Shown here: positions 1-64,000 of the stretch, piece by piece | How positions within the stretch are numbered: the first letter of the stretch is position 1 | How the letters are laid out: each line of letters begins with the position of its first letter | Assembly: GCA_031415375.1 (NCBI GenBank) | Contig: JANORP010000378.1 | Coordinates: 48,936-112,935, forward strand | DNA: 64,000 bases | Direction: 5' to 3' | From: Bacteroidota bacterium | GTDB taxonomy: Bacteria; Bacteroidota; Bacteroidia; J057; JADKCL01 | Notes under the pieces: model-generated | The model's input: only the letters and a program-made list of their open reading frames with translations | Told to the model about the DNA's origin: nothing | Database searches by the model: none | Made by a program: the position numbers and the translations under genes

Positions 1-3000
1 CTTGCAGCTGGCAATGGAACAGGGAGCACCGCATCTGTAGCTGGTATCATCGTGAGCAATAGCAGCAGCAACCATACGATCACAGGCAATACGATCGCTG
101 TGATCGGCAACCTGAACCCTGCCAGTACCGGTCAGGTATGCGGGATTGTATTCAGCGGCAGCACGTCTGGCACCAACTTGATCAACCGCAACACGATCCA
201 CTCGCTCATCGTCCAAGGCGCTGGTGCGACCCTCAACGGCATCTCGGTCATCGGCGGCACCAATACCTTTGCCAACAACATGATCCGCTTGGGCATCGAC
301 CCCACGGGTGCCGCCTTCACCTTTGGCTGTGCCATCAATGGAGTGAGCGAAACCACAGGTACCGACAACTTCTATCACAACAGTATTTATATCGGCGGTG
401 CAGGTGTCGCTGGCGCGACCAACACCTTTGCCTTCAACAGCACGGTGACCACCAACGTGCGCAATTTTCAAGACAACATCTTTTACAATGCCCGTAGCAA
501 TGGTGCTGGCACAGGAAAGCACTACGCAATGCGTGTAGGTGGCTCGGCTGCCAACCCAGCTGGCCTCACCAGCAACTACAACCTCCTCTTCGCCAATGGC
601 ACCGGTGGATTCGTCGGCCTTTTCAACGCCCTCGATCAGGCTACAATTGCAGCTTGGCGCTTGGCGACAGGCCAAGACAACAATAGCTTGAACCTCGATC
701 CCAACTTTGTATTGCCCACAGGCAATGCACTCACGGGCGATTTGCATATTGCAAGCCCGACCCCGATCGAGAGCAATGGCACCAACATCGTCGCGGTGAC
801 CGACGACATTGATGGCCAGACCCGCTCGGGCCTGAGTCCTGTCGATATCGGTGCCGATGCAGGCAACTTCACAGCCTCGATCGATCTTACTGCGCCATCG
901 ATTCTTTACACAGTTTTGCCGGGAACCTGCTTGACGGGTGACCGCACGCTCATCGCGACCATCACAGATGCCTCAGGCGTGCCGACGACGGGTCTCTTGC
1001 AACCCCGCATCTATTTCCGCAAGAATGCAAGCCCCTATGTGTCGAGCCAAGGTGTACTGACCACCGGCACTGGCACCAACGGTACCTGGACTTTTACCAT
1101 CTCTGCCGCAGCCTTGGGTGGCGTGGCAGCTGGCGATCTGGTATCCTACTACGTGATCGCACAAGACATCGCTGGCCCCTTCATCGCCGCATCACCGGGC
1201 GCAGGATTGGTCGCGACCGATGTCAATACCGTGACGACCCCGCCGACCAGCCCCAATAGCTACTCGGTCAATTTCAATCTCAATGGCACCTATACCGTCG
1301 GCGCTACTGGCAACTTTGCTACCCTCACCGCAGCGGTCAGTGCCTATAACAGCGGCTGTCTCGCAGGTCCTGTTTTGTTTAACCTCATCGATGCCAATTA
1401 TCCAAGCGAGACCTTTCCTATCGTCATCGGTTCCAATCCTGCTGCGTCGGCTGTCAATACCCTCACGATCAAGCCGACGGTGACGACGACGATCACAGGT
1501 AGCAATGCCAATAGCATCATCACAATGAGCGGGGCCGACTATGTCACAATCGACGGTAGCATCGGCAACACCCCCAACACCGTATGCCCACTCAGTGCCA
1601 CCACCCGTAATCTCACGATCACCAATACGCTCAGCAGCAGCAGTCCAGCAGTCGTATGGCTAGCCACAACGGCTGGCGGCAATGCCGTCACCAATTGCAC
1701 GGTCCAGAATTGCGTGATTGTAGGCCAAGGCTCCACGACAACCCAGATAGGCCTGGGCGCGGGTGGACCCACCATTTCAAATACCAGCACAGGTACTGGC
1801 AACAACAATCTTGCGTTTGTAAACAATGATATCCGTGCCTGCCAATTTGGTATCTATTCATCTGGTGCCAATGCCACCACCAAGAACCAAAGTTTGGTAG
1901 TCAACCAAAACCTGATGACGGCCACTGCCCCCAACAATGTGGGCATTTCAGGCATCTTTATCACGTTTAGCAACGACATCACCGTCTCCGGGAATACCGT
2001 GTCGAATCTCTTGAACTCATCTTCAAGCGATCTCTCCGCAATCAACCTTGGCTTTGCATCTACCGGCGGATTGCTTGTTTCTACCACCGGTACAGCCGAT
2101 GGCGTGAGCAACGCGACGATCACCAGCAATACGATCGGAACCGTGCAGCAAAGTGGCACCTTCTCGGCGGCAGGTATCGCTTTGGGCAATACCATTTCGG
2201 GAACATCGCTCATCGCCAACAATATGATCTACGGCGTGTCTGCCAATTCAACGCCGAGTGACTTTGTCGCTGGCATTGCATTGGGTGGTGGCACAGGGGC
2301 CATCAATGTATTTCACAACTCGGTCTGGATGCAAGGCACGATCACTGGCGCGTCGGCTGCGACATCGGTCTCGGCCTGCTTGGCGGTCACTGCTAGCTCG
2401 GCACCCACGGGATTGAACATTCGCAACAACGTATTCCATAATACACAGGTCGGCAATACCAGCTCCACCATGCGTTTTGTGGCCATCGGCTACCAGTTTG
2501 CTGCTCCTTTCACGACCGTGAACTCCAACTACAACGATTTCTTTAGTGCTGGCACTGGCCCAGGCACTTATTTTATCGGCACGACAGGTGGCCTGAGTGG
2601 AGGCACCACCGCCGCGACCCTCGCCGCCTGGCAGACCGCCACCAGTGGCGATGCCAACTCGGTGAACGTGGCCCCCGTGTTTGTATCTGCGACAGACCTT
2701 CATGCCATCCCTGTCTCCAACGTGGGCATCTCCAACATGGGCACCAATGTGGCAGCGGTCACGACCGACGTGGATTGTGCGACGAGGAATGCCAGCACCC
2801 CCGATATTGGCGCCGACGAATTTGACATTCCCGCTTGTGCTGGAACCCCGACACCAGGCACAGCAGCCGTGTCGGTCGCATCGATATGCCAAGGACTCTC
2901 GACGACACTCAATCTCACAGGCTTCACAACAGGCGTCGGCGGCATCTCCTTCCAGTGGCAGATTGCTACTGTCCCAGGCGGCCCCTACACCAACATTGGT

Positions 3001-6000
3001 GGCGCCACAACTTCCACCTTCGTCTATACAGGTGCGCCCGTCGGCACCAATTATATCGTCTGCAACGTGACTTGCGCCAATGGTGGTGCCTCTGCTTTGA
3101 GCAACGAGGTGCTCTTGACCGTCACTCCCACCCCGGTCACATCTGTGACTCCGACCACAGGTCTTATTTGCAACCCAGGTGGCACACCTGTCTTGCTCAC
3201 AGCATCGTCCACGGGCGGCACGGGCTTGGTGAATTTCACCTGGAATCCAACGGTGGGCCTTGCACCTACAAGCGGTAGCCCTGTCACTGCCAATCCAGCA
3301 GCGAATACTGTCTATACCGTCACAGGAACGGATGCCGCAGGCTGTTTTTCTACCGCAACGGCCACCATCAGCCTAGCTGCCAAGGTCACTATCGACAATA
3401 TCTCTGCCACCCCGAGCACGATCTGTGCAGGCAATACATCGGCACTCAGCGTGGCTGCAAGCATCGCCTTCTCTTCCAATTACGCCGTGAGCACGGTGCC
3501 ATTTGCACCGATTGCATCAGGCACGGGCACCACGACGCTTTGCAGCGCAGGCACAGCCAATACAGCGCTTACTTCTGGCTCATTGGACGATGGCAACTGG
3601 AACGGTCTCGCCCTTCCTTTTAGCTTCACATACTTCGGCACCGCCTATAACAGTATCAGTGTAGGTACCAATGGTTACGTGAGTTTTACGTCCATCGGCA
3701 CCACAACTGGATATAACAATACACCGCAAATCCCCAATGCCACTGCCCCCAACAATATGATCGCAGGTTGCTTTGGTGACCTATACTGGACAACGGGTGG
3801 CACCATCAGCACCTATACCAGTGGCACTGCGCCCAACCGTATCTATGTCATCAATTTCGACGGCGGCATCCTCGGTGGATTTTACAACTTGGGTTCGGCA
3901 CCGACTGCTTTCACCACATTCCAGATCCAATTGTTTGAAAGCAACAATACGATCCAGGTCCAAACTACATTGGTGAACTCCGATGCAACCCGCCTCCACA
4001 CTATGGGAATTGAAAACGTAGGAGGCACTGCAGGTTTCACAGCCTCAGGTAGGGACAACGCGCTCTGGTCATTGACCAACAATGGTACACAATTTACGCC
4101 CTTGGGCACATTTACCTATGCTTGGACACCTGCCCTCGGTCTCACCCCTTCAGCCGCTTTCGCAAATCCTACCACACCCGCCTTGGCTACCACCACGCCC
4201 TACAACGTGACTGTGACCGATGCACAAGGCTGTGCCGCAACAGGTTCTGTCACCGTGACCGTCAATCCAGTATTGGTGCCAGCAGTGAGCATCACTGCCG
4301 CTCCAGGTAGCACCATCTGCACGGGCGACAATGTGACCTTTACTGCCGCCTCGACCAACGCTGGCGCAACGCCTATCTATGTGTGGAAGAAAAATGGATC
4401 AGCCGTAGGTACCAATAGCACCACCTACAGCGACAATGCCTTGGCCAATGGTGACTTGATCACTTGCGATCTCACCTCCAATGCCCTCTGCGCCGCACCA
4501 ACCTCGGTGACCAGCAATACGATTACGATGATCGTGAATCCGATCGTAACCCCTACTGTGAGCATCGCTGTCGCACCTAGCGCCACGATCTGCGCAGGCG
4601 ACAACGTAACCTTCACGGCGACCCCAGTGAATGGTGGCGCAACGCCAGTCTATCAATGGAAGAAAAACGGCTCCGCTGTCGGCCTCAACACCGTCACCTA
4701 TACCGACAATGCCTTGACCAATGGTGACGCGATCACATGCGAGGTGACCTCCAATGCGCCTTGCCCTTCAATCGCCACGGTGACCAGCAATTCAATCGTG
4801 ATGGTCGTGAATCCCGTCTTGACACCGAGCGTGAGCATCGTTGCCGCTCCTGGCACCACGATCTGCGATGGTGATAACGTGACATTTACGGCCACGCCTG
4901 TGAATGGTGGCACGATTCCCGCCTATCAATGGAAGCTGAACGGCACCGATATCGGCACCAACAGCAACACCTATACCGACAACACGCTAGCCAACGGCGA
5001 TGTGATCACTTGTGTGCTCACCTCCAATGCAGTCTGTGCTGCACCTATCATGGTGACGAGCAATGCGCTCACGATGACCGTGAATCCGATCTTGACACCA
5101 TCAGTGTCCATCGCCGCGGCTCCCAGCACGGTGATCTGCGCAGGTACCAGCGTGACCTTCTCGGCAACCGTCGTCAATGGTGGCACAACACCCACTTACC
5201 AATGGAAGCTCAACGGCTCCAACGATGGCACCAACAGTGCCACGTATGCCAATGCTGCACTTTCAAATGGCGACGTGATCACTTGCGAAGTCACATCCAA
5301 TGCTACATGTGCGGTCCCCACAATGGCGACTAGCAACGCGCTCACGATGACCGTGAACCCTGTCTTGGCTCCGACCTTGTCGATCTCTGCCAATCCAGGG
5401 ACATCGATCTGTGCAGGAACCAACATTACTTTCACGGCCGTAGCCGTCAATGGTGGCAGCACACCGACCTATCAATGGCGCCTGAATGGTGGTGCAGTAG
5501 GCACCAATAGCGACACCTATAGCAATGCGTTGCTTGGCAGTGGTGACTTGATCACCTGTGAGATCACCAGCAGTGACCCTTGCTCCTCGCCCACGTTTGT
5601 CGTGAGCAACACCCTTACCATTTCTGCGGTGACGAATACTGTACCTACGGTTACGATCTCTGCTAGCCCTGGCCAAACGATTTGCCCCGGCACATCGGCC
5701 ACCTTCACAGCTGTCCCCAACAATGCGGGCATTACTCCAAGCTACCAATGGAAGCTCAACAGTAGCAACGTCGGCACCAACAGCGCAACCTATACCAACG
5801 GCGGCTTGACCACAGGCGACGTCGTCACCTGCGTGGTCACCTCCAGCGATCCTTGCGCATTGCCCATCACCGCCACCAGCAATGCAATCACGATGACAGT
5901 GGCCGACCTCACCAATCCGATCGCTGTCTGCCAGCCAGTAACGATCGCCTTGAACGGCTCGGGCAATGCCAGCACCACCGCATCAACTGTGAACAATGGA

Positions 6001-9000
6001 TCAAGTGACAACTGCACCGCAACAGGTGCTTTGGGCTTGGCCTTGTCCACGACCACATTTACCTGCGCACAGTTGGGTGCCAATACAGTCACGCTCACTG
6101 TGACCGATGCCGCTGCACGCACGGGCACCTGCTCTGCAACCGTGACGGTGACCGATGCCATCCTCCCGATCATCGCTTGCCCATCCAATGCCACGTCCAA
6201 CAATACCACCGGCCAATGCGCCGCAGTGGTGACCTACACCGCAGCATCTGCGATCGACAATTGTACACCCGTCGTGACCCAAACCGCAGGCTTGGCAAGC
6301 GGTGCGAGCTTCCCTGTGGGCGTCACCACCAATACCTTCAGGGCTACCGATGCAGCAGGCAACACGGCCACCTGCTCGTTTACAGTGACCGTGACCGACA
6401 TCCAAGTGCCTGCGATCACCTGCCCTGCCAATACCAGCGTGAGCAATGGCGTAGGTTTGTGTGCTGCCACGGTGAGCTACACCTCACCTATCGGCACAGA
6501 CAACTGCCCTAGCCCTGCCACGACGCAGACCGCAGGCTTGGCCAGCGGTGCTACCTTCCCGATCGGTGCCACCACCAATACCTTTAGGGTTACCGATGCA
6601 GCTGGCAACACGGCCACTTGTGCGTTCACCGTCACGGTGACCGACAACCAAGTGCCCACGATCACATGCCCAACCAACATCAGCGTGAACAATGGCGCTG
6701 GCCTTTGTGCTGCCATCGTGACCTACACCTCACCTGTCGGCATAGACAACTGCCCTAGCCCTGTCACGACGCTCACCGCAGGTTTGGCCAGCGGTGCCAG
6801 CTTCCCTGTCGGTGTCACCACCAATACGTTTAGGGCCACCGATGCGGCTAGCAACACAGCTACTTGTTCCTTCACGGTCACCGTGGTGGACAATACGCTG
6901 CCCACGATCACTTGCCCAGCCAACATCACAGCCAACAACGGCGTGGGTCTCTGTGCTGCCATCGTGACATACGCTGCGCCTATCGGTGCCGACAACTGTA
7001 CGCCCACCACGACCCAAACCGCAGGTTTGGCCAGCGGTGCCAGCTACCCTGTCGGTGTCACTACCAATACCTTCCGTGTCACCGATGCAGCTAGCAACTC
7101 GGCAACTTGTTCCTTCACGGTCACCGTGGTGGACAATACATTGCCTACGATCACTTGCCCAGCCAACATCAGCGTGAACAACGCATCTGGTCTGTGTGCT
7201 GCAACCGTGACATACGCTGCCCCAGTCGGTGCCGACAACTGTACGCCCACCACGACCCAGACCGCAGGTTTGGCCAGCGGTGCCAGCTTCCCTGTCGGTG
7301 TCACCACCAATACCTTCCGCGTCACCGATGCGGCTAGCAACTCGGCGACCTGCTCATTTACCGTCACAGTCGTGGACAATCAGCTCCCAGGCATCACCTG
7401 CCCCGCCAATATCAGTGTGAGTGCGAGTGTGGGTCTGTGTGCAGCAACGGCGACTTATACCGCACCAGTCGGCACCGACAACTGTGCATTGCCGACCATT
7501 ACACAGACCGCAGGCTTGGCCAGCGGCGCAAGCTTCCCTGTCGGTGTCACCACCAACACGTTCCGTGCGACCGATGCAGCAAGCAACTCTGCAACCTGCT
7601 CGTTCACCGTGACCGTGAGTGACAACCAGCTGCCACAGATCACCTGCCCTGCAAACGTGGTCGTCGGCAACGACGTGGGCGTCTGCGGTGCCATCGTGAC
7701 CTTTGCCGCCCCAGTCGGCACCGACAACTGCTCTGCAACGACTGCACTCATCAGCGGCAACGCCAGTGGCACGCCATTCACCGTCGGCACGAGCACTGTG
7801 ACCTTCAGGGCTACTGATGCCGCCGGCAACTCTGCCACGTGTAGCTTCACAGTGACCGTCAACGACACCGAAGCCCCGACTTGGGCTGCTTGCCCAGCCA
7901 ACAGGACTGTCTCCACCTCAACCAACAGCTGCGATGCGATCGTGAGCTGGACTGTGCCTACGGCTGCAGACCAGTGTTCCGTTCCCACGACCTCGACGAC
8001 GCATACCTCTGGTAGCACATTTGTCCTTGGCACCACCACCGTCATCTACAGTGCCGTCGATGCTGCCGGCAACACCGCAACTTGCACCTTCACCGTGACC
8101 GTCAACGACAGCGTGGCCCCAACGGCCCTCTGCCAAGGCGTTACCGTGACGCTTGATGCTGCTGGAAATGGCAGCACCACGAGCAATGCTGTGAACAACG
8201 GTAGCACCGACAATTGCGCCATCGACACAGTGGTCCTGAGCCAGACAGCCTTTACATGTGCCGATGCAGGTGTGAACACAGTCACCCTCATCGTGACCGA
8301 TGCCGCTGGCAACACAAGCACTTGCACCGCAATCGTGACCGTCGTGGCACCTGCCGTCACGGGCACTGCGATTGCCGACACCACGACTTGCGGCTACAAC
8401 ATCTCTTGCAACGGCGGCACCGACGGTGTGGCTACAGCAGCAGGTGCTGGTGGATGCCCATCCTATACCTACCTCTGGAGCAACAATGCCAACACTGCGA
8501 CCGTCACAGGTCTTGCAGCCGGCACCTATACCGTGACGATCACGGATGGTGCAGGTGGTCTTGTCGTCAAGACAGTGACCCTCACGCAGCCAGCTGCCAT
8601 TACCGCGACAGCGGTGGCCACGTCGTCTTGTGCTGGTGACTCGACTGGAGCTGTTAATCTCACACCTGCGGGTGGCAATGATTGCCTTGGTTATACCTTC
8701 CTCTGGAGCAATGGCGCCACGACCGAAGATCTGAGCAACGTTCCTGCGGGCACCTATACCGTGACCGTGACCGACGCAAATGCTTGCACAGGTACACAGA
8801 CCGTGACGGTCGGTGCATTTGCTGCACTCAACCCCACGATCTCCAATGTCGGCAACCTGCTGAGCTCGGTACAAGTGTGGACGAGCTACCAATGGTTGCT
8901 CAATGGCAATACCATCCCTGGAGCCACTGCCAGCGGCTACACTGCCACAGCTACGGGCAGCTACTCCTTGCTGGTGACGGATGCCAATGGCTGTACAGCA

Positions 9001-9303
9001 GTGACCGACACCCTGAACGTGACCCTCGTGGGCATCAGCGATCCCGCGCTCGGGTTCATTGGCCTCTCGATCTATCCCAACCCTGCCCGTGGTGAATTCA
9101 AGTTGCTCACCGAGCAGCCCATCACGCAGAGCCTTACCGTGAGCATCTTTGACATGTATGGCCACCGCTTCACGCAGCAGTACATGCCATCGCTCGGCCA
9201 TGAGGTCGCCTTTGACATCAATGGCTACTCAGCTGGCAACTATCTTGTAGAGGTCGTCTCCAAGACTGGCCATCGCAAGGTGTTCAAGCTGGTCGTGCAA
9301 TAA
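1..9303 (+). CDS. Giant T9SS-secreted surface adhesin, 5'-partial (>3,100 aa): parallel beta-helix region, NIDO-like segment, 6 Ig-like repeats, 8 HYR domains, SprB repeats, T9SS C-terminal domain
   Basis: The track ORF 52..9303 starts at GTG, but the same frame stays open back to nt 1, so the gene probably continues upstream. The N-terminal ~900 aa carry beta-helix turn motifs (NNMIRLG, HNSIYIGG, QDNIFYNA). 'LPFSFTYFGTAYNSISVGTNGYVSF' is NIDO-like. Six 91-aa units follow the pattern 'VNPxLTPSVSI..C.G..VTFTA..NGG.TP.YQWK.NG'. Eight ~81-aa HYR units follow 'P.ITCP.N......G.CAA.VTY..P.G.DNC.....QTAGLASG.SFPVG.TTNTFR.TDA.GN.ATCSFTVTV.D'. SprB-type units read 'CNGGTDG..YTYLWSNNA..TVTGLAAGTYTVTITD'. 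The tail 'LSIYPNPARGEFKLL...HRKVFKLVVQ' is a T9SS CTD. Confidence 0.9.
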   Translation, partial: LAAGNGTGSTASVAGIIVSNSSSNHTITGNTIAVIGNLNPASTGQVCGIVFSGSTSGTNLINRNTIHSLIVQGAGATLNGISVIGGTNTFANNMIRLGIDPTGAAFTFGCAINGVSETTGTDNFYHNSIYIGGAGVAGATNTFAFNSTVTTNVRNFQDNIFYNARSNGAGTGKHYAMRVGGSAANPAGLTSNYNLLFANGTGGFVGLFNALDQATIAAWRLATGQDNNSLNLDPNFVLPTGNALTGDLHIASPTPIESNGTNIVAVTDDIDGQTRSGLSPVDIGADAGNFTASIDLTAPSILYTVLPGTCLTGDRTLIATITDASGVPTTGLLQPRIYFRKNASPYVSSQGVLTTGTGTNGTWTFTISAAALGGVAAGDLVSYYVIAQDIAGPFIAASPGAGLVATDVNTVTTPPTSPNSYSVNFNLNGTYTVGATGNFATLTAAVSAYNSGCLAGPVLFNLIDANYPSETFPIVIGSNPAASAVNTLTIKPTVTTTITGSNANSIITMSGADYVTIDGSIGNTPNTVCPLSATTRNLTITNTLSSSSPAVVWLATTAGGNAVTNCTVQNCVIVGQGSTTTQIGLGAGGPTISNTSTGTGNNNLAFVNNDIRACQFGIYSSGANATTKNQSLVVNQNLMTATAPNNVGISGIFITFSNDITVSGNTVSNLLNSSSSDLSAINLGFASTGGLLVSTTGTADGVSNATITSNTIGTVQQSGTFSAAGIALGNTISGTSLIANNMIYGVSANSTPSDFVAGIALGGGTGAINVFHNSVWMQGTITGASAATSVSACLAVTASSAPTGLNIRNNVFHNTQVGNTSSTMRFVAIGYQFAAPFTTVNSNYNDFFSAGTGPGTYFIGTTGGLSGGTTAATLAAWQTATSGDANSVNVAPVFVSATDLHAIPVSNVGISNMGTNVAAVTTDVDCATRNASTPDIGADEFDIPACAGTPTPGTAAVSVASICQGLSTTLNLTGFTTGVGGISFQWQIATVPGGPYTNIGGATTSTFVYTGAPVGTNYIVCNVTCANGGASALSNEVLLTVTPTPVTSVTPTTGLICNPGGTPVLLTASSTGGTGLVNFTWNPTVGLAPTSGSPVTANPAANTVYTVTGTDAAGCFSTATATISLAAKVTIDNISATPSTICAGNTSALSVAASIAFSSNYAVSTVPFAPIASGTGTTTLCSAGTANTALTSGSLDDGNWNGLALPFSFTYFGTAYNSISVGTNGYVSFTSIGTTTGYNNTPQIPNATAPNNMIAGCFGDLYWTTGGTISTYTSGTAPNRIYVINFDGGILGGFYNLGSAPTAFTTFQIQLFESNNTIQVQTTLVNSDATRLHTMGIENVGGTAGFTASGRDNALWSLTNNGTQFTPLGTFTYAWTPALGLTPSAAFANPTTPALATTTPYNVTVTDAQGCAATGSVTVTVNPVLVPAVSITAAPGSTICTGDNVTFTAASTNAGATPIYVWKKNGSAVGTNSTTYSDNALANGDLITCDLTSNALCAAPTSVTSNTITMIVNPIVTPTVSIAVAPSATICAGDNVTFTATPVNGGATPVYQWKKNGSAVGLNTVTYTDNALTNGDAITCEVTSNAPCPSIATVTSNSIVMVVNPVLTPSVSIVAAPGTTICDGDNVTFTATPVNGGTIPAYQWKLNGTDIGTNSNTYTDNTLANGDVITCVLTSNAVCAAPIMVTSNALTMTVNPILTPSVSIAAAPSTVICAGTSVTFSATVVNGGTTPTYQWKLNGSNDGTNSATYANAALSNGDVITCEVTSNATCAVPTMATSNALTMTVNPVLAPTLSISANPGTSICAGTNITFTAVAVNGGSTPTYQWRLNGGAVGTNSDTYSNALLGSGDLITCEITSSDPCSSPTFVVSNTLTISAVTNTVPTVTISASPGQTICPGTSATFTAVPNNAGITPSYQWKLNSSNVGTNSATYTNGGLTTGDVVTCVVTSSDPCALPITATSNAITMTVADLTNPIAVCQPVTIALNGSGNASTTASTVNNGSSDNCTATGALGLALSTTTFTCAQLGANTVTLTVTDAAARTGTCSATVTVTDAILPIIACPSNATSNNTTGQCAAVVTYTAASAIDNCTPVVTQTAGLASGASFPVGVTTNTFRATDAAGNTATCSFTVTVTDIQVPAITCPANTSVSNGVGLCAATVSYTSPIGTDNCPSPATTQTAGLASGATFPIGATTNTFRVTDAAGNTATCAFTVTVTDNQVPTITCPTNISVNNGAGLCAAIVTYTSPVGIDNCPSPVTTLTAGLASGASFPVGVTTNTFRATDAASNTATCSFTVTVVDNTLPTITCPANITANNGVGLCAAIVTYAAPIGADNCTPTTTQTAGLASGASYPVGVTTNTFRVTDAASNSATCSFTVTVVDNTLPTITCPANISVNNASGLCAATVTYAAPVGADNCTPTTTQTAGLASGASFPVGVTTNTFRVTDAASNSATCSFTVTVVDNQLPGITCPANISVSASVGLCAATATYTAPVGTDNCALPTITQTAGLASGASFPVGVTTNTFRATDAASNSATCSFTVTVSDNQLPQITCPANVVVGNDVGVCGAIVTFAAPVGTDNCSATTALISGNASGTPFTVGTSTVTFRATDAAGNSATCSFTVTVNDTEAPTWAACPANRTVSTSTNSCDAIVSWTVPTAADQCSVPTTSTTHTSGSTFVLGTTTVIYSAVDAAGNTATCTFTVTVNDSVAPTALCQGVTVTLDAAGNGSTTSNAVNNGSTDNCAIDTVVLSQTAFTCADAGVNTVTLIVTDAAGNTSTCTAIVTVVAPAVTGTAIADTTTCGYNISCNGGTDGVATAAGAGGCPSYTYLWSNNANTATVTGLAAGTYTVTITDGAGGLVVKTVTLTQPAAITATAVATSSCAGDSTGAVNLTPAGGNDCLGYTFLWSNGATTEDLSNVPAGTYTVTVTDANACTGTQTVTVGAFAALNPTISNVGNLLSSVQVWTSYQWLLNGNTIPGATASGYTATATGSYSLLVTDANGCTAVTDTLNVTLVGISDPALGFIGLSIYPNPARGEFKLLTEQPITQSLTVSIFDMYGHRFTQQYMPSLGHEVAFDINGYSAGNYLVEVVSKTGHRKVFKLVVQ
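4261..5898 (+). repeat. Six tandem 273-bp coding repeats (91-aa Ig-like modules) inside the adhesin gene
   Basis: Unit starts were read at 4261, 4534, 4807, 5080, 5353 and 5626. Each begins with GTSAAYCC (VNP.) and contains YQWK/YVWK. Confidence 0.85.
6157..8109 (+). repeat. Eight tandem ~243-bp coding repeats (HYR modules) inside the adhesin gene
   Basis: The protein shows an 81-aa periodicity. The track shows matching antisense ORFs at 243-bp spacing (6234..6470, 6477..6716, 6723..7010). Units at ~6890-7130 and ~7133-7375 are roughly 90% identical at the DNA level by eye. Confidence 0.85.
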
Positions 9304-9328
9304 GCGCGACCCGCTTGCTATGAAACTG

Positions 9329-9364
9329 AAGAGGCCCTGCATGCAAATGCGGGGCCTCTTTGTT
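9329..9364 (+). terminator. Rho-independent terminator after the adhesin gene
   Basis: The stem AAGAGGCCC (9329-9337) pairs with GGGCCTCTT (9352-9360) and is followed by TGTT. It lies 26 nt after the stop codon. Confidence 0.6.
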
Positions 9365-9447
9365 GGTGGATAGGGATCTGTTTTGCTTTTCAGCATTTCA
9401 TGCCAACGGTTCCTTTTGCAAGGCTTGCTTCCAGAAGGATCAGTCGG

Positions 9448-11256
9448 CTATTTGAACTTTTGCGCTGCCAGCGGCGTCCAAAATTCAAAGGCCCTGAAAC
9501 CAGGCTTTATCGTCGTGGGCAGTGCATTGCGGTACCGCTTGTCGATCAAAAGGCGTGACTGGGGCGCAAAAAGGGGTAGCATGGGCAATTGTGCGAGCCA
9601 GAGCGCCTCAAATTTGTGGTAAAGGGGCACACGGTCACTGGCGGAGATCGTTTGCCGAATCTGATCGATGAGTGCATCGGTCGTCGTGTCGCCAAATCCA
9701 AAGAAATTCATTCCGCCATTGGCCCAATTCTCGGATGCCCAGAGCTGTTCCAAATCTGTGGGAAGTGGACTCCCTGAGATGCCATTGATCACCATGTCGA
9801 AATCATGGTCGCGCATGCGGTCATTGAGCGTCGCAAAAACGAGGGGATTGGGCGTGATCAACATGCCGACTTTGATGGCTTGGTCGGCAAGCATGCGTGC
9901 AATGCTTGCACCCGATTCACTGGCGTTGGAAAACAACAATTCGATTTCCAATTTCAGTCGTTTGCCCTGGACCATCTTGTCGCGCAGGCCGTCGGCATCG
10001 CTGTCGATCCATCCCGCCTCATCCAGCAAGGCTTTCGCCTTTCCAGGATCGAAGGCATAGCCTTGCAGCTTGGGATCCAATTCGTCGGTCTTCAAGGGAG
10101 AGATGCAGCTGATTTGGGGCGTGCCAAAACCGTTGTACACTTTGGCAATGATCGTTTGGATGTCTGTAAGGTGGGCGACTGCCTTGCGCACCCTCACATC
10201 CTCCAGTACAGGCCTGCGACCCACGCTGGGCTTGCAGTTGAAGCCCAAGTACAGCAATGTGTAGGTCGTAGGGGTGTGGAAATAAAAATGCTTGGCGATG
10301 GACCCGGCAGTGTCCTCGCGGGCTGCAATGAAATCATCAGGTGGCAGGTCCTGCACCACGTCCAATTCGCCGTTGCGGGCAGCTGCCAAGAACGTGGATT
10401 TATCCTTGATTGTCTTGAAGATCAACTTCTGTGCATAGCACTGGAACACATAACCCTTGCCGCGCAGCTGATCACCCCACCAATTTTGTTTGCGCACCAG
10501 CGTCACATTGTCACCTGGCGTCCAGCTCTCGACCTTGTAGGCGCCAGCACCATACATATAAGCTGGGTCAGTTGCATATTTGTCACTGTTGAAGCCCTCG
10601 AAAAAAGCCACCATCGCAGGGTCTTTGGCTAGTTCCGCAGCCTGGGTTGTAAAGTCAGCGACGCTGTAGCGGCCCAATACATCAAGCGAATCAAAAAACT
10701 TGCGGGAGAGGATGTCAAAGTCGGCGATGAAGGTTTCCCCCAAGAAGAACGGCTCCGAAGTGACGACTGTGAAGCGGCGGTCATTTTGCGGATCGACCTG
10801 CACATCGGAAATGAACGCATAGATGCTCCGCATTTGCGCATTGTCGGTGAGCGAATTCTTCATGCACTTGACCGAAAAAGCATAGTCATGTCCCGTGATC
10901 GGGTCGCCATGGTCCCAGCGAGCCTCGGGCCGCATTTCGTAAGTGAAGCGCAACCCATCCGCAGAGATCTGAGCAGGACCCGTCACCAAAGCCGGCTCAG
11001 ACTGCAAGGTCTGCGCATTGTAAGTCGCCAAGCTCAGGTGCATATTCTCCTTGATCGCCGTCGCAGGCCCTGTTCGGGAGCTGTAAGGCGCCAACCCATC
11101 GGGGTCGCTGCTGTGGTTGATCCTGATCCAGTCTCCATTGACAGGCAGACTGTCTTGGGCCTCAGGATCGGTGGTCGTGGAGGCTGGACGGCAGGCTGTG
11201 AGGGCTGCGGTGCAGAGGAGAAAGCAATAAAAACTGTAGAAGAAATGCCTTTTCAT
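9448..11256 (-). CDS. ABC transporter substrate-binding lipoprotein, family 5 (OppA/DppA-like peptide binding)
   Basis: 602-aa ORF. The signal and lipobox read 'FLLCTAALTAC'. The length and motifs such as 'RKAVAHLTDIQTIIAKVYNGFGTP' are typical of the SBP_bac_5 family. Confidence 0.75.
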   Translation of the reverse strand: MKRHFFYSFYCFLLCTAALTACRPASTTTDPEAQDSLPVNGDWIRINHSSDPDGLAPYSSRTGPATAIKENMHLSLATYNAQTLQSEPALVTGPAQISADGLRFTYEMRPEARWDHGDPITGHDYAFSVKCMKNSLTDNAQMRSIYAFISDVQVDPQNDRRFTVVTSEPFFLGETFIADFDILSRKFFDSLDVLGRYSVADFTTQAAELAKDPAMVAFFEGFNSDKYATDPAYMYGAGAYKVESWTPGDNVTLVRKQNWWGDQLRGKGYVFQCYAQKLIFKTIKDKSTFLAAARNGELDVVQDLPPDDFIAAREDTAGSIAKHFYFHTPTTYTLLYLGFNCKPSVGRRPVLEDVRVRKAVAHLTDIQTIIAKVYNGFGTPQISCISPLKTDELDPKLQGYAFDPGKAKALLDEAGWIDSDADGLRDKMVQGKRLKLEIELLFSNASESGASIARMLADQAIKVGMLITPNPLVFATLNDRMRDHDFDMVINGISGSPLPTDLEQLWASENWANGGMNFFGFGDTTTDALIDQIRQTISASDRVPLYHKFEALWLAQLPMLPLFAPQSRLLIDKRYRNALPTTIKPGFRAFEFWTPLAAQKFK

Positions 11257-11548
11257 ACGTTGTTGTTCTTAGAATGGCAAAATCTAGTTGATTGTTGCGG
11301 GATTTACAAGGCAAAAAGGAATGTATAAAGGTATTTGGCCAACGCCCAAGCAAATTCCAGTTAAAGAGCCTCGCATTTCAATGATGCGTAAGCTGTCGTT
11401 GCTCCACAAAATGCCGACGCTTTAGAATTGTCACATTCCTCCAAACCAGCAACCCTTTCCTTCTTGAAATGGGAGCATTCTACCGAGGAAACTTCCGCTC
11501 CCGATGAAACCATTCCCCAAAATTCTCCCGACATTCGCCACAAGAAAG

Positions 11549-14032
11549 ATGCCCAGCACCGCCCTCCCCATCCAAGAAATCATCCCAGCGCTCCTGCGAG
11601 CGCTGGCAGACCACCCCATCGTCATCTTGGAGGCCCCGCCTGGCGCGGGCAAATCGACCGAATTGCCGCTGCACTTGCTGCATGCACCGTGGCTGCAAGG
11701 ACAGAAGATGCTCATGCTGCAACCACGCCGCCTTGCGGCGCGCGCGGTTGCGACGCGTCTTGCTGCACAGCTCGGCGAGCAAGTCGGGGAAACCGCCGGC
11801 TACCGCGTGCGCTTCGAACGCAAGATCAGCGCCCAGACCCGCATCGAGGTGCTCACTGAGGGCTTGCTCACCCGCCACATCCAGCAAGACAATGCCCTGG
11901 AGGGCATCGGGCTGCTGATCTTTGATGAATTCCACGAGCGCTCGCTCCATGCAGACCTCGCGCTGGTGCTCGCGCGGCAGGTGCAGGAGGTGCTGCGCGA
12001 CGACCTGCGCATCCTCATCATGTCGGCCACGCTCGACACCGCCGCGCTCTCGCAATTGCTGGGAAATGCACCCGTGATCACGAGTAAGGGCCGCCAACAT
12101 CCGATCGACATCCGCTACAGCCCCGTGCCCGATGGGCAGCGGCTCGAAGGCCATCTCGCCGCCACGGTGCGCAAGGCCCTCCGTGAGGACCAGGGCGACA
12201 TCCTCGCCTTCCTCCCCGGCGCCGCCGAAATCGGCCGCGTGGCCGAGGCATTGTATGAAAATCTGCCTGCTGGCATCCATCTGCACATGCTTTATGGCGA
12301 CCTGCCGCTGCCGCAGCAGCAGGAAGCCATCCTGCCCGACCCCGAAGGAAGGCGCAAGGTGGTGCTGGCCACGACGATTGCCGAGACCAGCCTCACGATC
12401 GAGGGCGTCCATGTAGTCATCGACGCTGGGCTGGCGCGGGTGCCGCGGTTTGACCCGCGCTCGGGCCTTACACGCCTAGAGACGCTCAGCGTGACCCGCG
12501 ACGCCGCCGACCAACGGGCAGGCCGCGCAGGTCGCCTCGGCCCCGGCGTGGCCTACCGCCTCTGGGCAGAGGGCAGCCACCAATACCTTCAAGCCCAACG
12601 CGAACCCGAGATCCTCCAAGCCGACCTCGCGCCCATGGCCCTCGAACTCGCCTATTGGGGTGTGACCGAGATGCGGGACTTGGGCTGGCCCACGCCGCCG
12701 CCTGTCGGGCATTTGAACCAAGCCTTGGAGCTGCTTACGCAGCTTGAAGCTTTGGAAAATGGCCGCATCACGGCCCGTGGCAAGGATTTGCTGCGCCTGC
12801 CGACCCATCCGAGGCTGGCGCACATGCTCGCGGAGGGCGAGGCATTGGGGCTCGCTGGCCTGGCCTGCGACATCGCGGCGCTGCTGGAGGAGCGCGACCC
12901 GCTCCCGCGCGAAGCGGGTGCAGACCTCTGCCTACGCCTGGACGCATTGCGGCTGCACCGCACGGGCGGCCGCTCGCAGGGCGAGAGCGCGGGCCTGCGC
13001 AAGCTGGAACAGCTCTCTCAGGCTTGGCGCAAGATCTTGCGCTGCAATGCCCATGATCGACCTGTCGAGGCCCAAGATGCTGGGCGCTTGCTCGCCGCCG
13101 CCTACCCCGAACGTGTTGCCAAGCGCGTCGGGCATCATCCGCCCACTTACCGCCTCAACAATGGCCGTCGGGGCAGCATCCAAGGGCACGACGCGCTCGC
13201 CGACCACGAGTGGCTGGCCATCGGGCTCATGGATGCTGGCTTGCAGGAAGGCAAGATTTTCCTCGCCGCGCCCTTGGATCCGCAGGATTTGAAGGGGCAC
13301 ATGAAGACACATTCAGTTTTGCATTGGGACCGGGCGCAGGGGCTGATCTTGGCGCAGACAGAGTTGCGGTTGGGCACGCTGCTGGTGTCGAGCAAGCCCG
13401 CACCCAAGCTCAGCGATGCGGAATGCGTGCCGATCTTGTGTGCAGCCATCCGCGAGCAGCCCGATTTGCTGGCTTGGATGGAGGCCGCGGTGGCTTGGCA
13501 GGCGCGTGTGTTGAGTCTGAGGTTGTGGCGACCGCAGGAAGATTGGCCGGATGTATCGACCGAGACGCTGCTGACGGATTTGGAGAAATGGCTGGGGCCC
13601 TACATCGGACATGTGCGGAAGCGGGATGATTTTAAGCGCGTGGACGTGCTGAGCTTGTTGTCGGCGCGCTTGCCCTGGGCGATGCAGCAGCAATTGGACG
13701 CCTTGGCCCCACAAAAGCTGGAGGTGCCGACGGGTTCACAGATTACCTTGGAATACTTTGCGGATGGCCGTGCGCCGATCTTGGCGGTACGCTTGCAGGA
13801 GATGTTTGGGCAGATGGACACACCGACGGTGAATCAGGGCCGCAATGCCGTCTTGATCCATTTGCTGTCACCCGCATACCGTCCCTGTGCCGTGACCCAA
13901 GACCTCCGCAGCTTCTGGATGAATGCGTATGCCGATACCCGCAAAGACCTGCGGGGCCGCTACCCTAAACACAGCTGGCCCGAAAACCCGCTCACCGCAG
14001 AGGCCGTGCGCGGCGTGAAGCGAAAATCCTGA
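11549..14032 (+). CDS. hrpB: ATP-dependent RNA helicase HrpB (DEAH-box)
   Basis: Walker A 'EAPPGAGKST', 'DEFHERS' (a DExH box), 'SATL' and 'TTIAETSLTIEGV', plus the long HrpB-type C-terminal domain. The start was moved to ATG 11549 (MPSTALPIQEIIP...), which is the typical HrpB N-terminus. The track start at 11504 remains possible. Confidence 0.9.
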   Translation: MPSTALPIQEIIPALLRALADHPIVILEAPPGAGKSTELPLHLLHAPWLQGQKMLMLQPRRLAARAVATRLAAQLGEQVGETAGYRVRFERKISAQTRIEVLTEGLLTRHIQQDNALEGIGLLIFDEFHERSLHADLALVLARQVQEVLRDDLRILIMSATLDTAALSQLLGNAPVITSKGRQHPIDIRYSPVPDGQRLEGHLAATVRKALREDQGDILAFLPGAAEIGRVAEALYENLPAGIHLHMLYGDLPLPQQQEAILPDPEGRRKVVLATTIAETSLTIEGVHVVIDAGLARVPRFDPRSGLTRLETLSVTRDAADQRAGRAGRLGPGVAYRLWAEGSHQYLQAQREPEILQADLAPMALELAYWGVTEMRDLGWPTPPPVGHLNQALELLTQLEALENGRITARGKDLLRLPTHPRLAHMLAEGEALGLAGLACDIAALLEERDPLPREAGADLCLRLDALRLHRTGGRSQGESAGLRKLEQLSQAWRKILRCNAHDRPVEAQDAGRLLAAAYPERVAKRVGHHPPTYRLNNGRRGSIQGHDALADHEWLAIGLMDAGLQEGKIFLAAPLDPQDLKGHMKTHSVLHWDRAQGLILAQTELRLGTLLVSSKPAPKLSDAECVPILCAAIREQPDLLAWMEAAVAWQARVLSLRLWRPQEDWPDVSTETLLTDLEKWLGPYIGHVRKRDDFKRVDVLSLLSARLPWAMQQQLDALAPQKLEVPTGSQITLEYFADGRAPILAVRLQEMFGQMDTPTVNQGRNAVLIHLLSPAYRPCAVTQDLRSFWMNAYADTRKDLRGRYPKHSWPENPLTAEAVRGVKRKS

Positions 14033-14312
14033 CAAATCACCTCTTTTCACAATTGTCTCTGCAAGCGTAGTTGCAAAATTATATTGTCCAGTGGCTCCGG
14101 AATGTGGCGGCATGTGCGCTGTCAATGGCGGATCATACAACCACTTCCCAAAATATGGGCCGTGTAATGCTCAAATACTTCATTCAATTCTTACATATAT
14201 CATTTGTACATATTCAACATTTAGCAAATCATGTTTGTAATAATTAGCTATATTAGAGCTTGTTAGGTAATAGATAGGATCGGAGATTTAAACACGTTTA
14301 AATTAATGCAGT

Positions 14313-15968
14313 ATGTCCAAAATTTCATTGGCTGGGTTTTCATTGCTCTTATTCTTGTGCGCGCTAGGGATCAAAGCACAATCAACCCAAGTGTTGCCCG
14401 TGGGTGATCATGGGCAATCGCGAGAGGCATACGACTCGCCCAGCGGTGCCAGGCGAGGCCATCAATTGCAAGAGCCGCTCATGCTGCTCCCGCCAGGCAA
14501 CGACAATTGCGCCTCGGCAATCGCACTCACTCCAGGTGCAGCCTGCATTACAGGCACCTCCAACGGCGCGAGCCTACAAGGTGGGGAGTATGTGTGCATC
14601 AGTGGCGGTGGTGGCGTCTCTGAAGAAACGGTATGGTACCGTTTCACGGCGACCAATACATCGATGGTCCTAGGAGTTGTGCTCACAAATTCCACCAACT
14701 GTGCGACAGTATTGGCGGTTTACGGTCCATTCGCGCCAGCCGGAGGCTGCCTTCCAGGTGCTGGCAACCAGATTCTTTGCCAAAATATGGGCCTCATCGA
14801 CCCTGGTTTCCACCCTTTGCTCACTGGCCTTGTCATCGGGCAAAGCTACCTCGTGCAAGTACAGGGCAATAATTGCGGCGGCGGCAACGATCGCTTTGTC
14901 AATTTTTGCATCAGCATCAATACCGTTTCTGCTAACAATAGCGCAGGCTCTGCTGCGGTGATCAACAATTGCGGCGTCGCCTTCACTGGCGGTACCACCG
15001 GCGGCCACTATGCGAATGGCACTTCTATCGGCGCCAACAACCTCGACAACAATGTCGCTACGAGCATCACAGGTGCCTCCGAGGTCGGCGACGACGTGAC
15101 CTTTGTGATCAACAATGTCTCCTGGTTCACATTCTGCAATGGCAACCTCAGCAGCTGCAATTGGAGCATCTTGCTCAACAGCGTCACCAATTGCCTGCTG
15201 CCTGCCCCCAATGCCGGCGTGCAATCAGCAGTCTTCACAGGCACACCCGCTGCCTTGGTCAATGTCGCCATCAGCCCAAGCAACATTCCGCCGGGAGGCA
15301 GTTTTGCCTCGGGCACCTTTGCGGTCGGGGCTGGGCAGTGTGCCTATGTGATGGTCGATGGCTTTGCCGGAGACGAATGCAACTACAACCTTACGCTCAC
15401 CAATGTTTCCTGTGCCTGCATCGTGCTGCCCATCGAGCTGGCCTATTTCGCAGGCCGCAATTTGGCCGATCAAGTGCATTTGGATTGGGGCATGGCATCG
15501 CAGGAAGGCTTGCAAGCCTTCGACATCGCCCGCAGCGCCGATGGCCACCATTTCGAGCAATTGATGCAAGGCATTGCGGCAGTCGTGCAAGCCGACCACC
15601 GCTACGTCGTCGCCGACAAGGATCCCTTGCCAGGTTGGAACTACTATCGCCTGAGTGTCGTGGACCATGATGGCAATACCATGGTCTTGAACACGGTAGC
15701 CGTTTATCGACAGCAGGGCGCCGGTCTCGATGTATTGATCAGCGCGCAGCAAGATCAAATGCAGCTCGACATCACAGGGTCCGATGAAGGAACAGCCACG
15801 CTCAGCGTCACGAATCTCCAGGGCCAGCAAGTGCTGCAACAGGCAACAACCCTTGAAAGCGGCAGCTCACGCTTACACGTCGAGATCCCCGGTCTCGCAC
15901 AGGGGATGTATGTGCTCAGCCTCACACAAGGCAGTCACAGCGTTTCCAAGAAGTTCGTGCGGAACTGA
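14313..15968 (+). CDS. Secreted protein of unknown function with T9SS C-terminal sorting domain
   Basis: Signal peptide 'MSKISLAGFSLLLFLCALGIKAQ'. C-terminal tail 'ATLSVTNLQGQQVL...GMYVLSLTQGSHSVSKKFVRN'. A 280-bp AT-rich region lies upstream. Confidence 0.75.
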   Translation: MSKISLAGFSLLLFLCALGIKAQSTQVLPVGDHGQSREAYDSPSGARRGHQLQEPLMLLPPGNDNCASAIALTPGAACITGTSNGASLQGGEYVCISGGGGVSEETVWYRFTATNTSMVLGVVLTNSTNCATVLAVYGPFAPAGGCLPGAGNQILCQNMGLIDPGFHPLLTGLVIGQSYLVQVQGNNCGGGNDRFVNFCISINTVSANNSAGSAAVINNCGVAFTGGTTGGHYANGTSIGANNLDNNVATSITGASEVGDDVTFVINNVSWFTFCNGNLSSCNWSILLNSVTNCLLPAPNAGVQSAVFTGTPAALVNVAISPSNIPPGGSFASGTFAVGAGQCAYVMVDGFAGDECNYNLTLTNVSCACIVLPIELAYFAGRNLADQVHLDWGMASQEGLQAFDIARSADGHHFEQLMQGIAAVVQADHRYVVADKDPLPGWNYYRLSVVDHDGNTMVLNTVAVYRQQGAGLDVLISAQQDQMQLDITGSDEGTATLSVTNLQGQQVLQQATTLESGSSRLHVEIPGLAQGMYVLSLTQGSHSVSKKFVRN

Positions 15969-16055
15969 GCAAACTTGGACGGCAGCCATATTTGATAAGC
16001 GCCTGCATATACCCTCAACTTGTCGATTGTGCCGCAGGAAGGGTTCGCATCGGCG

Positions 16056-17198
16056 CTACGCCACGACCACCCGCTGCCGTGCGCTCCAACGCCTGCCATT
16101 CACGTGCAGCAGATAGAGCCCCGCTGAATAGTCGTGAAGATCGATGTTGATTTGGTTTTCACCTGCATGGCCCATGACGGCACCTTGGCCCATTGTCTTC
16201 CCTTGCAGATCGATGAGGCGCCAATGAAGCGCTTCATTGCGGTCGAGCTGGAGCCTGAGCTGTAGCTCCCCTTGGCTAGGATTGGGGAATACTTGCAAGT
16301 CATAGCCCATGATCGGAGCGGCTGCGGTGGTCGCTGCATTGGGGTGCTGGTATTTGTTGAAGAAGCGCCAGATCTCTCGGGTATAAAAGATGTCATTGGT
16401 GGGGCCGAGCCACACATGGTCGGCGCCATAGACCTTGAAGTGTTCTACGCCATATTCTTGGTCGCAGCCCGACCACTCGATGTGATCGACGGTATAATTG
16501 TCGTTGAACAAGTCTGGCAAATGCGTGGTGTCGGGACCTTGGGTACAGCCATTGTTGGTGACCCAATGCTGCAATGTCGCCGTGGTGGAGAGGCCAAATG
16601 TGTTGGCGGTATAGCTGATGGTTCCATCGGCTGTGCCATGAAAGTGCAACACGGGCACGGCGCGCCCCGGCTGGCAATTGAGGGCTGTGCCAATCGTGCC
16701 AGCTACCGCAGCGATGGCGGCGATGCGGTTGTTCAGTTCACAGGCTAGGCGGTGACACATGAAGGCGCCGAGGGAAAATCCGCAGGCATAGATGCGGTTG
16801 GGGTTGATGTTGTAGTGGGCCGACATCGAGTCGATGAGGGCATTGATGAAGCCGACATCATCGACCGTGCCATTGAGCGTAAAGCCAAAGGCACTCGCGC
16901 CTGAGTTCCAGGCGGTCGAACCAGAGAGTTGGTCGATCAGGGCTTGGGGCGTGACGATGATAAAATTGGCGGTGTCGGCAAAGTAGTTGAGTCCGATCCC
17001 AGAGAAATTGGTCATGTCGTCGCCAAGGCCATGGAGGGCGATCACGAGCGGCACCGGGGCTGTGCCGTTGTAGATGCCCGGCACGTATTGGCGGTACTGC
17101 CGTGTCTGTCCACCAAAAGCGAAGCTATGGTTGCTGAACTGTGCCCAAGCAGCATGGCCCAGCATCACCAGCAGGCAAAGTGTGAGGTAGCGTTTCAT
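16056..17198 (-). CDS. PHB-depolymerase/feruloyl-esterase family serine esterase with T9SS C-terminal domain
   Basis: Signal peptide 'MKRYLTLCLLVMLGHAAWAQ'. 'PLVIALHGLGDD' is present, and 'GFSLGAFM' is a GxSxG nucleophile elbow. The tail 'LQVFPNPSQGELQLRL...YLLHVNGRRWSARQRVVVA' is a T9SS CTD. Confidence 0.75.
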   Translation of the reverse strand: MKRYLTLCLLVMLGHAAWAQFSNHSFAFGGQTRQYRQYVPGIYNGTAPVPLVIALHGLGDDMTNFSGIGLNYFADTANFIIVTPQALIDQLSGSTAWNSGASAFGFTLNGTVDDVGFINALIDSMSAHYNINPNRIYACGFSLGAFMCHRLACELNNRIAAIAAVAGTIGTALNCQPGRAVPVLHFHGTADGTISYTANTFGLSTTATLQHWVTNNGCTQGPDTTHLPDLFNDNYTVDHIEWSGCDQEYGVEHFKVYGADHVWLGPTNDIFYTREIWRFFNKYQHPNAATTAAAPIMGYDLQVFPNPSQGELQLRLQLDRNEALHWRLIDLQGKTMGQGAVMGHAGENQINIDLHDYSAGLYLLHVNGRRWSARQRVVVA

Positions 17199-17344
17199 GG
17201 ACGGAAATTAGTGATAATTTCTTTGCGAATGCAGTGTGCCATTCCGCCTGCCTGCTCGCGATCGCCCACAATACACCGCAAAAGAAATTGTACCATTTTT
17301 CCCCAAGCCTTTGGGGGATACTCACCGTTGCGCTGTGTTATCAT

Positions 17345-17426
17345 CGAATTAGGGTAAGCAATTTTTTGATGGACGAAATCTGGGCCGCGTGACGGCCCAG
17401 GTTCATTTTAGGGCGGCATGGTAGCA
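17345..17426. repeat. Copy 1 of an ~80-bp intergenic repeat containing a GC-rich hairpin
   Basis: The sequence GAATTAGGGTAAGCAATTTTTTGATGGACGAAATCTGGGCCGCGTGACGGCCCAGGTTCATTTT... recurs 188 bp downstream with a few substitutions. The hairpin is TGGGCCG-CGTGA-CGGCCCA. Confidence 0.8.
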
Positions 17427-17532
17427 CAAGGCGATCGCAACATTCATCGCATTGACTTCATGGCAAGCATAAAAAATATAGATGCGGCTTGGGGGATACG
17501 ATAGATCCCGCTGTATTGTCTGTAGAGTTTAA

Positions 17533-17614
17533 GAATTTAGGGTAAGCAATTTTTTGATGGACGAGATCTGGGCCGCGTGACGGCCCAGGTTCATTTTGGG
17601 GAGGCGTGGTCGCA
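17533..17614. repeat. Copy 2 of the ~80-bp intergenic repeat
   Basis: Nearly identical to 17345..17426 across the hairpin core. The differences seen include A/G at 'GACGA[A/G]ATC'. Confidence 0.8.
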
Positions 17615-17720
17615 ACCACGAGACCATGCTTGTATCTGTCCCATGGTTGAATCCAGTAGTGCTGTGAGCGTGGAGAATGCGCGTCCAAAATACCTTTCAA
17701 ACCAATCGGCCTTTTTGCGC

Positions 17721-17766
17721 AAAATAAAATGACGAGGCTACACCCTGTGGGCGAAGCCTCGTCATT
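17721..17766 (-). terminator. Rho-independent terminator downstream of the GreA-like gene
   Basis: The stem AATGACGAGGCT (17728-17739) pairs with AGCCTCGTCATT (17755-17766). On the minus strand it is followed by TTTTATTTT. Confidence 0.65.
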
Positions 17767-17784
17767 TCTCCTGCACCCACAGAC

Positions 17785-18243
17785 TTAGTACAAGTCCAGA
17801 ATCTGAAACGTACGGCCATTGACTTCAAAGGAATCGCCTTTCTGCTTGCCTTCCATCGCTTTGTAGATGGGCGCTTTGGTGCTCACCCCAAAGTACTCCT
17901 GGCCTTCACACTTGAAGCGCTCAATGCTCACCGAGACAAAAAACGATTGCTTTTCTGTGACCACCACACTGCCCAAGTGTACGTTGTCGTGGTCTTCGCT
18001 CGTCTCGATGCGGTGGAGTTTGTCAAACTCCTCCTCCACCATTGCCAGTTGCTCACTCATCAGCGCCGCTTGCTCCTCGGTGTCTGCGGTCATTGACTGT
18101 GCACCACTGTCGTGCTGCTCGCTGGCATATTGCTGGCCGGTAGCCTTCAATTCCTCGATGCGACTGCGAAAGTCATTGACGATGGCGGCCTGTGCTTTCA
18201 AGCCAGCTTCTAGAATCTGTTTTTTTGACGCTCTATTTTCCAT
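17785..18243 (-). CDS. GreA/GreB-family-like protein (coiled-coil N-terminus plus GreA C-terminal-like domain)
   Basis: The C-terminus 'GSVVVTEKQSFFVSV...GVSTKAPIYKAMEGKQKGDSFEVNGRTFQILDLY' resembles the GreA C-terminal domain. The start was moved to ATG 18243 (MENRASKKQ...). Confidence 0.55.
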   Translation of the reverse strand: MENRASKKQILEAGLKAQAAIVNDFRSRIEELKATGQQYASEQHDSGAQSMTADTEEQAALMSEQLAMVEEEFDKLHRIETSEDHDNVHLGSVVVTEKQSFFVSVSIERFKCEGQEYFGVSTKAPIYKAMEGKQKGDSFEVNGRTFQILDLY

Positions 18244-18390
18244 AATGCATTTAAATGCAAGTTTTCTCAAAAATACAGCCGATTGTAATGACATCGCGCA
18301 TTCCTTGAATTCAAATGCATGATATTTCTCAACATTGCAACCCTAGCTTGCTCCTTGTCCGCAACAGCTTTTATCTGTAATGAGTGCGGC

Positions 18391-20322
18391 TCATTCCACT
18401 ACCAAAATGCAGCGCCCGTGCTTGCCCGATGCTGTGCGCAGTGAGACTACTACAGCGCCTGCCTGCTGACCCAAGGTCGATCTCAGCTGCTTGGTGGCAT
18501 GTGTGCCCATGGGCAATACACTCAGGTCGCGCGTCCCCAAGGGCCTGCCATCAAGCCCATAGATCTCCAAGACCACCTGTTCTGCACGGGCCATCGTCCA
18601 TTGAATCTGGAAGGCTTCTTGTTGCATGCCCAACGGGTTGGGGAATACGCGCATTGCGAGCGTGGGCGTCACCGCATCTGCCATCCCGACGCCGCAATTG
18701 AGGCTAGGATCGACTTCCAACTCGACTGTAAACGACTCTGGCCCGAGCTTGTAGGTGACTTGATGCAGCCCCACGCCTGCAGCGGCTGCATCAAAACTGT
18801 CGCTACGCACATAGGCCCCCGACCAGATGCCGCCCGGCACGCTGGCGCGCAAGGCCACGACCGAGTCGCGCAGACATACCAGCGTATCGCCGGTGTAGCG
18901 CGGTCGCAGCCGTGCATAAAAGTCATCGACCCAATAGACGCGGTACAAGCTGGAATCTAGTACCGCATGCCACAATACCGACCCATTGGCCGTTATTTCT
19001 GTGATGCTGCGCCCACCCGAGGAGCCGATCACCCAGTTGCCGCTCGGCAGCCGATCCAGGTTGCCATCGTCGGCGCTGTAGTCTGCGGGCGGCAAGACGT
19101 GGTCCCAACTGATCTCCAGCCGTGGGTTGATGTAGGAGAAGTCGATCCACCACTCGATCACACGGCTCTGCGCGCCCAAGCCTTGGTTGTCGAAGCTCAA
19201 ATAGTAGCCTGCCCTCGAATTGCGCAAGGCATTTTGATGTGCAAATGTATCGGGCGGCAAAATCTCAATTGTGCCATCTAGCCCCAGCGTCCAGACGATG
19301 CCACCACCGCTGCGCACGATTTTGACGACCGTGCTACGGTCTCCAAAAGACAGCATGGGATTGCCGTCCCCGTCTTGCATCACCGAGTTGGCATCAAGCC
19401 AATTGACAGCTTGTGAGCCAAATTTGGGAACCCAGTCTCCGCCCGGGGCGGGACTCTCCAGCGGATCCAAGTGATCAAATGCCGACCAAGACCACACCAA
19501 GGCACCGCTAGGATCGATCTCCAAAATACCTGGCCCGACTACCAAGGCAGCAGGGTCGCCGCCGACCGAGGACTTGTCGATCGTGTCGAGGCGTGCCACA
19601 AGTACTAACCAATTGCCGTTGGGGAGGCGCACCACGTCGTGGTGCGCCATCCAGCCAGGCGCGATGCTGCTCAGTTGCACGCTGCGCAAGACGGTGCCAT
19701 CCAAGGCCAGTTCGCTCACCTGGTCGCATTCTGTGACGAATATGCTGTGGCTACTCGGCTGATAGCTATAGTGTTGGCAAGGACCATCATAAGCCGCTGC
19801 TGCGATGCCGGGCATGCGCTCATACCAAATCAGCTGCCCTTTGCGATCGTGGATTTGAAGATAACAGTCGGGATCCCCGCGCTGGGTATTGCTGAGCAAA
19901 TAGCCTGGCGGATCGCCAGCTGTGCCATTGACCACGAGCACATGCCCCACCGTCACGCCCACAGGCACCGCAGCGACCGTGAAGCTGCCCCATGGGCTGG
20001 CCACACAACCGAGGCTGTCAAAAGCAATAGCGCGGTAGCGATAGGTCGTCTGTGGAATGAGTCCCAAAACCGTGATGACATGGCTGGTACCCAAGGCACT
20101 CGCCCCGGTATGATGTACGATCGAGTCCACCCCGTCCCAATAGGCATATTCCACGAAACCCTGCACGGTTGCTGTTGTGGAGAATTGCACCTCGTAACGC
20201 AATACATTCCCAGCTTGCTGAGTCGCCGTGACATTGGTGGGGATCGATTGCGCTGGGGCGACCAAGGCAATTAGAAGCAGGGGCAAGCAGAGGAATGGAA
20301 GGTGCAAACGGTGCATAGTCAT
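18391..20322 (-). CDS. Arylsulfotransferase (ASST)-like beta-propeller protein with T9SS C-terminal domain
   Basis: Starting at ATG 20322 gives the signal peptide 'MTMHRLHLPFLCLPLLLIALVAPAQS'. The motifs 'MAHHDVVRLPNGNWLV', 'WSWSAFDHLDP' and 'NWLDANSVMQDGDGNPMLSFGDRSTVVKI' resemble the ASST family. The tail is 'MRVFPNPLGM...RCILVVE'. The functional call is recollection-based. Confidence 0.55.
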   Translation of the reverse strand: MTMHRLHLPFLCLPLLLIALVAPAQSIPTNVTATQQAGNVLRYEVQFSTTATVQGFVEYAYWDGVDSIVHHTGASALGTSHVITVLGLIPQTTYRYRAIAFDSLGCVASPWGSFTVAAVPVGVTVGHVLVVNGTAGDPPGYLLSNTQRGDPDCYLQIHDRKGQLIWYERMPGIAAAAYDGPCQHYSYQPSSHSIFVTECDQVSELALDGTVLRSVQLSSIAPGWMAHHDVVRLPNGNWLVLVARLDTIDKSSVGGDPAALVVGPGILEIDPSGALVWSWSAFDHLDPLESPAPGGDWVPKFGSQAVNWLDANSVMQDGDGNPMLSFGDRSTVVKIVRSGGGIVWTLGLDGTIEILPPDTFAHQNALRNSRAGYYLSFDNQGLGAQSRVIEWWIDFSYINPRLEISWDHVLPPADYSADDGNLDRLPSGNWVIGSSGGRSITEITANGSVLWHAVLDSSLYRVYWVDDFYARLRPRYTGDTLVCLRDSVVALRASVPGGIWSGAYVRSDSFDAAAAGVGLHQVTYKLGPESFTVELEVDPSLNCGVGMADAVTPTLAMRVFPNPLGMQQEAFQIQWTMARAEQVVLEIYGLDGRPLGTRDLSVLPMGTHATKQLRSTLGQQAGAVVVSLRTASGKHGRCILVVE

Positions 20323-20327
20323 GCAAT

Positions 20328-21167
20328 TTAGGGCTTTTCGCAGTGTAAAACATGCCAAAAGAGAAACGCAGCCAAACCAGTGAAGAGGTGCCACGCGGCA
20401 TGCAGTTGCAGGAGGCCATCGGGGTCACACCCGATTTTGGCGAGGTCCAAGCTGCGGCAAATGAGCGACAAGATGAGTGCTGCCACGCCCGCCAGCAACA
20501 TACGCCCATCGAGCTTGCCCCTGAGACGTAGGTACAAGGCGACCACCAGGAGCAATCCTAGCAACATCAAGATCGGCAGCGCGATCTTGCCCTCGATGCG
20601 CCACTTGAACACATACATCAACACTGCCGCTGCCACCGCTGCCGTGAGCCAGCCGATTTGTATCCGCTGGCCATCTGCCCCTCGCAACAATCCCATCCAG
20701 CGGTAGCCGCCCATGGCCACCAAGCTCAGCGACAAGGCATAGGTAAATGCCATGTCCCAGTGCTGGCCCACACGTGTGACCGAGGCGTGAAAAAAGAAAC
20801 TCCCAAAACACAACCCGATCAGGGTCAATGCCATCCAAATCGTCATTGCTGGAAACCGCTGCAAAGCATTGCGTGGCGAAACGGCACGGGCATCTTGCAC
20901 GCCCACGACGAGCATCCACACACCTAGAAAAAAGTAGCAGAGATTGGACCAGGCATTGACGGGCTGCCGAATGAAGGCATCGAAATGATTGCGCTCGCAG
21001 TATTCATCGGTGAGACCAGCCTTGGAGAGTGGCAAATGCAGCCAAGTCTCGCCTGTGGCGGAATAAAATGCGAGCACCATGCCTATGCTTAGGCCGAGCG
21101 TGGCTATCAGCGCAATTGCGAGTGGTTGTTGCCGGGATGACATATCGCTAAGGGCACGCTCGATCAT
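20328..21167 (-). CDS. Alkaline ceramidase-family integral membrane protein
   Basis: Multi-pass hydrophobic protein. 'PVNAWSNLCYF', 'FFFHASVTRVGQHWDM' and 'LHAAWHLFTG' match the conserved Asn/His motifs of the ceramidase/PAQR-like family. Confidence 0.6.
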   Translation of the reverse strand: MIERALSDMSSRQQPLAIALIATLGLSIGMVLAFYSATGETWLHLPLSKAGLTDEYCERNHFDAFIRQPVNAWSNLCYFFLGVWMLVVGVQDARAVSPRNALQRFPAMTIWMALTLIGLCFGSFFFHASVTRVGQHWDMAFTYALSLSLVAMGGYRWMGLLRGADGQRIQIGWLTAAVAAAVLMYVFKWRIEGKIALPILMLLGLLLVVALYLRLRGKLDGRMLLAGVAALILSLICRSLDLAKIGCDPDGLLQLHAAWHLFTGLAAFLFWHVLHCEKP

Positions 21168-21766
21168 TGGAACAATTCTGGATAATCCTTCCCCAGTTTG
21201 GCTTGTTGATCTTCTGCTTGCTGACTGGTTTTGGGGGCCGCTTTGGAGTTGTCGAGCGCGGCCAGGCCGTCATAAGGATGCAGCAAATATTCCAAGACTG
21301 CCAAGCATACAATTCCAACAGCAACCGCGAAGGCGAGCTCGGTCGGAACCAAATGCATACGCATGAGGCTGACCATCGTCGTCACGATCAAGACCACCAG
21401 CAATCGCAGAATGTCGCGCGTGCCCTTGGTGGATTTGAGGTAAAAATGGATGCCATAAATGACCATCATGCCGAGCATCGCCACGGCCATGAGGGGCATC
21501 ACAAATGGCCAATGCATGATCTGAAAAAGCACCGTGAGCATGTAAAGGGCGACCACGATCGACCCATAACGGCGCAAAGGAGATGCTTGAAAAATACCCG
21601 AGCGCCAGAGCAAGTTGAGGCCCGCAGCACAACAGACCCACGCGAAAAGATAGGCAAAGCGCCATATCCTGGCCTCCACCGCAAACCCCATCCACTCAAC
21701 CCCAGTGGCGACACCATAGGCCAATCCAAGCCCCAAAACGATCATGGCTTGATGCCGTTTTTCCAT
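21164..21766 (-). CDS. Hypothetical membrane protein
   Basis: 200-aa hydrophobic ORF with a 4-nt overlap onto the downstream ceramidase-like gene. It contains an 'IMHWP' motif that is common in small Bacteroidota membrane proteins. Confidence 0.6.
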   Translation of the reverse strand: MEKRHQAMIVLGLGLAYGVATGVEWMGFAVEARIWRFAYLFAWVCCAAGLNLLWRSGIFQASPLRRYGSIVVALYMLTVLFQIMHWPFVMPLMAVAMLGMMVIYGIHFYLKSTKGTRDILRLLVVLIVTTMVSLMRMHLVPTELAFAVAVGIVCLAVLEYLLHPYDGLAALDNSKAAPKTSQQAEDQQAKLGKDYPELFQ

Positions 21767-21925
21767 CGGGTGAAGATAGGGAATGATAGTGAAGAATTTT
21801 GGGGGTCGATGATGGTCGTATAGGCGACGATTTACACCAAAGCCATCTCGATCGAATTACTTCCAACAATTATTTAGGTAGCTTTAAGCTGAAGAAGATG
21901 TTCTGTACAAAAAGCGTTGAACCTT

Positions 21926-24900
21926 ATGAAACGATTGTTACCCTTCCTTTTCTGCACATTCTTTGCGATAGCTGGATTTGGCCAGCAGCGCTATGACTTG
22001 CTGTTGCGCAATGGCAATATCGAGCTGCCAGCCAACGCAGAGGATTTTGTGCGTGGTTTCCAGCCCCGCAGAGACCAGCTTTTTGCAGGTCGTTACTACT
22101 TGGTCGTGCAATTTGCAGCCATTCCCACACAGCCTGAAAAGGAGGCTATGGAACGCGAAGGCTTGCGTTTTGTCGATTATCTGCCCTACAATGCCTACGT
22201 CATTTCGATTCCCAGCAGCTATAGCTTGCGCAAGCTCGCCGACCACGGCGCTCGCAGCTTCATGGAACCCAATGACCGCATCCGCTTCTCGCATGCGCTC
22301 TACACCGGCCAATATCCCGCTTGGGCATTGCAAGGCGACAAAATCGAGCTCATGGTGCAGCCTTATGCCGATATTGCCAAAGCGGCTGTCGTCACTGACC
22401 TCGGCAAGTATTTTGAACTCGTGGGCGAGGATGCACACCCCCGCAGCGTGCGCCTGCGGGTCGAGACGAGCCGTCTCTACCACTTGCTGCAATTTCCCTA
22501 CATCCAATTTTTGGAGCCCATCGCCCCGCCATCCACACCCGACGACAATGCCGGCCGCAGCCTGCACCGCTCCAATGCGATCAATGCCGACTACAGTGCC
22601 GGCCGCCACTACGACGGCACAGGCGTGACCGTGGGCCTCGCCGACGACGGCTCGATCGGACCTCACATCGACCGCGAGGGCCGCCTCACACAGTTTGCGA
22701 CGAGCAACAATGGCACGCATGGCGACATGACAAGCGGCATCTTCTTTGGAGCTGGCAACCGCGAGCCCAAGGTGCGCGGCCATGCCTCGGGTGCCTATTG
22801 CTACTATTGGGACATCGGTACATATACCCATATCGTCGATGCAGTGGCCCACTGGAATACCTATGGTGTGATCCTCACTTCCACCAGCTATAGCCAAGGC
22901 CAGGGTGGCGTGTACACCACCGATTCTAAATTTATCGATGACCAGATCTTCGGCAACCGTCAGCTGGAGCACGTCTTTTCCGCAGGCAATGCTGGCTCAG
23001 CCGACCATGGCTATGGCGCCGGGCCTGGCTGGGGCAATATCACAGGCGGCTACAAAGCCTCCAAGAGCGTGATCACCTGCGGTGACATGAACAACAATGG
23101 CGTGCTGGAAAGCACCAGCTCACGCGGCCCCGCAGACGACGGCCGCATCAAGCCAGACATCTGCGCCAATGGCTACGGGCAACTCAGCACCGACGAAAAC
23201 AATAGCACCCAGATCGGCAGCGGTACATCTGCCGCCGCACCCAGCATTGCTGGCACGACCACACAGCTCTACCATGCCTACAAGTCCTTGCACGGTGGCC
23301 AAAATCCTGAATCTGCCCTCATCAAGGCTTGCATTCTGAACACAGGCAACGAGGTCGGCAATGCAGGCCCAGACTACAAGCATGGCTGGGGCCAAATCAA
23401 CGCCCTGCGTGCCGTGCGCCTCCTCGAGCAAAATCAATACCGCCTTGACTCGGTCACACAAGGCCAGACACGCACACAAACCATCAGCGTACCCAGTGGT
23501 GTGCAAGAGCTGCGGGTCATGGTCTATTGGGCAGACCGTGGTGGCAATCCTGCCGCTGCCAAGGCATTGGTCAATGACCTCAACATCCAGGTGACAGCGG
23601 GTAGCGTGTACAATCCTTGGGACCTGGATCCAACCCCCAATGCCACCAATCTCAACACGCCTGCCGTGCGTGGCATCGATGACCTCAACAATATGGAGCA
23701 AGTCACCATCGCCAATCCACCTGCTGGCAATGCAACCTTGACCATCAATGGATTTGCTGTGCCACAAGGTCCACAGCGCTTTTGGGTCGTCTATGAGTTT
23801 GTGGTGCCTGGTGTCGAGACGACCTATCCCATCGGCGGTGAAGGTTTCGTCCCCGGCGAAACCGAGAAAATTCGCTGGGACGCCAATGGCACGACTGGCA
23901 ATTTCACCTTGGATTACACCACCAACAATGGTACAAGCTGGACCGTGATTTCCGCCGCTATTGCCAGCACTGCACGCTACTTTGATTGGACAGTACCCAC
24001 CTCTGTGACGGGGCAAGCCCGTGTGCGTGTGACCGCTGGTGCCTACAGCGACCAGAGCGATGCCAATTTCACCATCGCCTACTTGCCTACCAACATCAGC
24101 ATCACCTATATCTGCCCCGACTCGATCGGCGTGCAATGGACAGGTGCCACGGGTGCTACAGGCTACGAACTCAGCATCCTCGGCCCCAAATACATGGACT
24201 CGGTCGCAGTTGCAAGCGGCACGACTGGTGTGATACGCAATCAAAATCCCGCCGTCGATCATTGGTATAGCGTGCGGGCCTTGCAGGGTAGCGGCAAGGG
24301 TCGCAGGGCCATTGCGATCTTTCGTGCAAGCGGCACCTTCAATTGCACAGTGCCGACCGATGTGGAACTGACACAGGTGGCCAATCCTGGCGCGGGCACC
24401 GTCCAAAGCTGCCAAGCCTCGGCGACCACTCCGGTCACCGTGCGCGTCACCAACTTGGGCACGTCTGCGGCGAGCAATATTCCAGTCTCCTACCGCTTCA
24501 ACAATGGCGCAGTCAATACCGAAACGCTGGCAGGCCCTCTCAACAGTGGTGCCTCTGCCAACCACACATTCGTGAGCACCGTGAATTTGAGCGTTGCTGG
24601 CACCTATCCATTGAAGGCTTGGGTGGGCCTCGCTGGCGATGGCAACCGCTACAATGACACCCTCACGCAAAGCACGACCATCGTGCCGGGAGTTTTGATG
24701 ACATTGCCCCTGACACAAAACTTTGAAAGCCTCACGGTCTGTCCCACGACAGCCGACTGCGGCACGACAAGCTGCACACTCAATAGTGGCTGGGTCAACA
24801 ATGCCAATGGCACGATCGACGACATCGATTTTCGCGTGAGCTCGGGTGCGACCCCATCGACAACGACAGGTCCTGATGTCGATCACACCTTGGGTTCCGC

Positions 24901-26323
24901 CACAGGAAAATACGCCTACCTGGAAGCGTCGGCCTGCTTCGGTGCCACCGCGGAATTGGTCTCGCCCTGCCTTAACCTCAATGGTACGACAGCTCCACAG
25001 CTTGTCTTTTGGTACCACATGTATGGTGCCGACATGGGCGAACTGCACGTGGATGTTTCCTCCAATGGATCTTGGACGCTCGATGTCATGACGCCAATCA
25101 CTGGCGACCAAGGCAATCAATGGCGCCAAGCTACAGTGAACCTGGTTCCCTATATTGGTACGACGATCAACGTGCGTTTCCGTGGCATCACGGGAGCAGA
25201 ATTTACGAGCGACATCGCACTGGACGATATCGGGCTGCTAGAGGCCAATGCAGCACCAGTGCCTGCATTTATTGGCTCACCTACAACCACGTGCCCTGGA
25301 CGCACAGTGACCTTCACCGACCAAAGTATCAACAGTCCCAATGCCTGGGCATGGACGATTGCACCCAACACGTTCACCTATGTCGGCGGCACAAGCGCGA
25401 CATCACAACACCCGCAGGTGCAGTTCAGTGCTGCCAGTCTGTACACGGTGACCTTGGTCGCGACCAATTCATTTGGCAGCCAGACGGTGACCCAAACGAA
25501 TTATATCAACATCAGCAGTGGTGCCTTGGCGCCTATTGTGGAGCCTTTCCAAGGGCCTTTTACACCAACTGGCTGGACCATCGCCTCAGCAGGCGGAGCC
25601 TATACATGGGCACAATCGGCGAGCATCATCGGCACGACCGGTACACCTACCGTGGCGGCCTATGTCGAAAACTACAACTACAACAACCCTGGTGCTGAGG
25701 ACAAACTGATCACCTTCCCGATCGACCTCACCGGGCAGACCGTCGCTTCTTTGACCTTCGATGTCGCCTATGCGCGCTACAGTTCCACGCTGTTTGACGG
25801 ATTGCGCGTCGATGTGAGCACCGATTGTGGCGCGACTTGGCCCAATGCTGTGTACAACAAAAGCGACTCGATCTTGGCGACCATCGAAGATCAGGCTGGA
25901 AGTTGGTTCCCTGACTCCATGAGCCAATGGCGCAATGAGTTCGTCGATTTGACTGCTTTTGCAGGTCAGCGCATCGTCATCCGGTTTGTAAACGTCAACG
26001 GTTATGGCAACAACCTCTTTGTGGACAATGTAAATGTCACAGGCTTGATCAGTGTGGCCAATAGCTACAATCCGATCGGCTTGCAAGTCTGGCCCAATCC
26101 TGCCAATGGCCTCTTCAACGTCGCCATCGGCCAATTGCCCGATGGCCCCGCGCATATCCAAGTCTATGATTTGGCAGGCCGCAAGGTGAGCCACACGGTG
26201 CTGCAAAGCACGGGCGGCAACTGGCAAGGGCAGGTCGATCTGCGTGCGATTCCCAAGGGTGTCTATTACCTGCGAGTGGAGGCCGACGGTTACCGTGGCG
26301 TCCACAAGATTGTGATCCAATAG
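21926..26323 (+). CDS. Subtilisin-like S8 serine protease with MAM domain(s), PKD domain and T9SS C-terminal domain
   Basis: ATG 21926 gives 'MKRLLPFLFCTFFAIAGFGQQ'. S8 catalytic motifs are 'GLADDG', 'GTHGDMTSG' and 'GSGTSAAAPSIAG'. The MAM-like region runs 'FESL...DIDFRVSSGATPSTTTGPDVDHTLG...YAYLEAS...LVFWYHMYGADMGELHV...DIALDDIGL'. The PKD-like region is 'VTFTDQS...YTVTLVATNSFGS'. The tail is 'LQVWPNPANGLFNV...GVHKIVIQ'. Confidence 0.9.
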   Translation: MKRLLPFLFCTFFAIAGFGQQRYDLLLRNGNIELPANAEDFVRGFQPRRDQLFAGRYYLVVQFAAIPTQPEKEAMEREGLRFVDYLPYNAYVISIPSSYSLRKLADHGARSFMEPNDRIRFSHALYTGQYPAWALQGDKIELMVQPYADIAKAAVVTDLGKYFELVGEDAHPRSVRLRVETSRLYHLLQFPYIQFLEPIAPPSTPDDNAGRSLHRSNAINADYSAGRHYDGTGVTVGLADDGSIGPHIDREGRLTQFATSNNGTHGDMTSGIFFGAGNREPKVRGHASGAYCYYWDIGTYTHIVDAVAHWNTYGVILTSTSYSQGQGGVYTTDSKFIDDQIFGNRQLEHVFSAGNAGSADHGYGAGPGWGNITGGYKASKSVITCGDMNNNGVLESTSSRGPADDGRIKPDICANGYGQLSTDENNSTQIGSGTSAAAPSIAGTTTQLYHAYKSLHGGQNPESALIKACILNTGNEVGNAGPDYKHGWGQINALRAVRLLEQNQYRLDSVTQGQTRTQTISVPSGVQELRVMVYWADRGGNPAAAKALVNDLNIQVTAGSVYNPWDLDPTPNATNLNTPAVRGIDDLNNMEQVTIANPPAGNATLTINGFAVPQGPQRFWVVYEFVVPGVETTYPIGGEGFVPGETEKIRWDANGTTGNFTLDYTTNNGTSWTVISAAIASTARYFDWTVPTSVTGQARVRVTAGAYSDQSDANFTIAYLPTNISITYICPDSIGVQWTGATGATGYELSILGPKYMDSVAVASGTTGVIRNQNPAVDHWYSVRALQGSGKGRRAIAIFRASGTFNCTVPTDVELTQVANPGAGTVQSCQASATTPVTVRVTNLGTSAASNIPVSYRFNNGAVNTETLAGPLNSGASANHTFVSTVNLSVAGTYPLKAWVGLAGDGNRYNDTLTQSTTIVPGVLMTLPLTQNFESLTVCPTTADCGTTSCTLNSGWVNNANGTIDDIDFRVSSGATPSTTTGPDVDHTLGSATGKYAYLEASACFGATAELVSPCLNLNGTTAPQLVFWYHMYGADMGELHVDVSSNGSWTLDVMTPITGDQGNQWRQATVNLVPYIGTTINVRFRGITGAEFTSDIALDDIGLLEANAAPVPAFIGSPTTTCPGRTVTFTDQSINSPNAWAWTIAPNTFTYVGGTSATSQHPQVQFSAASLYTVTLVATNSFGSQTVTQTNYINISSGALAPIVEPFQGPFTPTGWTIASAGGAYTWAQSASIIGTTGTPTVAAYVENYNYNNPGAEDKLITFPIDLTGQTVASLTFDVAYARYSSTLFDGLRVDVSTDCGATWPNAVYNKSDSILATIEDQAGSWFPDSMSQWRNEFVDLTAFAGQRIVIRFVNVNGYGNNLFVDNVNVTGLISVANSYNPIGLQVWPNPANGLFNVAIGQLPDGPAHIQVYDLAGRKVSHTVLQSTGGNWQGQVDLRAIPKGVYYLRVEADGYRGVHKIVIQ

Positions 26324-26346
26324 GCATCACGACTGCGCACCCAATG

Positions 26347-26387
26347 AAAACCCCCGCCTGACTCGATCAGGCGGGGGTTTTGCTTTT
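26347..26387 (+). terminator. Rho-independent terminator after the S8 protease gene
   Basis: A perfect 15-bp stem, AAAACCCCCGCCTGA (26347-26361) paired with TCAGGCGGGGGTTTT (26367-26381), followed by GCTTTTCC. Confidence 0.8.
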
Positions 26388-26500
26388 CCGATAGGCTACT
26401 TCTATCAGCTGTTATCTTCCTTGTTTTTCATTGCGCTTCCCCAAAACTCCCGTGCGATGGATGCAGGCAGATCGAAAATTTATCTTTGCCGAGACGGGAT

Positions 26501-26971
26501 TCAGTCGTCGGCTCCAGGAATCTCAGATGAGAAACCGATGCCATTCCCTTTTCTTTTCACGCGATAGACCGCCTTGCCCTCGGCGATGAGTTCGCCAGTG
26601 GATTCATGGTAGGCCTTCATGCGGGTCACAATGATGGCGCTGCCACTGCGCACGATTTCACCCTCGGCGATCACATGGTCGGGCTTGGCCGGTTCCAAGT
26701 AATCGACTCTGATGTCTATGGAGGAAATCATGTCGTCGGGCCCTGTGAGTGTGGTGATGGCAGCTGCACCGCCCGCTGAGTCGAGCAGACAGGCGATGAT
26801 GCCCCCATGCATGCGCTGTGATCGCGGGTCGCCCTCCAATTCTGGTCGATAGGGCAAATACAGCTGTGCCCAACCCGGTTTCACATCCCGCAAGGTGATG
26901 CCCAAAAATCGATGTACAGGGATCATCTCGTCGATCACTTGGATCATGACCTTTTTCAACGCGTCTTCCAT
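26501..26971 (-). CDS. PaaI-family hotdog-fold thioesterase
   Basis: 'MHGGIIACLLDSAGGAA' is the PaaI/DUF4442-type motif. The start was moved to ATG 26971 (MEDALKK...), which removes the overlap with the upstream M20 gene. Confidence 0.75.
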   Translation of the reverse strand: MEDALKKVMIQVIDEMIPVHRFLGITLRDVKPGWAQLYLPYRPELEGDPRSQRMHGGIIACLLDSAGGAAAITTLTGPDDMISSIDIRVDYLEPAKPDHVIAEGEIVRSGSAIIVTRMKAYHESTGELIAEGKAVYRVKRKGNGIGFSSEIPGADD

Positions 26972-27038
26972 TGCGGCAAAGGTTGGAAAGTTTGCGCTGA
27001 GTGGCAATATAAAAGCACCGCGACCAGCTTGAAAAAGA

Positions 27039-28535
27039 TCAATGCTGTCGCTTGGCCCCATTGCCATTGCTTTCTTTGCCAGTGTCTTTGGGTACCTGGA
27101 TGTGAAACATCAGCATGTAGAAGGCCAAGACGTCGTCGCATGCCCGCACTGAGATGCGTTCGTCGGTATTGTGGATGCGGCTCGCCTCGTCTTTGTGAAT
27201 GCAAAAGGGTGAGAAACGAAACAGGTTCTTGCTCAGCTTCAAGAAGTGCTTGCTGTCGGTCCCTGCGGGCATGAGGGCTGGCGAAACGATCGCGTTTGGA
27301 TATACCCCAAGGATGGCGGATTTGATGCAGGCAAATTCGGGTCCGGTATGACTCGTGACAGGCGAGGCCTCGGTGGCATCGGGCAATAGCGTGACTAGCA
27401 CGCGGGGATCATGGATCATTTCATGGATGTGGGCCATCACGTGTGCAATGCTGTCGCCAGGCATCGTGCGCACATTCAGATTCACCTTGGCTTCCTTGGG
27501 CAAGACATTGTTTTTGACGCCGCCTGTGATGATCGTGGGCGAAATCTTGGTGCGAATGATGGCATCTGTGCGGGAATCCTTGGCCAATGCCTTCAATATC
27601 AACCGCCTGAACAGGCCCACATTGCTCATCGCTAATTGTGTCTTTTTGTCCATGAGCGGAGCGGCATTGATCAAGCTCTGGATGACCAGCGGCAAGAGAT
27701 GCTCCTCCATTGGATTTTTTTGGAGGCGGTCTAGGGCGACTGCCAGTGTGCCGATCACCGATTCCAAGGGTGGCGCGGCAGAATGCCCACCGTCTCCCAA
27801 TACTTTCAGCTCGATATTGGCGTGGCCTTTCTCTGCGAGTCCCACCAAGGCGACGGGCGGGTCGGTCTCTGAAAAGGCACCCAAGATCAAACTGAGGCCC
27901 TCGTCGAGCACCCACCCGAGGTGCACACCGCGCGCCTCCAAATGGTCGGCGATCTTGGCGGCTCCTTGGTTGCCGCCGACCTCTTCATCATGCCCAAAGG
28001 CAAGGTAGATCGTGCCTTGTGGCTCAAAACCAGCCGCCAAGAGACGCTCTGCCGCCTCCATCAAACACACAATCAAGCTTTTGGTATCCAGCGCCCCTCG
28101 TCCCCAGATATAGCCATCTGCGATGTCGCCAGAAAATGGAGGGTGCGTCCAGCCCGTACCATCTTCGGTTTCCACGGGTACGACGTCCTGATGTGCGTAA
28201 TACATCACGGGGGGTTTGCTGCTGTCGCTCCCCTCCCACTTGTAAAGCAACGAGTGCCCCCCGATGATCTGCAGCCCCATGTGAGCATGCACGAGTGGAA
28301 AGCTGCGACGCATCATGCTGTGCAGATCGGTGAATGATTGCCAATCAGTCTTATTGGTGTCTGCATGCGACACCGTTGGGAAACGGATCATGGCCGCTAT
28401 CTTCTGAGACAGCGTCAAGTCTGCCTGTGCCTCGAGATGGCTGGGGAGGCAGATTGCAAACCATCCTAACAAAAATATATGGGTGGACCAGCGTTTAGCC
28501 CTCGACATGGTAGGATTCGAGTTCCAAGGCGACAT
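27039..28535 (-). CDS. M20-family metallopeptidase (carboxypeptidase/dipeptidase-like), secreted
   Basis: 'YAHQDVVPV', 'GRGALDTKS' and 'GHDEEVGG' are M20 metal-binding and catalytic motifs. The N-terminus is signal-like ('IFLLGWFAICLPSHLEAQ'). An alternative start lies at 28508. Confidence 0.85.
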   Translation of the reverse strand: MSPWNSNPTMSRAKRWSTHIFLLGWFAICLPSHLEAQADLTLSQKIAAMIRFPTVSHADTNKTDWQSFTDLHSMMRRSFPLVHAHMGLQIIGGHSLLYKWEGSDSSKPPVMYYAHQDVVPVETEDGTGWTHPPFSGDIADGYIWGRGALDTKSLIVCLMEAAERLLAAGFEPQGTIYLAFGHDEEVGGNQGAAKIADHLEARGVHLGWVLDEGLSLILGAFSETDPPVALVGLAEKGHANIELKVLGDGGHSAAPPLESVIGTLAVALDRLQKNPMEEHLLPLVIQSLINAAPLMDKKTQLAMSNVGLFRRLILKALAKDSRTDAIIRTKISPTIITGGVKNNVLPKEAKVNLNVRTMPGDSIAHVMAHIHEMIHDPRVLVTLLPDATEASPVTSHTGPEFACIKSAILGVYPNAIVSPALMPAGTDSKHFLKLSKNLFRFSPFCIHKDEASRIHNTDERISVRACDDVLAFYMLMFHIQVPKDTGKESNGNGAKRQH

Positions 28536-29403
28536 CGCCGCGCTCGTATTTCACCAAGCCTACCCCTTTTGCAAAGTACTGATATTGGGTCTCGACGCGC
28601 ATGTTTTCTTCCTCGACATGGTAGGTCTCGATACGCACTTTCATGCAATTGCTGAATTTACCAGCAGGCACCTCACAGTCAAGGCTGTTCTCGTGGGTAT
28701 AGACGACAAAAAAATCGCCTTCTTTCCAAATCGCATACAAGACATCGCCCGGTTGGCTATCGTTGTTGTAGAGCAACTGGAAACTGCGCAAACTCTCTGG
28801 ATCGACCGCATGCAATTCCTTTTCATTGCCAGCACTCACCGAATAAATCTGGGATTTTTCTTTGCGGAAGAAGGCTGTGTCGAGCGCTTCATTGTATTTT
28901 GAGCCGATATGGTCGGGATTCACCAAGTAGTAATAGTCGAGTCCATTCACCTCGACCTTGTACACACTCAGGTGGTAGGTCGGTTTCTCGACGTTGCTGG
29001 AGCGAAAGGTATAGGAATTGCCTTCGTGAAGGGGAAAGTAGTCTTCTGAGAGGGCTGGAGCAGATGCGCTATTGGCGGGAAAATGCTTACGGCGACCATT
29101 GGTGGCCTCGTAATACTCGACCTCCGATTTTTGACCGTTCGTTTTGTCAAATGCAACGGCATACAAAAACCCGCGCGAAGCATGCATGGCAAGGGTCGCC
29201 ATGGCCACAGCCATTTCTTCCCAATCTTGTTCCCCAGCGAGCGCATCGATGTCCAGCAACATCACGCCTGCACTGCGGTAGCTATCTTGCAAGCCCATGG
29301 CATCTGCGCCCATGGCTTCAGATTGGTTTTCAAACATGGCCCGTTCCAAGGCTGCTTGATCCTTGAATTGAAAAATTCCCTTATATGTCTGCCGGAAGCC
29401 CAT
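28495..29403 (-). CDS. Hypothetical protein
   Basis: A long ORF with genome-typical codon usage and no recognised motif. ATG 29403 (MGFRQTY...) is preferred over TTG 29424. Confidence 0.55.
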   Translation of the reverse strand: MGFRQTYKGIFQFKDQAALERAMFENQSEAMGADAMGLQDSYRSAGVMLLDIDALAGEQDWEEMAVAMATLAMHASRGFLYAVAFDKTNGQKSEVEYYEATNGRRKHFPANSASAPALSEDYFPLHEGNSYTFRSSNVEKPTYHLSVYKVEVNGLDYYYLVNPDHIGSKYNEALDTAFFRKEKSQIYSVSAGNEKELHAVDPESLRSFQLLYNNDSQPGDVLYAIWKEGDFFVVYTHENSLDCEVPAGKFSNCMKVRIETYHVEEENMRVETQYQYFAKGVGLVKYERGDVALELESYHVEG

Positions 29404-29796
29404 GCGAATCTCTTTTTGAAACAAATTTTACCGTTTCCAACAACACGCAGAAACTCGAAGCTAAATTGCGGCATTCAGGGCAAAGGTGCAAGCCATTTGC
29501 AAAAACCGCCTTCAAATTTGGATCAAACATCGCGCATTTTCAGGAATTGCCGTTTGATCTGCACATCAGATGGGCCAATTCGCATCGCAAATGCACACTG
29601 CGCATCACATTTCAGAAGCCCACTTAGAGTCCAGAAAAAGGTCTAAACGCCGATTGAAGCCATTCTAGCATCCTCTTTGCCAAGAAATAGGGGCTAGGCA
29701 AATGTCGTGGGTCTCACTCAAAAGGCGAAAGGAAGGCACAAAAAAGTTTATCTTTACATTGTTCCAAATTTTCTGAAATCTTATCCCTACCGGACC

Positions 29797-30468
29797 ATGA
29801 ATCATACATTTAGAAAATTCGCATCCTTCCTTCTGCTCTGCCTGGGCATGATCACTGGGACAGCGATGCACCCTACCCCATCCAATCCAGATTATTATGT
29901 GCTGGGAAACAGCGGTGGCGTCTATAAGAACAATGTCAAGATCGACAGTGGCTATGAAGGGCTATCGATGACCGCCGTGGGCAAGGATTATTATATTTTG
30001 GGGAATGGTGGTGGTGTTTATAAGAACAATGTCAAAATCGCCTCGGGCTACGAGGGTGTCGATATCGCCGCCGATGCGACCGGCTGGTATGTGCTTGGCC
30101 AAAGCGGCGGCGTTTATAAAAATGACCAAAAAATCGATTCCGATTATGAAGGTCTGGCCATCGATGCTTACGGTGGCCACTACTACGTATTGACCGTGAA
30201 TGGCAATGTCTATAAAGACGGCCAAAAAATCGACAGTGGCTATGAGGCCATTGATATAGCTGCCGACGCGACTGGTTATTATGTTTTGGGCAAGAGTGGT
30301 GGTGTCTATCACAACAACCAAAAAATCGACGACGGGTATGATGCCGTGGCCATCGATGCTGCTGGCGGCCATTATTTCATTCTCGGCACGAGCGGTGGCG
30401 TGTATCGTGACAATGTCAAGATCGACAGTGGTTACGAAGCCCACGACATCGCTGTCGCTGCAGAATAG
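29797..30468 (+). CDS. Small secreted protein made of six 32-aa tandem repeats (putative beta-propeller/lectin-like)
   Basis: ATG 29797 gives the signal-like 'MNHTFRKFASFLLLCLGMITGTAM'. Six units then follow the pattern 'YYVLG.SGGVYKNN.KIDSGYEG..IAADATG'. Confidence 0.7.
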   Translation: MNHTFRKFASFLLLCLGMITGTAMHPTPSNPDYYVLGNSGGVYKNNVKIDSGYEGLSMTAVGKDYYILGNGGGVYKNNVKIASGYEGVDIAADATGWYVLGQSGGVYKNDQKIDSDYEGLAIDAYGGHYYVLTVNGNVYKDGQKIDSGYEAIDIAADATGYYVLGKSGGVYHNNQKIDDGYDAVAIDAAGGHYFILGTSGGVYRDNVKIDSGYEAHDIAVAAE

Positions 30469-30471
30469 CGG

Positions 30472-30903
30472 TCAGCTACCCTCCAACGCGCTGCGTACCA
30501 TGCCTTGCAGTCGTGCTGCGTGTGCTTGCCACCAAACTAAGATCGCCACATCTGCCGCTGCCCAAGACAAGTCTGCCATCTCCTCAGGTAGGCACCACTG
30601 CGCCTGGGCATGCTCACACAGGAATAGCTGCCCTCCTTTACACACACAAACAAAAGGCGTCAGCTCCAGCCATTCACCAGGCTTATAGGGATACAGTGTG
30701 CTAGGGCCGTGCGCCACTATCTGGATCTCCAAACTCAGTTCCTCTTTGATTTCCCGCACAATGCATTCCTGGGCAGTCTCGTCGGGTTCGATCTTGCCGC
30801 CAGGGAATTCCCATTCTCCGGGAAAGGACATTTGCGGCCCACGCTGGGTGCAAAGGACGCGGATCCCGTCGCAAATGATCGCACATGTAACGCGTAGCGG
30901 CAT
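30472..30903 (-). CDS. NUDIX hydrolase (MutT-like)
   Basis: The Nudix box 'GEWEFPGGKIEPDETAQECIVREIKEEL' matches GX5EX7REUXEEXGU. Confidence 0.85.
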   Translation of the reverse strand: MPLRVTCAIICDGIRVLCTQRGPQMSFPGEWEFPGGKIEPDETAQECIVREIKEELSLEIQIVAHGPSTLYPYKPGEWLELTPFVCVCKGGQLFLCEHAQAQWCLPEEMADLSWAAADVAILVWWQAHAARLQGMVRSALEGS

Positions 30904-30957
30904 GCCGCAAGATACATAGGAATCATGCCATCAAAATGCCTGCACACGCAGGCCCCC

Positions 30958-30997
30958 AAAAAATGAAAGCCGACCCCATGTTAGGATCGGCTTTCAT
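30958..30997 (-). terminator. Rho-independent terminator downstream of the glycine-rich T9SS protein gene
   Basis: The stem ATGAAAGCCGA (30963-30973) pairs with TCGGCTTTCAT (30987-30997). On the minus strand it is followed by TTTTTT. Confidence 0.7.
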
Positions 30998-31033
30998 TCA
31001 ATCTTGTAGGCAGGCGTGACAGCCCGACCAACG

Positions 31034-32983
31034 TCAGTCTTGTTTCACGATCCGCAAGGTCTCTTGACCGGTCGCGGAGGTCATCTTCAAGAGATATACG
31101 CCGTTTTGAAAGCGGCTCAGATCGACAGTTGCCGTCGCTGATCCCGTTTCATTTTGCAGGAGCAAGCGCTTGCCTGCGACATCATAGACCTCCAATTGGA
31201 CTTGGTCAAGCACGCTGCCAAAGTCCACATGAATGCGGCCATTGGTAGGGTTAGGAAACAACGCAATGCGTGTCGTCAGGCCATTCACCAGACCGACCAC
31301 GCCTGTGCATGCAGAAGTGTCTGAGCAGTTGCCGTCGGAGACAATGACGCCGAAGCTCCCGCTGACCGACGGGGTATAGGACTGCGATGTCGCGCCTTGA
31401 ATCGGCGCGCCTGTACCACAATCGATCCATTGGTAGGTCGCCGCATTGGCGCTGGCAGTAATGGTACCGCCGTTGACGGTGGTCGAAGTATTGATGGAGG
31501 GCAGCACGTTAAGCACGGTCGTGACCACAGAGTCGCAACCGCCACCATTGGTGAGGACGTCGCTATAGGTGCCTGTGGTGGTGTATGTGTTGTTGCCGAC
31601 GGTGACAGACGCGCCATCGCAGATGGTGAATGCCTGGGTACTGGAGTCATCTGCCGTCACTGTCACGGTAAACGAGCAGGAGCTCGCATTGCCGTAGATA
31701 TCGAGGGCTTGGTAGGTGACTGTGTTTACACCGACAGGGAAGCTGGCACCGCTAGTGTCGCCTGCGATCAGCGATACCAATACGCCAGCGCAAACGTCGG
31801 TAGCAGCGGTAGGCGTGTAAGTCACAACCGTGCTGCAAGTGCCTGGATCATTGCTGGCAACGATATTGCCAGAGCAGACGATGGTCGGTGGTGTCTGGTC
31901 TTGCACTGTGACTGTAAAGGAACACGAGTCATTGCTGCCCGCACCATCGGTCGCTGCAAAGGTCATGGTAGTGGTGCCCACAGGGAAGGATGAGCCACTT
32001 GCGAGGCCCTGGATCATGGTTGTGGTCACTGGACCCACGCCGCCATAGGTGATGAGCACGCGACCATTGCCAGTCTGGAAGCCAGCCGTATTGACTTGGT
32101 TGGTGCCAATATTGATGGAGCCGCCGCCGCCGCCGCCAGTGAAGGGTTGGTTGCCACTGGTCGCGCCGCCTGAGTAGCCGCCACCGCCGCCGCCATTGCC
32201 GCCTGTGAACCAACCTGCCCCGCCGCCGCCATAGCCGCCGCCATCGACATTGTTCCCAGTGCCGCCAATGCCGCCATTGAGGTAGGATTTACCATTGTTA
32301 TTTGCAAGGCCTGTGCCAGCGATACCGTTGGTCAGGAATCCGCCGCCACCGCCGCCTGAGCCGCCGCTTGCGCCACCGCCATTGCCATTCACGCCACCAG
32401 CAACGACGCCATTTCCGCTTGCCGTGCCAGAGGTGGTGATCGAAGCATCCACACCGTTGCGGTTGTTGCCACACTGCGTGATATTGTTGCTCGCACCGCC
32501 ACCACCACCGGCAGCGAGCAGACATACATTGCCAGCACGCACAACGAAGGTGCCACCACCACCGCCTGCATCGGAACCGTTGGTAAAGCCTTGCTGGCCT
32601 ACCATGATGCTCAATACCTCGCCTGGTGTCACTGCAAAATCACCTTGCATGCGTGCACCAAGGCCGCCTGTAGCAGCACATGTCACTGTGACGGAGCCGC
32701 CTTGGGCGCCGCTGCCGTCAATGTAGAGAGAGGTCACGCCAGGGGGTACTGTAAACGACGCCAACGAACCTGTGTAGTTGATGGTTGTCGTCACTGGGAG
32801 GATGGTACAGGTATTGGTATCATTGGGTGCTGCATAGGTCACAATGGCTGAGCACACGCCAGTATCGGCCAACTGGACGATATTCGACGGGCAGGTGACC
32901 GACACACAATTTTGACCATAACCTTTGGCAGTCACCAAAAGCAAAACAAGAAGCACAATTGTTTGGAGTCGATTTAGAATCAT
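31034..32983 (-). CDS. T9SS-secreted protein: glycine-rich (ALK/LTK-type Gly_rich-like) domain plus HYR domains
   Basis: Signal peptide 'MILNRLQTIVLLVLLLVTAKGYGQ'. 'YTGSLASFTVPPGVTSLYIDGSGAQGG' is followed by ~250 aa of poly-Gly blocks (GGGGGTF, GGGGGGF, GGGGGGY, GGGGGGS). HYR signatures are 'GLASGSSFPVGTTTMTFAATD..CSFTVTV' and 'PPTIVCSGNIV...CSTVVTY...FPVGVNTVTYQALD..CSFTVTV'. The tail is 'IALFPNPTNGRIHVDF...LRIVKQD'. Confidence 0.85.
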   Translation of the reverse strand: MILNRLQTIVLLVLLLVTAKGYGQNCVSVTCPSNIVQLADTGVCSAIVTYAAPNDTNTCTILPVTTTINYTGSLASFTVPPGVTSLYIDGSGAQGGSVTVTCAATGGLGARMQGDFAVTPGEVLSIMVGQQGFTNGSDAGGGGGTFVVRAGNVCLLAAGGGGGASNNITQCGNNRNGVDASITTSGTASGNGVVAGGVNGNGGGASGGSGGGGGGFLTNGIAGTGLANNNGKSYLNGGIGGTGNNVDGGGYGGGGAGWFTGGNGGGGGGYSGGATSGNQPFTGGGGGGSINIGTNQVNTAGFQTGNGRVLITYGGVGPVTTTMIQGLASGSSFPVGTTTMTFAATDGAGSNDSCSFTVTVQDQTPPTIVCSGNIVASNDPGTCSTVVTYTPTAATDVCAGVLVSLIAGDTSGASFPVGVNTVTYQALDIYGNASSCSFTVTVTADDSSTQAFTICDGASVTVGNNTYTTTGTYSDVLTNGGGCDSVVTTVLNVLPSINTSTTVNGGTITASANAATYQWIDCGTGAPIQGATSQSYTPSVSGSFGVIVSDGNCSDTSACTGVVGLVNGLTTRIALFPNPTNGRIHVDFGSVLDQVQLEVYDVAGKRLLLQNETGSATATVDLSRFQNGVYLLKMTSATGQETLRIVKQD

Positions 32984-33148
32984 AAGATTTTAGAGATGAA
33001 TAAAGTTGGATAAGCAAAATTAAATTGACCAGACCTCATGCCTTGTCAGAGACGAAAGCTGCTCGAGAGCCTGTAAAGCCGCAATATGGCCTATTTTTGC
33101 GGATCGACGTATCCTCAGCGGCAACATTTTCCGAAAATACTTGAGACA

Positions 33149-33191
33149 ACAATACAAAAGATGCGATCTCCGAATAGCAGATCACATCTTT
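33149..33191 (-). terminator. Rho-independent terminator downstream of the small GIY-YIG-like gene
   Basis: The stem AAAGATGCGATCT (33157-33169) pairs with AGATCACATCTTT (33179-33191) with one mismatch. On the minus strand it is followed by TTTTGTATTGTT. Confidence 0.6.
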
Positions 33192-33213
33192 TACAAAAAG
33201 GGAGGAGGACAAT

Positions 33214-33609
33214 TTAGCTGTCTTGGCCGATCTCTTCGTTGGCACTTGCCGATTCCTTGTGCACGTGGCTGCAGCCAGGGAAAGGGCAAGCCAAGTCCAA
33301 GCCGCGTGGTGGGCGTGGGTGATGCGCGGCATTGTCGAGGGTGCTCAATCCCTTGTGCCAAAACATGCATTCCCACTGATAGGCATCGGTTGGGTCACTG
33401 CATACCATGAACTTGAAGTAGTGGTAATGCGGCTGATTGCGGGAGAGATCGTTGAGCTTATCATAAAGACGCACATCATCACGGCCTATGTAGGCCGGTG
33501 CGCCCATATTGGTGCGGTAAAGGATGTAAATCCCGGGTGCAAATGGCACTTTGGCGGTGGCCAATCGCGCCAATGGAACCTTGACAGGACTAAGCAAATG
33601 AGGTTTCAT
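33214..33609 (-). CDS. Small hypothetical protein with a GIY-YIG-like N-terminal motif
   Basis: Starting at ATG 33609, the protein contains 'PGIYILYRTNMGAPAYIGRDD', which is GIY-x10-YIG spacing. The C-terminal Cys/His cluster is 'HHPRPPRGLDLACPFPGCSH'. The gene has its own terminator. Confidence 0.5.
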   Translation of the reverse strand: MKPHLLSPVKVPLARLATAKVPFAPGIYILYRTNMGAPAYIGRDDVRLYDKLNDLSRNQPHYHYFKFMVCSDPTDAYQWECMFWHKGLSTLDNAAHHPRPPRGLDLACPFPGCSHVHKESASANEEIGQDS

Positions 33610-34090
33610 AGAACATTGTGTTGGAGTAAATAGAAAAATGATCCGGAAAATAAGTGTACAAAACGCTGTCGTTTCGAGCTTGTGTGTGGGCCTGCACTTA
33701 GGGGCGAAGCAAACCAACACCAGCTTTGGAAAGTCAAGTTAGGAAAATATCCGAGATTCGCAACAAATTTAATTTATAGTGATTCCGTGTAAATCAACGA
33801 TTTGTATCAAATATTTAGGAAGATAAATGAATATCTGTCAATAGAGGTTGCGGCCATGTCTATACAGCTACCTAGCCAAAACCTCATTTTTCAAACTCAG
33901 GCACGATACAACGCCTTCTCGGCAAGTTCGGGGTCACCAGCCTGTATTCTGCTCAATATTAGTATGCAATAACAGCAGGTCCTGCGCAAAAATTGTTTAA
34001 GCGACGCAAGGGAGAAATCCGCCTTGGTGGTCATGGCTGCATGCGATCGACAAACCGCCATAGTGTACAAGGTGAGGTCGCTGTAGTGGT

Positions 34091-35857
34091 TCAATACCCT
34101 TCATACATGTACCGCATCACTTGTTGGATGCCGCGGCTCACCTCTACCAGCACTGCATTCTTGGGGTATTGCTGCGCCAGGGCTGCAATCGATGCCTGCG
34201 TGGCCCCTTTGCCTTTGAGCCGCACCATTTCCCTGATCAGGTTGGTGAGTAGGTTGCTCGACACCGAGGCCTTTTTTGAAAATGCCAGCGCTGTCGATTG
34301 TGTGAGTACCGACCAATACAACTCTGGAAAGCGCTTGCGCAAAACATCTGACCAAGACGTAATGCTACTCAAGGCCATGCTCGACAGGTATCTTTCCAAG
34401 CCATCTATATCCTGATCTAGCTGGAATAAGCCTACGATTTTCTCTTGTTCAAGGTCCTTACGCGCATCCATGTCCTGAATGAGCCTGCCACGCTCTGCGA
34501 CCCAGCGTTCACGCCCAGCAATGTCTGCGATATGCTTGAGTGCGACACGATCGGTCTTGTAACCCAATCGGTAGATGCGCAATGCCAGCTCGACTCGGCC
34601 ATCGATATCCCCAGCCTCGGCCAAGAGTTCATCGACCAAATTGGCCCAATGTCCCAGCCTGGACGGATGGTTTTGATTCAAACTGAGTCCCTTCTGAGCG
34701 ACCTTGATCGCTTTGGTCAGCTGCCCTTGCTTGCGGGCCTCATCGATTTCGAGCGCGAGGAAATATCGGGCGTTGGCATGTTTTTTGGCGAATTCTTGTG
34801 CCGATGCATCACCGAGCACGCGGCGCACCATTTCTAAGTGGGCCTGCGTCACCAACGGAAAGTCGTCGTGGTAATGGGTAAATAGCTTCTCAACGGTCTC
34901 GAACTCGCCCCCTTTTGTACACACGCGCGACAGCAATCGCAAGTAGGCACTGTTACGGTATCCGCCCTGTTGCATAGCAAGCGCCCTTAGAAAGACATCG
35001 ATGCGCTCTGCCTCTGGCAAAGCCTCCGTCCCGATGCGATCGATCGTATCGATGCTCACTTTGAGGATGCGCTTTGTATCGGCATCGATCGCGTGGGGCG
35101 AGTCGGTGACATCGACCATGGCCTGGATCACGCTCTTGGCGGCAGCGAATGCAAGTTCGTAGGACTGTGCATCGATCAAGCGCCCACTTTCCATGGCCCA
35201 CTCGTCGAGCCGCTTGATGAGCACAGCCATAGAGCCCTTGTTCACGCGGCCACTCTTGCCGACAGCAGCCTTGATCGTTTCGGCGATGCGTTTTTCCAAA
35301 TCGGCCGGGGTCGCAGCTGGCAGTAAGTCTGAAAAATGCGCTTTAAGGCGCACCTCGATATTCTTGTCGAGCTTGCACTCCTGCAAGAGGAAGGCCACGA
35401 GTTCCTCGTGCGGCACGCGGGCGATGATGTCAGCGGCGGTCTTGGGTGGCTTGGGTGGCTTGATAGCCTTGATTTTGGGAGCCTTTTTCAAAGGCGCATC
35501 GTCCAATTGGGGTCGGCCAACACCTTTGCCTGGGACTTTTTCCTTGGCCACCTTGCCCGATTTGGTCGTGATGCCTTCTTTGAACTGGCCAGCCTCCATC
35601 GCAAATACAACGGCGATGGCGTGTCTGCACAGGCTATCGCCCGCTTGTCCACAAGCGCATTGCGTCCCTACAACTACATCGTTGGTGATTTGCAACTCTG
35701 GATGCCATGTGCCGTCAGCATCTTGCACGACGGCTTCCAAGCGGCCCTTGCCCAGGTTTCGTATCGCCTCTACTTGGCCGCGCTCGTAAAGACCGAGTCC
35801 ACGCTCCAGTGGCTCCGGCCGCACGTGTTGTTCAAATTCGCTCAAGGGTATGCGCAT
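34091..35857 (-). CDS. SWIM zinc-finger domain protein with a long helical C-terminal region
   Basis: 'CACGQAGDSLCRH' matches the SWIM pattern CxCx(n)CxH. It is followed by a Lys/Pro-rich linker and ~400 aa of helical sequence. Confidence 0.75.
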   Translation of the reverse strand: MRIPLSEFEQHVRPEPLERGLGLYERGQVEAIRNLGKGRLEAVVQDADGTWHPELQITNDVVVGTQCACGQAGDSLCRHAIAVVFAMEAGQFKEGITTKSGKVAKEKVPGKGVGRPQLDDAPLKKAPKIKAIKPPKPPKTAADIIARVPHEELVAFLLQECKLDKNIEVRLKAHFSDLLPAATPADLEKRIAETIKAAVGKSGRVNKGSMAVLIKRLDEWAMESGRLIDAQSYELAFAAAKSVIQAMVDVTDSPHAIDADTKRILKVSIDTIDRIGTEALPEAERIDVFLRALAMQQGGYRNSAYLRLLSRVCTKGGEFETVEKLFTHYHDDFPLVTQAHLEMVRRVLGDASAQEFAKKHANARYFLALEIDEARKQGQLTKAIKVAQKGLSLNQNHPSRLGHWANLVDELLAEAGDIDGRVELALRIYRLGYKTDRVALKHIADIAGRERWVAERGRLIQDMDARKDLEQEKIVGLFQLDQDIDGLERYLSSMALSSITSWSDVLRKRFPELYWSVLTQSTALAFSKKASVSSNLLTNLIREMVRLKGKGATQASIAALAQQYPKNAVLVEVSRGIQQVMRYMYEGY

Positions 35858-35931
35858 GGCGGAAATTTCGGGAAATGTCTCCGTTTTGAGGTACCCTACT
35901 TTTCAACAGTCGATCGGGGAAGCATGCAATG

Positions 35932-35978
35932 AATGAGAGCGCCGCCTATCGGGAATCCCGATGGGCGGCGCTCTCATT
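35932..35978 (-). terminator. Long GC-rich hairpin downstream of the SprB-repeat gene (putative terminator)
   Basis: AATGAGAGCGCCGCC (35932-35946) pairs with GGCGGCGCTCTCATT (35964-35978), and the inner sequence ATCGGGAATCCCGAT is a palindrome. There is no clear T-run. Confidence 0.45.
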
Positions 35979-35990
35979 TATTGGCTGCGC

Positions 35991-37982
35991 TTATTGCCGC
36001 ACCAATTTCAAAGTCTTGCGCTGGCCAGCCATCCGCACTTCGAGGAAATAGACACCAGCAGTCAAGACAGGATCCACAAGCACTTGCCCCTCGGTCACAT
36101 CATTTTGCTCCCAGAGCAAGCGACCTTGGAGGTCCGTAAGCGCCAGTTGCGCGGATACATTCCCCATGCCCGACAAGCGGATGATGAAGCTCGTGGAGAA
36201 TGGATTGGGCGCGACACTGACACCTACAGGAAATGCCTCCCCGACAGCGATCACCAAATCGATGGTGAAAGTCTGTACATCGATGCAGCTGTTGTCGTCG
36301 GTGATGGTAACCGTATAGGTGCCCGCAGCCAAGCCGTTGATGTCTTGGGTCGTGGCTCCATTGCTCCATAGATAGCTCAGGCTGCCTGTGCCGCCCGAGG
36401 CTGTAAGGTCGATGCTCCCATTGTTGCTTCCAGTGTCATCTGTCGATGTGCCACTGGCCACGATGGCGGCTGGCTCATTGAGGGTTACAGAGTCAGATGC
36501 CACACAACCGTTTTGGTCGGTGACGATGACGGCGTAGGTCCCCGAGGCAATCCCAGTAAGGTCCTCCAAAGAACTGCCATTGCTCCACGCGTAGGTATAT
36601 ACAGGCGTGCCACCGGTGGGTGTGAGGTCTATGCTACCCGAGCTATCGCCCGCGCAAGCGGGTGCGTAGGACTGGATCGAAGGGATCAAGGGTGCTGGGT
36701 CGGCGACCAGAACGCTGTCAACATGGCTGCAGCCAGTGCCATCGGTGACCGTGACACCATAGGTGCCTGCTGGCAAAAGGCTGATCGTCGCGACGACATC
36801 GCCAGTGGACCATAGATAGGTGTAGTTGCCGGTGCCACCAGCAGGTGTCAGAAGGATAGCGCCATTGCTATCACCGGTACAAGAGGGCAGCAATACGCTG
36901 TCGGCAATAGAGATGGCTGTTGGCTCCAGCACCGATGTGCTACTTACCGTCGTGCAGTTATTGGCGTCTGATACGGTTACCGAATAGCTGCCAGCAGTGA
37001 GGCCGGTGATGTTTTGGGCCGTGCTGCCAGTGGACCAAATGCATGTATAACCTGCAATTCCACCAGCGATGTTGTTGGTGACACCGCCGTCGGCAAAACC
37101 ATTGCAGCTTGCGTCGGTGGGCAGCAGAATAGAGGTGAGCAGCGTCGGCTCAGTGACGACGATCGAGGTCGCGGTGGAACAAGGTGTCTGATCTGTAACA
37201 GTGACGACATAGGTGCCTGCCGTCAAGGCTGTGACATCTTGGGTGGTAGCGCCATTGCTCCAGAGATATGAATAGCCGGGATTGCCACCCGTTGCACTCA
37301 GGTCGATGGCACCATTGTTGCCGCCATTGCAGCTAGGATTGGTCACCACCGTGCTCGTCGCAGGCCCCGTGCCTGTGCCGATGGTAATGTTGTCCCATAC
37401 CCCCACCGAGGAATTGAAATTGTAGAGGCTCACACGGCTGACGTTGTTGACGGTAGAGGACCTAAATGGAAATGCTGTCGAGACCAATACCCCGTTGATC
37501 CAGATGTCAAATGTATGCGCGGTAAAATTGACGTTGCGCATCTCGATATGGTACCATGCGTTGGGAGGGCAAGTATAAATATATGTGCTAGACGAGACAA
37601 ACCGGATATTGGTGCCGCCTTGCCAGTAACAAAACATGATGCAGTTGTTGGCGGTGAGGCTAGCGTCGCCGGCCACCATGTAATTGGAGGCACCTGTCCC
37701 TGTCGGATAGACGTCCCAGCTCATAAAACTCGGCGTAGAGGCGGCAAATGTGGTATTGAATCCCGTGAGGTGGCTACTCGTGCCTCCCGTTCCTTCCAGG
37801 CGATAGAGGCCAGAATAGGGGTTGGTGGTCGTGACAGCGCCCGAGGTGAGACCCGCGCCGATGGTCCAGGTGGGCGAATAGGATCCCGACTCAAAACCGT
37901 CGTACAATGCCGCCCCGCATTGGGCGTCGGCATGAAAGGCAAGCAAGCAGAGTACACAAAAGGTGAGTAGTAGTTTTCTCAT
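35991..37982 (-). CDS. T9SS-secreted SprB-repeat protein with an N-terminal lectin/LamG-like region
   Basis: ATG 37982 gives 'MRKLLLTFCVLCLLAFHADAQ'. About six SprB-type units follow, for example 'CNGGNNGAIDLSATGGNPGYSYLWSNGATTQDVTALTAGTYVVTVTD'. The tail is 'VSVAPNPFSTSFIIRL...KTLKLVRQ'. Confidence 0.85.
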   Translation of the reverse strand: MRKLLLTFCVLCLLAFHADAQCGAALYDGFESGSYSPTWTIGAGLTSGAVTTTNPYSGLYRLEGTGGTSSHLTGFNTTFAASTPSFMSWDVYPTGTGASNYMVAGDASLTANNCIMFCYWQGGTNIRFVSSSTYIYTCPPNAWYHIEMRNVNFTAHTFDIWINGVLVSTAFPFRSSTVNNVSRVSLYNFNSSVGVWDNITIGTGTGPATSTVVTNPSCNGGNNGAIDLSATGGNPGYSYLWSNGATTQDVTALTAGTYVVTVTDQTPCSTATSIVVTEPTLLTSILLPTDASCNGFADGGVTNNIAGGIAGYTCIWSTGSTAQNITGLTAGSYSVTVSDANNCTTVSSTSVLEPTAISIADSVLLPSCTGDSNGAILLTPAGGTGNYTYLWSTGDVVATISLLPAGTYGVTVTDGTGCSHVDSVLVADPAPLIPSIQSYAPACAGDSSGSIDLTPTGGTPVYTYAWSNGSSLEDLTGIASGTYAVIVTDQNGCVASDSVTLNEPAAIVASGTSTDDTGSNNGSIDLTASGGTGSLSYLWSNGATTQDINGLAAGTYTVTITDDNSCIDVQTFTIDLVIAVGEAFPVGVSVAPNPFSTSFIIRLSGMGNVSAQLALTDLQGRLLWEQNDVTEGQVLVDPVLTAGVYFLEVRMAGQRKTLKLVRQ

Positions 37983-38080
37983 AAGTTGATGAAGAGATGA
38001 ATTGCGAATAGACAAATCGATTGATCTGTAAGCCAAGATAGGAAAAAAAATTCGGTTTGCAGCAGCGAAAGGTTGGTTTT

Positions 38081-38254
38081 TCAGAGGCCCAAGTCCTCCA
38101 AGACGACCTTGCAGATGCGCGCGTGCCGCTCGGGGAGGTAGGCTACGGTCATTTGGAAGCCAGGAGCAGTCATCTCTTGGGCGATGGAGAGACGGGTCTT
38201 TTTGTAAATTTCTTGCTTTTTAGAGAAGTCGTGGTTTTTGGCGGCTGAGTTCAT
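38081..38254 (-). CDS. Possible small protein (57 aa), below the ORF-track length cut-off
   Basis: Translated by hand: ATG 38254..38252 through TGA 38083..38081 gives MNSAAKNHDFSKKQEIYKKTRLSIAQEMTAPGFQMTVAYLPERHARICKVVLEDLGL. This is more protein-like than the antisense 63-aa track ORF 38057..38248. Confidence 0.35.
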   Translation of the reverse strand: MNSAAKNHDFSKKQEIYKKTRLSIAQEMTAPGFQMTVAYLPERHARICKVVLEDLGL

Positions 38255-38277
38255 GGAAGGTGGACGACAAGATATAC

Positions 38278-38690
38278 ATTATGCAGATAATCAGGAGATT
38301 GTAAAATTTGCAAAACAATCGTTGCAAGGGGATCGTGTTGCCGCTGGATTGGAGGTGTCCTACGCTCTAGATCCCTTCCCGCAAATTGTGCGGGACGCTT
38401 CGTTCGGGATGATTTAGGAGCTTGGTCATTCGATCAGAAGGTCCTGATTGTCGAGATGGTCACTACCAATGACAAGTGATGTATTATCCAGATAATCAGC
38501 AAGTTGAAAAAATGAATAAATTCGTTGTGAAGGGATCGTGTTGCTGCTGGGCAGGGAGTGTATCTGTGCTCAAGATCCCTCGGCTACGCTCTGGATGACC
38601 AAGTGGGTTTGTCATTCGATCAAAAGGCAAATCCCATTTGTGTCCACTCGGGGTGACAAAGGGGTTACTGTTTGAGAAACGAATAGTCAT
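38278..38690. repeat. Two tandem ~205-bp degenerate non-coding repeats
   Basis: Both units begin ATTAT[G/C]CAGATAATCAG. They share TCGTTG..A.GGGATCGTGTTGC.GCTGG, a GATCCC...GGATGA hairpin and GTCATTCGATCA.AAG. Identity is roughly 70% by eye. Confidence 0.7.
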
Positions 38691-38725
38691 AATGGAACAT
38701 CGCAAAGCATCGCTAGCACCTTCAT

Positions 38726-38881
38726 CTACTCCCGCTTCCCCACCACCTCAAAAGCCTTCTGCAGCCTTTCCCCCTCGTCATCGACGAGTGTGATCGTGTG
38801 CATCCCTACTGAGGGGTTGAGCGCCATTTGGTGAAAGGTCTCGGTCGTGCCGATGAAGGCGCGGTCGAGGTGCCAGTGGAT
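38726..38881 (-). pseudogene. Orphan duplicate of the pbpC 3' end (last 51 codons plus stop)
   Basis: It encodes IHWHLDRAFIGTTETFHQMALNPSVGMHTITLVDDEGERLQKAFEVVGKRE*. This matches the C-terminus of the intact pbpC at 41129..41284 except for A versus G at one position. No PBP body lies upstream of it. Confidence 0.85.
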
Positions 38882-38966
38882 GGGTGCGGCTGTGTGGAGA
38901 AGAATAGATGATTCGATGGAGCTGATCTTCTCCCAATTGCTTATCTTTGTAGAAATTGCGATTAGA

Positions 38967-39254
38967 ATGACTGAATTGCCAAATACTTTTGCTGAATTCT
39001 TTGCTGGGATAGGTTTGGTAAGGATGGGTCTTGAAAGGAACGGCTGGAAAATCCAATTTGCCAACGATATCGATCCTTCCAAACGTCGACAATACGAATT
39101 TCACTACAAAGATTCGCATTCCCACTTCCATTTGGGTGATATTCACGAATTGAATGCAGATTCAATACCCCCTGTAACTCTAGCTACGGCCTCGTTTCCG
39201 TGTACTGACCTTTCGTTGGCTGGAAAACGAGTTGGCTTAGGTGGTTCGAAGTGA
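38967..39254 (+). pseudogene. Truncated DNA (cytosine-5) methyltransferase, N-terminal ~95 aa only
   Basis: 'FAEFFAGIGL' is motif I (FxGxG) and 'SFPCTDLSLAG' is motif IV (PCxxxS). The ORF stops 12 codons later at 'GKRVGLGGSK*'. Motifs VI, VIII and X are absent. Confidence 0.75.
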
Positions 39255-39272
39255 ATTTTATGATTTCCAAGT

Positions 39273-40022
39273 TCAGAATCTAGCAGAATAGCTTATTTGT
39301 ATCGTTTCGACCTTTGTGAACTTAATCCTACTCCTTGCCGGATCGAAGAGAAAATCATGCCTTGGGGTTTGGTTGAAGTTCGAAACAATAAACAAGCAAT
39401 ACCGCGACGCTAGCAATTCGGCCACTTTAAATTCCTTTTCAGTCATTGAAATTGAACCTGAAACATCTGCTAAACCTTTTACCTCGACTCCCAGATGTTC
39501 CTTATTTTTCGTGAGGTAGAAGTCAAAGCCACAGCCAATCTGTGTCATGTCCTCAAGAACAAAACCTTGAAAAACGGGAAGGCTCGAATGATTCGTCTTG
39601 AAATACTCCTCGGCTGCCCGTCCTGTGATCAACCTTTTTGCAACCGATGTATCATTCGAGGGAATGTCGAATTTCTCCAGCAATATTCTAGCAGTAACAT
39701 CGGGCACCACTAAGCTCTGAATCAGTTGGCTTAGCGAATTCAAACTCCAATTAGAATATTCGGTCATGTAACGCGTGCAATATTCCCGAGGAGTTGCCCG
39801 TTTCCTGCCTACCCTATCGTTCGCGAAAAATGGGTCAAATTCATCACGATAGCTCTTGATCGAAAGAGGGCGAATACCAATCGCAAGGCCAAGCGTATTG
39901 TACGCTTGAATGAAGCCATCAAAACCCAGAGCGTCGAGCCCTGATTTGCTAAATCTCGAAAGGAAGTAACCAACTATGATTGCTTTTGAACGTAATTCCT
40001 GATTGATCGGTTTATGTCCCAT
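39273..40022 (-). CDS. DUF3883-like restriction-endonuclease-fold protein
   Basis: The C-terminal segment 'GRAAEEYF...GCGFDFYLT...HLGVEVKGL...ISMTEKEFKVAELLASRYCLFIV' follows the D...EVK PD-(D/E)xK pattern typical of DUF3883. ATG 40022 is preferred over TTG 40121. Confidence 0.6.
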   Translation of the reverse strand: MGHKPINQELRSKAIIVGYFLSRFSKSGLDALGFDGFIQAYNTLGLAIGIRPLSIKSYRDEFDPFFANDRVGRKRATPREYCTRYMTEYSNWSLNSLSQLIQSLVVPDVTARILLEKFDIPSNDTSVAKRLITGRAAEEYFKTNHSSLPVFQGFVLEDMTQIGCGFDFYLTKNKEHLGVEVKGLADVSGSISMTEKEFKVAELLASRYCLFIVSNFNQTPRHDFLFDPARSRIKFTKVETIQISYSARF

Positions 40023-40127
40023 AGGTATCCAGAAAATATGCGAATTCTCATTGCTGCAAATTAGACCGCTTTGTGCTATCTTGCAATAGCCATTGGGTGC
40101 CTTGCCAGTTGTCAAATTCAAAACTTG

Positions 40128-41114
40128 ATGCAGATAAAGATGGGTATGAATAGTGTTGATCCTAGACAGCTTTTTGAAACTTGGTTTTCCAACCTCCGAA
40201 AGGTAGGGTCTGACAGGTGGCCGACAAGGGGAACGATCTCAACTACTTTGGTGGTGCTAGATCGTCTCATTGAAGACTTCGATCTTAATTTTCACTCTCA
40301 CATTTGTAGAGGCGGAGTACAAATGAAAGGCGTTTCGCATAAAAAGGTTGTTTCTATCTTGAAAAGATGTGGGTCGAATAAATTCGTCGCAAGCGAAGGA
40401 GGACGAACAAATAGAAGCGGGCAGGGAGATTTGCGCCCACTTTTTGATGCATGGCAGGCGGTAGATTGGACCCTCATTTCAGAATCTGAACGAAATAGTC
40501 TCCTGAGGGAGCTGCAAAGTTTTCTCGTCGCTCGAATCGGGGACTTCCACAATCGCCAAAGGATAAAATTAGTTTTTACATTACAGACCCCAACAAGATC
40601 AATTATTAGGAATTTGGTAGAAGTAGCATCTATTTCTGGAAAATCGGGTGCCGTTGCCCAGCATCTGGTGGGTGCGAAATTGCAATTGCGCTTTCCAACC
40701 GAATCGATTTCCAATGAAGGAACCACCTCAGCAGACCTTCAAACCAAACGCCATCGAGATTTTCAGGTCGGGGAGACCGTCTTTCATGTCACAATGGCAC
40801 CGCAGTCTGCAGTATTCTTAAAATGCAATGAGAATCTCAAAGAAGGGTTATTGGTGTATCTCATTGTGCCACAGGACAAGCTTGAAGCAGCACGCGCATA
40901 CGCGATGGAATTTTGTAAGGGTCAAGTTGCCGTTGAAGCACTAGAATCATTCGTCGCCCAGAATTTGGATGAAATAGGAGCATTCCGTGTAAAGGGCTTT
41001 TTGAATAGTCTTGGTGAATTAATCCAATTGTACAATTACAGAGTGGCTGAAGTTGAACTCGACAAATCTATCATGATTGACTTACCAGAATCCATGAGGG
41101 ACAACAGGTACTAG
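40128..41114 (+). CDS. Hypothetical protein, possibly a DUF4928-like putative restriction-enzyme component
   Basis: An intact ~328-aa ORF, divergent from the DUF3883-like gene across a 105-bp spacer. The segment 'GAVAQHLVGAKLQLRF...DFQVGETVFHVT' recalls the DUF4928 proteins often found beside dcm genes. This is recollection only. Confidence 0.45.
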   Translation: MQIKMGMNSVDPRQLFETWFSNLRKVGSDRWPTRGTISTTLVVLDRLIEDFDLNFHSHICRGGVQMKGVSHKKVVSILKRCGSNKFVASEGGRTNRSGQGDLRPLFDAWQAVDWTLISESERNSLLRELQSFLVARIGDFHNRQRIKLVFTLQTPTRSIIRNLVEVASISGKSGAVAQHLVGAKLQLRFPTESISNEGTTSADLQTKRHRDFQVGETVFHVTMAPQSAVFLKCNENLKEGLLVYLIVPQDKLEAARAYAMEFCKGQVAVEALESFVAQNLDEIGAFRVKGFLNSLGELIQLYNYRVAEVELDKSIMIDLPESMRDNRY

Positions 41115-41128
41115 TAAATTGCAATCCC

Positions 41129-43582
41129 TCACTCCCGCTTCCCCACCACCTCAAACCCCTTCTGCAGCCGTTCCCCCTCGTCATCGACGAGTGTGATCGT
41201 GTGCATCCCTACCGAGGGGTTCAGCGCCATTTGGTGAAAGGTCTCCGTGGTGCCGATAAATGCGCGGTCCAGGTGCCAGTGGATTTTGCTGCTTTGCCTG
41301 CGGTGCGCGGCTTCAAAGACCACGCTGCTCACGTTGCCGCTGAGGTCGATGGGCACATAGACCTTGCTGCTTGTGCGGGGATAGACAAATTCCATGTTGG
41401 TGCTGTTGGCTTCGGCCTCGGCGGCTTCTTTGCAGTCGGCGCGCCAGGGGGGCAGGGGCAGGTAGTCGGCGTGCTTGCGGCGGTACCACTCCTCCTCGCT
41501 CGGCGCGAGGATAAACCATGGCTTGTGGACCATGTTGCCGGGGGATTCGCAGTCGCTGTGCACGCGAAATTGCCCCGTCGGGTCCAGGTGGATCATCTTG
41601 TGGTAGGGGCAAGGCTCAGTGTTCACGCCGCGTGCTGGCACGCGCATGAGCATGAGCTCGTCACACGTTTCGCTGGCGCGGTGGCCGCTTTGCTTGCAGA
41701 CGGTAATCTCCTCCTCGTCGTCAAAGGGTTCGTCAAACCAGACATTGGGGGTGTGGATCATGTTGAAGAGGTCGAAGAGAATGGGTGCAGCGGCGTAGAG
41801 GCCGATGAGGCCGGGGCGACCCTCGCCATCAGCATTGCCGGCCCAGACGGCGACGACGTGCGTGGGCGTGACGCCGACGGCCCAGGCGTCGCGGTAGCCG
41901 TAGCTCGTGCCCGTCTTCCAAGCCACCCGCCGCGAACTGCTGAAATTCATCCATTCGCTCTCGCCCTCAGGGCGGGCGAGTTCGAGCAGGGCATCGAGGG
42001 TTTTGTAGCAAGCCGCCGCGCCCAGGGGCGACTCGTCGGTGAGGACGGGTTTGTAATTTTGCTGCTGGGTGATGGAATGGGCCATGACGTAGTTGGGCGC
42101 ATGAAAGCCGCCTTGGACATAGTGGCCGTTGAAACGATGGTAATCATTCACAGTGCGGGCCATGCTGGCATACATGCCGGCAAGGTCCCAAAGTGTGGCC
42201 TCGGCCCCGCCGAGGATCAGCGAAAGGCCATAGTCATCGGCTGAGCGGTCGAGCGTGGTCATGCCCAGGGATTGCAAGCGCAGCAGGAATTTCTGATGCC
42301 CATAGTCGCTCAGCATCCTGATCGCGGGGATGTTCAGCGAACGTGCAAGCGCCATCTTGGCGGGCACGGCGCCGTCAAAGGTGCGGTTGTAATTTTGCGG
42401 ATTGTAGGCACCGTAATAGGTAGGAATGTCGGGCACGAGGGTATTGGGGAGCAGCTCGCCGTCGTCGAGCATGGAAGCATAGAGAAAAGGCTTCAAAATG
42501 CTGCCTGTGCTGCGCCTTGCACGGATCACATCGACCTCATGCCCGCTCGTGCTGTCGCTCGGGCGCGTATTGCCCACGTAGGCGACCACATCGCCCGACT
42601 CGACCTCAATCACGATGGCGGCGGCATTGTGGACACTGTTTTCCAAAAGGCGGCGTTGGTGCGCTTGCAGGATGTGGCTCGCGCGCTCCTGCATGTGCAT
42701 GTCGAGGGTGCTGCGCATGCGCTGCCCGCTGCCGGCCTCCGCAAGGCTGCGGTCGAGCAGGTGGGGTGCAAAGTCTGGCAATGGATGTGGCCGATCGGGG
42801 AGAGGCTCCTCCATGGCGAGCAGACAGGTCACAGAGTCGATCATGGCATCTTCCCACATGCGCTTGAGCAGGCGGTCACGCTTGGCTTTGAGAGCGCTGC
42901 GGTTGCGACCGGGATGGATGAGTGCAGGTGCATTGGGCAAGACAGCCAGAGTGGCACTTTCGGCCCAGCTCAGCTTGTCGGGGCCGCGCCCAAAGTAGCG
43001 CCATGCCGCTGCGTCGAGGCCCACGACATTGCCCCCAAAAGGTGCATTGCTGGCATACATCGCAAGGATTTCCTGTTTGGAATAGCGCATTTCTACGCGC
43101 AGGGCCATCACGGCCTCGACGGCCTTTTGCCAGAGGCTGCGGCGCTGACCTTTGCGGCTCATGCGCAGCACCTGCATGGTGAGGGTTGAGCCGCCGCTCA
43201 CGAGGCGTCCGTTGGTGACATTCTGCCACATGGCCCGCCCGAGGGATGGGAGATCGACGCCGGGGTGGATGTAAAAGCGTCGATCCTCAAAGGTGGTAAT
43301 ACACTTGGCAAATTTCTCGGGGACGGTGTCGGATGCTGGAAAGCGCCATTGGCCATCGTCGGCGATGCGGGCGCCGAGCAGGTTGCCTGCGCGGTCTTCC
43401 AAGACCATGGAGAGCGGGTCATGGAAGAGCTGCTTGGGGATCAGGAAATAATGCCACCAAATCCCGAAGGTCACCAGCCACAGCAGGATCTTCCAGCGCG
43501 GCTTGAACAGCCATCGCCGCAAGGTGCCGAGGGCCGAGCGTCCTTTTTGGAGCATGCTTTTCAATGATTGGAAGAGGCGCAC
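41129..43582 (-). CDS. pbpC: Penicillin-binding protein 1C (bifunctional transglycosylase/transpeptidase)
   Basis: GT51 motifs are 'EDRRFYIHPGVD' and 'GGSTLTMQ'. Transpeptidase motifs are 'STGSILKP' (SxxK), 'SLN' and 'KTGTS'. The PBP1C-specific C-terminal domain is present. The gene sits downstream of an alpha-2-macroglobulin gene. The start is GTG 43582 or ATG 43555. Confidence 0.9.
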   Translation of the reverse strand: MRLFQSLKSMLQKGRSALGTLRRWLFKPRWKILLWLVTFGIWWHYFLIPKQLFHDPLSMVLEDRAGNLLGARIADDGQWRFPASDTVPEKFAKCITTFEDRRFYIHPGVDLPSLGRAMWQNVTNGRLVSGGSTLTMQVLRMSRKGQRRSLWQKAVEAVMALRVEMRYSKQEILAMYASNAPFGGNVVGLDAAAWRYFGRGPDKLSWAESATLAVLPNAPALIHPGRNRSALKAKRDRLLKRMWEDAMIDSVTCLLAMEEPLPDRPHPLPDFAPHLLDRSLAEAGSGQRMRSTLDMHMQERASHILQAHQRRLLENSVHNAAAIVIEVESGDVVAYVGNTRPSDSTSGHEVDVIRARRSTGSILKPFLYASMLDDGELLPNTLVPDIPTYYGAYNPQNYNRTFDGAVPAKMALARSLNIPAIRMLSDYGHQKFLLRLQSLGMTTLDRSADDYGLSLILGGAEATLWDLAGMYASMARTVNDYHRFNGHYVQGGFHAPNYVMAHSITQQQNYKPVLTDESPLGAAACYKTLDALLELARPEGESEWMNFSSSRRVAWKTGTSYGYRDAWAVGVTPTHVVAVWAGNADGEGRPGLIGLYAAAPILFDLFNMIHTPNVWFDEPFDDEEEITVCKQSGHRASETCDELMLMRVPARGVNTEPCPYHKMIHLDPTGQFRVHSDCESPGNMVHKPWFILAPSEEEWYRRKHADYLPLPPWRADCKEAAEAEANSTNMEFVYPRTSSKVYVPIDLSGNVSSVVFEAAHRRQSSKIHWHLDRAFIGTTETFHQMALNPSVGMHTITLVDDEGERLQKGFEVVGKRE

Positions 43583-43724
43583 GGTAAATGGAATGCTTGC
43601 CGATGAATCGAACTTAAAATGAAATACAATTGGCCTGGAGGCTATACCCTTTGCGGGTCTCTGCGTTCTTTGCGGTTAAATTCCTTGGAATCAAACCGCA
43701 AAGGGGCGCTAATCAGGAAATGGA

Positions 43725-46700
43725 TTACGAGTTCTCTGGCGTGACGACAGTCACCCATTTACCGGGGATTCTTGCGGAGATGGAATTGTCATACATCGCT
43801 TCTACATACACCGTTGGCAGGTAAAACTTACCGAGGTAACTGGCATTCAACAAAATCCGGAAGGTCTTCTCATTTTCCTCGCTCTTGCGGGTGGGGTAGG
43901 CCCAAGGATACCGCGCTTTTTGCCCTGGTGAACCCAAGTCAAAGTAGGTAAAGACCCTGTCGTCGCGGATGTCTTGGTAGTCGGGCTGCGCAATGGCCTT
44001 TTCGAAACCCGTGCCATCCATGCGTGTATTGTGAATTTCCCAACCCGAGGGGAAGATCTGCGTGAGCGCCAATTCGTCGAGGTCGCCCTTGGTGCCGGGA
44101 TTCTTCATGGTAATCTCGGCTACAAAGTCAGTCCCCTGCTCCAGCGTCGTGGGGTCGAGCGGCGCACCTTGCATGTCAAAATAATTGACGGCCAGGCTCA
44201 CATGATTTTGGCTGGCATCTTGGTCGCCCTTGGCGGGGATGCCCTCGGCGATCACCCTTGCAAAGAGGATGCCCGTGCCTTTGTTTTTGAGCTCGATGCT
44301 GCTTTGGGTACCATGGCCGATGGCGAGATCGATCTGCGCAATGGGCTTGGCACTGCTCCCATCCACCCAGTTGCCGCCGTTGATGCGGTAGGCATATTCC
44401 ATCTTGCTGTTTTGGCCTTGGCTCAGGCCAGCATATTTGGCCATCGCGATGAGGCAGTAGCCGGTGGTCTGCGTGCTCATCCACTCGTCTTTGGAGAGGG
44501 CAGTGGAGACCTTTTTGCTCAGTTCGGCCCCGCGCACCCGATTGCCGATGATGCCGATGCATTCCAAAATGATGGCTTGGTCGCGGATGTCGTTGCCGTA
44601 GGTGAAGCATTGCTCTTGGTATTTGGGCACCGCGATCGCCAAGTCCTTGCTCAGGCGCACAGCCGTCTCGGGCTGCCCTGCAAGCTTGTAGGCAGCAGCC
44701 AAGCGCCACTGCGCGACATTGTCGAGGCCGGGGGTTTCCCGCAAGCGGTTCATCGCGCCCAGCTCTGGCGAGCCCGCCAAGGCCAGCAGGTACAAGCGGT
44801 CACCTTGGATCAATTGCCCTGCGCGGGCAGTGGCCGACCAATTTTTGGCCGCTTTTTTCTGAAAGGCTATCCACTTCGTGAGAAAGGTCTGCGAGACGCG
44901 GTAGCCCTTGTTTTTGGCTTCCACGATGAAATTTCCCGCGTAGTTGGTTCCCCATTCATCGACCTCACCCGTGCCCGGCCAGTAGGAAAGCCCGCCGCTC
45001 GCCTGCTGGAAGGTCTCCAGGCGATCCAGTCCCGCTCGGATGTTTTTGTCGATTTGCTGCTGCATGCCAGCGGGCATGTCGATCAAGTTGGAGACATAGA
45101 GCTGCGGAAAGACCGAGGATGTGGTCTGCTCCACGCAGCCATGTGGGTATTCCAGCAGATATTTCAGGCGCTTGCCGAGGTTGATCGGCGGAATCGTGCT
45201 GAGCTCCAAAGTGCCTTTGTTGGTGCCGACCATGCCGGGATAGGCCACGCTTTGGGTCCAGGCTTGATTGGCATCGACGGCTTTTTCGGTCACGTTCACG
45301 ACCTTGGGATTGGGGTTGCGCACATCGATGTCGATGTGGTAGATGGCCACCTCGCTGCCGCTACGCGCGGTCACCTTGACCGTGCCCTTGCCGATGCGCT
45401 CCTTGACCGCGAGCTCAAAACTCACGAGTTCATCGCCAGGTCGGGCAAAGCTGAGCGATTTGGTCTTGGGGCCGTTGATGGTGAAGATGTCGCTGGCATC
45501 GAGGGTCACATTCACATCCTTCACATGATTTTCCATTGCAAACACCGTCACAGGCAGACGCAGCTCCTCGCCTGGACCGAGCACGCGGGGCAGTGTGCCC
45601 AATACCATGAGGGGTTTGCGCACCCTGCTCGATTTTTCAGATGAGCCGTATGCTGAGCCGTTGCGGGCCACGACCATCGTGCGCACGGCACCGACATAGT
45701 TGGGCATCATGAAGCTGTGCTTTTTGGTTTCGCCGGGCTTGAGGCTGAATGGCCCCATGAATTTCACCACAGGCCGAAAGCGGTTTTGCTTGCTGCCCTC
45801 CTTGGGGGCCATGCCGTCGTCACCACCGATGCCGAGCAATTTTGTGAGGTCGGCACCATAGGCGCCGATGACCTTGTCATACAAGTCCCAGGTCTTGACG
45901 TCGAGCGCCTCGCGGGCATAGAAGCTGGCCCAGGGATTGGGGGTCTCAAAACGCGTGAGATCCAGTAGGCCCTCATCGACCACAGCGACGGTATAGGTCA
46001 TTGCCTGCCCAGTCGCTTCACTCACGCCTACATCGACGCGCTCCATGGGCGCGAGCACGTCGCCCACAATTATTTTGGGCTTCAATTCCGTCTTGGGGTC
46101 GGTGATCTCGATCGGGATCACGCCATACATACGCATGGGCAAGTCATTCACGGTTTGGGCATGGGGTTGGATGAGGCTCACGTGGGCGTAAATGTTGGGG
46201 GCCATCTCGGCGGTAGCCGGGAAGGTATAGGAGGCGGCATCCAAGCCATTGCTCTCGACCCAGTGGGTGCTGATGACCTTAGCACCCGATTCGAGGCTCA
46301 CGAGTGCACGGCCGGCCTTGCCGGTAGGTATGGTCAGGGTTACATTCTCCCCGACCTTGTAGTTTTCCTTGTCGGCGCTGAATGTGAGCATCGTCGCGCC
46401 GCCAGGGTTGTCCTTCTGGGATCGCCCAGCCCAACCTGGCCAGTCGATATAGACGACTTGCCCCGTGCAGTGGCCACCCTCGTCACAGGCGCGCACCATG
46501 TAGCGGCCCCATGCGGGATACTTGACATTGAATTTCCAAGTGCCCTCGCCGTTGCGCACGCTGATCGTGTCTTTGCTCACCTGCTCTTGGTAAAATTTCT
46601 CGTTGTAGGTCGTCTCGCTATTGGCGGTTTGGTCCCACCACCATTTCCAATCGAGCTTGTACAAAGTCATCTCGACCTTGCGTTCGCCCTTGGGATTGCC

Positions 46701-49379
46701 ATCGGCATCGACGGTGACGACCTGCACTTTGTGGTCGATGTCGGTGAGGATCATGCCGCGCGCCTTGTCGCCCTTGGGGATCTTGATGCCCACAAAGCGG
46801 TCATAAGGGTAATAGGGCAGACTAAAGCGGTCGGTGGAGAATGCGCCACCAGGCTCGAAGACTTTGGTCACGAAGTTGGCGTTGAGTTTTCCCGGCGCAT
46901 TTCCACTGAGTGCGATTTTGAGGGGAATTTTGGCGATGCCATCCTCATCGACCTTGCCTTCAAAGATCGTCTGGCGCTCTGCGTCAAATTTGCGCACGGG
47001 GTCGTCAAATTCATAGTCTGCATACCGCTTGAAGCTGGTAGGCGTGGATGTGAGGGCGACACTTACGTCGGCAGCGAGGTTTTTGGCGATGGCGCCATGC
47101 AGCCATTGCACCTCTAGCTTGCCCTCCATGTTTTCCATTTCCTTGGAGAGAAATTCTTTGCCAAAGTCGATCTTGATCTTGAGGCGGTTGGGCATCACCG
47201 TCTCGATCTTGATCGTCTTGTCAAAGCTTGCGCCGCCGACATCGACCCGCAGATTGTAATTTCCGGTAGGGGCATTGTCTGCGGTGGCGGTTTGGTAGGT
47301 ATAGACGCCATTGACATGGCTGGTCTTGATACTTTTGTTCACGAGCTGCCCGAGGGAGTTGGTCAGGGTGAATGTGACAGGGTGATCTGCGGGCAATGAG
47401 CTCAACTCATCCTCCAACATGAAGGTGCTGAAAATCGTGTCGCCGGGTCGCCAGACGCCGCGCTCGCCATAGATAAAGCCCTTCACGCCTTTGTAGTAGC
47501 GCTGCCCGCTGATGTCAAATTTGCTCAAGGAGAGTGCGTAGCCATCGCCCAGCTTCAGGTATCCCCGCTGATTGCCTTGCTTGGCCACGATCACAAAGGG
47601 CACGATATCGACATCTGCCGTGGCGATGCCCTCGCTATTGGTACTGAGGCGCTTGAGGACTTGGCGTTGGTAATCGTAGATCTCGATGTCCACGCCGCCG
47701 AGGGGCGCGGTGGTGTGCAAATCATTGACGGCGATCGTCATCGTGCCATCGGTGCCACGCTTGGCGATGATGCCGAGGTCGCTTGCGAGGATGTTGCGGC
47801 TTGCACCACGGCTTTCGTAGGTGTAGTAGGCCTTGTGGCAAGGATTGTCGCGGTTGTCCCAGGTATCGCCATAGTCGGTGTCGTCATAGTATTCCCAATA
47901 GCTGCTTTCATCGCCATTGTCGCTCCAAGCGCCTTCTTCTTCGGCAGGCTTCTTCTTCGATTCGGATTCCCCGGCAGCCTCGGCCTCTGCTTCACAAGTA
48001 TAGATGGAGTGCTCCTTGCTAAAATTGACTGTGACGCGGTAGATGGCACCGGGCTCGGAATTGATGAGGCTGCCCAGGTCGATGATGTGACGGTTCCATT
48101 GGTGCAGGTTCAGGGACTTGTCGCCGTCGAGGCGCACGGTGCTGCGGTGCACGACCTTGCCTACGCGCTGCAATTCGCGGTCGCCCTCGAGGTCATTGAC
48201 TTGGAGGAATTGGAGGATGTTGTTTTCATAGATCTTCATGATCTCGAGATCGACGGCCTTGAGGCTCACGGCCTCAAATGCAAAGGGGAGCTGTGCACCA
48301 GCGCGGGGCAGGATGTTGCCATTGCCAGCAATGCGCACCTCTGGCTTGAGTTCTTCAAATTGAATGTCGAAGGTCTTGCCTTCCTTGAGCTTGTGGCCGA
48401 GGATGTTTTGCACGCCCGGCGATACCGTAAGCGTGTGCTCGCCGGTGGTACGCACAGCGGGAAAGACCTTTACGTCATTGCCTTCGACGGTATAGCGCAG
48501 CCGCATGTCGCCGAGGCGGATGAGGCCATTGAGGTCTTGTGCCTTGCGGATTGGGTCGCTGAATGTGAGCACGACATATTGGTCGGGATCGTTGTAGGTT
48601 TTGTATTCCATTACCGCAAATTCGCCGAGGGCTGGAATGCGTACCTCCGTTTTGCCTTCCTTGTCGATGCCCAAGGCATCGCCATCCCAAGAGATGGTGA
48701 CCATCGAGGCCGACCCGCCACGGCGCAGGCTATCCACCCTGAAGGTATGCTCGCGCCCATCAAGGCTATGCGACCACTTTACACGAAATTGGTCGTCGTC
48801 TTGCTCGGCCGTCAGCACTTTTTCGACAAGTTCTGGAAACTCATAGTCGGCCGTGGTGAGCGTGCCGTTGAGCGCTTGCCAGATGAGTTTTTGTTTGTCG
48901 AGGGTCTCGATGCCGAGCACGCTCACTTCAAAATTTTGCTGCTCGGTCTCAAATTGGAACGGGAATGTCTGCAATTTGTCTTCAAGGCCCGTGACAAATT
49001 TTCCCAATTCAAAGGTCGCTGTGTAAAATTGAGCGGTCGGCATGGGCTTGCTGGACTCAAATTGCAAGGTGCGGGCATCGATCCAAATGGCTTTGCCCTC
49101 TAGCTCAGGCTCAAACGTGAAGGGGTTCTCGCTGAGTGCAACGCCGATCTGATCGTCCTTGACGGCGTTCTCATTGAGTCGCACCTTGATCGTGGACTGT
49201 CGAGAGATCTTGCCTGTCGTGTAGGCCCCAATGTAGGGCGCAAAAGCTTCGTCAAATTTGTAATCGTGCGTCACTTGCTTCTTGCTGCAAGCGATCAGCA
49301 GTGTGAGACAAAGCACTGCGAGAAGTGTTTTGCTGAGGCTGGGAGGGTTAAAAATCTTCATGGGATTCGGTATTGGCAA
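43725..49379 (-). CDS. Bacterial alpha-2-macroglobulin family lipoprotein (1,884 aa)
   Basis: Lipobox 'LTLLIAC'. Thioester motif 'GCVEQ' in 'LEYPHGCVEQTTSS'. The size, the MG-domain architecture and the conserved synteny with pbpC all fit. Confidence 0.9.
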   Translation of the reverse strand: MPIPNPMKIFNPPSLSKTLLAVLCLTLLIACSKKQVTHDYKFDEAFAPYIGAYTTGKISRQSTIKVRLNENAVKDDQIGVALSENPFTFEPELEGKAIWIDARTLQFESSKPMPTAQFYTATFELGKFVTGLEDKLQTFPFQFETEQQNFEVSVLGIETLDKQKLIWQALNGTLTTADYEFPELVEKVLTAEQDDDQFRVKWSHSLDGREHTFRVDSLRRGGSASMVTISWDGDALGIDKEGKTEVRIPALGEFAVMEYKTYNDPDQYVVLTFSDPIRKAQDLNGLIRLGDMRLRYTVEGNDVKVFPAVRTTGEHTLTVSPGVQNILGHKLKEGKTFDIQFEELKPEVRIAGNGNILPRAGAQLPFAFEAVSLKAVDLEIMKIYENNILQFLQVNDLEGDRELQRVGKVVHRSTVRLDGDKSLNLHQWNRHIIDLGSLINSEPGAIYRVTVNFSKEHSIYTCEAEAEAAGESESKKKPAEEEGAWSDNGDESSYWEYYDDTDYGDTWDNRDNPCHKAYYTYESRGASRNILASDLGIIAKRGTDGTMTIAVNDLHTTAPLGGVDIEIYDYQRQVLKRLSTNSEGIATADVDIVPFVIVAKQGNQRGYLKLGDGYALSLSKFDISGQRYYKGVKGFIYGERGVWRPGDTIFSTFMLEDELSSLPADHPVTFTLTNSLGQLVNKSIKTSHVNGVYTYQTATADNAPTGNYNLRVDVGGASFDKTIKIETVMPNRLKIKIDFGKEFLSKEMENMEGKLEVQWLHGAIAKNLAADVSVALTSTPTSFKRYADYEFDDPVRKFDAERQTIFEGKVDEDGIAKIPLKIALSGNAPGKLNANFVTKVFEPGGAFSTDRFSLPYYPYDRFVGIKIPKGDKARGMILTDIDHKVQVVTVDADGNPKGERKVEMTLYKLDWKWWWDQTANSETTYNEKFYQEQVSKDTISVRNGEGTWKFNVKYPAWGRYMVRACDEGGHCTGQVVYIDWPGWAGRSQKDNPGGATMLTFSADKENYKVGENVTLTIPTGKAGRALVSLESGAKVISTHWVESNGLDAASYTFPATAEMAPNIYAHVSLIQPHAQTVNDLPMRMYGVIPIEITDPKTELKPKIIVGDVLAPMERVDVGVSEATGQAMTYTVAVVDEGLLDLTRFETPNPWASFYAREALDVKTWDLYDKVIGAYGADLTKLLGIGGDDGMAPKEGSKQNRFRPVVKFMGPFSLKPGETKKHSFMMPNYVGAVRTMVVARNGSAYGSSEKSSRVRKPLMVLGTLPRVLGPGEELRLPVTVFAMENHVKDVNVTLDASDIFTINGPKTKSLSFARPGDELVSFELAVKERIGKGTVKVTARSGSEVAIYHIDIDVRNPNPKVVNVTEKAVDANQAWTQSVAYPGMVGTNKGTLELSTIPPINLGKRLKYLLEYPHGCVEQTTSSVFPQLYVSNLIDMPAGMQQQIDKNIRAGLDRLETFQQASGGLSYWPGTGEVDEWGTNYAGNFIVEAKNKGYRVSQTFLTKWIAFQKKAAKNWSATARAGQLIQGDRLYLLALAGSPELGAMNRLRETPGLDNVAQWRLAAAYKLAGQPETAVRLSKDLAIAVPKYQEQCFTYGNDIRDQAIILECIGIIGNRVRGAELSKKVSTALSKDEWMSTQTTGYCLIAMAKYAGLSQGQNSKMEYAYRINGGNWVDGSSAKPIAQIDLAIGHGTQSSIELKNKGTGILFARVIAEGIPAKGDQDASQNHVSLAVNYFDMQGAPLDPTTLEQGTDFVAEITMKNPGTKGDLDELALTQIFPSGWEIHNTRMDGTGFEKAIAQPDYQDIRDDRVFTYFDLGSPGQKARYPWAYPTRKSEENEKTFRILLNASYLGKFYLPTVYVEAMYDNSISARIPGKWVTVVTPENS

Positions 49380-49655
49380 ATGAAAATCTTGCTATTCGAA
49401 TATACTGCCTTTTGCAGCCTGAGGTTAGCTTTCAAGATAGTAAATATCGGACAATTTCTATTGCTTTTGAGCCAGTGATCGTCGTCATGAATGCGGATGA
49501 TTATTTCGGGTAGATCGGCTGCAAGCGCGCGTAACGTCAATTTTTCAGACCTTGTACGCTACCGAGTCCTTTGAAAGCGAAGAGGATGACGAACTACCCC
49601 ATTATCGATCATTCGTTCGCTTGCGTTTGTAGTTCAAATTCACCAACTTGCTGTC

Positions 49656-50657
49656 ATGTCAGAGCACCAATCACCCGAAAAAAAGACGGCCGTCCAGATG
49701 AAGGAAGGCGAGGCCGAATCGACAGGCAAGCAGCTTCCAGCGCCTGCCTTTAACCTTACCGCACCGCCGATACAGCGCCAAGAAGCGCCAGGCATTGCAC
49801 CGGCGACGACGGCTGCGCCCGTAGCCGATCCCGCGCAGGTGCCTGGGGTCGTTGCGGAGAAGACACAACTCGCTGCTGGCCCGGAAGGCGATGTGAACCT
49901 CAATCAGAAATATGACGACCTCGTCGCAGAGACTCCTGCGACCAATGTCGAGATTGCCACTTGGGTACTCAAGGCTGCGGGTGATGACATTGGTTTTGTG
50001 ACTTGGAACACGACTGCTGCCAAGACCAATTGGGAGCAAATTCGAGATGGCAAGGCCACAGGTGCTGTCGCTGATCCCGCAGCAGCAGAGGTCCTGAAGG
50101 CGCTGCCAACCGTGGTTGCGCTTGTGAAGGCACGCGTGAACCGCTACATTGCTGCTGGCTACACAGGTACCAAGGAGACCCTGCAACTCGGCAGTTTCAT
50201 GAACGGTCGCACGGGCACCCATGGCGATGGCCAAGCCATCGATATCAATGGTCTGGACTTTACTACCTCTGCCGCTAAAGTATTGCAGCTGATGAAAGAC
50301 CTGCCTTCAGGCAAGCTCTACGGTTTCGGCCTTCCAGGACAAGGCGACTTCTTTGAGAATACAAAAAGTCTGGATGCCCAAAAACGTGTCGTGGAGGCAA
50401 CGGGCGTTGCTGGAACCGCGACAGGCTGGAGGAAATTTGTGACAGGCAACTATTCCTCCACCTATACGCCTGCTGTACCTGCCGCTGGCGGCAAGCCTGC
50501 AGTTGCTGCCAAGTGGAGCGCGCCCGTCGCTGCGACTGGCACTGCCCTATCGCTATACATGAAAAGTCAGGACATCAAGGATCAAGTAGCCGCAATGCCG
50601 GGCGCATTCGTCTATCCCGACAACGACAATCACATCCATGTGGACACGCGCAACTAG
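49656..50657 (+). CDS. LAS/M15-family zinc peptidase-like cell-wall hydrolase with a disordered N-terminus and no signal peptide
   Basis: 'THGDGQAIDI' matches the M15 signature HxxGxAxD, and the C-terminal 'DNHIHVD' supplies the HxH motif. The first ~90 aa are Pro/Ala/Glu-rich and lack a hydrophobic signal. Confidence 0.65.
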   Translation: MSEHQSPEKKTAVQMKEGEAESTGKQLPAPAFNLTAPPIQRQEAPGIAPATTAAPVADPAQVPGVVAEKTQLAAGPEGDVNLNQKYDDLVAETPATNVEIATWVLKAAGDDIGFVTWNTTAAKTNWEQIRDGKATGAVADPAAAEVLKALPTVVALVKARVNRYIAAGYTGTKETLQLGSFMNGRTGTHGDGQAIDINGLDFTTSAAKVLQLMKDLPSGKLYGFGLPGQGDFFENTKSLDAQKRVVEATGVAGTATGWRKFVTGNYSSTYTPAVPAAGGKPAVAAKWSAPVAATGTALSLYMKSQDIKDQVAAMPGAFVYPDNDNHIHVDTRN

Positions 50658-51339
50658 CCTGTCCCGAGGTGGATTGATAGCAATATGCCTGCTTTTGCTG
50701 CTCAGCGCCTGTTCCCTGCGCAGGCACGATGCTTGGACGCAGTTACAACCCTTGTTTCCCGCGATCGGAGCCGATACAGTGCACCTTGCGAGTTGGTGCA
50801 GGAAGGAATCTGAACCAGAATTTGTGCAGCACTTGTGCCGTGACAGCAGCCTCTCGGCAGCTGTGGGCCTCCCAATCGGCAGTTTTCGCTGTCATGGTTG
50901 GCAACGGATCGATCGGCGGCATGCCCTGTTCATCGTCGAGACCTATACAGGAATGTGTGGGACCACCTATTATCCATTTGTAGCAACGCGCGGGGTGGAC
51001 ACCTTGACTTTGGCGGCAATTCCCTTTGCGATGGCGCTGTATGGAGATGGTGAGCCAATTGCCGTGGGCGACAATGTCCTTACTGAGGAGGGCGATGAAG
51101 TCTGGCTCTTGGACCAGGACCGTGACGGCGACCTCGACGTCGTGTATTCGGGTTGGCAACACGGGTGCGTTGCTGTGGCTAGCCTCAGTGAACCGGGAAA
51201 ATTGGAGTCAGATTGCAAAGAGGAATATGGTAGCCCCAGACTGTATGAATGGAAAAACGGGCAATACCAGGAGCGGGTGCTGCCCAACGCCGATGCATTT
51301 TTGAAGTTGCGTCTTGATCGAAGGGAAGGCGACCGATAA
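50638..51339 (+). CDS. Hypothetical lipoprotein
   Basis: 'GGLIAICLLLLLSAC' provides the signal and lipobox. The start overlaps the upstream peptidase gene by 20 nt. 'DQDRDGDLDVV' is an FG-GAP/Ca-binding-like motif. Confidence 0.6.
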   Translation: MWTRATSLSRGGLIAICLLLLLSACSLRRHDAWTQLQPLFPAIGADTVHLASWCRKESEPEFVQHLCRDSSLSAAVGLPIGSFRCHGWQRIDRRHALFIVETYTGMCGTTYYPFVATRGVDTLTLAAIPFAMALYGDGEPIAVGDNVLTEEGDEVWLLDQDRDGDLDVVYSGWQHGCVAVASLSEPGKLESDCKEEYGSPRLYEWKNGQYQERVLPNADAFLKLRLDRREGDR

Positions 51340-51409
51340 GGGAGGACTACAAACCAGGAATAGGGTCAAAGACCATTGTCATCTTTGCAGGTTTGGCAAA
51401 CAATTTCGC

Positions 51410-52294
51410 TCATCCCAATACCACCGATGTCATGGATAGCGATCCACCGACGGGCACATCATTGAAGAAGGCCAATGAATCGGTTTTGCCTTGTGTGCCT
51501 AGCACGTACAGCAATGGCAGGTAATGCTCTGGCGTAGGGATGGCGAGCATCGCAGACTTGCCAAGCTTAGGGTAATCGATGAGGGCTTGGTGATTGCCTG
51601 AGAGGATGTTTTTCTTGAAGGTCTCGTTGATTTCCTGTGCCCAGTCGAATGCGTAGGGCATGTTGAAGTCGCGGTCCCAGGCCACCATCCCAAGGTTGTG
51701 GACGATGTTGCCGCTGCCGATGATGAGCACGCCCTTGCTGCGCAGTGCTGCAAGTTCTTGGGCGAGCGCATAGTGGTATTGTGGCGACTGGGTGTAGTCG
51801 AGGCTCAGTTGCACGATGGGAATGTTGGCGTCGGGATAGAGGTTGCGGGTCACGCTCCAACAGCCATGGTCAAAGCCCCAACTGTTGTCGGCGACGACCT
51901 GTGTCTTGTGCACAGCAGCTTGCGTTTCGGTCACGAGCCAATCGCTCCCCGGCGCGGGGTATTGCACATCAAAGAGTGCCTGGGGGAATCCGCCGAAGTC
52001 GTGGATGGTCGGTGGCATGGCCTGCGCAGTCACCTTGGTGCCCTTTGTTTCCCAGTGGGCCGATATCATAAGAATTGCCTTTGGTGTTGGCAATTTTGCG
52101 GCGATGGCTTTCATTTCCCGTGTGAAGCGGTTGTCTTCGATCGCATTCATGGGGCTGCCATGGCCGATGAAGAGCGCAGGTAGCATTTCCGTTGGGCGTA
52201 AGTCGCCCAGCAATTCGTTCAGTGCTTTCAGATTCATTGTGGCTCCCACGAGGGTCGTGAGACCCGCTATTTTGAGAAATTGTTTTCGATCCAT
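51410..52294 (-). CDS. ygiD: 4,5-DOPA dioxygenase extradiol (LigB/YgiD family), Tat-like signal
   Basis: Family motifs present: 'GHGSPMNA', 'IHDFGGFPQALFDVQYPAPG', 'FDHGCWSV' and 'GSGNIVHNL'. The N-terminal 'MDRKQFLKIAG' resembles a Tat motif of the RK variant. Confidence 0.85.
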   Translation of the reverse strand: MDRKQFLKIAGLTTLVGATMNLKALNELLGDLRPTEMLPALFIGHGSPMNAIEDNRFTREMKAIAAKLPTPKAILMISAHWETKGTKVTAQAMPPTIHDFGGFPQALFDVQYPAPGSDWLVTETQAAVHKTQVVADNSWGFDHGCWSVTRNLYPDANIPIVQLSLDYTQSPQYHYALAQELAALRSKGVLIIGSGNIVHNLGMVAWDRDFNMPYAFDWAQEINETFKKNILSGNHQALIDYPKLGKSAMLAIPTPEHYLPLLYVLGTQGKTDSLAFFNDVPVGGSLSMTSVVLG

Positions 52295-52483
52295 TGGGTT
52301 GTAGCGCTTCGTTTTTTCACGCTGCCTACTTCTACCACGAAGTTACGGAATAAATTGCGTGTCGCGACATGTAATTTGTAGCCAGCTGACCGACGCTGTC
52401 TGCGCCGTATCCCGCGTCGATCCTACCGCGTCTCGGCTTGGGGCGGGGAGTAGCGCAGCGAGACGTTCCTGAAAACAAAATCC

Positions 52484-53377
52484 TCAAAACAAGGTCTGGA
52501 TCCCGCTTTGACTGCTCACGTACGCCCCAAATTTGCGCATGGTCTCATAGAAATCGTCGTATTTGGGTGTGGTGCGGAGCTTTTTCATCCATTCCTCGGG
52601 AATGGCATCACTGCCCATTGCGACCCCTGCGATTTGCCCGGCGATGGAGCAATTGGTGTCGGTATCGCCACCTGCAGCCACGATTTCCTTCATCATGCTT
52701 TGAATGCCGATGGTCGGGGCCTGTTGCGCCGCAAAGAGTGCCAATGGCACTGAGTCCACGACATAGCCACTGCTGCCAAACTTCTTGCCAATGTCACGAA
52801 TGCGGAGGCCCGGATGCTGCGCGATCGCATCGAGGCGGTCGCGCACGCGGGAGTCGGGCAGTACTTTGATGATGGCAGGGATGAAATTTTGCTGCTGATT
52901 TTGAATGAGACGGATCGCCCATACCACCGCCAAGGCACCCACATAGGCATCTGCGTTGTGGTGCGTGATGCGGCACACGTTTTCCAGGAGCATGCGGTCA
53001 TCCTCCTTTTTGGGGTCGAGTAAAAACGCGAGGGGCGCGATGCGCATCGCCGCGCCATTGCCAGCCGACATCTCACCCTTGGCGCCTACTTGACTCCAAT
53101 TGCCGCCCCCAACCAACTCCACCAAAGCCTTCAAGGTCGATGCCCCAAGGCCCGTGAGCCGACGGTCGCGGTACCATCGCCGAAAGGTCTGCGAAAGGTG
53201 TTCGGGATCGACGCTGCCCTTCTCCATGATCGACTCGCAGGTCGCCATCGAGAGCTGCGTATCGTCGGTAAAAAACCACGGCGCATCGCCAGATGGGATG
53301 TCTGATTGCTCATACTTAGAGCCATAAGCGTCGCCGAGGGCTCCCATCAGCAGACAAGATTTGACCTTTTCGTCCAT
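52484..53377 (-). CDS. ADP-ribosylglycohydrolase family protein
   Basis: Family motifs present: 'GALGDAYG', 'FTDDTQL' and 'GGDTDTNCSIAGQIAG'. ATG 53377 is preferred over GTG 53395. Confidence 0.85.
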   Translation of the reverse strand: MDEKVKSCLLMGALGDAYGSKYEQSDIPSGDAPWFFTDDTQLSMATCESIMEKGSVDPEHLSQTFRRWYRDRRLTGLGASTLKALVELVGGGNWSQVGAKGEMSAGNGAAMRIAPLAFLLDPKKEDDRMLLENVCRITHHNADAYVGALAVVWAIRLIQNQQQNFIPAIIKVLPDSRVRDRLDAIAQHPGLRIRDIGKKFGSSGYVVDSVPLALFAAQQAPTIGIQSMMKEIVAAGGDTDTNCSIAGQIAGVAMGSDAIPEEWMKKLRTTPKYDDFYETMRKFGAYVSSQSGIQTLF

Positions 53378-53766
53378 TTTTTCGCGCTTCAGCACGCCAT
53401 CATAGATAAGGTGGCGCTTGAGTAGGCATCAAAAATAGCCTTCTCAACCCAGACCACATTGCCCATTTTTCCTCAAACCTTGGCGGGCCTGACCTATGGA
53501 GTAGGCGATGAGGCCTTCTCTGTCTTCAATGAATAGCTAGGAAATCAGGTTTCTAGGAACTGTCATGGGCCTTACATTGGTTGGTGAATTTTTTGTTTAA
53601 AGCTATTTTTTCGCGCCTTATACCCCTTTTAGGGCGTATTGTGATTATTTTCTTGGAGGCAAAAACTTTGTAATTACTTATATAACAATTGATTAAATAT
53701 TGTTTTTGAATCATTGATTTTCCAGCTATTTTTCAGGTACTTTGATGCGGTATTATTTTCTTAAAT

Positions 53767-53949
53767 ATGATAACTGAAAACGTGGGTCAAGTAAGCAATG
53801 AAGCGGTTGCCAGTCAATCGGCCGTCCTAGTGTTAGATGCCAAAATGGTGCCTGGTCCGGTGTTGAGGAGATTAATCGAAGAGGTAAGGCATGATCGCCA
53901 AAACAACATTACGGCCTATGATCGCCTACACAATCGTCACAATCGTTGA
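53767..53949 (+). CDS. Candidate RiPP precursor peptide (60 aa, or 34 aa from Met27)
   Basis: MITENVGQVSNEAVASQSAVLVLDAKMVPGPVLRRLIEEVRHDRQNNITAYDRLHNRHNR. Its stop codon overlaps the first possible start of the radical SAM gene. A 370-bp AT-rich region lies upstream. Confidence 0.55.
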   Translation: MITENVGQVSNEAVASQSAVLVLDAKMVPGPVLRRLIEEVRHDRQNNITAYDRLHNRHNR

Positions 53950-55100
53950 TTGCTGTGGATGAGGAATGCACTCGGGTGGATTTAGATACTGTGCTACTGA
54001 AAGTTGCGAGTCGGTGCAACATTGATTGTACCTATTGTTACGTGTACCAAATGGGTGATGATCAGTGGACTCGTCTGGGTAAATTTATGTCCAATGAGAC
54101 AATTGAGGCCGTATGCACTTCACTTCAAGCTCTTTCAAAAAGTCAAGCTTCCCGATTTAGCGTTGTACTTCATGGTGGGGAACCGCTCCTTCTAGGAGCC
54201 TCAAGGTTGAAATACCTATTGGAGTCTTTGCGAAATGTTTTGCCTTTGGAGTATCCGATTAGCATCCAGACAAATGGGATCTTGATCACGACCGAGCTTT
54301 TGGATATTTGTTCCACCTTTCGTGCTAGCTTGTCGGTGAGCATCGATGGACCAAGGCAGCTCCACGATGCTCAGAGAATTAAGTTTGATGGTGGCGGTAC
54401 TTTTGATGAAGTTTTGCGTGGGATCGAGATGCTCGAGTCACACTCAGATGCCTTGTTTTTATATGCAGGGCTTTTGGCGGTAGTTGACCCTTGCTCGGAC
54501 CCTCAAGAGGTGTACACCTTCTTCAAAACAATCGGAGCGCCAAGCGTGGACTTCCTCTATAAGGATGGAAACCATTGCAGACTGCCCCTTTCCAAGGCCT
54601 TTTTCGAGTCAGTTGAATACGGCTCATGGATGGCTAGCCTCTTCAACATTTACATTTCCGACCCAGATCCGATCCGTATCCGCATTTTGGATGATATGAC
54701 AAAAGCAATCTTGGGTGGCCTCATCTCCAAGGAAGGAATGGGCGTTTCAGATTTTGGAATCCTCATCATCGATACTGATGGGACGATTGCCAAAAATGAT
54801 ACATTGAAAAGCTCCTTCAATGGTGCGGATCGGTTTTCCGTTTCTCGGAATATCAGGGATACTGTCTTGGGTGAATTTTTGAAATCCGACGAGTTTCAAG
54901 CTTACCGCCGCATGCAACGGCCATCTTGCCTTCAGTGTTCTCTTTGCCCGGAATTGAAAGTCTGCGGCGGAGGGATGACCTTGCATCGTTGGAGCGATGA
55001 CAATGCTTTCAACAATCCTTCAATTTACTGCTCTGATCAGCTTTACCTGATCGGAATGATTCGGCAGCAACTTGCTCAATATCAGATTGTTTATGCCTGA
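53946..55100 (+). CDS. Radical SAM/SPASM-domain peptide maturase (FxsB-like)
   Basis: 'RCNIDCTYCY' is the CX3CX2C cluster. The C-terminal 'CLQCSLCPELKVCGGG...IYCSDQ' is a SPASM-type auxiliary-cluster motif. The start is TTG 53946 or GTG 53955. Confidence 0.85.
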   Translation: MIAVDEECTRVDLDTVLLKVASRCNIDCTYCYVYQMGDDQWTRLGKFMSNETIEAVCTSLQALSKSQASRFSVVLHGGEPLLLGASRLKYLLESLRNVLPLEYPISIQTNGILITTELLDICSTFRASLSVSIDGPRQLHDAQRIKFDGGGTFDEVLRGIEMLESHSDALFLYAGLLAVVDPCSDPQEVYTFFKTIGAPSVDFLYKDGNHCRLPLSKAFFESVEYGSWMASLFNIYISDPDPIRIRILDDMTKAILGGLISKEGMGVSDFGILIIDTDGTIAKNDTLKSSFNGADRFSVSRNIRDTVLGEFLKSDEFQAYRRMQRPSCLQCSLCPELKVCGGGMTLHRWSDDNAFNNPSIYCSDQLYLIGMIRQQLAQYQIVYA

Positions 55101-55686
55101 AACCTCTTGCATTGATTTTTCCAAGATTCAACGGGAAAGCAATCCATTTAGTCATTTCTACCTGACCTCTGTGTTACGAGAGCATCTGGACAAAGAACTC
55201 TTCGAATGGTTGGAGCAGACTGACGCTTGGCAATCAGTCGAAACCGATTTTTATGAACAGTATGAGTTTTCGCTTCAAAGTGTCGCGCTTCCAGCTCGCT
55301 TGTCTTGCCTCGTAGCCGAGAAGACGATTCGGGAAACACGGCAAACAATGCAGGAGATATTTTTGGTAGAGAAGCTTGATTTGGTGGGAATTGTTGCGCA
55401 CAAATTGGTAGAAGGACAGCACATTGGAATTCACAACGACTTCATTGAGGGTGAAGAGACGCATCGCCTAGTGATACAGATCAACCCCCATTGGACCGAA
55501 AGCAATGGTGGGTACCTCATGTTATTCAACTCTCAGGACGTGGAGGATGTTTCAAAAGTGATCTCCCCGATCAACAATACTGCCTTTGGCTTTGAAATAT
55601 CAAAGGATTCTCACCACGCAGTTTCCAAAATCTATGGCCTCCCTAGGTACAGCATTGTCTACACGTTCCGGTTGCGCGACAAATGA
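55093..55686 (+). CDS. 2OG-Fe(II) oxygenase superfamily protein (prolyl-4-hydroxylase-like)
   Basis: 'HIGIHNDF' is the HxD motif, 'GGYLMLF' follows, 'SHHAVSKI' supplies the distal His, and 'PRYSIVYTF' supplies the Arg. ATG 55093 overlaps the rSAM stop by 8 nt. Confidence 0.75.
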   Translation: MPETSCIDFSKIQRESNPFSHFYLTSVLREHLDKELFEWLEQTDAWQSVETDFYEQYEFSLQSVALPARLSCLVAEKTIRETRQTMQEIFLVEKLDLVGIVAHKLVEGQHIGIHNDFIEGEETHRLVIQINPHWTESNGGYLMLFNSQDVEDVSKVISPINNTAFGFEISKDSHHAVSKIYGLPRYSIVYTFRLRDK

Positions 55687-56537
55687 ACCTTACCCAGTTG
55701 ATCCATCGATATCTCGCAGCCCCTTTTCCTATTTGGAACCTTGAGCTGACAGAAACGCTAGTCCAGAAAAAATGGATGGAATTGGAAGGAATCGAAATTC
55801 AAAGCCGAGAGAACTACTCTACAGCTGCTAGCTATCATCAAAAAGGGATGTCTGTAGGAGTCAGATCGCAACTACAGCATGCTAGCCAACCAAAAATGTA
55901 CCAGGAAGCCCCAAATGCTGAACTGCTTGGTGTCTTCTATGACAAACATGGACTAGAGCTACTGAGTGAGCAGGATTTGAAGGAAAGTGATGCGATCGTT
56001 AAGCTTGAGGAGTCAATCGCGATGCTAGATTTGGTGCCGCATCTTGGCGCTTGTGTGGCCCTTTTGGTGAGGTCAATACAAGTTTTGAAGCAAGAGGGTC
56101 CTCAGACTGACCTCAGTTACAGTCATCCAAAGATTCCTTTCTCGATTTTCGTTTCGGTTTGTGAGGATCGCTCCATGATATCTACACTGCGTGTAGCAGA
56201 GTCCATTCTTCATGAAGCGATGCACCTATTTCTCACGCTCATAGAGGATGAGGCCCCTCTGGTGAAGGATGACGCTATTGGGAAGTTCTATTCTCCATGG
56301 AAGCACGAAAACAGGAATGCGCGGGGAATTTTGCACGGAGCTTTCGTTTTTAGGGCCATTTGGGAGTTTTGCGAGCGTTTGCGCAATGATGACCTTGCCC
56401 CCCAAGAAAAGAAGTATGTGATCAACCGTCAAACGACGATTTCAGAAGAACTGTCGTTACTGCCAGAGTTTAGTGACAATTCGGACCTCACTAGAGATGG
56501 GGCCACCCTGATAGCAAGTCTATTGCCATTGAGCTGA
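55683..56537 (+). CDS. HExxH-motif peptide-modification protein (aKG-HExxH / TIGR04267-like)
   Basis: Contains 'ESILHEAMHLFLTLIED'. An ATGA overlap joins it to the upstream oxygenase gene. The ~280-aa size and the position next to an rSAM/SPASM gene fit the family. Confidence 0.7.
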   Translation: MNLTQLIHRYLAAPFPIWNLELTETLVQKKWMELEGIEIQSRENYSTAASYHQKGMSVGVRSQLQHASQPKMYQEAPNAELLGVFYDKHGLELLSEQDLKESDAIVKLEESIAMLDLVPHLGACVALLVRSIQVLKQEGPQTDLSYSHPKIPFSIFVSVCEDRSMISTLRVAESILHEAMHLFLTLIEDEAPLVKDDAIGKFYSPWKHENRNARGILHGAFVFRAIWEFCERLRNDDLAPQEKKYVINRQTTISEELSLLPEFSDNSDLTRDGATLIASLLPLS

Positions 56538-57240
56538 ACTCGGATTCTGGCTTCATTGATTGCAGCAAACCAATTCTGGTAGGCAAAATTATCGGATCGT
56601 CTTTATCGATATGAAATCGAGCAAGAAGCGCTTCGATCCACTGCATCTCCTTCAAAAGTCTAAAATGGAGCCTTTGACGAGCAATTACGAAGCTCTCATC
56701 ACGTAACCCTAGAATCTTAATGGTTTGGCGACCTCGAAAAGTCCTGCCTTCAATTTCCCAACCTCTAAAACGGATATGGCATCTAGGATCTTCTTTGGAT
56801 GGGTTAATGAGTATTGGCTCTTCCGCATCGGCATCATGGTGGCTCTTCATTCTCTTGGTTGAATCAACCAATGGAAAGAAGTTCCTTTTCTTACTCGTGT
56901 TTGGCAACGGTTTGCAAAGCAGTAAATTCTCCCAGCTGTAAGCCAGCCAGTAGTACCCTGGAGTTAGTGATCCTCCCTTTCTCCATGGCCATTCGTCAAT
57001 TCTGCCTTTTGGACGATAGTGCTCAACGGGCGGCAAATCTCCAACGAAGTAGGCCTCGCTGAAACAACATTTGTTGTGCTGACAATGCTTCAATGCTTCG
57101 ACAACGGCTTTGATCTTATAGGTACGATAAAACTTAAGTTTTCTGCCTCCTTTGTCGTATTCCAATTTCAACTCATCAGTTCTTGGCTTGCCCAATTTTT
57201 CCAATTTTGGTGGACACGGGTCTTTGAATATTTGGATCAT
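56491..57240 (-). CDS. ptuB: Septu PtuB-like HNH nuclease (TIGR02646-like)
   Basis: 'NKCCFSEAYFVGDLPPVEHYRPKG' and 'YSWENLLLCKPLPNTSKKRNFFP' align with the HNH core (His, then Asn). An ATGA overlap at 57237-57240 joins it to the upstream ATPase gene. Confidence 0.65.
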   Translation of the reverse strand: MIQIFKDPCPPKLEKLGKPRTDELKLEYDKGGRKLKFYRTYKIKAVVEALKHCQHNKCCFSEAYFVGDLPPVEHYRPKGRIDEWPWRKGGSLTPGYYWLAYSWENLLLCKPLPNTSKKRNFFPLVDSTKRMKSHHDADAEEPILINPSKEDPRCHIRFRGWEIEGRTFRGRQTIKILGLRDESFVIARQRLHFRLLKEMQWIEALLARFHIDKDDPIILPTRIGLLQSMKPESEFSSMAIDLLSGWPHL

Positions 57241-58652
57241 TTCATTAGCCCTCGTGCTTTGAGTTGTTCTGTGGCAGCTTGGATTTGATCCAAAAATCGC
57301 TGATCCTCTTCGTTTTCGGCTACAGGAATTTCGACAAGTAATCTATCTAGTTCATCCAACCGAAGTCGATCCTCATCCGTTTTCGTATCCTGGTCAAGAA
57401 TTTCCCGCCGCTCCTGAATTAAACCCTCAATCTCGGGGCTTCTGTCACTCCCAAGTCCAAAAAGCTCACCTGTCGCAAACAGTCCAATGCGGCCACCTTT
57501 GATGACATACGGCTCACTGTCAATGATCACAACCCCGTCTTCTCGTCTAAGCACAACTAGGTTCTCCGACTCGGACGCCTGAGCCATAAAGGGGCTATGG
57601 GCAGTGCAGATAAATTGAGTATTCTTGAAATGATGTACCAATTTCTTTTTGAGCGATCGTTGCCAAGATGGATGCAAATGCAGATCAATCTCATCTACCA
57701 AGACAACAGCTGGCTCGTTAAGTGGCGAATCGCTATCACGATTTCGGAGTAACATTCGAAACGCGAGGTCGGCAATCCATGCAAACATGGTTTGATAACC
57801 AAGGCTGAGGGCTTGAAAGGGAACTAGCCCACTCGGCATCGCAATCTCCACCAATCGATCGTTTCGTTTGCCCTCCTTATAATATTCATTGACCGTTATT
57901 TTCTCTGGCGTTCCATCAAGATCTGGTAATAGGTCTGATAATACCTCTTTAACCTTCATGAAAAATCTTGTCGCTGGACCTTCTTCAGTGGTTCTAACTC
58001 TTTCGGCATTCGAATCGGAAAACAACTTGTAAAGTAGGTCCTCGGGATCAAACAACTCGTTGGAATTGGTTAACAGATTGGAGGCAGAGTCTTTGAGTAA
58101 TATTTCGCTTTCAAGATTGTTTACGCCTAAATGTCTATTTGCTGCGTAGGCAAATACATTCATGGACCCAAATTCAAGCAATTCCCCTGGATTCACGTCA
58201 TACTTTTCAAGTTCCCAGTTTTCAATTTCGAAAGAAATGGAATGCTCAGTTTGTTCTTTGTCAGTTGGTATTTCCCCAAGTCCGACGCCAAAGGACAGTG
58301 ATGATCCCACAAACGACTTGACAGTTGCCCCCACCATTGCAATTCTTTCCCAATCAGAATTGTTAGCCAGAACTTCGTCCATTTCTGGTTTTATCTTGAC
58401 GGGGCCTGAGTTAATTTTGGGGCCTGCGCTGTCACCGTCCTTCTTTGGTAACGCCTCAACGTCTGGCCTCATCCATGCCAAACACTTCAACAACGTCGTT
58501 TTTCCCATCCCATTGTCTCCAAGGATCAGCGTCCATCTGGCGATAGCCCCTTTTTCGTCGACAAGCTTCAATTGGCTTTCGCCAAGACAGTTGATATTCT
58601 TTACCTTCAGTGAGGTAAAATACATCGGGGTCACACTATTTTTTTCGTCCAT
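57237..58652 (-). CDS. ptuA: Septu PtuA-like AAA/ABC-type ATPase
   Basis: The N-terminal 'LKVKNINCLGE...WTLILGDNGMGKTTLLKCLAW' carries the Walker A motif. 'VVLVDEIDLHLHPSWQRSL...FICTAHSPF' carries the Walker B and D-loop region, in the AAA_15/21 style. Confidence 0.7.
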   Translation of the reverse strand: MDEKNSVTPMYFTSLKVKNINCLGESQLKLVDEKGAIARWTLILGDNGMGKTTLLKCLAWMRPDVEALPKKDGDSAGPKINSGPVKIKPEMDEVLANNSDWERIAMVGATVKSFVGSSLSFGVGLGEIPTDKEQTEHSISFEIENWELEKYDVNPGELLEFGSMNVFAYAANRHLGVNNLESEILLKDSASNLLTNSNELFDPEDLLYKLFSDSNAERVRTTEEGPATRFFMKVKEVLSDLLPDLDGTPEKITVNEYYKEGKRNDRLVEIAMPSGLVPFQALSLGYQTMFAWIADLAFRMLLRNRDSDSPLNEPAVVLVDEIDLHLHPSWQRSLKKKLVHHFKNTQFICTAHSPFMAQASESENLVVLRREDGVVIIDSEPYVIKGGRIGLFATGELFGLGSDRSPEIEGLIQERREILDQDTKTDEDRLRLDELDRLLVEIPVAENEEDQRFLDQIQAATEQLKARGLMK

Positions 58653-58807
58653 GTCCTAAAATTCATTTCATAAAATGTCCCCAAGTCCCAGTTTCAACCC
58701 TGGATCGAGATGGTCGGGTTCCTTGGGAAAGATAAGAAAGTTCGGCAAATGTGCCCAATCTCAACAAAACGATTTTGTCCGCTTTTTGCCCATTCCCTCC
58801 CATCTTT

Positions 58808-58846
58808 AAAAACAAAAGACTCGGCAGCGCATTACGCACTGCCGAG
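58808..58846 (-). terminator. Rho-independent terminator of infB
   Basis: The stem CTCGGCAG (58820-58827) pairs with CTGCCGAG (58839-58846). On the minus strand it is followed by TCTTTTGTTTTT. It lies 22 nt after the infB stop. Confidence 0.7.
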
Positions 58847-58867
58847 ACTCCATAAGTTTCAGCGCAA

Positions 58868-61800
58868 TTACTTGAGCTTCCTGGCGACTTCCGTCGTCTT
58901 GAATTGCTCGATCACGTCGCCGATTTCGATGTCGTTGTAATTGTCGATCTGCATACCGCAGTCAAAACCACGCTTGACCTCACGCACGTCGTCTTTGAAG
59001 CGCTTGAGGGATCCCAAGCGACCTTGCTGGATGACGATGCCGTTGCGGATGAGCCTGATCGGATCCTTGCGGTTGATCTCTCCGTCCACAACCATACAAC
59101 CTGCGATGGTGCCGACCTTGGTGACCTTGAAGACTTCCCTGATCTCGGCGGTGCCGGTGATCTCTTCTCTCTTCTCGGGGGTGAGCAAGCCTTCGAGGGC
59201 GTCACGCACTTGGTTGATGGCGTCGTAGATGATGGAGTACAGACGGATGTCGATGCCCTCTGTGTCGGCCAATTTCTTGGCGTTGATGCTGGGACGCACT
59301 TGGAAGCCGATGATGATGGCATCTGATGCGGTTGCCAGCAAGACGTCGGCCTCTGTGATCTGACCCACAGCCTTGTGAATCACTTTCACGGCCACCTCGC
59401 CTTGGGAGAGCTTGAGCAAGGAGTCGCTGAGCGCCTCGACCGAGCCGTCCACGTCGCCTTTCACGATGATGTTCAATTCGCGGAAGTCGCCCAATGCCTT
59501 GCGGCGTGCCACTTCCTCGAGCGTAGGACGCTTGTTTTGACGCAATTGCTGCTCACGGTAGAGCTCGCTGCGGCGCACGGCGATGTCTTTGGCTTTGCGC
59601 TCGTCTTCATAGACGACAAAGCGGTCACCAGCTTGGGGCGTGCCCGACAGGCCGACCAATTGCACTGGTGTCGAGGGGCCGACTTTTTTCACGCGGTTGC
59701 CGCGCTCATCCATCATGGCCCTCACACGACCGAAGTGTACGCCTGCCACGAGGGAGTCGCCGACTTCGAGTGTGCCGTCTTGTACCAGCACGGTCGCTAC
59801 CACACCACGACCTTTGTCGAGACGTGCCTCGACGACGGTGCCGCTGGCAGACTTGTTTGGATTGGCTTTGACATCGAGCATCTCGGCTTCGAGCAACACT
59901 TTCTCCAACAATTCAGGAATACCTTTTCCGGTCTTGGCGCTGATCTCTTGGCACTGGAACTTGCCGCCCCAGTCTTCCACCAAGATGTTCATTTCGCTCA
60001 ATTTCAAACGAATGTGCTCGGAGTTGGCACCCGGCTTGTCCATCTTGTTGATGGCAAAGACCATGGGAACACCTGCGGCCTCGGCATGGTTGATGGCCTC
60101 ACGCGTCTGAGGCATGATGCTATCGTCTGCCGCGATCACGATGATCACCAAGTCAGTGACTTTGGCACCACGCGCACGCATAGCTGTAAAGGCTTCGTGA
60201 CCAGGGGTATCGAGGAAGCAAATGCGCTTGCCATCGTCGTTGGTCACCTCATAAGCACCGATGTGCTGGGTGATACCACCGGCCTCACCCGCCACGATAT
60301 TGGCCTTGCGGATGTAGTCTAGCAAGGAGGTCTTACCGTGGTCCACGTGACCCATGACCGTAATGATCGGGGCGCGTGACTCAAGATCTGCAGGATCGTC
60401 GGCGTCGATCTCTGAATCTTCAAATGCTTTGTCGGCGATGTCGATGAAGCGTACTTCAAAGTCATATTCCCCGGCGAGCAGCTGGATCACGTCGGCTTCC
60501 AAACGCTGGTTGATGGACACAAAGAGGCCCAACTCCATACATTTACCAATGATCTCAGTCACTGGGATGTCCATCATGTTAGCCAATTCATTGGCGGTGA
60601 TGAACTCGGTGACCTCCAAGATGCTGGCTTCGTCGGCCCGCAATTGCGCTTCGTTCTCACGTTTACGAGCATCGGAGTCCCTTTTACCTCTCCTCAGACG
60701 CTGGCGTGAGCGCCCTGCGCCTTTGCGCATGTCTGCGAGTGTGCTTTTGATGATGTCGCTGATCTCTTTTTCAGAGGCGTCATCTTTCTTCTTCTTATCA
60801 GCGGCAGTGACTGGCGTGTTGGGCCCGCGTTTGACCGGAGCTCCTGTATTAGGTCTGCCTGTCTGTGGCGTGCCAGGCTTGGCCGGCGTGGTGCCCGTCT
60901 GCCCGGGTGTAGTGCCTGGCAATCCTGCTGGCTTTTTCCGCTTGCGTTTGCGTTTGCGCTTTTTCTTGTCGGCATCGTCGCCCGACTCGTCGGTCGTGGC
61001 GGGAGTGCCGCTTGCTGCTGCACCAGCTGTAAGCTTGGGCTTGGGCTTCTTGCCTGAGAGCGCATCAAGGTCGATTTTACCTTTGACGATAAGACCGGCC
61101 AATTTGGGGGAGTGATCGGAGGCTCTTACGACAGCATTTTCGACTTCGACCTCTGCTTCAGGGGCGACTGCCACGGGTGGCACCACGATGAGAGGCGCTG
61201 AGACCACCACGGGTGGCTGCTCTGCGACGACTTCGTGCACGACCTCTACAGGCTTTTGTTGCGGCACTTCGATCTTGGGTTGCTCCACGATGGGGGCTTC
61301 GACCTTGACCTCTGGCTGCTCTACCTTGGGAGTTTCGACAACTTTGACTTCCTCAACGACGACGGGCTTTTCGACGACGACCGGCTGCTCGACCACGATT
61401 GGTGCGACCACTACTGGTGCAACCACAGGTTCGGCGATGGGTGTGACGACTGGGGCTACCTCGATCGGCGTGACGACTGCCTCGACGACAGGTTCAGAAA
61501 CCTTGGCGACGGGAGTTTCGACGACTTTTGCTTCTGGCTCCTCTTTGGGCTTGGGTTTCCTGCCCGAGAGTGCATCCAGATCGATCATCCCTTTGACCTT
61601 GAGGCCTGGCACACGTGCGCTGAGTTCCTCTTTGACCACTTCTGCCGGCTTATCGACGACAGTATCACCTTTTTGGGCTGACTTGGGATGATCAAGATAC
61701 CCTTTGCGCAATTGCTCGGCCGACAACGGTTCTTCGTCGTCCTGCTCTGGGGAATCTTCACGGTGCAGACGTTTTTCCTGCTTGGCTTCCTTGATTTGAT

Positions 61801-61996
61801 CGACCTTTTGCTTCAGTATTTTTTCTGAGGCAAACTCTTTCATCAAGACGTTGTACATCTCATCGCTGAGCTTCTCATTGGGGGAATTGGTGACGGTAAA
61901 GCCCTTAGCCGCCAAGTGATCCACCAATGTTAGGCTCCCTGTATTGAGCTCTTTGGCTACCTTAAAAAGACGATGTTTCTGTTTCTCTTCTGACAT
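58868..61996 (-). CDS. infB: Translation initiation factor IF-2
   Basis: GTPase motifs are 'GHVDHGKTSLLD', 'DTPGH' and 'NKMD'. The C-terminal IF-2 domains are conserved. The N-terminal region is long and low in complexity. Confidence 0.95.
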   Translation of the reverse strand: MSEEKQKHRLFKVAKELNTGSLTLVDHLAAKGFTVTNSPNEKLSDEMYNVLMKEFASEKILKQKVDQIKEAKQEKRLHREDSPEQDDEEPLSAEQLRKGYLDHPKSAQKGDTVVDKPAEVVKEELSARVPGLKVKGMIDLDALSGRKPKPKEEPEAKVVETPVAKVSEPVVEAVVTPIEVAPVVTPIAEPVVAPVVVAPIVVEQPVVVEKPVVVEEVKVVETPKVEQPEVKVEAPIVEQPKIEVPQQKPVEVVHEVVAEQPPVVVSAPLIVVPPVAVAPEAEVEVENAVVRASDHSPKLAGLIVKGKIDLDALSGKKPKPKLTAGAAASGTPATTDESGDDADKKKRKRKRKRKKPAGLPGTTPGQTGTTPAKPGTPQTGRPNTGAPVKRGPNTPVTAADKKKKDDASEKEISDIIKSTLADMRKGAGRSRQRLRRGKRDSDARKRENEAQLRADEASILEVTEFITANELANMMDIPVTEIIGKCMELGLFVSINQRLEADVIQLLAGEYDFEVRFIDIADKAFEDSEIDADDPADLESRAPIITVMGHVDHGKTSLLDYIRKANIVAGEAGGITQHIGAYEVTNDDGKRICFLDTPGHEAFTAMRARGAKVTDLVIIVIAADDSIMPQTREAINHAEAAGVPMVFAINKMDKPGANSEHIRLKLSEMNILVEDWGGKFQCQEISAKTGKGIPELLEKVLLEAEMLDVKANPNKSASGTVVEARLDKGRGVVATVLVQDGTLEVGDSLVAGVHFGRVRAMMDERGNRVKKVGPSTPVQLVGLSGTPQAGDRFVVYEDERKAKDIAVRRSELYREQQLRQNKRPTLEEVARRKALGDFRELNIIVKGDVDGSVEALSDSLLKLSQGEVAVKVIHKAVGQITEADVLLATASDAIIIGFQVRPSINAKKLADTEGIDIRLYSIIYDAINQVRDALEGLLTPEKREEITGTAEIREVFKVTKVGTIAGCMVVDGEINRKDPIRLIRNGIVIQQGRLGSLKRFKDDVREVKRGFDCGMQIDNYNDIEIGDVIEQFKTTEVARKLK

Positions 61997-62020
61997 AAAT
62001 CGATTTGGTCTCCCACCATA

Positions 62021-63277
62021 TTAATCTTCAAACTCGGCTACGAGAATCGCCATCACTTCCATAATCGTCTCGCGGTCGAGGTCCGTCCTGCGTTCCAAGT
62101 CATCGACGCTGAGTTCGAGCACTGCCTTGGCGGTATCGCAACCGATGGCTTTGAGCTCATTGATGACCCACTCGTCGATTTCGTCGCTGAATTCTTCCAA
62201 ATCTACGTCCTCTTCGTCATGCTCCATTTCGCGGAAGACGTCGATTTCATAGCCGGTGAGGCGGCTGGCAAGCTTGATGTTTTGCCCACTCTTGCCGATG
62301 GCCAAGGATACTTGGTCGGGCTTGAGGAAGACTTGCGCCTTCTTGGTGCCTTCATCGAGTTTGATGGTGCTGATTTTTGCGGGGCTCAGTGCCCGCTGTA
62401 TGTAGAGCTGATCATTGCTCGTGTAGTTGATCACGTCAATGTTTTCATTGCGCAACTCGCGCACGATACCATGGATACGCGAACCTTTCATACCGACACA
62501 GGCCCCGACGGGGTCGATGCGGTCGTCATAGCTTTCTACAGCCACCTTAGCGCGCTCGCCTGGCTCGCGCACGATACCTTTGATGGTAATGAGGCCGTCG
62601 TAGATCTCGGGGACTTCTTGCTCGAAGAGTTTCTCCAAGAAGAGGCCCGAGGCACGGGAGATAATGCAGTGAGGATTGCCATTGCGCTGCTCGACATCGA
62701 TGATGACGGCGCGAATAGTGTCTCCCTTGCGAAAACGGTCCTTGGCGATTTGCTCATTCTTGGGAAGGAGCAGTTCATTGCCCTCATGGATGACCATGAT
62801 TTCATTGCGCCAGATTTGATACACTTCACCCACGATGATTTCACCGACAAGTTCTTTGTATTTTTCAAAGATGACCTGCTTCTCGAGGTCTCTGATTTTT
62901 TGCGTAAGGGTCTGCTTGGCAGTCTGTACCATCTTGCGGCCAAAGTCTAGAAACTTGACTTCGTCGGCCATTTGCTCACCAATCTCCACATCCTCATCGA
63001 CTGTCAGCGCTTCAGACAATGAGATTTGGGTAGCCTCGTCTTCCACTTCGCCATCCTCAACGATTTCGCGTTCACGGAAGGCTTGTATATCACCTTTATC
63101 GACGTTGATGATCACGTCGAAGTTGTCGTCTGAACCAAACTTTTTGCGAATCATTGTGCGAAACACCTCTTCCAACACGCCCATGAGCGTAGCGCGGTCG
63201 ATGTTTTTGGACCTGGCAAATTCTGCAAAGGATTCGACCAGGCTCTCTTTATTCTCGCTTTCTTTCTTTTTCGCCAT
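62021..63277 (-). CDS. nusA: Transcription termination/antitermination factor NusA
   Basis: Typical NusA S1 and KH regions ('REPGERAKVAV.SYDDRIDPVGACVGMKGSRI'). The gene lies between rimP and infB. Confidence 0.95.
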   Translation of the reverse strand: MAKKKESENKESLVESFAEFARSKNIDRATLMGVLEEVFRTMIRKKFGSDDNFDVIINVDKGDIQAFREREIVEDGEVEDEATQISLSEALTVDEDVEIGEQMADEVKFLDFGRKMVQTAKQTLTQKIRDLEKQVIFEKYKELVGEIIVGEVYQIWRNEIMVIHEGNELLLPKNEQIAKDRFRKGDTIRAVIIDVEQRNGNPHCIISRASGLFLEKLFEQEVPEIYDGLITIKGIVREPGERAKVAVESYDDRIDPVGACVGMKGSRIHGIVRELRNENIDVINYTSNDQLYIQRALSPAKISTIKLDEGTKKAQVFLKPDQVSLAIGKSGQNIKLASRLTGYEIDVFREMEHDEEDVDLEEFSDEIDEWVINELKAIGCDTAKAVLELSVDDLERRTDLDRETIMEVMAILVAEFED

Positions 63278-63280
63278 TGT

Positions 63281-63769
63281 TCAATCGAATGATATTTCAA
63301 TTTTTGCCTCTTGTATCGCGTCAAACGCAATCAATAGAGGTGGATTTTCAATGTTTTCAGACTTCTTGGGCTTCTTTTTGGGGTCAAGCAACAGGGAAAT
63401 ACCCACCTCACTGACCTCCTCCAAAACACCTACGACCGTCTCCCCTTCCAAGATCTTCACTTTCAGCCTGCGCCCTACGTTCTTGCTGTATTGGCGGGGG
63501 ATCTTGAGCCCACGGCTCAAGCCAGGTGAACTTACTTCCAGCGAAAATGGAAATTCAAAAGGATCGGTTTCCTCCAACCAGGCGCTCAGCTTGCGGCTGA
63601 TACGGGCGCACTTGTCGATCGTAATGCCTTCGTCGGTGTCCACCAAAAATGAAAGAACGCTTTTCGGGCCCCTGACAAAGCTCAACTCCACTACAAATAC
63701 GTCTGGAAAATTGGCGTCAACCAATTCTCGCATCGTCTTTTCCGCTTCTTCAAAACCTTGCATCTGCAC
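63281..63769 (-). CDS. rimP: Ribosome maturation factor RimP
   Basis: 162-aa ORF immediately upstream of nusA. 'SFLVDTDEGITIDKCARISRKLSAWLEE' is RimP-like. Confidence 0.85.
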   Translation of the reverse strand: MQMQGFEEAEKTMRELVDANFPDVFVVELSFVRGPKSVLSFLVDTDEGITIDKCARISRKLSAWLEETDPFEFPFSLEVSSPGLSRGLKIPRQYSKNVGRRLKVKILEGETVVGVLEEVSEVGISLLLDPKKKPKKSENIENPPLLIAFDAIQEAKIEISFD

Positions 63770-63824
63770 GAAATAAAAAAGGGAGAATCATTCCCCCCTC
63801 AACTCACATGATTCAAAATCAGCA

Positions 63825-63854
63825 CAAAGGTACATTAATAATTAGCATTTTCAA
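63825..63854 (-). promoter_or_regulatory. Putative Bacteroidota sigma-A promoter of the rimP-nusA-infB operon
   Basis: The minus strand reads TTG (63854-63852), a 19-nt spacer, then TACCTTTG (63832-63825). This matches the TTG / TAnnTTTG consensus and lies ~56 nt upstream of the rimP ATG. Confidence 0.45.
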
Positions 63855-64000
63855 AACCTAATTCTATTATCCACCATCGTTTTTTGGTTTTCCGACACAT
63901 CATCGCCCCAATTTCTTTCATGCCAGCCCAATTTTGGGTTAATTTGCACCGACATGGAACTGCACGATCTCGTACAAACCTCTGACCTGCTCCAGAAAAA

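Follow-up and report, generated by a model that had tools for sequence, protein, structure and literature searches.

An eroded restriction-modification islet between two diverged copies of the pbpC 3' end in an uncultured Bacteroidota lineage

In the stretch of DNA analyzed here (64,000 nucleotides, hereafter the window), a foreign islet is inserted at the 3' end of pbpC, the gene encoding penicillin-binding protein 1C (PBP1C), and is bracketed by two copies of the pbpC tail that are 7.7% different, nearly all of it synonymous. The three closest relatives (L001, L002 and L003, with 94%, 91% and 80% amino acid identity in pbpC, respectively) have a single tail and lack the islet. Both the insertion itself and the empty sites in relatives are shown by the sequences. 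The best reading of the locus, to which we give about an even chance, is that of an integrase-less, CIME-like integrative islet at the pbpC 3' end. The features referred to below are the following.

38266..38680, no strand: two tandem units of about 205 nt of a non-coding repeat family (repeat families D2-D4), outside the islet and given for context only
38699..38716, plus strand: gene remnant, the last five codons and the stop (IAKHR*), recognized by alignment with L001 and L002
38726..38881, minus strand: left repeat copy, 51 codons plus TAG, a bodyless pbpC tail
38882..41128, no strand: foreign islet, 2,247 bp, 43.5% GC, with no BLASTN match in L001-L003
38967..39254, plus strand: dcm 5' fragment (C5 cytosine methyltransferase, PF00145), codons 1-95 with motifs I-IV, then a stop
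39273..40022, minus strand (antisense): NOV_C/DUF3883 (PD-(D/E)xK-type) gene, 249 aa (PF13020, E = 3.8e-11)
40140..41114, plus strand: DUF4928 gene, 324 aa, type II restriction endonuclease homologue (PF16280, E = 2.4e-86; PADLOC REase_II PDLC03543, 1.3e-44)
41129..41284, minus strand: right repeat copy, the last 51 pbpC codons plus TGA, contiguous with the gene body
41129..43582, minus strand: pbpC (PBP1C), 817 aa, intact (TIGR02073 PBP_1c, 679 bits against a cutoff of 494; Pfam Transgly, Transpeptidase and BiPBP_C)

The repeat pair and the empty sites

The repeat finder reported a direct repeat pair of 154 nt (38728-38881 and 41131-41284, 94% identity, spacing 2403 nt), and in a codon-by-codon comparison the repeat measures 156 nt (38726-38881 versus 41129-41284) with exactly 12 mismatches and a perfect core of 42 nt. 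This agrees with the initial annotation, which had described 156-nt direct repeats with 12 mismatches, each encoding the last 51 codons of PBP1C. When the region was compared with the whole window by BLASTN, the pair was recovered with E = 8e-63 and no third copy was found. Read on the minus strand, both copies give IHWHLDRAFIGTTETFHQMALNPSVGMHTITLVDDEGERLQK[A/G]FEVVGKRE*, which corresponds to the last 51 codons and the stop of the 817-aa ORF at 41129-43582. The gene body is joined to the right copy only, as had been noted before: pbpC homology ends abruptly at 38881/38882, and tblastn found no other pbpC fragment in the window, which disposes of the possibility that the left copy is part of a longer, degraded pbpC paralogue. 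Additionally, the Logan unitig SRR20217188_2109470, an independent read-level assembly, reproduces 41212..38780 with 100% identity, including both inner junctions, and the arrangement is therefore no binning or scaffolding artefact. The unitig ends inside the 42-nt identical core, which represents a branch point of the graph and no circle junction.

The insert is AT-rich in comparison with its surroundings, in agreement with the initial description of an AT-richer insert of about 2.25 kb. Whereas the islet has a GC content of 43.5%, both tails have 60%, the pbpC body 61.5% and the host roughly 60%, and the islet is foreign by composition. The comparison with related genomes that had been proposed as a check gave the same answer in all three relatives, none of which shares the arrangement, and the 20-27 nt that flank the left copy match the sequence that follows pbpC in L001 and L002; in BLASTN the match of the left copy extends 22-28 nt beyond its stop. 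The 8 nt past the stop of the right copy (GGGATTGC) also resemble the post-stop sequence of these two relatives. These empty sites are genus-level, their carriers being other species and not strains of the same species. The left copy is most likely the original chromosomal tail, displaced, and the right copy would, under the integrative model, be the tail brought by the element.

The annotation of pbpC itself is safe at this locus because the gene is intact. Its upstream ORF (43725-49379) is a bacterial alpha-2-macroglobulin gene with A2M/bMG domains, which forms an operon-like pair with pbpC. On the other side of the islet, the IAKHR* remnant is the end of a gene of the PD-(D/E)XK-transposase family, which in the relatives runs convergently with pbpC and is complete in L001 and L002 (PF12784); the rest of this gene is absent here, and no further protein-level remnant of it was found. 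The units of about 205 nt, which have no Rfam match, sit between the displaced tail and a SprB-repeat gene; in L001 copies of the same family, with stops in all frames, occur at at least three places. An ORF of 118 aa (38726-39082) that contains the left tail is a chimera of islet sequence and displaced tail, and no gene.

Divergence of the two tails

The 12 differences between the tails are synonymous in ten cases, eight of them single synonymous changes. The sole amino acid change is due to one codon that differs at two positions (GCT versus GGG, Ala/Gly), and the stop codons differ as well (TAG versus TGA), so that a stop is retained in both copies. Tail against tail, pS is 0.286 and pN is 0.0165 (pN/pS about 0.06), and the probability of finding two or fewer non-synonymous changes among 12 neutral ones is 1.4e-5. 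Because the differences are mostly synonymous and both stops are kept, each tail is a functional allele with a history of its own in a separate lineage, and the pair is not a duplication that decayed in place. This substitution pattern shows that the tails diverged as functional alleles before the insertion event and that one of them arrived with the insert as a replacement copy. The proposal in the initial annotation that the element carries a replacement gene end is thus borne out by the synonymous pattern of the 12 differences.

The comparison with L001 places the source of the incoming tail within limits. Between the two tails pS is 0.29, whereas each tail, and likewise the pbpC body, gives higher values (0.41-0.48) when compared with this nearest relative. 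In addition, the tails have 60% GC as compared with 43.5% in the islet. The source of the incoming tail was therefore a close, high-GC relative and not the original host of the cargo. Outgroups cannot tell which tail is native, since at the 12 variable sites L001 agrees with the left copy at five and with the right copy at four. Since the reading frame of the displaced tail has remained intact, the event is young relative to the divergence of the tails.

R-M units "inserted with long target duplication" were reportedly treated by Nobusato et al. in 2000. Units with long direct repeats and no mobility genes are a documented class (Furuta, Abe and Kobayashi 2010, PMC2853133), for which the insert must contain homologues of R and M, measure <20 kb and be free of mobility genes, the repeat must exceed 30 bp, and a second genome must have the site empty. 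The pbpC locus has these properties (a dcm fragment plus DUF4928 as REase_II, an insert of 2,247 bp, a 156-bp repeat and no mobility genes), and, like the members of the class, its repeats align to a single empty-site sequence and span the stop codon, as such repeats often do (PMC2853133), while the target gene survives. A de novo insertion with long target duplication, in which the 156-bp tail of the recipient was duplicated (e.g. by staggered breaks and fill-in) and the copies then diverged in place, would accordingly fit the operational definition. However, a bodyless copy should evolve neutrally, yet there is only one amino acid change and both stops are kept; the figure of 1.4e-5 argues against both copies having been duplicated from the recipient target, and even if merely six of the changes had occurred in the free copy, the probability of one or fewer non-synonymous changes would be 0.003. 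Moreover, repeat and target are near-identical in the published cases (e.g. 44-47 of 46-47; PMC2853133), whereas the copies at pbpC are diverged functional alleles and the M gene is truncated. This explanation is largely refuted, and we consider it very improbable.

A second explanation would make the divergence uninformative on the arrival of the islet, namely that the tails were identical at first and that allelic recombination (gene conversion) with DNA of a related strain subsequently replaced one of them. Recombination is common between close relatives, and a pS of 0.29 fits a close donor. Nevertheless, the differences begin 14 nt from one edge of the repeat (the first 14 nt are identical) and reach the last two bases, in the stop codon, at the other edge, so that a conversion tract would need homology on the islet side that is absent in the donor; we therefore regard gene conversion as very unlikely.

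The cargo and its sister islets

The islet had been said to contain three island genes. Three reading frames do lie between the copies, but one of them is merely a gene fragment, and together they are better described as a single type II R-M module that has eroded: its methyltransferase is cut short, and a nuclease gene occupies the place of the missing body. The dcm fragment covers positions 2-84 of the 324 positions of the PF00145 profile (E = 6.5e-16; PADLOC MTase_II 1.7e-31), and a Bacteroidetes-type -7 box (TATCTTTG) lies upstream of it. A complete methyltransferase would have all ten motifs and a target-recognition domain; of these the fragment retains motifs I-IV, and no C-terminal Dcm remnant was found. 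The NOV_C gene, whose protein is identical to the database protein P0121, stands where the body of dcm (codons 96 to about 395) is missing; elsewhere, its homologues either follow a dcm gene that is complete or, in another lineage, take the place of dcm. The DUF4928 ORF is full length and retains all 78 invariant columns, but at 26 columns it alone departs from a residue shared by 19 homologues, and it is the most divergent of the 20 proteins compared. It converges with pbpC, the two stops being 14 nt apart. The module has probably lost its function in restriction-modification.

The same families in the same order, dcm followed by an overlapping DUF4928 gene on the same strand, are found in dcm-DUF4928(-vsr) modules of Bacteroidota, e.g. 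in Haliscomenobacter hydrossis (CP002691). In these modules DUF4928 homologues overlap the 3' end of a dcm gene of 394-396 aa, in some cases with vsr downstream, and their full-length Dcm partners are 66-68% identical to the fragment, the DUF4928 proteins being 49-54% identical. The pbpC islet differs from them in its antisense NOV_C gene and in the divergence of its DUF4928.

Homologous modules are also bracketed by repeats at two other sites. In L038-L043 the module lies between repeats of 47-49 nt (88% identity, spacing 2444 nt) that correspond to the 3' half of tRNA-Lys, and in L036 a third module lies between 95-nt repeats (88% identity, spacing 2382 nt). In L039 a tyrosine-integrase element is inserted within 2-3 nt of the tRNA-Lys repeat boundary, in tandem with the R-M islet, and in L044 the module, next to tRNA-Asp, is cargo on the border of a larger integrative-type element. 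The three repeat-bracketed islets hold almost only the R-M operon, with 99, 177 and 267 nt of other DNA.

Routes of insertion

In the best reading, that of an integrative islet, the incoming DNA would have borne the cargo, a type II R-M module of dcm followed by the restriction-enzyme homologue DUF4928 that has since eroded, together with a diverged copy of the pbpC tail. A reciprocal, Campbell-type recombination between the chromosomal tail and the incoming one would have joined the pbpC body to the replacement tail, giving a full-length PBP1C with one amino acid change, and would have left the other tail bodyless beyond the islet, next to the old downstream sequence. We infer that a site-specific integrase performed the recombination, either in trans or before it was lost, and that the pbpC tail served as the att site.

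This anatomy matches that of the cryptic prophage e14 (and phage 21) in icd. There, too, the element lies between direct repeats that comprise the final ~50 codons of a housekeeping gene; the copy on the element side leaves the gene whole, the displaced one (icdC) has no gene body, and the differences are mostly synonymous. As a benchmark we measured icd/e14 of Escherichia coli K-12, the IntE-mediated status of which is taken from the annotation of the record: the icd tail and icdC differ at 12 positions over 165 nt, with two amino acid changes, and the identical 5' stretch comprises the first 11 nt, as compared with the first 14 nt at pbpC. The pbpC locus thus has target-end repeats, a diverged replacement tail and a genus-level empty site, and it lacks the recombinase; whereas e14, at 15 kb, has an integrase and an excisionase gene of its own (intE, xisE), the pbpC islet has 2.2 kb and no recombinase, and it occupies another target gene. 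The islet resembles CIMEs (cis-mobilizable elements), which are defined for ICE and IME derivatives in Firmicutes (review), in being a recombinase-free insert between att-like repeats at a target gene 3' end that lacks integration and transfer genes, and the tRNA-Lys islet with its tandem integrase element in L039 follows the CIME-plus-incoming-element pattern of the same review. Unlike for CIMEs, no cognate integrase element was found for the pbpC site among the pbpC loci and viral contigs searched, and the islets show no traces of backbone genes that have decayed.

Neither an integrase nor an excisionase, nor what is left of one, was found among the three ORFs of the islet and the 20 flanking ORFs of the window that were scanned, in line with the earlier remark that no integrase remains. 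Other islands at pbpC, suggested as a further check, did not turn up: 16 other pbpC loci contain neither an integrase-bearing element with a pbpC tail nor a second tail duplication, no pbpC-targeting element was found in viral contigs, and the literature searched contains no report of the pbpC tail as an attachment site. The earlier proposal of a decayed or trans-mobilized integrative islet using the pbpC tail as its att site is upheld in part, in its foreign insert, replacement tail, empty sites and icd/e14-like anatomy; it falls short in that there is no demonstrable recombinase and no pbpC-targeting element was found in the loci and contigs searched, and homologous recombination of a circular R-M unit gives the same structure.

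The latter would operate within the R-M life cycle, for which Kobayashi's group proposed a cycle of amplification and release, with direct evidence for amplification only (PMC2853133). An R-M unit already flanked by pbpC-tail repeats would have looped out in a related bacterium, or a fragment would have circularized, and a single RecA-mediated crossover into the pbpC tail would have followed, with a site-specific recombinase never involved. This route would produce the observed geometry as well as the synonymous-only differences of donor and recipient alleles, and an identity block of 156 nt that includes a perfect core of 42 nt suffices for RecA-dependent recombination. The absence of an integrase nearby, the minimal content of all three repeat-bracketed islets and the documented occurrence of repeat-flanked R-M units without mobility genes (PMC2853133) also point this way, and three R-M-only islets are not what one would expect to remain after random decay of larger elements. 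On the other hand, the RecA route leaves the origin of the first linkage between tail and cargo unexplained, and the repeat starts at a sharp boundary and extends to the gene end, as in icd/e14. Furthermore, the tRNA-Lys repeat boundary lies 2-3 nt from the point of insertion of the integrase element at the anticodon stem-loop, which is the signature of a recombinase and not of homology. We consider this route possible, although on balance unlikely.

More tentatively still, the dcm-DUF4928 operon itself may be a minimal, recombinase-less mobile unit that carries a copy of the target 3' end (pbpC; tRNA-Lys in L038; the 95-nt sequence in L036) and re-inserts in related genomes via that homology. 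Three independent operon-only islets and diverged functional pbpC tails are what this less likely reading predicts.

The locus offers a clean natural case, in an uncultured Bacteroidota lineage, of a housekeeping-gene 3' end used as a landing pad. While the style of insertion is known, pbpC as a target has not been reported before in the literature searched. The case bears on whether the long direct repeats of R-M units are true target duplications or homologous segments carried by the element, and the pbpC islet and its two sister islets favour the latter. For the R-M life cycle, a step of "release and re-infection" has been proposed and stated to be without experimental evidence (PMC2853133); if the dcm-DUF4928 operon is indeed a minimal mobile unit, these islets would provide sequence-level evidence for that step.

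The duplicated pbpC tail

The two direct repeats at the borders of the islet were detected by a repeat finder as a 154-nt pair (38728-38881 and 41131-41284, 94% identity, 2403 nt apart), which a codon-by-codon reading of the minus strand widens to 156 nt (38726-38881 versus 41129-41284) with exactly 12 mismatches. A BLASTN search against the whole window recovered the same pair (E = 8e-63) and no third copy of the tail, and the duplication of the pbpC 3' end described in the initial annotation is thereby confirmed. The right copy is the 3' end of the 817-aa pbpC ORF, upstream of which a bacterial alpha-2-macroglobulin gene is located; in the left copy, which ends in a stop of its own, the 51 C-terminal residues recur with a single exchange (Ala for Gly). 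The similarity to pbpC breaks off sharply at 38881/38882, and no further pbpC fragment was found in the window by tblastn. As already proposed, the gene body is thus contiguous with the right copy only, and a longer, degraded second pbpC paralogue is excluded. The GC content is 43.5% for the 2,247 bp between the copies, 60% for both tails and 61.5% for the pbpC body.

Features of the islet and its borders
38699-38716, beside the left copy: last codons of the neighbouring gene (IAKHR*), recognized by alignment with the relatives L001 and L002
38967-39254, plus strand: dcm 5' fragment, predicted C5 cytosine methyltransferase codons 1-95 with motifs I-IV (PF00145 positions 2-84 of 324; PADLOC MTase_II)
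39273-40022, antisense: predicted NOV_C/DUF3883 gene, 249 aa, filling the approximately 900 bp expected for the dcm body
40140-41114, plus strand: predicted DUF4928 gene (E = 2.4e-86; PADLOC REBASE-derived type II restriction enzyme model PDLC03543, E = 1.3e-44)
41129-43582, minus strand: pbpC, 817-aa ORF, PBP1C (TIGR02073, 679 bits, cutoff 494; Transgly, Transpeptidase and BiPBP_C domains)

An assembly chimera was rejected, since both inner junctions are covered by an independently assembled Logan unitig of run SRR20217188 that is 100% identical to 41212..38780; the structure is thus present in the reads. This unitig was the sole record obtained by looking up the sequence of P0121 (the database protein identical to the 249-aa NOV_C protein); exact-sequence look-ups of PBP1C and of P0001 gave no record. 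The same 2.4-kb unitig was rejected as evidence of a circle, because both of its ends fall inside the 42-nt core where the repeats are identical, an expected branch point of a k=31 graph.

It is important to mention that a 118-aa ORF at 38726-39082 (minus strand), a possible product of gene callers, is a chimera of the displaced tail and islet sequence: 67 codons read antisense across the dcm promoter and 5' end come first, and the final 51 belong to the displaced pbpC tail. This ORF gives a BiPBP_C match (E = 1.4e-9), yet it should not carry a PBP-related annotation.

The 12 differences between the tails comprise eight single synonymous changes, one codon changed at two positions (GCT versus GGG, the only amino-acid change) and the stop codon (TAG versus TGA). 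By Nei-Gojobori counting pS is 0.286 and pN 0.0165, and the probability of at most two non-synonymous changes out of 12 under neutrality is 1.4e-5. Selection for PBP1C function cannot act on a tail without a gene body, and the tails must, judging by these substitutions, have diverged before they were joined, each as the functional pbpC end of a separate lineage. The reading frame of the displaced copy remains open throughout, so the joining is young relative to the divergence of the tails. This substitution pattern rejects the view that the target was truly duplicated and its copies then diverged in place, which we regard as extremely improbable. Later allelic overwriting of one tail is very unlikely as well: the differences extend to the last base of the repeat, where an islet-less donor has no flanking homology. 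The almost exclusively synonymous differences between two separately evolved alleles support the earlier proposal that the element carried a replacement tail. The pS between the tails (0.29) is lower than that of either tail or of the pbpC body versus the nearest available relative (0.41-0.48), and both tails have a host-like GC content; the donor of the incoming tail was thus a close relative of high GC content, distinct from the low-GC source that supplied the cargo. The outgroups L001 and L002 give 5 versus 4 matches at the 12 variable sites, which does not polarise the differences.

The pbpC locus in relatives

Relatives were searched for by a scan of one genome per species, and three were found, all of them metagenome-assembled genomes of uncultured Bacteroidota, with PBP1C identities to the window protein of 94% (L001), 91% (L002) and 80% (L003). 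Each has a single pbpC tail and nothing islet-like. In L001 and L002 a convergent gene of the PD-(D/E)XK transposase family (PF12784) ends 7-13 nt past the pbpC stop. The BLASTN match to the relatives' loci extends 22-28 nt beyond the stop for the left copy versus 3-8 nt for the right copy, a short flank homology to what are different species from the window. Because of this match and the preserved IAKHR* codons, the left copy is seen to retain the ancestral downstream junction and the right copy the gene body, as a reciprocal insertion predicts. The empty site expected in related genomes can therefore be observed at the level of other species; no strain-level empty site was obtained, as a metagenome scan with PBP1C gave only relatives of at most 54% identity.

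The gene immediately after pbpC is the PF12784 PD-(D/E)XK "transposase" in L001 (12456-13415) and L002 (4484-5446), and in L003 (1992-2684) a 230-aa ORF that by eye resembles a LytTR-type response regulator. Close relatives thus differ in the gene that follows pbpC, which makes this 3' flank variable within the clade. The region at 38.0-38.7 kb was considered as a decayed PDDEXK_2 gene and rejected: tblastn with the L001 and L002 proteins found no remnant in the window beyond the last ~6 codons. Beside the displaced tail, 38266-38680 holds two tandem units (~205 nt here) of a non-coding ~200-nt repeat family; every frame contains stops, and a core of ~90 nt is conserved (…GAGGGATCTTGAGC.CAGATACACCCCCTACACAGCGGCA…). 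This family is also present in L001 (1081-1326, 1666-1767 and 16051-16128), and the units at 38.3-38.7 kb had no match in Rfam. Additionally, a 57-aa ORF at 38084-38254 (minus strand) weakly resembles the C-terminal portion of GmrSD type IV restriction enzymes (PF07510, E = 0.003, under the gathering cutoff), and may be the remnant of an earlier defence gene at the same variable spot after pbpC.

The restriction-modification cargo

The initial annotation counted three island genes. Three reading frames do lie between the tails; on the basis of domain and locus comparisons, these make up one eroded type II restriction-modification (R-M) module, in which dcm is only a fragment. In homologous loci of Haliscomenobacter hydrossis and several metagenomes, a dcm gene of 394-396 aa lies immediately before DUF4928, in the same orientation and overlapping it, and vsr sometimes comes after DUF4928. 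The Dcm fragment of the window is 66-68% identical to these DUF4928-partner methyltransferases, and no C-terminal remnant of dcm survives in the window. The DUF4928 ORF is of full length and keeps all 78 invariant columns. At 26 columns it alone departs from a residue shared by all 19 compared homologues (0-4 such columns for the other homologues), with changes such as G to W, W to R and P to F. On average it is 49% identical to the others, which share 60-69% among themselves. These deviations fit a relaxed constraint after loss of the methyltransferase, or merely a long branch. We infer that the module would no longer work as an R-M system.

The replacement of dcm by NOV_C in DUF4928 modules has occurred at least twice independently. 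In the window (38967-40022) NOV_C is antisense and dcm is broken after motif IV, at codon 95. In the Saprospiraceae loci L054-L058 (L054, 4935-6499) NOV_C occupies the place of dcm on the sense strand, preceded by the dcm start and about 13 codons (MKTYPKTVAEFFA, motif I) and followed by a DUF4928 gene that lacks its normal N-terminal part. In four further loci, L059-L062 (L059, 3101-4747), a NOV_C family gene is placed after a complete dcm (297 aa), as a restriction gene would be. This pattern may reflect repeated exchange of components between R-M systems, or the invasion of dcm genes by a nuclease gene. Both dcm-DUF4928 and NOV_C loci are common in the databases, with over 1,200 homologues each.

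Elsewhere in the window, at 56491-58652 (minus strand), a 471-aa AAA_21/AAA_15 ATPase of an AbiEii-like/OLD-like family adjoins a 249-aa ORF with no Pfam match. The two genes may form a defence system that has no connection with the islet.

Related islets and the route of insertion

The flanks of every fetched dcm-DUF4928 locus were compared. In L036, a JGI metagenome contig, an intact module lies between 95-nt direct repeats (6598-6692 and 8980-9074, 88% identity, 2382 nt apart), which are not a tRNA, have no Rfam match and overlap no called gene end. In L038-L043 the module lies between 47-49-nt repeats (88% identity, 2444 nt apart; in L038, 4598-4646 and 7042-7090) that correspond to the 3' half of tRNA-Lys(UUU); the copy beside the tRNA body is functional, and the far copy has a broken T-loop and anticodon. 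L039 is otherwise identical to L038, and a tyrosine integrase element (from 7089; tyrosine integrase, HTH_17, AAA_25 and primase) is inserted within 2-3 nt of the repeat boundary, so that it and the R-M islet form a tandem array. A review (PMC5704250) describes how an incoming element accretes beside a cis-mobilizable element (CIME), an att-flanked element that lost its recombinase, and the L039 array matches this pattern. In L044 the module is located by a tRNA-Asp, at the edge of a larger integrative-type element, and no bracketing repeats were found in L033 and L054.

A minimal repeat-bracketed islet is therefore present in three of the five independent canonical dcm-DUF4928 lineages that were assessable, the window included. 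These islets measure 2,247, 2,287 and 2,395 bp and differ in their insertion targets. No terminal sequence is common to the islets of the window, L036 and L038, and a transposon-like cassette was rejected for this reason; the only recurring element is a Bacteroidetes -7 promoter box before dcm. Rfam searches of the window (36-44 kb), L001, L036 and L038 matched only the tRNA-Lys of L038.

The comparisons of tails and flanks show reciprocal recombination between the chromosomal pbpC tail and a diverged one carried by a foreign R-M unit. The recombining enzyme would have been a site-specific integrase, acting in trans or since lost, a proposal to which we give about even weight. It is favoured by the sharp 5' boundary of the repeat, which then continues to the gene end, by the repeat boundary of the tRNA-Lys sister islet, which lies at a live integrase site, and by the match to prophage e14 in icd of E. 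coli K-12. The K-12 annotation places the start of e14 inside icd, 165 nt short of the gene end, and the icdC pseudogene, also 165 nt, at the opposite end of the prophage. When the segments were compared, the icd tail and icdC showed 12 differences, two amino-acid changes and identical first 11 nt, versus 156 nt, 12 differences, one amino-acid change and identical first 14 nt in the pbpC case. By these figures the pbpC tails have the same anatomy as the attL and attR that an integrase creates in the 3' end of a protein gene.

On the other hand, all three bracketed islets are without a backbone remnant, which counts against the integrase proposal, as random decay would rarely give this result three times. 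As the initial annotation stated, no integrase remains, whether within the islet or in the 20 ORFs of the window that were scanned. The other islands that it proposed to look for at pbpC did not turn up: in 16 other pbpC loci neither a second tail copy nor a pbpC-targeting element was found, viral contigs likewise yielded no such element, and a degenerate pbpC-tail pattern had no match among them. Of the att-flanked integrative islet proposed there, the insertion with a diverged replacement tail stands, and the part played by a recombinase is conjectural. The leading alternative is a RecA-mediated single crossover that integrated a relative's R-M unit after it had looped out or circularised. 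We consider it possible though somewhat unlikely, and the 42-nt perfect core of the repeat (38769-38810 and 41172-41213) would permit it. Such a life cycle was proposed for long-repeat-flanked R-M units by Furuta, Abe and Kobayashi, who themselves state that release and re-infection are without experimental evidence (PMC2853133).

Gene 3'-end integration with a replacement tail (icd/e14), recombinase-less att-flanked islets (CIMEs) and R-M units between long direct repeats are all known already, and pbpC as an integration target was not found in the searchable literature. The pbpC islet falls operationally within the Kobayashi class of R-M units with long repeats, but differs in that its two repeats were not both copied from the recipient's own target, as that class implies; it also differs from an autonomous integrative element, which has an integrase. 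It is conceivable, if rather doubtful, that the R-M operon together with its captured target tail would itself be the mobile unit.

Follow-up and report, generated by a model that had tools for sequence, protein, structure and literature searches.

Why would a cell keep a seemingly intact gene for a restriction endonuclease when only a fragment of the adjoining methylase gene is left? Of the routes by which a restriction-modification (R-M) system can decay, the one expected to kill the cell is that in which the methylase goes before the restriction enzyme. The locus described here, from a 64,000-nt stretch of Bacteroidota DNA (the window), shows that order of decay and thus offers a way to test directly how a cell deals with it.

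An R-M insert at the 3' end of pbpC

The locus is a 2.25-kb insert lying between 154-nt direct repeats (38728-38881 and 41131-41284) at the 3' end of pbpC (41129-43582, minus strand), which codes for a PBP1C-type penicillin-binding protein with Transgly, Transpeptidase and BiPBP_C domains (Pfam). Both repeats are read on the minus strand. The right-hand one is the working 3' end of pbpC, and the left-hand one is a displaced copy of the last 51 pbpC codons, recognizable by Pfam BiPBP_C and equipped with its own TAG stop. The insert has a GC content of 0.44 compared with about 0.56 in the flanks, and none of its only three ORFs resembles an integrase, transposase or recombinase. Scans of the insert for Rfam families, tRNAs, sigma-70 promoters and terminators gave nothing informative. 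An assembly artefact is ruled out because the locus was also assembled independently from reads (Logan SRR20217188, locus L172), with 100% identity over positions 38780-41212.

The two repeat copies are 94% identical across 154 nt and differ by eight synonymous and one non-synonymous codon changes, with a stop codon in both. Since the differences are almost exclusively synonymous and each copy has kept its stop, one copy would have served and evolved as the end of a working gene in another lineage, and the insert would have carried in its own pbpC end. Judged by these differences, selection has acted on each of the two flanking repeats as a copy of a gene end, and an att-like element-borne copy, or import together with flanking DNA, fits better than duplication in situ. 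The low GC content, the flanking repeat and the repeat differences together mark the insert as foreign in origin; having no recombinase of its own, it could be a remnant or could have been mobilised in trans.

R-M insertions with long target duplications were described by Furuta et al. 2010, who reported direct repeats of 46-423 bp (PMC2853133). The insert resembles those units in being a bare R-M unit with a GC content below that of the host and with long direct repeats overlapping the 3' end of a host gene, and it shares their defining features (R and M genes inside, length below 20 kb, repeats longer than 30 bp, no mobility gene). It differs from the target duplication in situ of that study in that the repeat copies diverge at a synonymous to non-synonymous ratio of 8:1, each with a stop, a ratio which argues for separate coding histories of the two copies.

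A methylase stub and a predicted restriction endonuclease

The left part of the insert contains a 95-aa stub of a C5 cytosine methyltransferase (38967-39254, plus strand; Pfam, PADLOC), which matches positions 2-84 of 324 of the Pfam DNA_methylase profile (E = 6.5e-16). It comprises motifs I to IV, including FAGIGL (motif I) and FPCTDLS (motif IV), and then stops, so that the original prediction of a dcm-like stub of about 95 residues with motifs I and IV was borne out. The target-recognition region and motifs VI-X, required in a functional type II m5C R-M system, are missing from it. Methylase homology stops near 39250, no trace of the codons from about 96 to 395 was found in the insert, and apart from the stub neither the insert nor the 64-kb window as a whole has detectable m5C methylase homology. 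Upstream of the stub, 18 nt from the methylase ATG, a pattern scan revealed a candidate Bacteroidota-type -7 box, TATCTTTG (38942-38949, plus strand; consensus match only), which is probably the original operon promoter.

The stub belongs to a family of methylases of about 395 aa that partner DUF4928 proteins. With the methylases of two such loci, L001 (Haliscomenobacter) and L004, it shares 67-68% identity (their residues 8-98), and in both loci the 395-aa methylase gene overlaps the DUF4928 gene; its identity to a 297-aa NOV_C-linked methylase is 30%. It is as well conserved as intact members of its family. Among 80 metagenome loci with DUF4928 genes, upstream DNA is present in approximately 60, and nearly all of these have a full-length methylase preceding DUF4928, as expected of a family that frequently neighbours dcm genes. 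The PADLOC labels for this type of R-M pair are MTase_II and REase_II. The m5C R-M operon of Haliscomenobacter hydrossis (CP002691, locus L001) has the same two families in the same order and on the same strand as the window, and its methylase and DUF4928 protein share 67% and 51% identity with the stub and the restriction protein, respectively. In contrast to that operon, the window retains 95 of about 395 methylase residues, the gene overlap is gone, a foreign nuclease gene lies in between, and Vsr is absent.

The right part of the insert is occupied by the DUF4928 gene (40128-41114, plus strand), coding for a predicted type II restriction endonuclease without its methylase. The protein matches PF16280 over profile positions 7-306 of 306 (290.5 bits, cut-off 25; E = 2e-86) and the family HMM over positions 6-319 of 320, i.e. 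at full length, which confirms the initial assignment to DUF4928. Its predicted function is based on the PADLOC REase_II model (PDLC03543, E = 1.4e-44) and gene context. No PDB neighbour of significance was found for its AF2 model. The predicted gene would supply the adjacent restriction gene that a functional type II R-M system requires. The ORF of 328 codons is intact as originally claimed, but homologues begin at Met7 (40146), making a protein of 322 aa likely, and the NCBI call of 263 aa is too short.

Of the 32 residues conserved family-wide (in at least 90% of 71 diverse DUF4928 homologues), the window protein keeps 31. The sole exception is G210R: at position 210, which adjoins the near-invariant D211, 95% of 66 diverse homologues have Gly and none has Arg. 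The protein's deviations at conserved positions number 1 of 32, 3 of 54 and 7 of 70 and do not exceed the family median. When restriction-protein divergence was regressed on methylase divergence, the window showed a residual of -0.08, corresponding to about 1 SD more divergence than the stub predicts. Relaxed selection was considered, as the protein showed 34 deviations (others 0-12) at 140 columns conserved in at least 90% of its 31 closest homologues, and was rejected: those columns are clade-specific, and the protein is no outlier in the diverse 72-sequence sample, with which the regression agrees. The restriction ORF, the stub and the NOV_C gene described below contain neither frameshifts nor premature stops, and the DUF4928 ORF is free of visible decay, with only G210R suspicious. 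From the proposal of a degenerating R-M system, the degenerate methylase can thus be retained, but not a visibly inactive restriction gene, given its full length and 31 of 32 conserved residues.

A NOV_C nuclease in place of the methylase

Between the stub and the restriction gene, a minus-strand ORF (39273-40121) matches NOV_C/DUF3883 (PF13020) with 43.4 bits (cut-off 22.1; E = 3.8e-11), so that its earlier assignment as a DUF3883-like PD-(D/E)xK protein proved correct. Its length of 282 aa did not hold: two gene callers agree on 249 aa (39273-40022, minus strand, ATG at 40022), within the family span of 244-255 aa. The residues D167, E180 and K182 are kept together with all invariant columns (the catalytic residues are invariant in 32 sequences), and the departures of the protein from consensus are also found in its sister P0122. 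The C-terminal domain of the AF2 model resembles Hjc, the nuclease subunit of SPARDA complexes, D212, EcoRV and SwaI, with a Foldseek probability of 1.0 for the first three. Conserved residues and model concur that the protein is a predicted PD-(D/E)xK nuclease. Its N-terminal domain is all-helical, with modest AF2 confidence and no fold match, and a search of residues 1-141 for a sensor domain (PUA, SRA, DUF3427) gave no Pfam match at E ≤ 1. This domain, the zinc-ribbon partner of NOV_C found at other loci and a 245-aa gene had no match in PADLOC, PHROGs, NCBIfam or Pfam.

The YenY4I/McaZI group (PMC6765204), TmtA of the Tiamat system (PADLOC) and the Snf2-NOV_C proteins (PMC11232893) resemble the window protein in their PD-(D/E)xK domain with its D...ExK motif, and the PADLOC TmtA models match residues ~156-268 of the 282-aa ORF as scanned. 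Unlike these defence proteins, the window NOV_C is a stand-alone protein of 249 aa with an unrelated helical N-terminal domain and without a PUA/DUF3427 sensor, ATPase or helicase. The fused modification-sensing domain (PUA/SRA/DUF3427) that marks YenY4I/McaZI-type enzymes was not found in it.

The methylase breakpoint is separated from the NOV_C stop codon by a junction of 18 nt (39255-39272), at the predicted position though not of the predicted 19 bp. On the other side, the NOV_C start and the divergent DUF4928 ORF are 105 nt apart (40023-40127), and this spacer contains the right-hand replacement junction; no methylase remnant was detected in it, and a pattern scan found no exact -7 box there. 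By these comparisons, the stub is the N-terminus of the cognate methylase of DUF4928, and NOV_C sits where codons 96-395 were. An earlier alternative had the DUF3883 gene displacing most of the methylase, with a nuclease pair as the outcome; its first half is supported, because those codons are missing and NOV_C lies in their place. An interrupted gene (intron or skin-like) was rejected, with no C-terminal methylase fragment 3' of NOV_C in any locus, or anywhere in the window.

To place this arrangement, we used a comparison sample of 80 of the 332 genome loci with NOV_C. Five carry a full methylase, two a methylase with an internal deletion, 39 an N-terminal stub, and 34 no detectable methylase homology; the methylase is only a stub or a deleted gene in 41 of the 46 loci with upstream methylase homology. 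Full methylases lie directly upstream of NOV_C in L013, L016, L017, L018 and L072, and additionally in L008 and L009. L018 and L072 are minimal pairs of full methylase and NOV_C resembling ordinary type II pairs. Since NOV_C habitually adjoins 5' m5C stubs elsewhere, in phyla from Bacteroidota to Patescibacteria, a dead methylase next to NOV_C is a trait of the family and not a local accident. Vsr is kept in many of the stub loci. Unlike all 80 comparison loci, the window has NOV_C inverted and lacks the small zinc-ribbon partner which accompanies it elsewhere; in its closest NOV_C relatives (P0122, 60% identity) the methylase stub is absent altogether. The stubs as usual neighbours of NOV_C, the zinc-ribbon partner and the repeats as selected copies of a gene end had no counterpart in the original prediction.

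The 80 loci contain 34 distinct stub breakpoints, and at 32 of them the stub ORF ends at most 40 nt from the NOV_C ATG (2.8 expected with random deletion end-points). The dN/dS values are 0.05-0.14 for the stubs and 0.04-0.13 for NOV_C in stub-bearing loci. In one trio (L027, L032, L035), the pS of NOV_C is 0.18 compared with 0.61-0.80 in the flanking stub, zinc-ribbon and Vsr genes, the clear case being L027 against L032. Counted from the NOV_C ATG, the block with 92% identity runs from -37 to +834. Outside the trio this discordance is weak or absent, with NOV_C dS only about 2-fold below stub dS in other pairs.

These observations raise the possibility, to which we give limited credence, that the family of ~249-aa NOV_C proteins is a new mobile cassette colonising m5C R-M operons. 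Its 5' end would join the methylase almost anywhere, destroying it and using its promoter and translation start, and the stub would be a selected partner or expression leader. NOV_C would then be either an element feeding on R-M systems or a host device disarming them, and the window would show it inverted, which is unusual, next to a restriction gene that is still intact. The start-codon-anchored junctions, the number of breakpoints and the selected stubs point to an R-M-targeting gene or to a working partnership of methylase fragment and nuclease. Either would be a new player in DNA methylation conflicts and would explain some database annotations of 'solitary' restriction genes and 'truncated methylases'. 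The low dN/dS of the stubs, for its part, is not what their simple reading as dead remnants would predict. The idea that the stub is a fused NOV_C domain was discarded, with a lone fusion ORF (L042) and with its best 120 matches all being stand-alone proteins of ~249 aa.

Phage Seg and Mob genes are free-standing homing endonuclease genes. NOV_C resembles such genes in being a small nuclease gene that keeps the same place next to a conserved target gene and, in the one trio, in having a history discordant with its flanks. Homing normally leaves the neighbouring gene preserved, whereas at NOV_C loci the methylase is cut at 34 different positions.

Explanations for the solitary restriction gene

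We consider it fairly probable that the locus is an R-M insert in which the methylase was replaced by a recurrent NOV_C cassette, with DUF4928 as a leftover. The insert is a minimal type II m5C R-M unit, for which the normal layout is a ~395-aa methylase gene and, overlapping it, a DUF4928 endonuclease gene. Methylase codons 96-395 gave way cleanly to a cassette with a single gene, at most ~875 bp long and here in the opposite orientation. NOV_C is probably not a classical methylase-dependent restriction enzyme, because purifying selection on it persists where the adjoining methylase is dead. It would instead be maintained cargo, a stand-alone nuclease arriving by recombination into m5C R-M operons. 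Several points weigh against this account: the clear case of cassette transfer is a single trio, NOV_C in the window is inverted and has no zinc-ribbon partner, its closest relatives are without a stub, L018 and L072 resemble ordinary type II pairs, and the stub dN/dS is lower than expected of dead remnants. The solitary DUF4928 enzyme might be tolerated because the G210R change next to the conserved Asp has disabled it, because it is poorly expressed once the methylase overlap was lost, or because an unlinked methylase of the same specificity is present in the genome.

Solitary restriction genes were surveyed by Ershova et al. 2012, who listed 272 of them, 57 with predicted distant methylases and 99 classed as fragments (PMC3488263). 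The window likewise has a restriction gene without a linked functional methylase, and the three explanations of that study (distant methylase, fragment, unexplained) apply to it as well. Unlike those genes, that of the window still has what is left of its cognate methylase at the original site, which makes the history directly readable, and the agent of the loss can be identified as a recurrent nuclease gene.

The distant methylases of that survey lend some weight to a separated working R-M system, in which DUF4928 is active and the chromosome is protected by an m5C methylase with matching specificity encoded elsewhere in the genome; the linked methylase would therefore be redundant and open to overwriting. 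The full-length restriction ORF with its family-conserved residues would fit, and a stub conserved like intact methylases suggests recent loss. However, the 64-kb window holds no second m5C methylase, Arg at position 210 occurs in none of the 66 homologues, the methylase overlap is lost and no promoter box lies ahead of the restriction gene, and we regard this reading as rather doubtful.

Plain decay, with the restriction enzyme inactivated first (e.g. by G210R), the methylase then dispensable, a stray NOV_C landing and nothing functioning, has precedents in the surveyed fragments and in the relatives L107, L116, L131, L153 and L163, whose DUF4928 gene is frameshifted and methylase intact. The proximity of G210R to D211 is also in its favour. 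It is nonetheless unlikely, as all three ORFs lack frameshifts and stops, the restriction protein and NOV_C keep 31 of 32 conserved positions and all catalytic and invariant residues, respectively, and the recurrence of NOV_C beside methylase stubs does not suggest a chance landing.

NOV_C could also be a modification-dependent (type IV-like) nuclease acting on DNA methylated by its neighbour, so that its arrival selects for methylase loss. Characterised enzymes that depend on 5mC or 5hmC have DUF3883 as their catalytic domain and sometimes adjoin C5 methylases of different specificity (PMC6765204), and the methylase is dead in 41 of the 46 NOV_C loci with any methylase homology. The seven loci with a full methylase directly upstream of NOV_C, the undetectable PUA, SRA or DUF3427 sensor in the N-terminal 140 aa and the retention of Vsr in many stub loci make this quite unlikely.

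The replacement account also has to be weighed against a methylase-independent two-gene defence module of NOV_C and DUF4928, with the methylase discarded at pairing. NOV_C-type domains are active in the modification-dependent enzyme YenY4I (PMC6765204) and, as reported, in the Snf2-NOV_C defence fusion (PMC11232893), and NOV_C is followed by a DUF4928-domain gene, often then Vsr, in 7 of the 80 NOV_C loci (L019, L037, L049, L052, L060, L069, L070). Such a module is nevertheless very unlikely here, since those partners are mostly short forms (HMM positions ~130-319; L019 from 59) co-directional with NOV_C, whereas the window has a divergent long form, beside which NOV_C occurs in 0 of 80 metagenome loci, and PADLOC has no system for the pair. 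Kinship of the two families was rejected as well (hhalign probability 0.5%, no relationship). Two of the seven NOV_C-linked DUF4928 partners are fragmented or shorter still.

The insert and its three genes

The three genes occupy a 2.25-kb block with a GC content of ~0.44, compared to a region average of ~0.56. The C5-methyltransferase stub (38967-39254, plus strand) runs to a stop codon after 95 residues, MTELPNTFAEFFAGIGL...ATASFPCTDLSLAGKRVGLGGSK, and matches positions 2-84 of 324 in the Pfam DNA_methylase model (E = 6.5e-16) as well as many PADLOC type II methylase models. On the opposite strand, the NOV_C (DUF3883) ORF ends 18 nt past the stub, and its C-terminal part matches the Pfam family above threshold (E = 3.8e-11). 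The divergent DUF4928 gene (40128-41114, plus strand) shows an end-to-end match to DUF4928 (E = 2e-86) and a match to PADLOC REase_II (E = 1.4e-44). These matches bear out the three genes of the original prediction, with their families and positions, but the NOV_C length and the DUF4928 start need correction. The window NOV_C starts from the ATG at 40022 and is 249 aa long, and the same length is found in more than 1000 homologues and in the calls of two pipelines. DUF4928 homologues begin at Met7 (40146) of the window protein. The NCBI call (P0001, 263 aa) starts at Met66, omitting 65 residues (40128-40322) which align with the conserved N-terminal columns of the homologues; the Logan call has 328 aa. 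Logan SRR20217188, an independent read-level assembly, is 100% identical to the window over 38780-41212.

The insert is foreign and lies between two 154-nt direct repeats (38728-38881 and 41131-41284) sharing 94% identity. The repeats correspond to the 3'-terminal 51 codons of pbpC (41129-43582, minus strand); the right one serves as the functional end of the gene, and the left one is displaced. Eight of the nine codon differences between them are synonymous, and the two copies have different stops (TAG versus TGA). An in-situ duplicate under neutral decay is at odds with this synonymous bias, which fits better with an att-like, element-borne copy or with import together with flanking DNA. Both copies appear to have evolved as real gene ends, suggesting that the unit brought its own copy of the pbpC end. 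No recombinase gene is present among the ORFs of the insert. Bare restriction-modification (R-M) units are known from Furuta et al. 2010 (PMC2853133) to lie between long repeats at the 3' ends of genes. Between a T9SS/SprB-repeat gene and the left pbpC repeat, there are two imperfect tandem copies of ~175 nt (38266-38441 and 38471-38627; 74-78% identity) with no Rfam match and no convincing ORF.

Replacement of the methylase by NOV_C

In Haliscomenobacter hydrossis (L001) and on a metagenome contig (L004), a 395-aa C5 methylase precedes DUF4928 in the same direction with a 23-35 nt overlap. Among 80 long-form DUF4928 loci (L092-L171), a full-length overlapping methylase is present in nearly all of the ~60 with upstream DNA, Vsr is often found downstream or fused to the methylase, and NOV_C is absent (0/80). 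Decay in these loci mostly affects the restriction gene (L107, L116, L131, L153, L163). The Vsr-methylase fusions are single ORFs of 490-616 aa with Vsr at the N-terminus (L115, L117, L122, L123, L128, L130 and others), and other loci have a separate Vsr gene after the restriction gene.

The window stub shares 67-68% identity with residues 8-98 of the ~395-aa methylases of L001 and L004, but only 30% with the 297-aa methylase, the type linked to NOV_C elsewhere. It is a part of the methylase of the DUF4928 system. A tblastn search of the insert gave no trace of methylase residues 99-395, and across the 64 kb of the window it revealed no further C5 methylase. The absent segment corresponds to ~900 nt, and 873 nt now separate the stop codon of the stub from the DUF4928 ORF, comprising the NOV_C gene (750 nt) and flanks of 18 nt and 105 nt. 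NOV_C has cleanly replaced the remainder of the methylase, as the first half of one alternative in the original prediction had proposed. The incoming gene belongs to a lineage like that of P0122, a stand-alone NOV_C with a small Cys-rich (zinc-ribbon) partner gene, and overwrote codons 96-395 of a ~395-aa methylase in a methylase-DUF4928 unit. The window stub is as conserved as intact methylases (1/44 deviations; mean identity 0.62 versus 0.63), suggesting either a recent truncation or the constraint seen on stubs elsewhere.

NOV_C beside methylase stubs in other genomes

The NOV_C family was sampled at 80 genome loci from many phyla, which were scanned with custom-built HMMs. Most of the comparison loci of either family are MAG contigs, and the loci are phylogenetically non-independent. 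C5 methylase homology lies upstream of NOV_C and co-directional with it in 46 of the 80 loci, as an N-terminal stub in 39, a full-length gene in five and a gene with an internal deletion in two; none was detected in 34. Tiny motif-I remnants occur even at some weak- or zero-scoring loci (L034, L019, L037). In HMM coordinates, stubs of the 297-aa type end between positions 24 and 234 of 281, and those of the ~395-aa type between 33 and 149 of 397. Of the 34 distinct breakpoints, 32 place the end of the stub ORF no more than 40 nt from the NOV_C ATG, compared to 2.8 such junctions expected under a model of random deletion end-points, in which 32 was reached in 0 of 200,000 simulations. Seven stub-NOV_C junctions are ATGA overlaps. 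Fusion of the stub to NOV_C was rejected as a conserved architecture, with L042 as its single instance. The family-wide pairing of stub and NOV_C is undescribed in the literature searched. In two loci (L018, 5124-6726; L072, 5089-6726), a full-length ~297-aa methylase is directly followed by NOV_C with no other recognisable partner; these look like a plain type II pair, which is awkward beside the many NOV_C loci without a methylase.

The recurrent order downstream of NOV_C is the Cys-rich gene (75-90 aa), then a 245-aa gene or a short-form DUF4928 (7 of 80 loci), then Vsr. The Cys-rich (CxxC...CxxC) and 245-aa proteins follow NOV_C in L008 (5744-6692), L016, L017, L014, L038, L088 and L089. 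Searches of Pfam, PADLOC and PHROGs matched neither, and the PDB gave nothing for the 245-aa protein, whose gene is intact in five loci with a truncated methylase. The window differs from the 80 loci in that its NOV_C is inverted and convergent with the stub, the Cys-rich partner is missing, and the neighbouring restriction gene is a complete long-form DUF4928.

In a dead remnant, dN/dS is expected to drift towards 1. The stubs are not decaying: pairwise Nei-Gojobori estimates, made on short sequences, gave dN/dS of 0.05-0.14, similar to NOV_C, and stub pairs with shared breakpoints (L027/L035, L025/L042, L050/L059) still gave 0.05-0.09. The stubs may act as functional peptides; otherwise, truncation must have happened much later than it seems. 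NOV_C genes persist under purifying selection beside dead methylases. Between L027 and L032, synonymous differences are saturated in the stub (0.74), the Cys-rich gene (0.61) and Vsr (0.80), but reach only 0.18 in NOV_C; the block of 92% identity extends from -37 to +834 relative to the NOV_C ATG, and the stub breakpoints differ (126 versus 155). This suggests that NOV_C passed between diverged operons at a later time than the genes around it, although the discordance is weak or absent in other locus pairs.

We infer that NOV_C spreads by recombination into m5C operons, and that the anchored junctions reflect a fixed cassette end or selection for translational coupling of NOV_C to the methylase start. 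Cell survival with NOV_C would not need the neighbouring methylase, and NOV_C would therefore be no ordinary type II partner.

The two predicted nucleases

Both nuclease ORFs are intact as read from their sequences. In a 32-sequence alignment, none of the 53 invariant columns is altered in the window NOV_C, D167, E180 and K182 included. It deviates at 10 near-invariant columns, and most of these deviations also occur in its sister P0122 (60% identity) and are therefore lineage traits. In the AF2 model, the C-terminal domain (pLDDT ~90) matches the nuclease subunit of the SPARDA complex, Hjc, D212, EcoRV and SwaI. The model shows the N-terminal ~105 residues as helical, at modest confidence, and this part has no family in Pfam, PADLOC or PHROG. 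In characterised modification-dependent enzymes, cleavage is carried out by a DUF3883 domain (PMC6765204), and a Snf2-fused nuclease domain is reported to confer defence (PMC11232893).

For DUF4928, a test against the 31 closest relatives suggested decay (34 of 140 conserved columns deviating versus 0-12 in the relatives) but proved misleading, since the window protein is no outlier against 71 diverse sequences, whose distant members came from a library-wide HMMER search. It deviates at 1/32, 3/54 and 7/70 of the columns conserved at ≥90%, ≥80% and ≥70%, with family medians of 1, 4 and 9, respectively, and its divergence is ~8 points (~1 SD) above the stub-based prediction. The sole deviation in the ≥90% set is G210R, just before the near-invariant D211 of the GDF motif. 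Among 66 diverse homologues, 63 carry Gly at position 210 and the rest Ala or Ser, with Arg in none, and G210R is a candidate disabling change on these sequence grounds. A PDB comparison with the AF2 model (pLDDT 81) gave no significant neighbour.

The translational coupling between methylase and DUF4928 is lost. The stub ATG is preceded, at a distance of 18 nt, by a candidate -7 box of the Bacteroidota type (TATCTTTG), and the 105-nt spacer before DUF4928 contains none. From this box to DUF4928 no terminator is predicted on the plus strand, so read-through transcription of the restriction gene is possible. The predicted DUF4928 enzyme may be tolerated through disabling by G210R, under-expression, or an unlinked protective methylase.

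The locus is a variant of three known classes, namely solitary restriction genes (PMC3488263), R-M units with long flanking repeats (PMC2853133) and DUF3883 defence nucleases. Structural history and function taken together are somewhat probable, the history being much firmer than the functional part.

In a second low-GC block of the window (53946-58652, ~0.45), which may be a defence or modification island, the genes code for a radical SAM protein, a 2OG-Fe(II) oxygenase and a 471-aa AAA_15/AAA_21 (AbiEii/OLD-like) ATPase, alongside two ORFs without a Pfam match. At 12001-13000 there is an isolated peak in GC content, which reaches 0.683 compared to ~0.56 in the surrounding sequence.

Follow-up and report, generated by a model that had tools for sequence, protein, structure and literature searches.

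The four-gene peptide-modification operon in the window, the 64,000-nucleotide stretch of DNA analysed here, takes up one half of a low-GC island of 5,298 bp (53510-58807 in the window), and the other half is a convergent gene pair predicted to encode the Septu defence proteins PtuA and PtuB (Table 1). The same partnership recurs in most related loci, and selection has very probably maintained the genetic linkage of Yhh with Septu. As the best explanation, to which we give even chances, we propose that a canonical Yhh operon and the Septu pair form one phage-defence unit whose modified peptide stays intracellular. It is the Septu linkage that matters; the four-gene operon on its own is an ordinary, fairly divergent member of a characterised RiPP family. 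A reading made from the sequence alone (hereafter the sequence-only reading) had ended the operon at 56537 and overlooked the Septu pair, its conserved partner.

Table 1. Positions of the leader and the six genes of the island in the window
Feature	Position	Strand	Remarks
Leader/promoter region of the yhh operon, non-coding, AT-rich	53510-53766	+	inside the island; GC 0.40-0.43
Peptide ORF (yhhA)	53767-53949	+	60 aa; same gene call in the public record
rSAM ORF (yhhB)	53946-55100	+	start TTG 53946 or GTG 53976; stop 55098-55100
2OG oxygenase ORF (yhhC)	55072/55093-55686	+	ATG 55093
HExxH protein ORF	55683-56537	+	predicted stand-alone aKG-HExxH-type peptide beta-hydroxylase
ptuB, Septu HNH nuclease	56491-57240	-	47 nt at its 3' end shared with the HExxH gene
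ptuA, Septu ABC-type ATPase	57237-58652	-	convergent to the yhh operon

The boundaries of the island are defined by a closely related strain (L157) that carries the empty site. In a blastn comparison with the window, positions 8999-14188 of L157 align to 63998-58808 and positions 14195-14934 to 53509-52770; as read from the junction sequences, six bases stand in place of the island. The six genes thus come and go as one unit. GC content is about 45% within the island compared with about 56% in its flanks, and the island, which contains nothing beyond the six genes, is horizontally acquired. No tRNA, flanking direct or inverted repeats or integrase was found at the site. A search of viral contigs for YhhB recovered no relatives, only one weak 31% fragment, and the Yhh module therefore appears not to be phage-borne. 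A neighbouring ADP-ribosylglycohydrolase, considered on account of a paper on an ADP-ribosylated triceptide, was rejected as a pathway member: its gene is high-GC and is present at the empty site of L157.

The AT-rich non-coding region upstream of the operon, previously given as 370 bp, measures 371 nt (53396-53766, ~40-43% GC), of which only the leader listed in Table 1 lies in the inserted DNA. DNA-level conservation of this leader was not found in the other loci, and its folding is no better than that of shuffles (z-score -0.55). A sigma-70 promoter scan likewise scored no better than shuffled sequence, with a model that is uninformative for a Bacteroidota host, and the non-coding parts gave no Rfam match to a riboswitch, a retron or another RNA.

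Re-reading of the window confirmed the four same-strand reading frames and their coupled junctions. A TTG start overlaps the peptide stop TGA within TTGA at 53946-53949, the yhhC ATG lies 8 nt within the 3' end of yhhB, and yhhC and the HExxH gene meet in ATGA at 55683-55686. The first of these junctions may instead be a 26-nt gap, since the public annotation of this DNA has the rSAM protein begin at GTG 53976 (374 aa) and the family profile alignment starts at residue 13 of the TTG-start ORF. An exact database look-up of the TTG-start YhhB returned no match, the public call using the GTG.

All four products score above curated NCBIfam cut-offs: YhhA on NF041705 (54.7 bits, cut-off 36), YhhB on the equivalog NF041707 (495.9 bits, cut-off 445; alignment 13-378), YhhC on NF041706 (247.4 bits, cut-off 150) and the HExxH protein on TIGR04267 (83.4 bits, cut-off 40). 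The precursor combines the leader motif PVLRRLIEEVRHD with the core AYDRLHNRHNR, in which YDRLHNRHNR fits the motif Y[DN]R-x-[HYF][NH]R-HNR. Because a small ORF with this C-terminal motif occurs in 56 of 56 related loci and all four products pass their cut-offs, the four-gene pattern is beyond chance. No further conserved small ORF or conserved intergenic DNA was found across these loci. By these profile matches, ORFs 1-4 are almost certainly a canonical Yhh-family triceptide operon. They share with the YhhA/YhhB/YhhC system (Sugiyama et al., JACS 2022; NF041705, NF041707, NF041706) the leader, a core of the form Y[DN]R-x-HNR-HNR, the A-B-C gene order and an rSAM/SPASM protein and 2OG oxygenase above the equivalog cut-offs; the fourth gene, for the HExxH protein, has a domain model and no Yhh-specific one.

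The sequence-only reading was right to see a RiPP operon of precursor, rSAM/SPASM protein, 2OG-Fe(II) oxygenase and aKG-HExxH hydroxylase, and its Bacteroidota host agrees with the source, a Bacteroidota MAG; where it erred was in family and novelty. It had proposed an uncharacterised subclass of the Fxs type (FxsB/FxsC) with an extra P4H-like oxygenase, which is now exceedingly improbable. FxsB is indeed the second-best model for the rSAM protein, the HExxH domain family TIGR04267 is common to Fxs systems too, and both kinds of system pair an rSAM/SPASM enzyme of three-residue cyclophanes with an HExxH partner. However, the TIGR04269 score of 293.4 bits stays below the cut-off of 370, whereas the YhhA, YhhB and YhhC equivalogs pass theirs; the supposedly extra oxygenase is YhhC itself; and the precursor ends in HNRHNR, without an FxSxx C-terminus, as had been noticed from the sequence. 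Fxs membership was rejected on the score and the precursor, and the HMM cut-offs already refute the Fxs-subclass proposal. The Fxs-type loci that we compared (L057-L081) are only 33-38% identical and lack Septu neighbours, YhhA and full-length YhhC homologues, with one partial YhhC-like match in L077 as the exception. Nor is the operon an uncharacterised subclass, because the Yhh equivalog models pass, the chemistry was established in 2022 and Bacteroidota homologues in NCBI are already named YhhB. Even so, at 90% identity each protein encoded here forms a cluster of its own, and the closest YhhB shares 65-66% identity. The Yhh family is common in Bacteroidota.

Cyclophane formation by an rSAM enzyme and hydroxylation by an HExxH Fe/aKG enzyme are reportedly combined in ChlB/ChlH, a fused rSAM-aKG-HExxH cyclophane synthase/hydroxylase said to have been described by Morishita et al. 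(Nat Chem 2024; PDB 8s5f, 9gm3). The present operon is predicted to have both activities, but its enzymes are separate, an additional classical 2OG oxygenase is encoded and the precursor belongs to another family. The rSAM domain of ChlB (9gm3) aligns with YhhB at E=8e-59, and a Pfam search of YhhB gave PF04055, with the SPASM model not reported at E<=0.01. The CX3CX2C motif of YhhB is present as CNIDCTYC, and both these cysteines (C14/C18/C21) and those of the C-terminal auxiliary cluster (C321/C324/C330/C352) are invariant among homologues. YhhC matches PF13640 and PF13661, and 94% or more of 51 homologues retain its HxD...H...R residues. The HExxH protein aligns to ChlH (8s5f) at E=8e-12, including the HExxH and SPW..R..G.LH motifs, and its residues H177, E178, H181, R211 and H218 are each shared by 94% or more of 51 homologues. 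The motifs first picked out by eye, CNIDCTYC, CLQCSLCPELKVCGGG, HND...HHAV...RYS and ILHEAMHLF, were thus all found, with their key residues conserved in homologues.

The chemistry that we propose for YhhA, YhhB and YhhC in this operon is transferred, on the strength of homology at the equivalog level, from family members in which it has been shown elsewhere. The 60-residue YhhA would be the substrate. YhhB, using SAM and [4Fe-4S] clusters, would abstract a hydrogen from C-beta of Arg, the third residue of each motif, and then join this C-beta to Tyr C3 or His C2, closing three cyclophanes, one at YDR and one at each HNR. YhhC, from a family of Asp/Asn beta-hydroxylases, would hydroxylate C-beta of the middle Asp, and the HExxH protein may act as a second Fe/aKG beta-hydroxylase on the already cyclised peptide, by analogy with ChlH. 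The chemistry of YhhB and YhhC established by Sugiyama et al. (2022) is summarised in passages of PMC11002830, PMC11499958 and PMC12186529; within these passages, the links made by YhhB run from Tyr-C3 or His-C2 to Arg-C-beta, HNR rings included (PMC11002830, PMC11499958), and the product of YhhC is erythro-beta-hydroxy-Asp (PMC12186529). Hydroxylation of pre-cyclised peptides by aKG-HExxH enzymes has also been described (PMC12636437).

The two genes facing the operon are predicted to be a Septu defence gene pair. Both match PADLOC models over their full length (PtuA, PDLC00304, 392 bits; PtuB, PDLC00339, 178 bits), and ptuA and ptuB overlap by 4 nt (57237-57240), as in stand-alone Septu. PtuA matches AAA_21 and AAA_15 in Pfam and has PtuA 8ee4 and the ATPases of retrons Ec78/Ec83 as relatives in the PDB; its Walker A motif (GDNGMGKTT) and Walker B motif (VLVDEIDLHLHP) both keep their conserved residues. 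The HNH motif of PtuB aligns across 68 homologues. Unlike stand-alone Septu, PtuA belongs to the Yhh-adjacent sequence group described below and PtuB lacks two of the four zinc cysteines, which are replaced here and are also missing in a Pedobacter locus (L003). A type I-A retron was considered and rejected: the island has no RT ORF and no Rfam retron RNA, and the ATPase scores 134 bits as ATPase_I-A versus 392 as PtuA1.

Of 56 YhhB loci, 37, drawn from at least seven phyla, have PtuAB immediately next to the Yhh genes. Four gene arrangements occur: the pair is convergent in 17 of these loci, upstream with the same orientation in 14, divergent in 4 and downstream with the same orientation in 2. 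In all but two of the 37, its distance from the operon falls between -46 and about +620 nt (35 loci). PtuAB adjoined none of the 25 FxsB-like loci (L057-L081) that served as the control. The only gene families conserved over the 56 loci are YhhB (56), YhhC (51), the HExxH protein (retained at 51/56), PtuB (38) and PtuA (38). By sequence, the linked PtuAs form a group of their own. In a reciprocal, PtuA-seeded scan, metagenomic PtuAs with Yhh adjacent shared 48% identity or more with Yhh-linked PtuAs and those without Yhh 45% or less (U=63, p=9e-5), and in a neighbour-joining tree the 46 linked PtuAs all group with one another, with a clean split from unlinked PtuAs at a bootstrap of only 41/100. 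No clade-specific insertions or deletions were found in Yhh-linked PtuA, in which only two alignment columns discriminate. YhhB and PtuA distances are correlated (Mantel r=0.63, Spearman 0.26), significantly but confounded by host phylogeny, and we do not rely on this.

Defence islands gather unrelated systems, and a Yhh triceptide cluster and an ordinary Septu pair, each independent and self-sufficient, might simply travel together as cargo of a defence or mobile island. We regard this as a real, if somewhat unlikely, alternative. In its favour, PtuAB is missing from about 12 Yhh loci whose flanks are complete and from a Vibrio plasmid carrying yhhABC, close PtuAB relatives in the sister group stand alone without Yhh, and the Yhh-linked PtuAs show the weak bootstrap and the lack of structural novelty noted above. 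Neither module strictly needs the other, as the Septu-less Yhh loci and the stand-alone sister PtuABs make clear. Yet the adjacency holds down to 32-39% PtuA and 44-63% YhhB identity, over the phyla and rearrangements given above and with gaps usually below 650 nt; hitch-hiking by independent systems would not be expected to outlast such divergence and shuffling. The distinct sequence group of linked PtuAs and the empty FxsB-like control argue in the same direction, as do L008 and L013, in which ptuA-ptuB lies 39-97 nt beyond the HExxH gene, in the same orientation, and resembles part of a single operon.

For a single defence unit of Yhh and Septu, the modified peptide would remain in the cell and act on or alongside PtuAB; its retention is suggested by the absence of any conserved exporter or protease. 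Secretion as an antibiotic or a metallophore is common among RiPPs. An antimicrobial or metal-binding peptide exported from the cell, with PtuAB only as a stabilising/addiction module or island guard, would fit this general pattern and a core rich in His, Arg and hydroxylated Asp/Asn, in which beta-hydroxy-Asp and His residues are would-be ligands; it would also fit the MFS transporter found near one locus (L049). Such a role is nonetheless quite improbable: among the gene families that the 56 loci conserve, none is an exporter, a protease or an immunity gene, the 5.3-kb island holds six genes only, and the Septu-less Yhh loci adjoin intracellular defence/toxin-antitoxin genes, namely HipA, AbiEi, STAND NTPase, DUF2971 and Piwi genes, rather than transporters.

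A role of the peptide in phage defence is suggested because most Yhh relatives, across many phyla, adjoin a Septu pair, and by analogy the chance that Yhh and Septu are functionally coupled in defence is roughly balanced. We model the relation of peptide and PtuAB on the control of PtuAB by msDNA in type I-A retrons. In these systems (Ec78/Eco7), too, there is a genetic tie between a Septu pair and a module upstream of it that makes an unusual macromolecule, and partner-linked PtuAs cluster apart from stand-alone ones; the co-option of Septu by retrons and a separate cluster of retron-linked PtuAs are described in PMC12819146. The partner here differs, being a putative modified peptide with three enzymes instead of RT, ncRNA and msDNA, there is no retron RNA, and Yhh-linked PtuA lacks insertions comparable to those of retron PtuA. 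A stronger version, a single composite 'RiPP-Septu' immune system in which the cross-linked, hydroxylated intracellular peptide serves the ATPase-nuclease effector as its regulatory ligand or sensor, is rather doubtful; the peptide would keep the effector inactive until the cell is infected, or else would activate it. That the modified peptide is a direct ligand of PtuAB we consider unlikely.

To our knowledge, triceptides, whose chemistry is well studied, have no known biological role, and we know of one other case in which an accessory module co-opts Septu, the retrons. The six-gene block that is gained and lost together offers a direct and cheap experimental handle on both questions. If the coupling is real, such clusters should not be mined as antibiotic BGCs, and a RiPP-associated Septu subtype belongs in defence-system catalogues; if the 'RiPP-Septu' version were true, triceptides would gain a function and this would be the first RiPP maturation pathway to serve as control module of a phage-defence effector. 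Our literature search turned up no publication that brings Septu/PtuA together with triceptide, SPASM or HExxH, although the linkage may have been published; the DefensePredictor paper does not mention a pairing of triceptide, SPASM or HExxH with Septu/PtuA. Cultured carriers include Pedobacter miscanthi (L003), Hymenobacter sp. ISL-91 (L004), Bradyrhizobium ganzhouense (L021) and Novacetimonas pomaceti (L041).

The four predicted products of the operon were judged by curated NCBIfam models and their cut-offs, which settle its identity as a Yhh operon (Table), and the Pfam matches are consistent with this at the superfamily level. Solved-structure relatives are the rSAM domain of ChlB (9gm3) for ORF2 (E=8e-59) and ChlH (8s5f) for ORF4 (E=8e-12), the latter aligning at the HExxH motif and an SPW..R..G.LH stretch. 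The sequence-only reading had placed the locus in the Fxs-type family; because the rSAM protein scores 293 bits on TIGR04269 (FxsB), below the cut-off of 370, an Fxs system is ruled out. Its further proposal of an uncharacterised subclass in Bacteroidota fails as well, since the family is characterised: among 3,025 relatives found by protein search at E<=1e-20, many are proteins of Bacteroidota (Mucilaginibacter, Pedobacter, Saprospiraceae) to which NCBI has already given the name YhhB. The operon of this uncultured Bacteroidota MAG adds a new member to a known, characterised family; at 90% identity each of the window proteins is a singleton, and the closest YhhB is 65-66% identical.

The four same-strand ORFs and all motifs quoted at first reading were recovered, as were the ORF2-ORF3 and ORF3-ORF4 junctions (ATG 55093, 8 nt within the rSAM gene, and ATGA 55683-55686). 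At the first junction TTGA 53946-53949 exists, but the proposed overlap is uncertain. As the public gene call of identical DNA (L001, Logan SRR20217188; NCBI contig of 116,795 bp) has GTG 53976 as the rSAM start codon, and the YhhB family profile aligns from residue 13 of the TTG-start ORF, peptide and rSAM genes may instead be separated by a 26-nt gap.

Features of the Yhh-Septu locus, its surroundings and the compared loci
Feature	Position	Strand	Model or source	Score (bits)	Cut-off (bits)
ORF1, precursor peptide, 60 aa	53767-53949	+	NF041705, YhhA family cyclophane-containing RiPP; ORF list and raw sequence	54.7	36
ORF2, rSAM	53946-55100	+	NF041707, YhhB; ORF list and raw sequence	495.9	445
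ORF3	55093-55686	+	NF041706, YhhC; ORF list and raw sequence	247.4	150
ORF4	55683-56537	+	TIGR04267, aKG-HExxH-type peptide beta-hydroxylase; ORF list and raw sequence	83.4	40
PtuB, 249 aa	56491-57240	-	PADLOC PDLC00339, full length	178	
PtuA, 471 aa	57237-58652	-	PADLOC PDLC00304, full length	392	
Island, 5,298 bp	53510-58807				
infB terminator	58820-58846	-			
ADP-ribosylglycohydrolase gene	52484-53395	-			
Long ORF, 3,083 aa	52-9303	+			
Long ORF, 1,884 aa	43725-49379	-			
L003, ptuB	8486-9226				
L010, IS transposase gene	9316-10299	+			
L016, HEAT-repeat gene	8594-10078	-			
L017, HEAT-repeat gene	8596-9972	-			
L161, yhhA-yhhB-yhhC	5841-7705				
L162, long yhhB	5980-8115				
L163, long yhhB	5989-8136				

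According to PMC11002830 and PMC11499958, YhhB (WP_013448981.1) joins Tyr-C3 and His-C2 to Arg-C-beta and forms HNR cyclophanes; PMC12186529 describes YhhB-modified YhhA as the substrate of YhhC, with L-erythro-beta-hydroxy-Asp as product, and PMC12636437, citing Morishita 2024, states that aKG-HExxH enzymes hydroxylate Asp and His once the cyclophane scaffold is in place. The window peptide ends in YDR-L-HNR-HNR, exactly the substrate type of the characterised Yhh enzymes. By homology to systems in which each step has been demonstrated, YhhB would put in three cyclophanes, YhhC would hydroxylate the Asp and the HExxH enzyme would add a further beta-hydroxylation to the cyclised peptide.

A genome scan yielded 80 loci, 55 of YhhB type (44-63% identity) and 25 FxsB-like, the latter only 33-38% identical. 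Every YhhB locus holds a small ORF with Y[DN]R-x-[HYF][NH]R-HNR, with or without a tail of one or two residues, and most of these ORFs have the leader motif LxRLIEEVRNE in common. Four loci (L026, L029, L034 and L040) have the order B-A-C, with the precursor gene between yhhB and yhhC. When conserved families were defined by all-against-all clustering of the ORFs from 56 YhhB loci, only five emerged besides the precursor: YhhB (56 loci), YhhC (51), the HExxH protein (51), PtuB (38) and PtuA (38). With YhhC and HExxH each in 51 of 56 loci, the four-gene set is the usual form of the cluster.

Overlooked at first reading, two ORFs directly downstream of the Yhh operon and convergent to it are, by profile match, the Septu defence pair PtuB and PtuA. 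Both genes flank the operon in 37 of the 56 YhhB loci, in 35 of them at a distance of -46 to about +620 nt; the remaining two distances reflect a second PtuAB copy artefact (L020) and a gap of ~1.85 kb (L052). Four arrangements were observed: convergent downstream (17 loci, window included), upstream in the same direction (14), upstream divergent (4) and downstream in the same direction (2). The last two, L008 and L013, with gaps of 39-97 nt, look like a single six-gene operon. Of the 19 loci in which the pair is missing, about seven are truncated by contig ends. Going by record titles, carriers belong to Bacteroidota, Acidobacteriota, Chloroflexota, Pseudomonadota (alpha, beta, gamma), Actinomycetota, Ca. 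Entotheonella and Ca. Binatia. PtuAB is present in 0/25 FxsB-like loci. The Yhh-Septu genetic linkage is strongly supported.

L010, from a Dehalococcoidia, looks like a disrupted Yhh-Septu unit: an IS with an rve integrase-core transposase separates the HExxH gene from ptuA, and the locus yielded no PtuB homologue.

For a reciprocal test, an alignment of Yhh-linked PtuAs served as query for a metagenome contig scan, and twelve of the PtuA relatives had adjacent Yhh genes. A neighbour-joining tree of 72 PtuAs united all of the 46 Yhh-linked proteins, and the seven that lack Yhh although at least 2.5 kb is present on either side all fell into the sister group. Among metagenome-derived PtuAs only, best identity to genome-derived linked PtuAs was at least 48% for linked and at most 45% for unlinked proteins, a perfect separation (U=63, p=9e-5). 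Bootstrap support for the clean split was only 41/100, and clade-specific insertions or deletions were not found in Yhh-linked PtuA. The grouping is real; its depth is not well resolved.

L157, a contig from a close relative with an identical NusA and a 99% identical ADP-ribosylglycohydrolase, carries the empty site, in which 199 nt separate infB from the glycohydrolase gene behind it. The break points determined by blastn of L157 (window 58808 and 53509) delimit the island, whose GC content is ~45% versus ~56% in the flanks, and in which nothing conserved was found beyond the six genes. These move as one unit. The infB terminator consists of a 12-bp GC-rich hairpin and a subsequent T-run, and the insertion lies right behind it; the L157 junction carries GGGGGG, and the island junction shows no target-site duplication. 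The glycohydrolase gene abuts the island, but its high GC content and its presence at the empty site assign it to the core genome, and it was rejected as a member of the RiPP pathway. A recently reported ADP-ribosylated triceptide is not applicable to this locus. Elsewhere the window holds two very long ORFs.

The island of Pedobacter miscanthi (L003) has the same convergent overlap as that of the window, and identities between their proteins go down to 37-63%, so that the Yhh-PtuAB pairing has outlasted deep divergence. Their PtuBs read CCFSE and CKPLPN/CKTTIN where nearly all others have CCYCE and C..CN; two of four zinc-finger cysteines are lost, and the catalytic EH and N are retained. In the Bacteroidota island this loss appears to be a shared derived trait.

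As to function, we hypothesize from genomic context that the Yhh product would act with PtuAB in phage defence. It would remain intracellular, since ORF clustering across the 56 YhhB loci revealed no conserved transporter or protease. The peptide may act as an inhibitor of PtuAB, as its activator or simply as a companion. The type I-A retron offers the nearest precedent: it co-opts Septu, and its PtuA clusters apart from stand-alone PtuA (PMC12819146), as Yhh-linked PtuA does here. The literature searched, which did not include the two primary papers, held no description of a Yhh-Septu unit.

Yhh loci without Septu still lie amid defence or toxin-antitoxin genes, with HipA, a STAND NTPase, a RelA/SpoT-domain protein, AbiEi and DUF2971 as neighbours. 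In two Methylococcaceae (L016 and L017) the convergent PtuB/PtuA position is taken by a protein of about 460-490 aa, which may be an alternative Yhh partner. Its C-terminal part has HEAT repeats, its N-terminal part is unannotated, and HipA adjoins its gene in L016. The conjugative plasmid p1 of Vibrio echinoideorum (L161) has yhhA-yhhB-yhhC without the HExxH gene, followed by a recombinase gene, near genes for a Ser/Thr kinase, a PP2C phosphatase, an AAA ATPase and DUF2971. Novosphingobium and Rhizobium plasmids (L162 and L163) encode a long YhhB of ~711 aa, probably an rSAM protein with an additional fused domain, and carry GNAT and glycosyltransferase genes downstream of it. They represent a second Yhh cluster type, likewise in a defence context; one adjoins a Piwi/SMEK pair and the other lies near an AAA-ATPase/HNH pair.

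Follow-up and report, generated by a model that had tools for sequence, protein, structure and literature searches.

A predicted YhhA-type triceptide operon adjoining a Septu PtuAB pair in a Bacteroidota genome

A small open reading frame in the genome of a Bacteroidota bacterium ends in three closely spaced aromatic-x-Arg triplets. This locus raises the question of whether the frame encodes the precursor of a modified peptide, which enzymes would act on it, and what the product would do beside the genes that surround it. We analyzed a window of 64,000 nucleotides of contig JANORP010000378.1, and the features discussed here are collected in Table 1. The frame begins with ATG and runs through 60 codons to a TGA stop. 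Its translation, MITENVGQVSNEAVASQSAVLVLDAKMVPGPVLRRLIEEVRHDRQNNITAYDRLHNRHNR, closes with AYDRLHNRHNR; the Tyr-Asp-Arg codons occupy positions 53917-53925, and the two His-Asn-Arg units at 53929-53946 form an exact 9-nt tandem repeat, with CACAATCGT occurring twice. A preliminary description of this DNA, made without database searches, had picked out the 60-amino acid ORF with its terminal YDR, HNR and HNR, a helical-looking segment (PVLRRLIEEVRH) at residues 31-42 and an internal Met27, and all of these are present.

Table 1 Features of the yhh-ptuAB locus, in coordinates of the window.
Feature	Position	Strand	Basis or description
yhhA, 60-aa predicted triceptide precursor	53767..53949	+	NF041705 YhhA match; 53 distinct homologues; identical 60-aa product on record
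YhhA layout			Leader aa 1 to ~49; core aa ~50-60; follower residues none
Predicted leader recognition segment PVLRRLIEEVRH, aa 31-42	53857..53892	+	Family motif V-L-x-R-L-I-E-E-V
Core YDRLHNRHNR, aa 51-60	53917..53946	+	Three units: Y51-D52-R53, H55-N56-R57, H58-N59-R60
yhhB, radical SAM/SPASM three-residue cyclophane synthase	53946..55100	+	NF041707
yhhC, Fe(II)/2OG oxygenase, predicted Asp52 beta-hydroxylase	55072..55686	+	NF041706
Discrete aKG-HExxH-type enzyme, predicted beta-hydroxylase on the cyclized core	55683..56537	+	TIGR04267
ptuB, HNH-type Septu nuclease, transcribed toward the yhh operon	56491..57240	-	PADLOC PtuB PDLC00339, 178 bits, full length
ptuA, AAA/ABC-type Septu ATPase, overlapping ptuB by 4 nt	57237..58652	-	PADLOC PtuA PDLC00304, 392 bits, full length
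Low-GC island, exactly six genes	53396..58867		GC about 0.40-0.48 vs 0.53-0.59 in the flanks

An ending of this kind could belong to a chance open frame with coincidental triplets. The six-frame translation of the window contains six instances of three closely spaced aromatic-x-Arg triplets, and C-terminal sets of such triplets are found in 2 of its 1151 stop-to-stop segments. The triplet count by itself is weak evidence for a YhhA precursor, and the case for the ORF therefore rests on its context and its conservation. The peptide matched the NCBIfam YhhA model with 54.7 bits against a curated cut-off of 36 (E = 8e-15), with profile positions 4-33 of 33 aligned to residues 31-60. The identical 60-amino acid product is recorded as a called gene in an NCBI assembly (P0121). 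The frame lies directly 5' of yhhB and overlaps the start of that gene by 4 nt if a TTG start is used.

We analyzed the conservation of the precursor by scanning genomes, one per species, with YhhB. The scan yielded 25 loci whose YhhB proteins were 57-64% identical to the window protein. These loci were mostly from Bacteroidota (Flavobacterium, Mucilaginibacter, Pedobacter, Chryseobacterium, Hymenobacter and Chitinophagaceae); the others included three from Acidobacteriota, two of them labelled Pyrinomonadaceae, and one MAG labelled Gammaproteobacteria. A small ORF ending in [AS]Y[DN]RxHNRHNR was present directly 5' of the radical SAM gene in all 25. A protein search with YhhA added 22 peptides, one of which NCBI names "YhhA family cyclophane-containing RiPP". 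In an alignment of 53 distinct peptides, the core residues Y51, R53, H55, R57, H58, N59 and R60 were invariant, as were L33, R35, L36 and E39 of the leader, and V32, I37 and V40 were retained in at least 45. The N-terminal 20 residues were variable. Position 52, an Asp in the window, was Asn in 41 peptides and Asp in 11. In most homologues the last Arg precedes a follower of one or two residues (GR, SR or S, often Gly-Arg); the window peptide and six others have none and terminate exactly at that Arg. The family core can be written as YxRx[HY]xRHxR, with Y-H-H in the 53 aligned peptides and Y-Y-H variants in others; the Proteobacteria have these Y-Y-H variants together with two precursor genes per locus. 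The leader helix and the YxRx[HY]xRHxR core were seen in every locus examined. An alignment of small ORFs upstream of homologous radical SAM genes had been suggested in the preliminary description, and it bore out the conservation of both the triplets and the leader helix.

The window peptide thus does not stand on its triplets: it passes a curated family model, a small ORF is kept upstream of YhhB in every locus examined, and the motif residues are invariant though overall peptide identity is about 50%. As judged from these alignments, the conservation result excludes the chance-frame reading, to which we assign practically no probability. The yhhA ORF at this position is confirmed as real.

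A second question concerns the start codon, as the preliminary description had also pointed to a start at Met27, which would give a 34-amino acid precursor. Codon 27 is indeed ATG, and the NCBIfam YhhA profile spans only the last 33 residues. Among the 53 homologues, by contrast, position 27 is Lys in 24 and Met is not one of its three commonest residues. Homologous ORFs begin 17-40 residues 5' of the VL-x-RL helix, and a hydrophobic-hydrophobic-hydrophobic-Asp stretch (residues 21-24), located just 5' of Met27, is conserved. Because conservation extends to the segment that precedes Met27 but not to Met27 itself, and the recorded gene is 60 amino acids long, we consider the 34-amino acid product very improbable and did not retain it. 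The promoter motif typical of Bacteroidota, TAnnTTTG, was found upstream of neither yhhA nor ptuA, which was counted against predicted expression.

Three genes for putative modification enzymes follow yhhA. YhhB, whose characterized counterpart is WP_013448981.1, scored 495.9 bits against NF041707 (cut-off 445), and its identity is assigned through this curated model. It carries a radical SAM CX3CX2C motif (C24/C28/C31) and a C-terminal cysteine cluster (SPASM) at residues 328/331/334/340/362, matches the radical SAM domain of ChlB (PDB 9gm3, E = 7e-59), and falls below the NCBIfam cut-offs for FxsB, XyeB and GrrM/OscB. An identical protein on the same contig aside, the closest YhhB relatives found were 57-66% identical, and viral contigs scanned with YhhB as a test of phage origin contained no relative. 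YhhC scored 247.4 bits against NF041706 (cut-off 150), matches Pfam 2OG-FeII_Oxy_3/4 and has its HxD iron-binding motif at H121-N-D123. The fourth protein scored 83.4 bits against TIGR04267, the model for aKG-HExxH-type peptide beta-hydroxylases (cut-off 40); its HExxH motif is HEAMH at residues 177-181, and it matches ChlH (PDB 8s5f, E = 8e-12). With these matches to TIGR04267 and ChlH, the remark in the preliminary description that HExxH hydroxylases act on residues within such motifs proved apt.

The start of the HExxH gene overlaps the yhhC stop by 4 nt, and all four genes overlap or abut, as expected of a translationally coupled operon. A HExxH gene was found in every related locus with enough DNA, and locus L005 encodes YhhC fused to the HExxH protein as a single ORF. 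The distances of YhhB, YhhC and the HExxH protein co-vary (Mantel r = 0.71-0.76). Each of the four genes thus belongs to its respective family, the precursor has an invariant motif and leader, and the operon is tight.

What would these enzymes do to the peptide? Triceptides carry an aromatic-to-Cbeta crosslink on aromatic1-X2-X3 motifs (PMC11499958). The YhhA core contains three such motifs, beside a radical SAM gene of the 3-CyFE type. According to papers that cite the primary study, YhhB joins the Cbeta of Arg to C3 of Tyr or to C2 of His (PMC11002830), and the "HNR cyclophane" is a YhhB product (PMC11499958). The preliminary description had predicted YDR, HNR and HNR as the crosslink sites of a radical SAM/SPASM enzyme. 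Both YhhA and YhhB pass curated equivalog models and the YhhB literature agrees, and these sites are probably the right ones because Tyr- and His-to-Arg crosslinks are those published for YhhB. With regard to hydroxylation, PMC12186529 names YhhB/C-modified YhhA as a source of L-erythro-beta-hydroxy-Asp, with YhhC as the hydroxylase. ChlH acts once the cyclophanes are in place, and the residues that it hydroxylates are His and Asp (PMC12636437). We consider it highly probable that YhhA is a triceptide-class RiPP precursor that is modified via YhhB, YhhC and the HExxH enzyme.

In the pathway that we propose, the 60-amino acid YhhA would be translated from Met1 and would dock on YhhB through its leader helix, VLRRLIEEV; we infer that the segment spanning residues 31-42 is what YhhB binds. 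YhhB would then form three cyclophanes, Tyr51 C3-Arg53 Cbeta, His55 C2-Arg57 Cbeta and His58 C2-Arg60 Cbeta, each of which would cost 2 Da. Asp52 would subsequently be beta-hydroxylated by YhhC, and the ChlH-related HExxH protein would most likely add beta-hydroxyls on His or Asn of the cyclized core. The crosslink positions and types and the Asp hydroxylation are carried over from published work on the family, and the substrate of the HExxH enzyme is suggested purely by analogy. The residue on which YhhC acts across the family is uncertain, since position X2 of the first unit is Asn, not Asp, in 41 of the 53 peptides.

The HExxH protein might alternatively be an oxidative or hydrolytic peptide cleaver that removes the leader or the follower residues (GR, SR or S). 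Some aKG-HExxH enzymes oxidatively cleave the backbone, instead of or besides hydroxylating (PMC12636437). The one or two extra residues after the last Arg in most precursors, often Gly-Arg, would give such an enzyme something to remove, and the module holds no other candidate protease; yet the HExxH gene is also kept where the precursor has nothing beyond the last Arg, as in the window and in six other peptides. The closest solved relative, ChlH, is a His/Asp beta-hydroxylase whose cyclophane substrate shares the YDR-type motif, and NCBIfam names the family a beta-hydroxylase. We therefore regard cleavage as unlikely.

These proteins have counterparts in several known systems. The YhhA/YhhB/YhhC triceptide system was reportedly described by Sugiyama et al. 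in JACS in 2022 (doi 10.1021/jacs.2c00521), and the His-based core is said to be described there. The locus shares with that system a precursor, a radical SAM/SPASM maturase and a 2OG oxygenase above curated equivalog cut-offs, as well as the Tyr-x-Arg, His-x-Arg, His-x-Arg core layout that names the family. It differs in that the window sequence is new and that an aKG-HExxH enzyme and PtuAB accompany the operon throughout the loci that we examined, apart from the two PtuAB exceptions given below. The YhhA chemistry is not new; the peptide is a member of a family already in NCBI annotation models. The Chlorogloeopsis system ChlA/ChlB-ChlH, in which a radical SAM enzyme is fused to an aKG-HExxH enzyme, was reportedly the work of Morishita et al. 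in Nat Chem in 2024. Its radical SAM domain (9gm3) and ChlH (8s5f) match YhhB and the fourth protein, but they form one fused protein, whereas the genes are separate here and are joined by an additional classical 2OG oxygenase, YhhC. The native ChlB motif includes YDR (PMC11499958).

The FxsA/FxsB (FxSxx-COOH) and MscB-type Phe-x-Ser triceptides share with the locus the enzyme superfamily and the three-residue cyclophane logic. The FxsB model TIGR04269 was the second-best model for YhhB, with 293.4 bits under a cut-off of 370; the window core is without Phe-x-Ser and has Tyr and His rings with Arg as the acceptor. The preliminary description had proposed a His-based core different from the FxS type. 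The distinction holds, with YhhB under the FxsB cut-off, but the novelty does not, as the core is of the described YhhA type. NCBIfam gives TIR-like and TPR proteins as partners of FxSxx-COOH, and a literature search on the FxsC / FxSxx-COOH context returned nothing relevant. In HaaB and HtkB products, the His imidazole C2 is joined to the Cbeta two residues on (PMC11499958). Both enzymes are thus His-C2 cyclophane synthases like YhhB; unlike it, they use Ala or Lys acceptors and one or few precursor units and belong to other maturase clusters, and neither is among the NCBIfam matches listed for YhhB.

The yhh operon is not alone in its island, which lies between an ADP-ribosylglycohydrolase gene and infB. 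The island also contains ptuB and ptuA; neither a tRNA nor convincing flanking repeats, direct or inverted, were found at its borders. Since one triceptide is known to be ADP-ribosylated, the ADP-ribosylglycohydrolase gene (52484..53395) was a candidate member of the system. We rejected it on account of its position beyond the low-GC island and because 0 of 25 related loci have a homologue. The 3' end of ptuB overlaps the HExxH coding sequence tail-to-tail by 47 nt (56491-56537). In PtuB, C58, E73-H74, N105 and N114 are invariant across 21 homologues. PtuA has a Walker A motif, GDNGMGKT, at residue 45 and a Walker B motif, VVLVDE, at residue 316, and its motif residues are invariant in 20 homologues. 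The two adjacent genes, with their profile matches and intact catalytic motifs, are assigned to Septu, an anti-phage system. PADLOC returned generic radical SAM and 2OG matches only for the yhh genes, with no dedicated model.

We then asked how constant this neighborhood is. Of the 22 genome loci with sufficient flanking sequence, 20 have homologues of both PtuB and PtuA beside the yhh genes. A second YhhB branch, 48-50% identical to window YhhB, includes Mesorhizobium opportunistum CP002279.1, Sphingobium sp. JAI105, a Halieaceae MAG and others; PtuAB was present in all seven further loci sampled, six of this branch and one from Bacteroidota. Counted over YhhB-ascertained loci from Bacteroidota, Acidobacteriota and Proteobacteria (YhhB identity 47-64%), the pair was adjacent in 28 of 30. 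L012 and L018 are the exceptions: the former encodes a HlyD-type secretion protein in the vicinity, and in the latter a Sel1/DUF2971 protein takes the place of PtuAB. In an all-against-all comparison of the 25 related loci, the six module families alone were common to more than a few loci, and the flanking genes were unique to each locus apart from a few close relatives (e.g. the Acidobacteriota loci L017, L018 and L021). Integrases flank some of the modules. No conserved protease, exporter or immunity gene was found in the module when these 25 loci were compared.

The relative arrangement of the two halves is variable. Most loci are convergent, and the HExxH and ptuB coding sequences overlap in 16 of 20 convergent loci, mostly by 47-50 nt. 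The ptuAB genes lie on the same strand downstream in L009 and on the same strand upstream in L027 and L111, and the two halves are divergent in L033 and L037. Given the depth of divergence, the unrelated flanks and the several rearrangements, it seems unlikely that the two halves have stayed together neutrally. Selection, whether on their transfer as a pair or on a shared function, is the simpler account.

We also examined the linkage in the reverse direction, scanning metagenomes with a PtuA alignment and taking 80 further PtuA loci, the best 80 of more than 553. Calls of loci as lacking yhh genes were based on tblastn (E ≤ 1e-4), for which the window proteins served as queries. In a neighbor-joining distance tree of 56 near-full-length PtuA proteins, an ascertained sample, all 26 yhh-adjacent PtuA proteins fell into one clade, whose other members are two contigs too short to judge; the split was recovered in 173 of 200 bootstrap replicates. 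All 12 assessable PtuAB loci without yhh, each flanked by 1.5 kb or more on both sides, fell outside this clade. The Yhh-linked PtuA proteins contain no clade-specific insert that might serve as a peptide-binding element, and are marked only by the signature residues W60, N179, D202 and M356. PtuA and PtuB distances are strongly correlated (Mantel r = 0.86), whereas those between the yhh half and the ptuAB half are more weakly but significantly correlated (Mantel r = 0.26-0.49, p ≤ 0.006). Owing to this strong co-variation within halves and weaker co-variation between them, the data fit two operons that are held together and sometimes re-assorted among like modules.

Stand-alone Septu, consisting of PtuA and PtuB, was reportedly described by Doron et al. 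in 2018. The window pair resembles it in its full-length PADLOC matches and intact Walker and HNH motifs; it differs in its neighbors, as yhh genes were found within 1.5 kb at 0 of the 12 assessable loci outside the Yhh-linked clade. A closer parallel may be retron Ec78, in which the PtuAB effector is sequestered by msDNA and reverse transcriptase, and in which the retron PtuA has diverged from stand-alone Septu (PMC12819146). Like the locus described here, retron Ec78/Eco7 links a PtuA/PtuB pair to a non-Septu module whose product is small and non-protein-like, and the linked PtuA forms a lineage of its own. The retron partner, however, makes msDNA and sits in a single operon, whereas the module here would make a modified peptide and is usually convergent with ptuAB. 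In the searchable library, which is not proof of novelty, we found no literature linking Septu or PtuAB to triceptides or to radical SAM, 2OG or HExxH peptide enzymes.

Two readings of this linkage have to be weighed. In the first, yhhA, yhhB, yhhC and the HExxH gene together with ptuB and ptuA would form one six-gene unit, a distinct Septu lineage with an acquired peptide-modification module; we put its probability at just short of even. The rigid, Arg/His-rich, hydroxylated tri-cyclophane peptide may then remain intracellular, where it may be a sequestering or inhibitory ligand of PtuAB, a sensor whose supply would fail during infection, a cofactor, or a second effector.

In the second reading, the peptide would be a free, secreted bioactive compound, such as an antimicrobial, and the Septu pair a fellow passenger on a mobile island; we consider this quite possible, though its probability is clearly under one half. 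The RiPP cyclophanes characterized so far are generally regarded as natural products, the yhh operon occurs without PtuAB in L012 and L018, and integrases lie beside some modules, the window copy itself being in a low-GC island. The correlation between yhh and ptuAB distances is weak compared with 0.71-0.86 within the halves. A mere fellow passenger is harder to reconcile with an adjacency that 28 of 30 loci, from no fewer than three phyla and with unrelated flanks, have kept and that persists through at least four relative arrangements, and with a single Yhh-linked PtuA clade outside which none of the 12 assessable PtuAB loci carries yhh genes. The lack of conserved export and immunity genes would be unusual for a secreted antimicrobial and therefore fits an intracellular product. 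Co-transfer on defense islands is a live alternative.

Because the module has no conserved protease or exporter and PtuAB is a near-constant partner, we give a cytoplasmic role tied to PtuAB and a role as a free, secreted natural product about equal likelihood. In our estimation, there is a roughly even chance that the modified peptide and PtuAB work together.

To our knowledge, no biological function is known for any triceptide. From one characterized example the yhh family would have seemed smaller and less uniform than it is, and its near-obligate, phylogenetically coherent link to one Septu lineage provides a genetically testable hypothesis. If the six genes do act as one unit, the YhhA product would give the triceptides their first known biological role, and no peptide natural product before it would have been part of a nuclease-based defense system. 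The principle of retron Ec78, in which PtuAB serves as a borrowed effector, would then extend to peptide natural products.

The four genes of the yhh operon are adjoined by a Septu PtuB/PtuA pair in 28 of 30 loci that we ascertained through YhhB, drawn from Bacteroidota, Acidobacteriota and Proteobacteria. The loci behind this linkage were the window, L001-L025 (YhhB 57-64% identical to that of the window) and L106-L112 (seven further YhhB-chosen loci, mostly of a second branch). Flanks of these modules were unrelated between loci, and the genes occurred in at least four arrangements. The Yhh-linked PtuA proteins are united in a single clade (bootstrap 173/200), outside of which none of 12 assessable PtuAB loci (at least 1.5 kb of flank on both sides) carried yhh genes. 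PtuAB was absent from two YhhB-ascertained loci, L018 and L012; the protein in its place in L018 weakly matched PADLOC PDC-S31.

In the window, the six-gene module forms a low-GC island bordered by an ADP-ribosylglycohydrolase gene on one side and infB (58868..61996) on the other, and no tRNA, integrase or flanking repeats were found for it within the window. L108, L109 and L111, by contrast, do have integrases flanking the module. In Sphingobium sp. JAI105 (L110, 1-2983), the neighbours of the module, a type I restriction S subunit and a further AAA_21 ATPase, place it in a defence-island setting.

The ADP-ribosylglycohydrolase showed weak matches to ADP-ribosyl-arginine hydrolases, and since an ADP-ribosylated triceptide is known, a link between this enzyme and the Arg-rich peptide is attractive. 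We rejected it as a module part: the gene lies outside the island and is missing from all 25 related loci, and is therefore probably unrelated.

Positions of features in the window and in related loci
Feature	Sequence	Positions	Strand	Remark
ADP-ribosylglycohydrolase	window	52484-53395	-	directly adjoins yhhA, the gene for the Arg-rich peptide
Low-GC island	window	53396-58867		GC ~0.40-0.48 vs 0.53-0.59; exactly the six module genes
Imperfect repeat (D10), 16 nt	window	53891-53933		links HDRQNN and YDRLHN codons
Exact tandem repeat, 9 nt, CACAATCGT x2	window	53929-53946		encodes both HNR units
HExxH/ptuB coding overlap, 47 nt	window	56491-56537		convergent genes
Septu PtuB/PtuA pair	window	56491-58652	-	joined to yhh operon
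YhhC-HExxH fused ORF, ~490 aa	L005	1336-2814	+	Flavihumibacter MAG
Sel1-repeat/DUF2971 protein, 653 aa	L018	7782-9743	-	occupies PtuAB position
Region without PtuAB	L012	8166-10419	-	unknown 274-aa protein and HlyD-family secretion protein

Together, the exact and imperfect repeats within yhhA suggest that the YhhA core of the window originated by internal duplication. A homologous metagenome peptide, P0137, carries a duplicated core, ...YDRVHNRHNRGGSYDRVHSRHNRSG, with six aromatic-x-Arg units in one peptide. Proteobacterial loci encode two precursors each (L106, L110, L111 and L112; also L107, L108 and L060). The first, upstream of yhhB, ends in YNRTHNRHNR (YNRTYNRHNR in L106 and L060), and the second, between yhhB and yhhC, ends in YNRTYHRHNR; these precursors give a Tyr-Tyr-His core variant.

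An overlap comparable to that between the HExxH gene and ptuB was present in 16 of 20 convergent loci, ranging from 4 to 80 nt and most commonly 47-50 nt, and could lead to antisense or transcriptional interference between the module halves. Within the operon, YhhC and the HExxH protein are fused as one ORF in L005, where their tblastn matches share a frame with no intervening stop, a fusion that speaks for joint action of both oxygenases.
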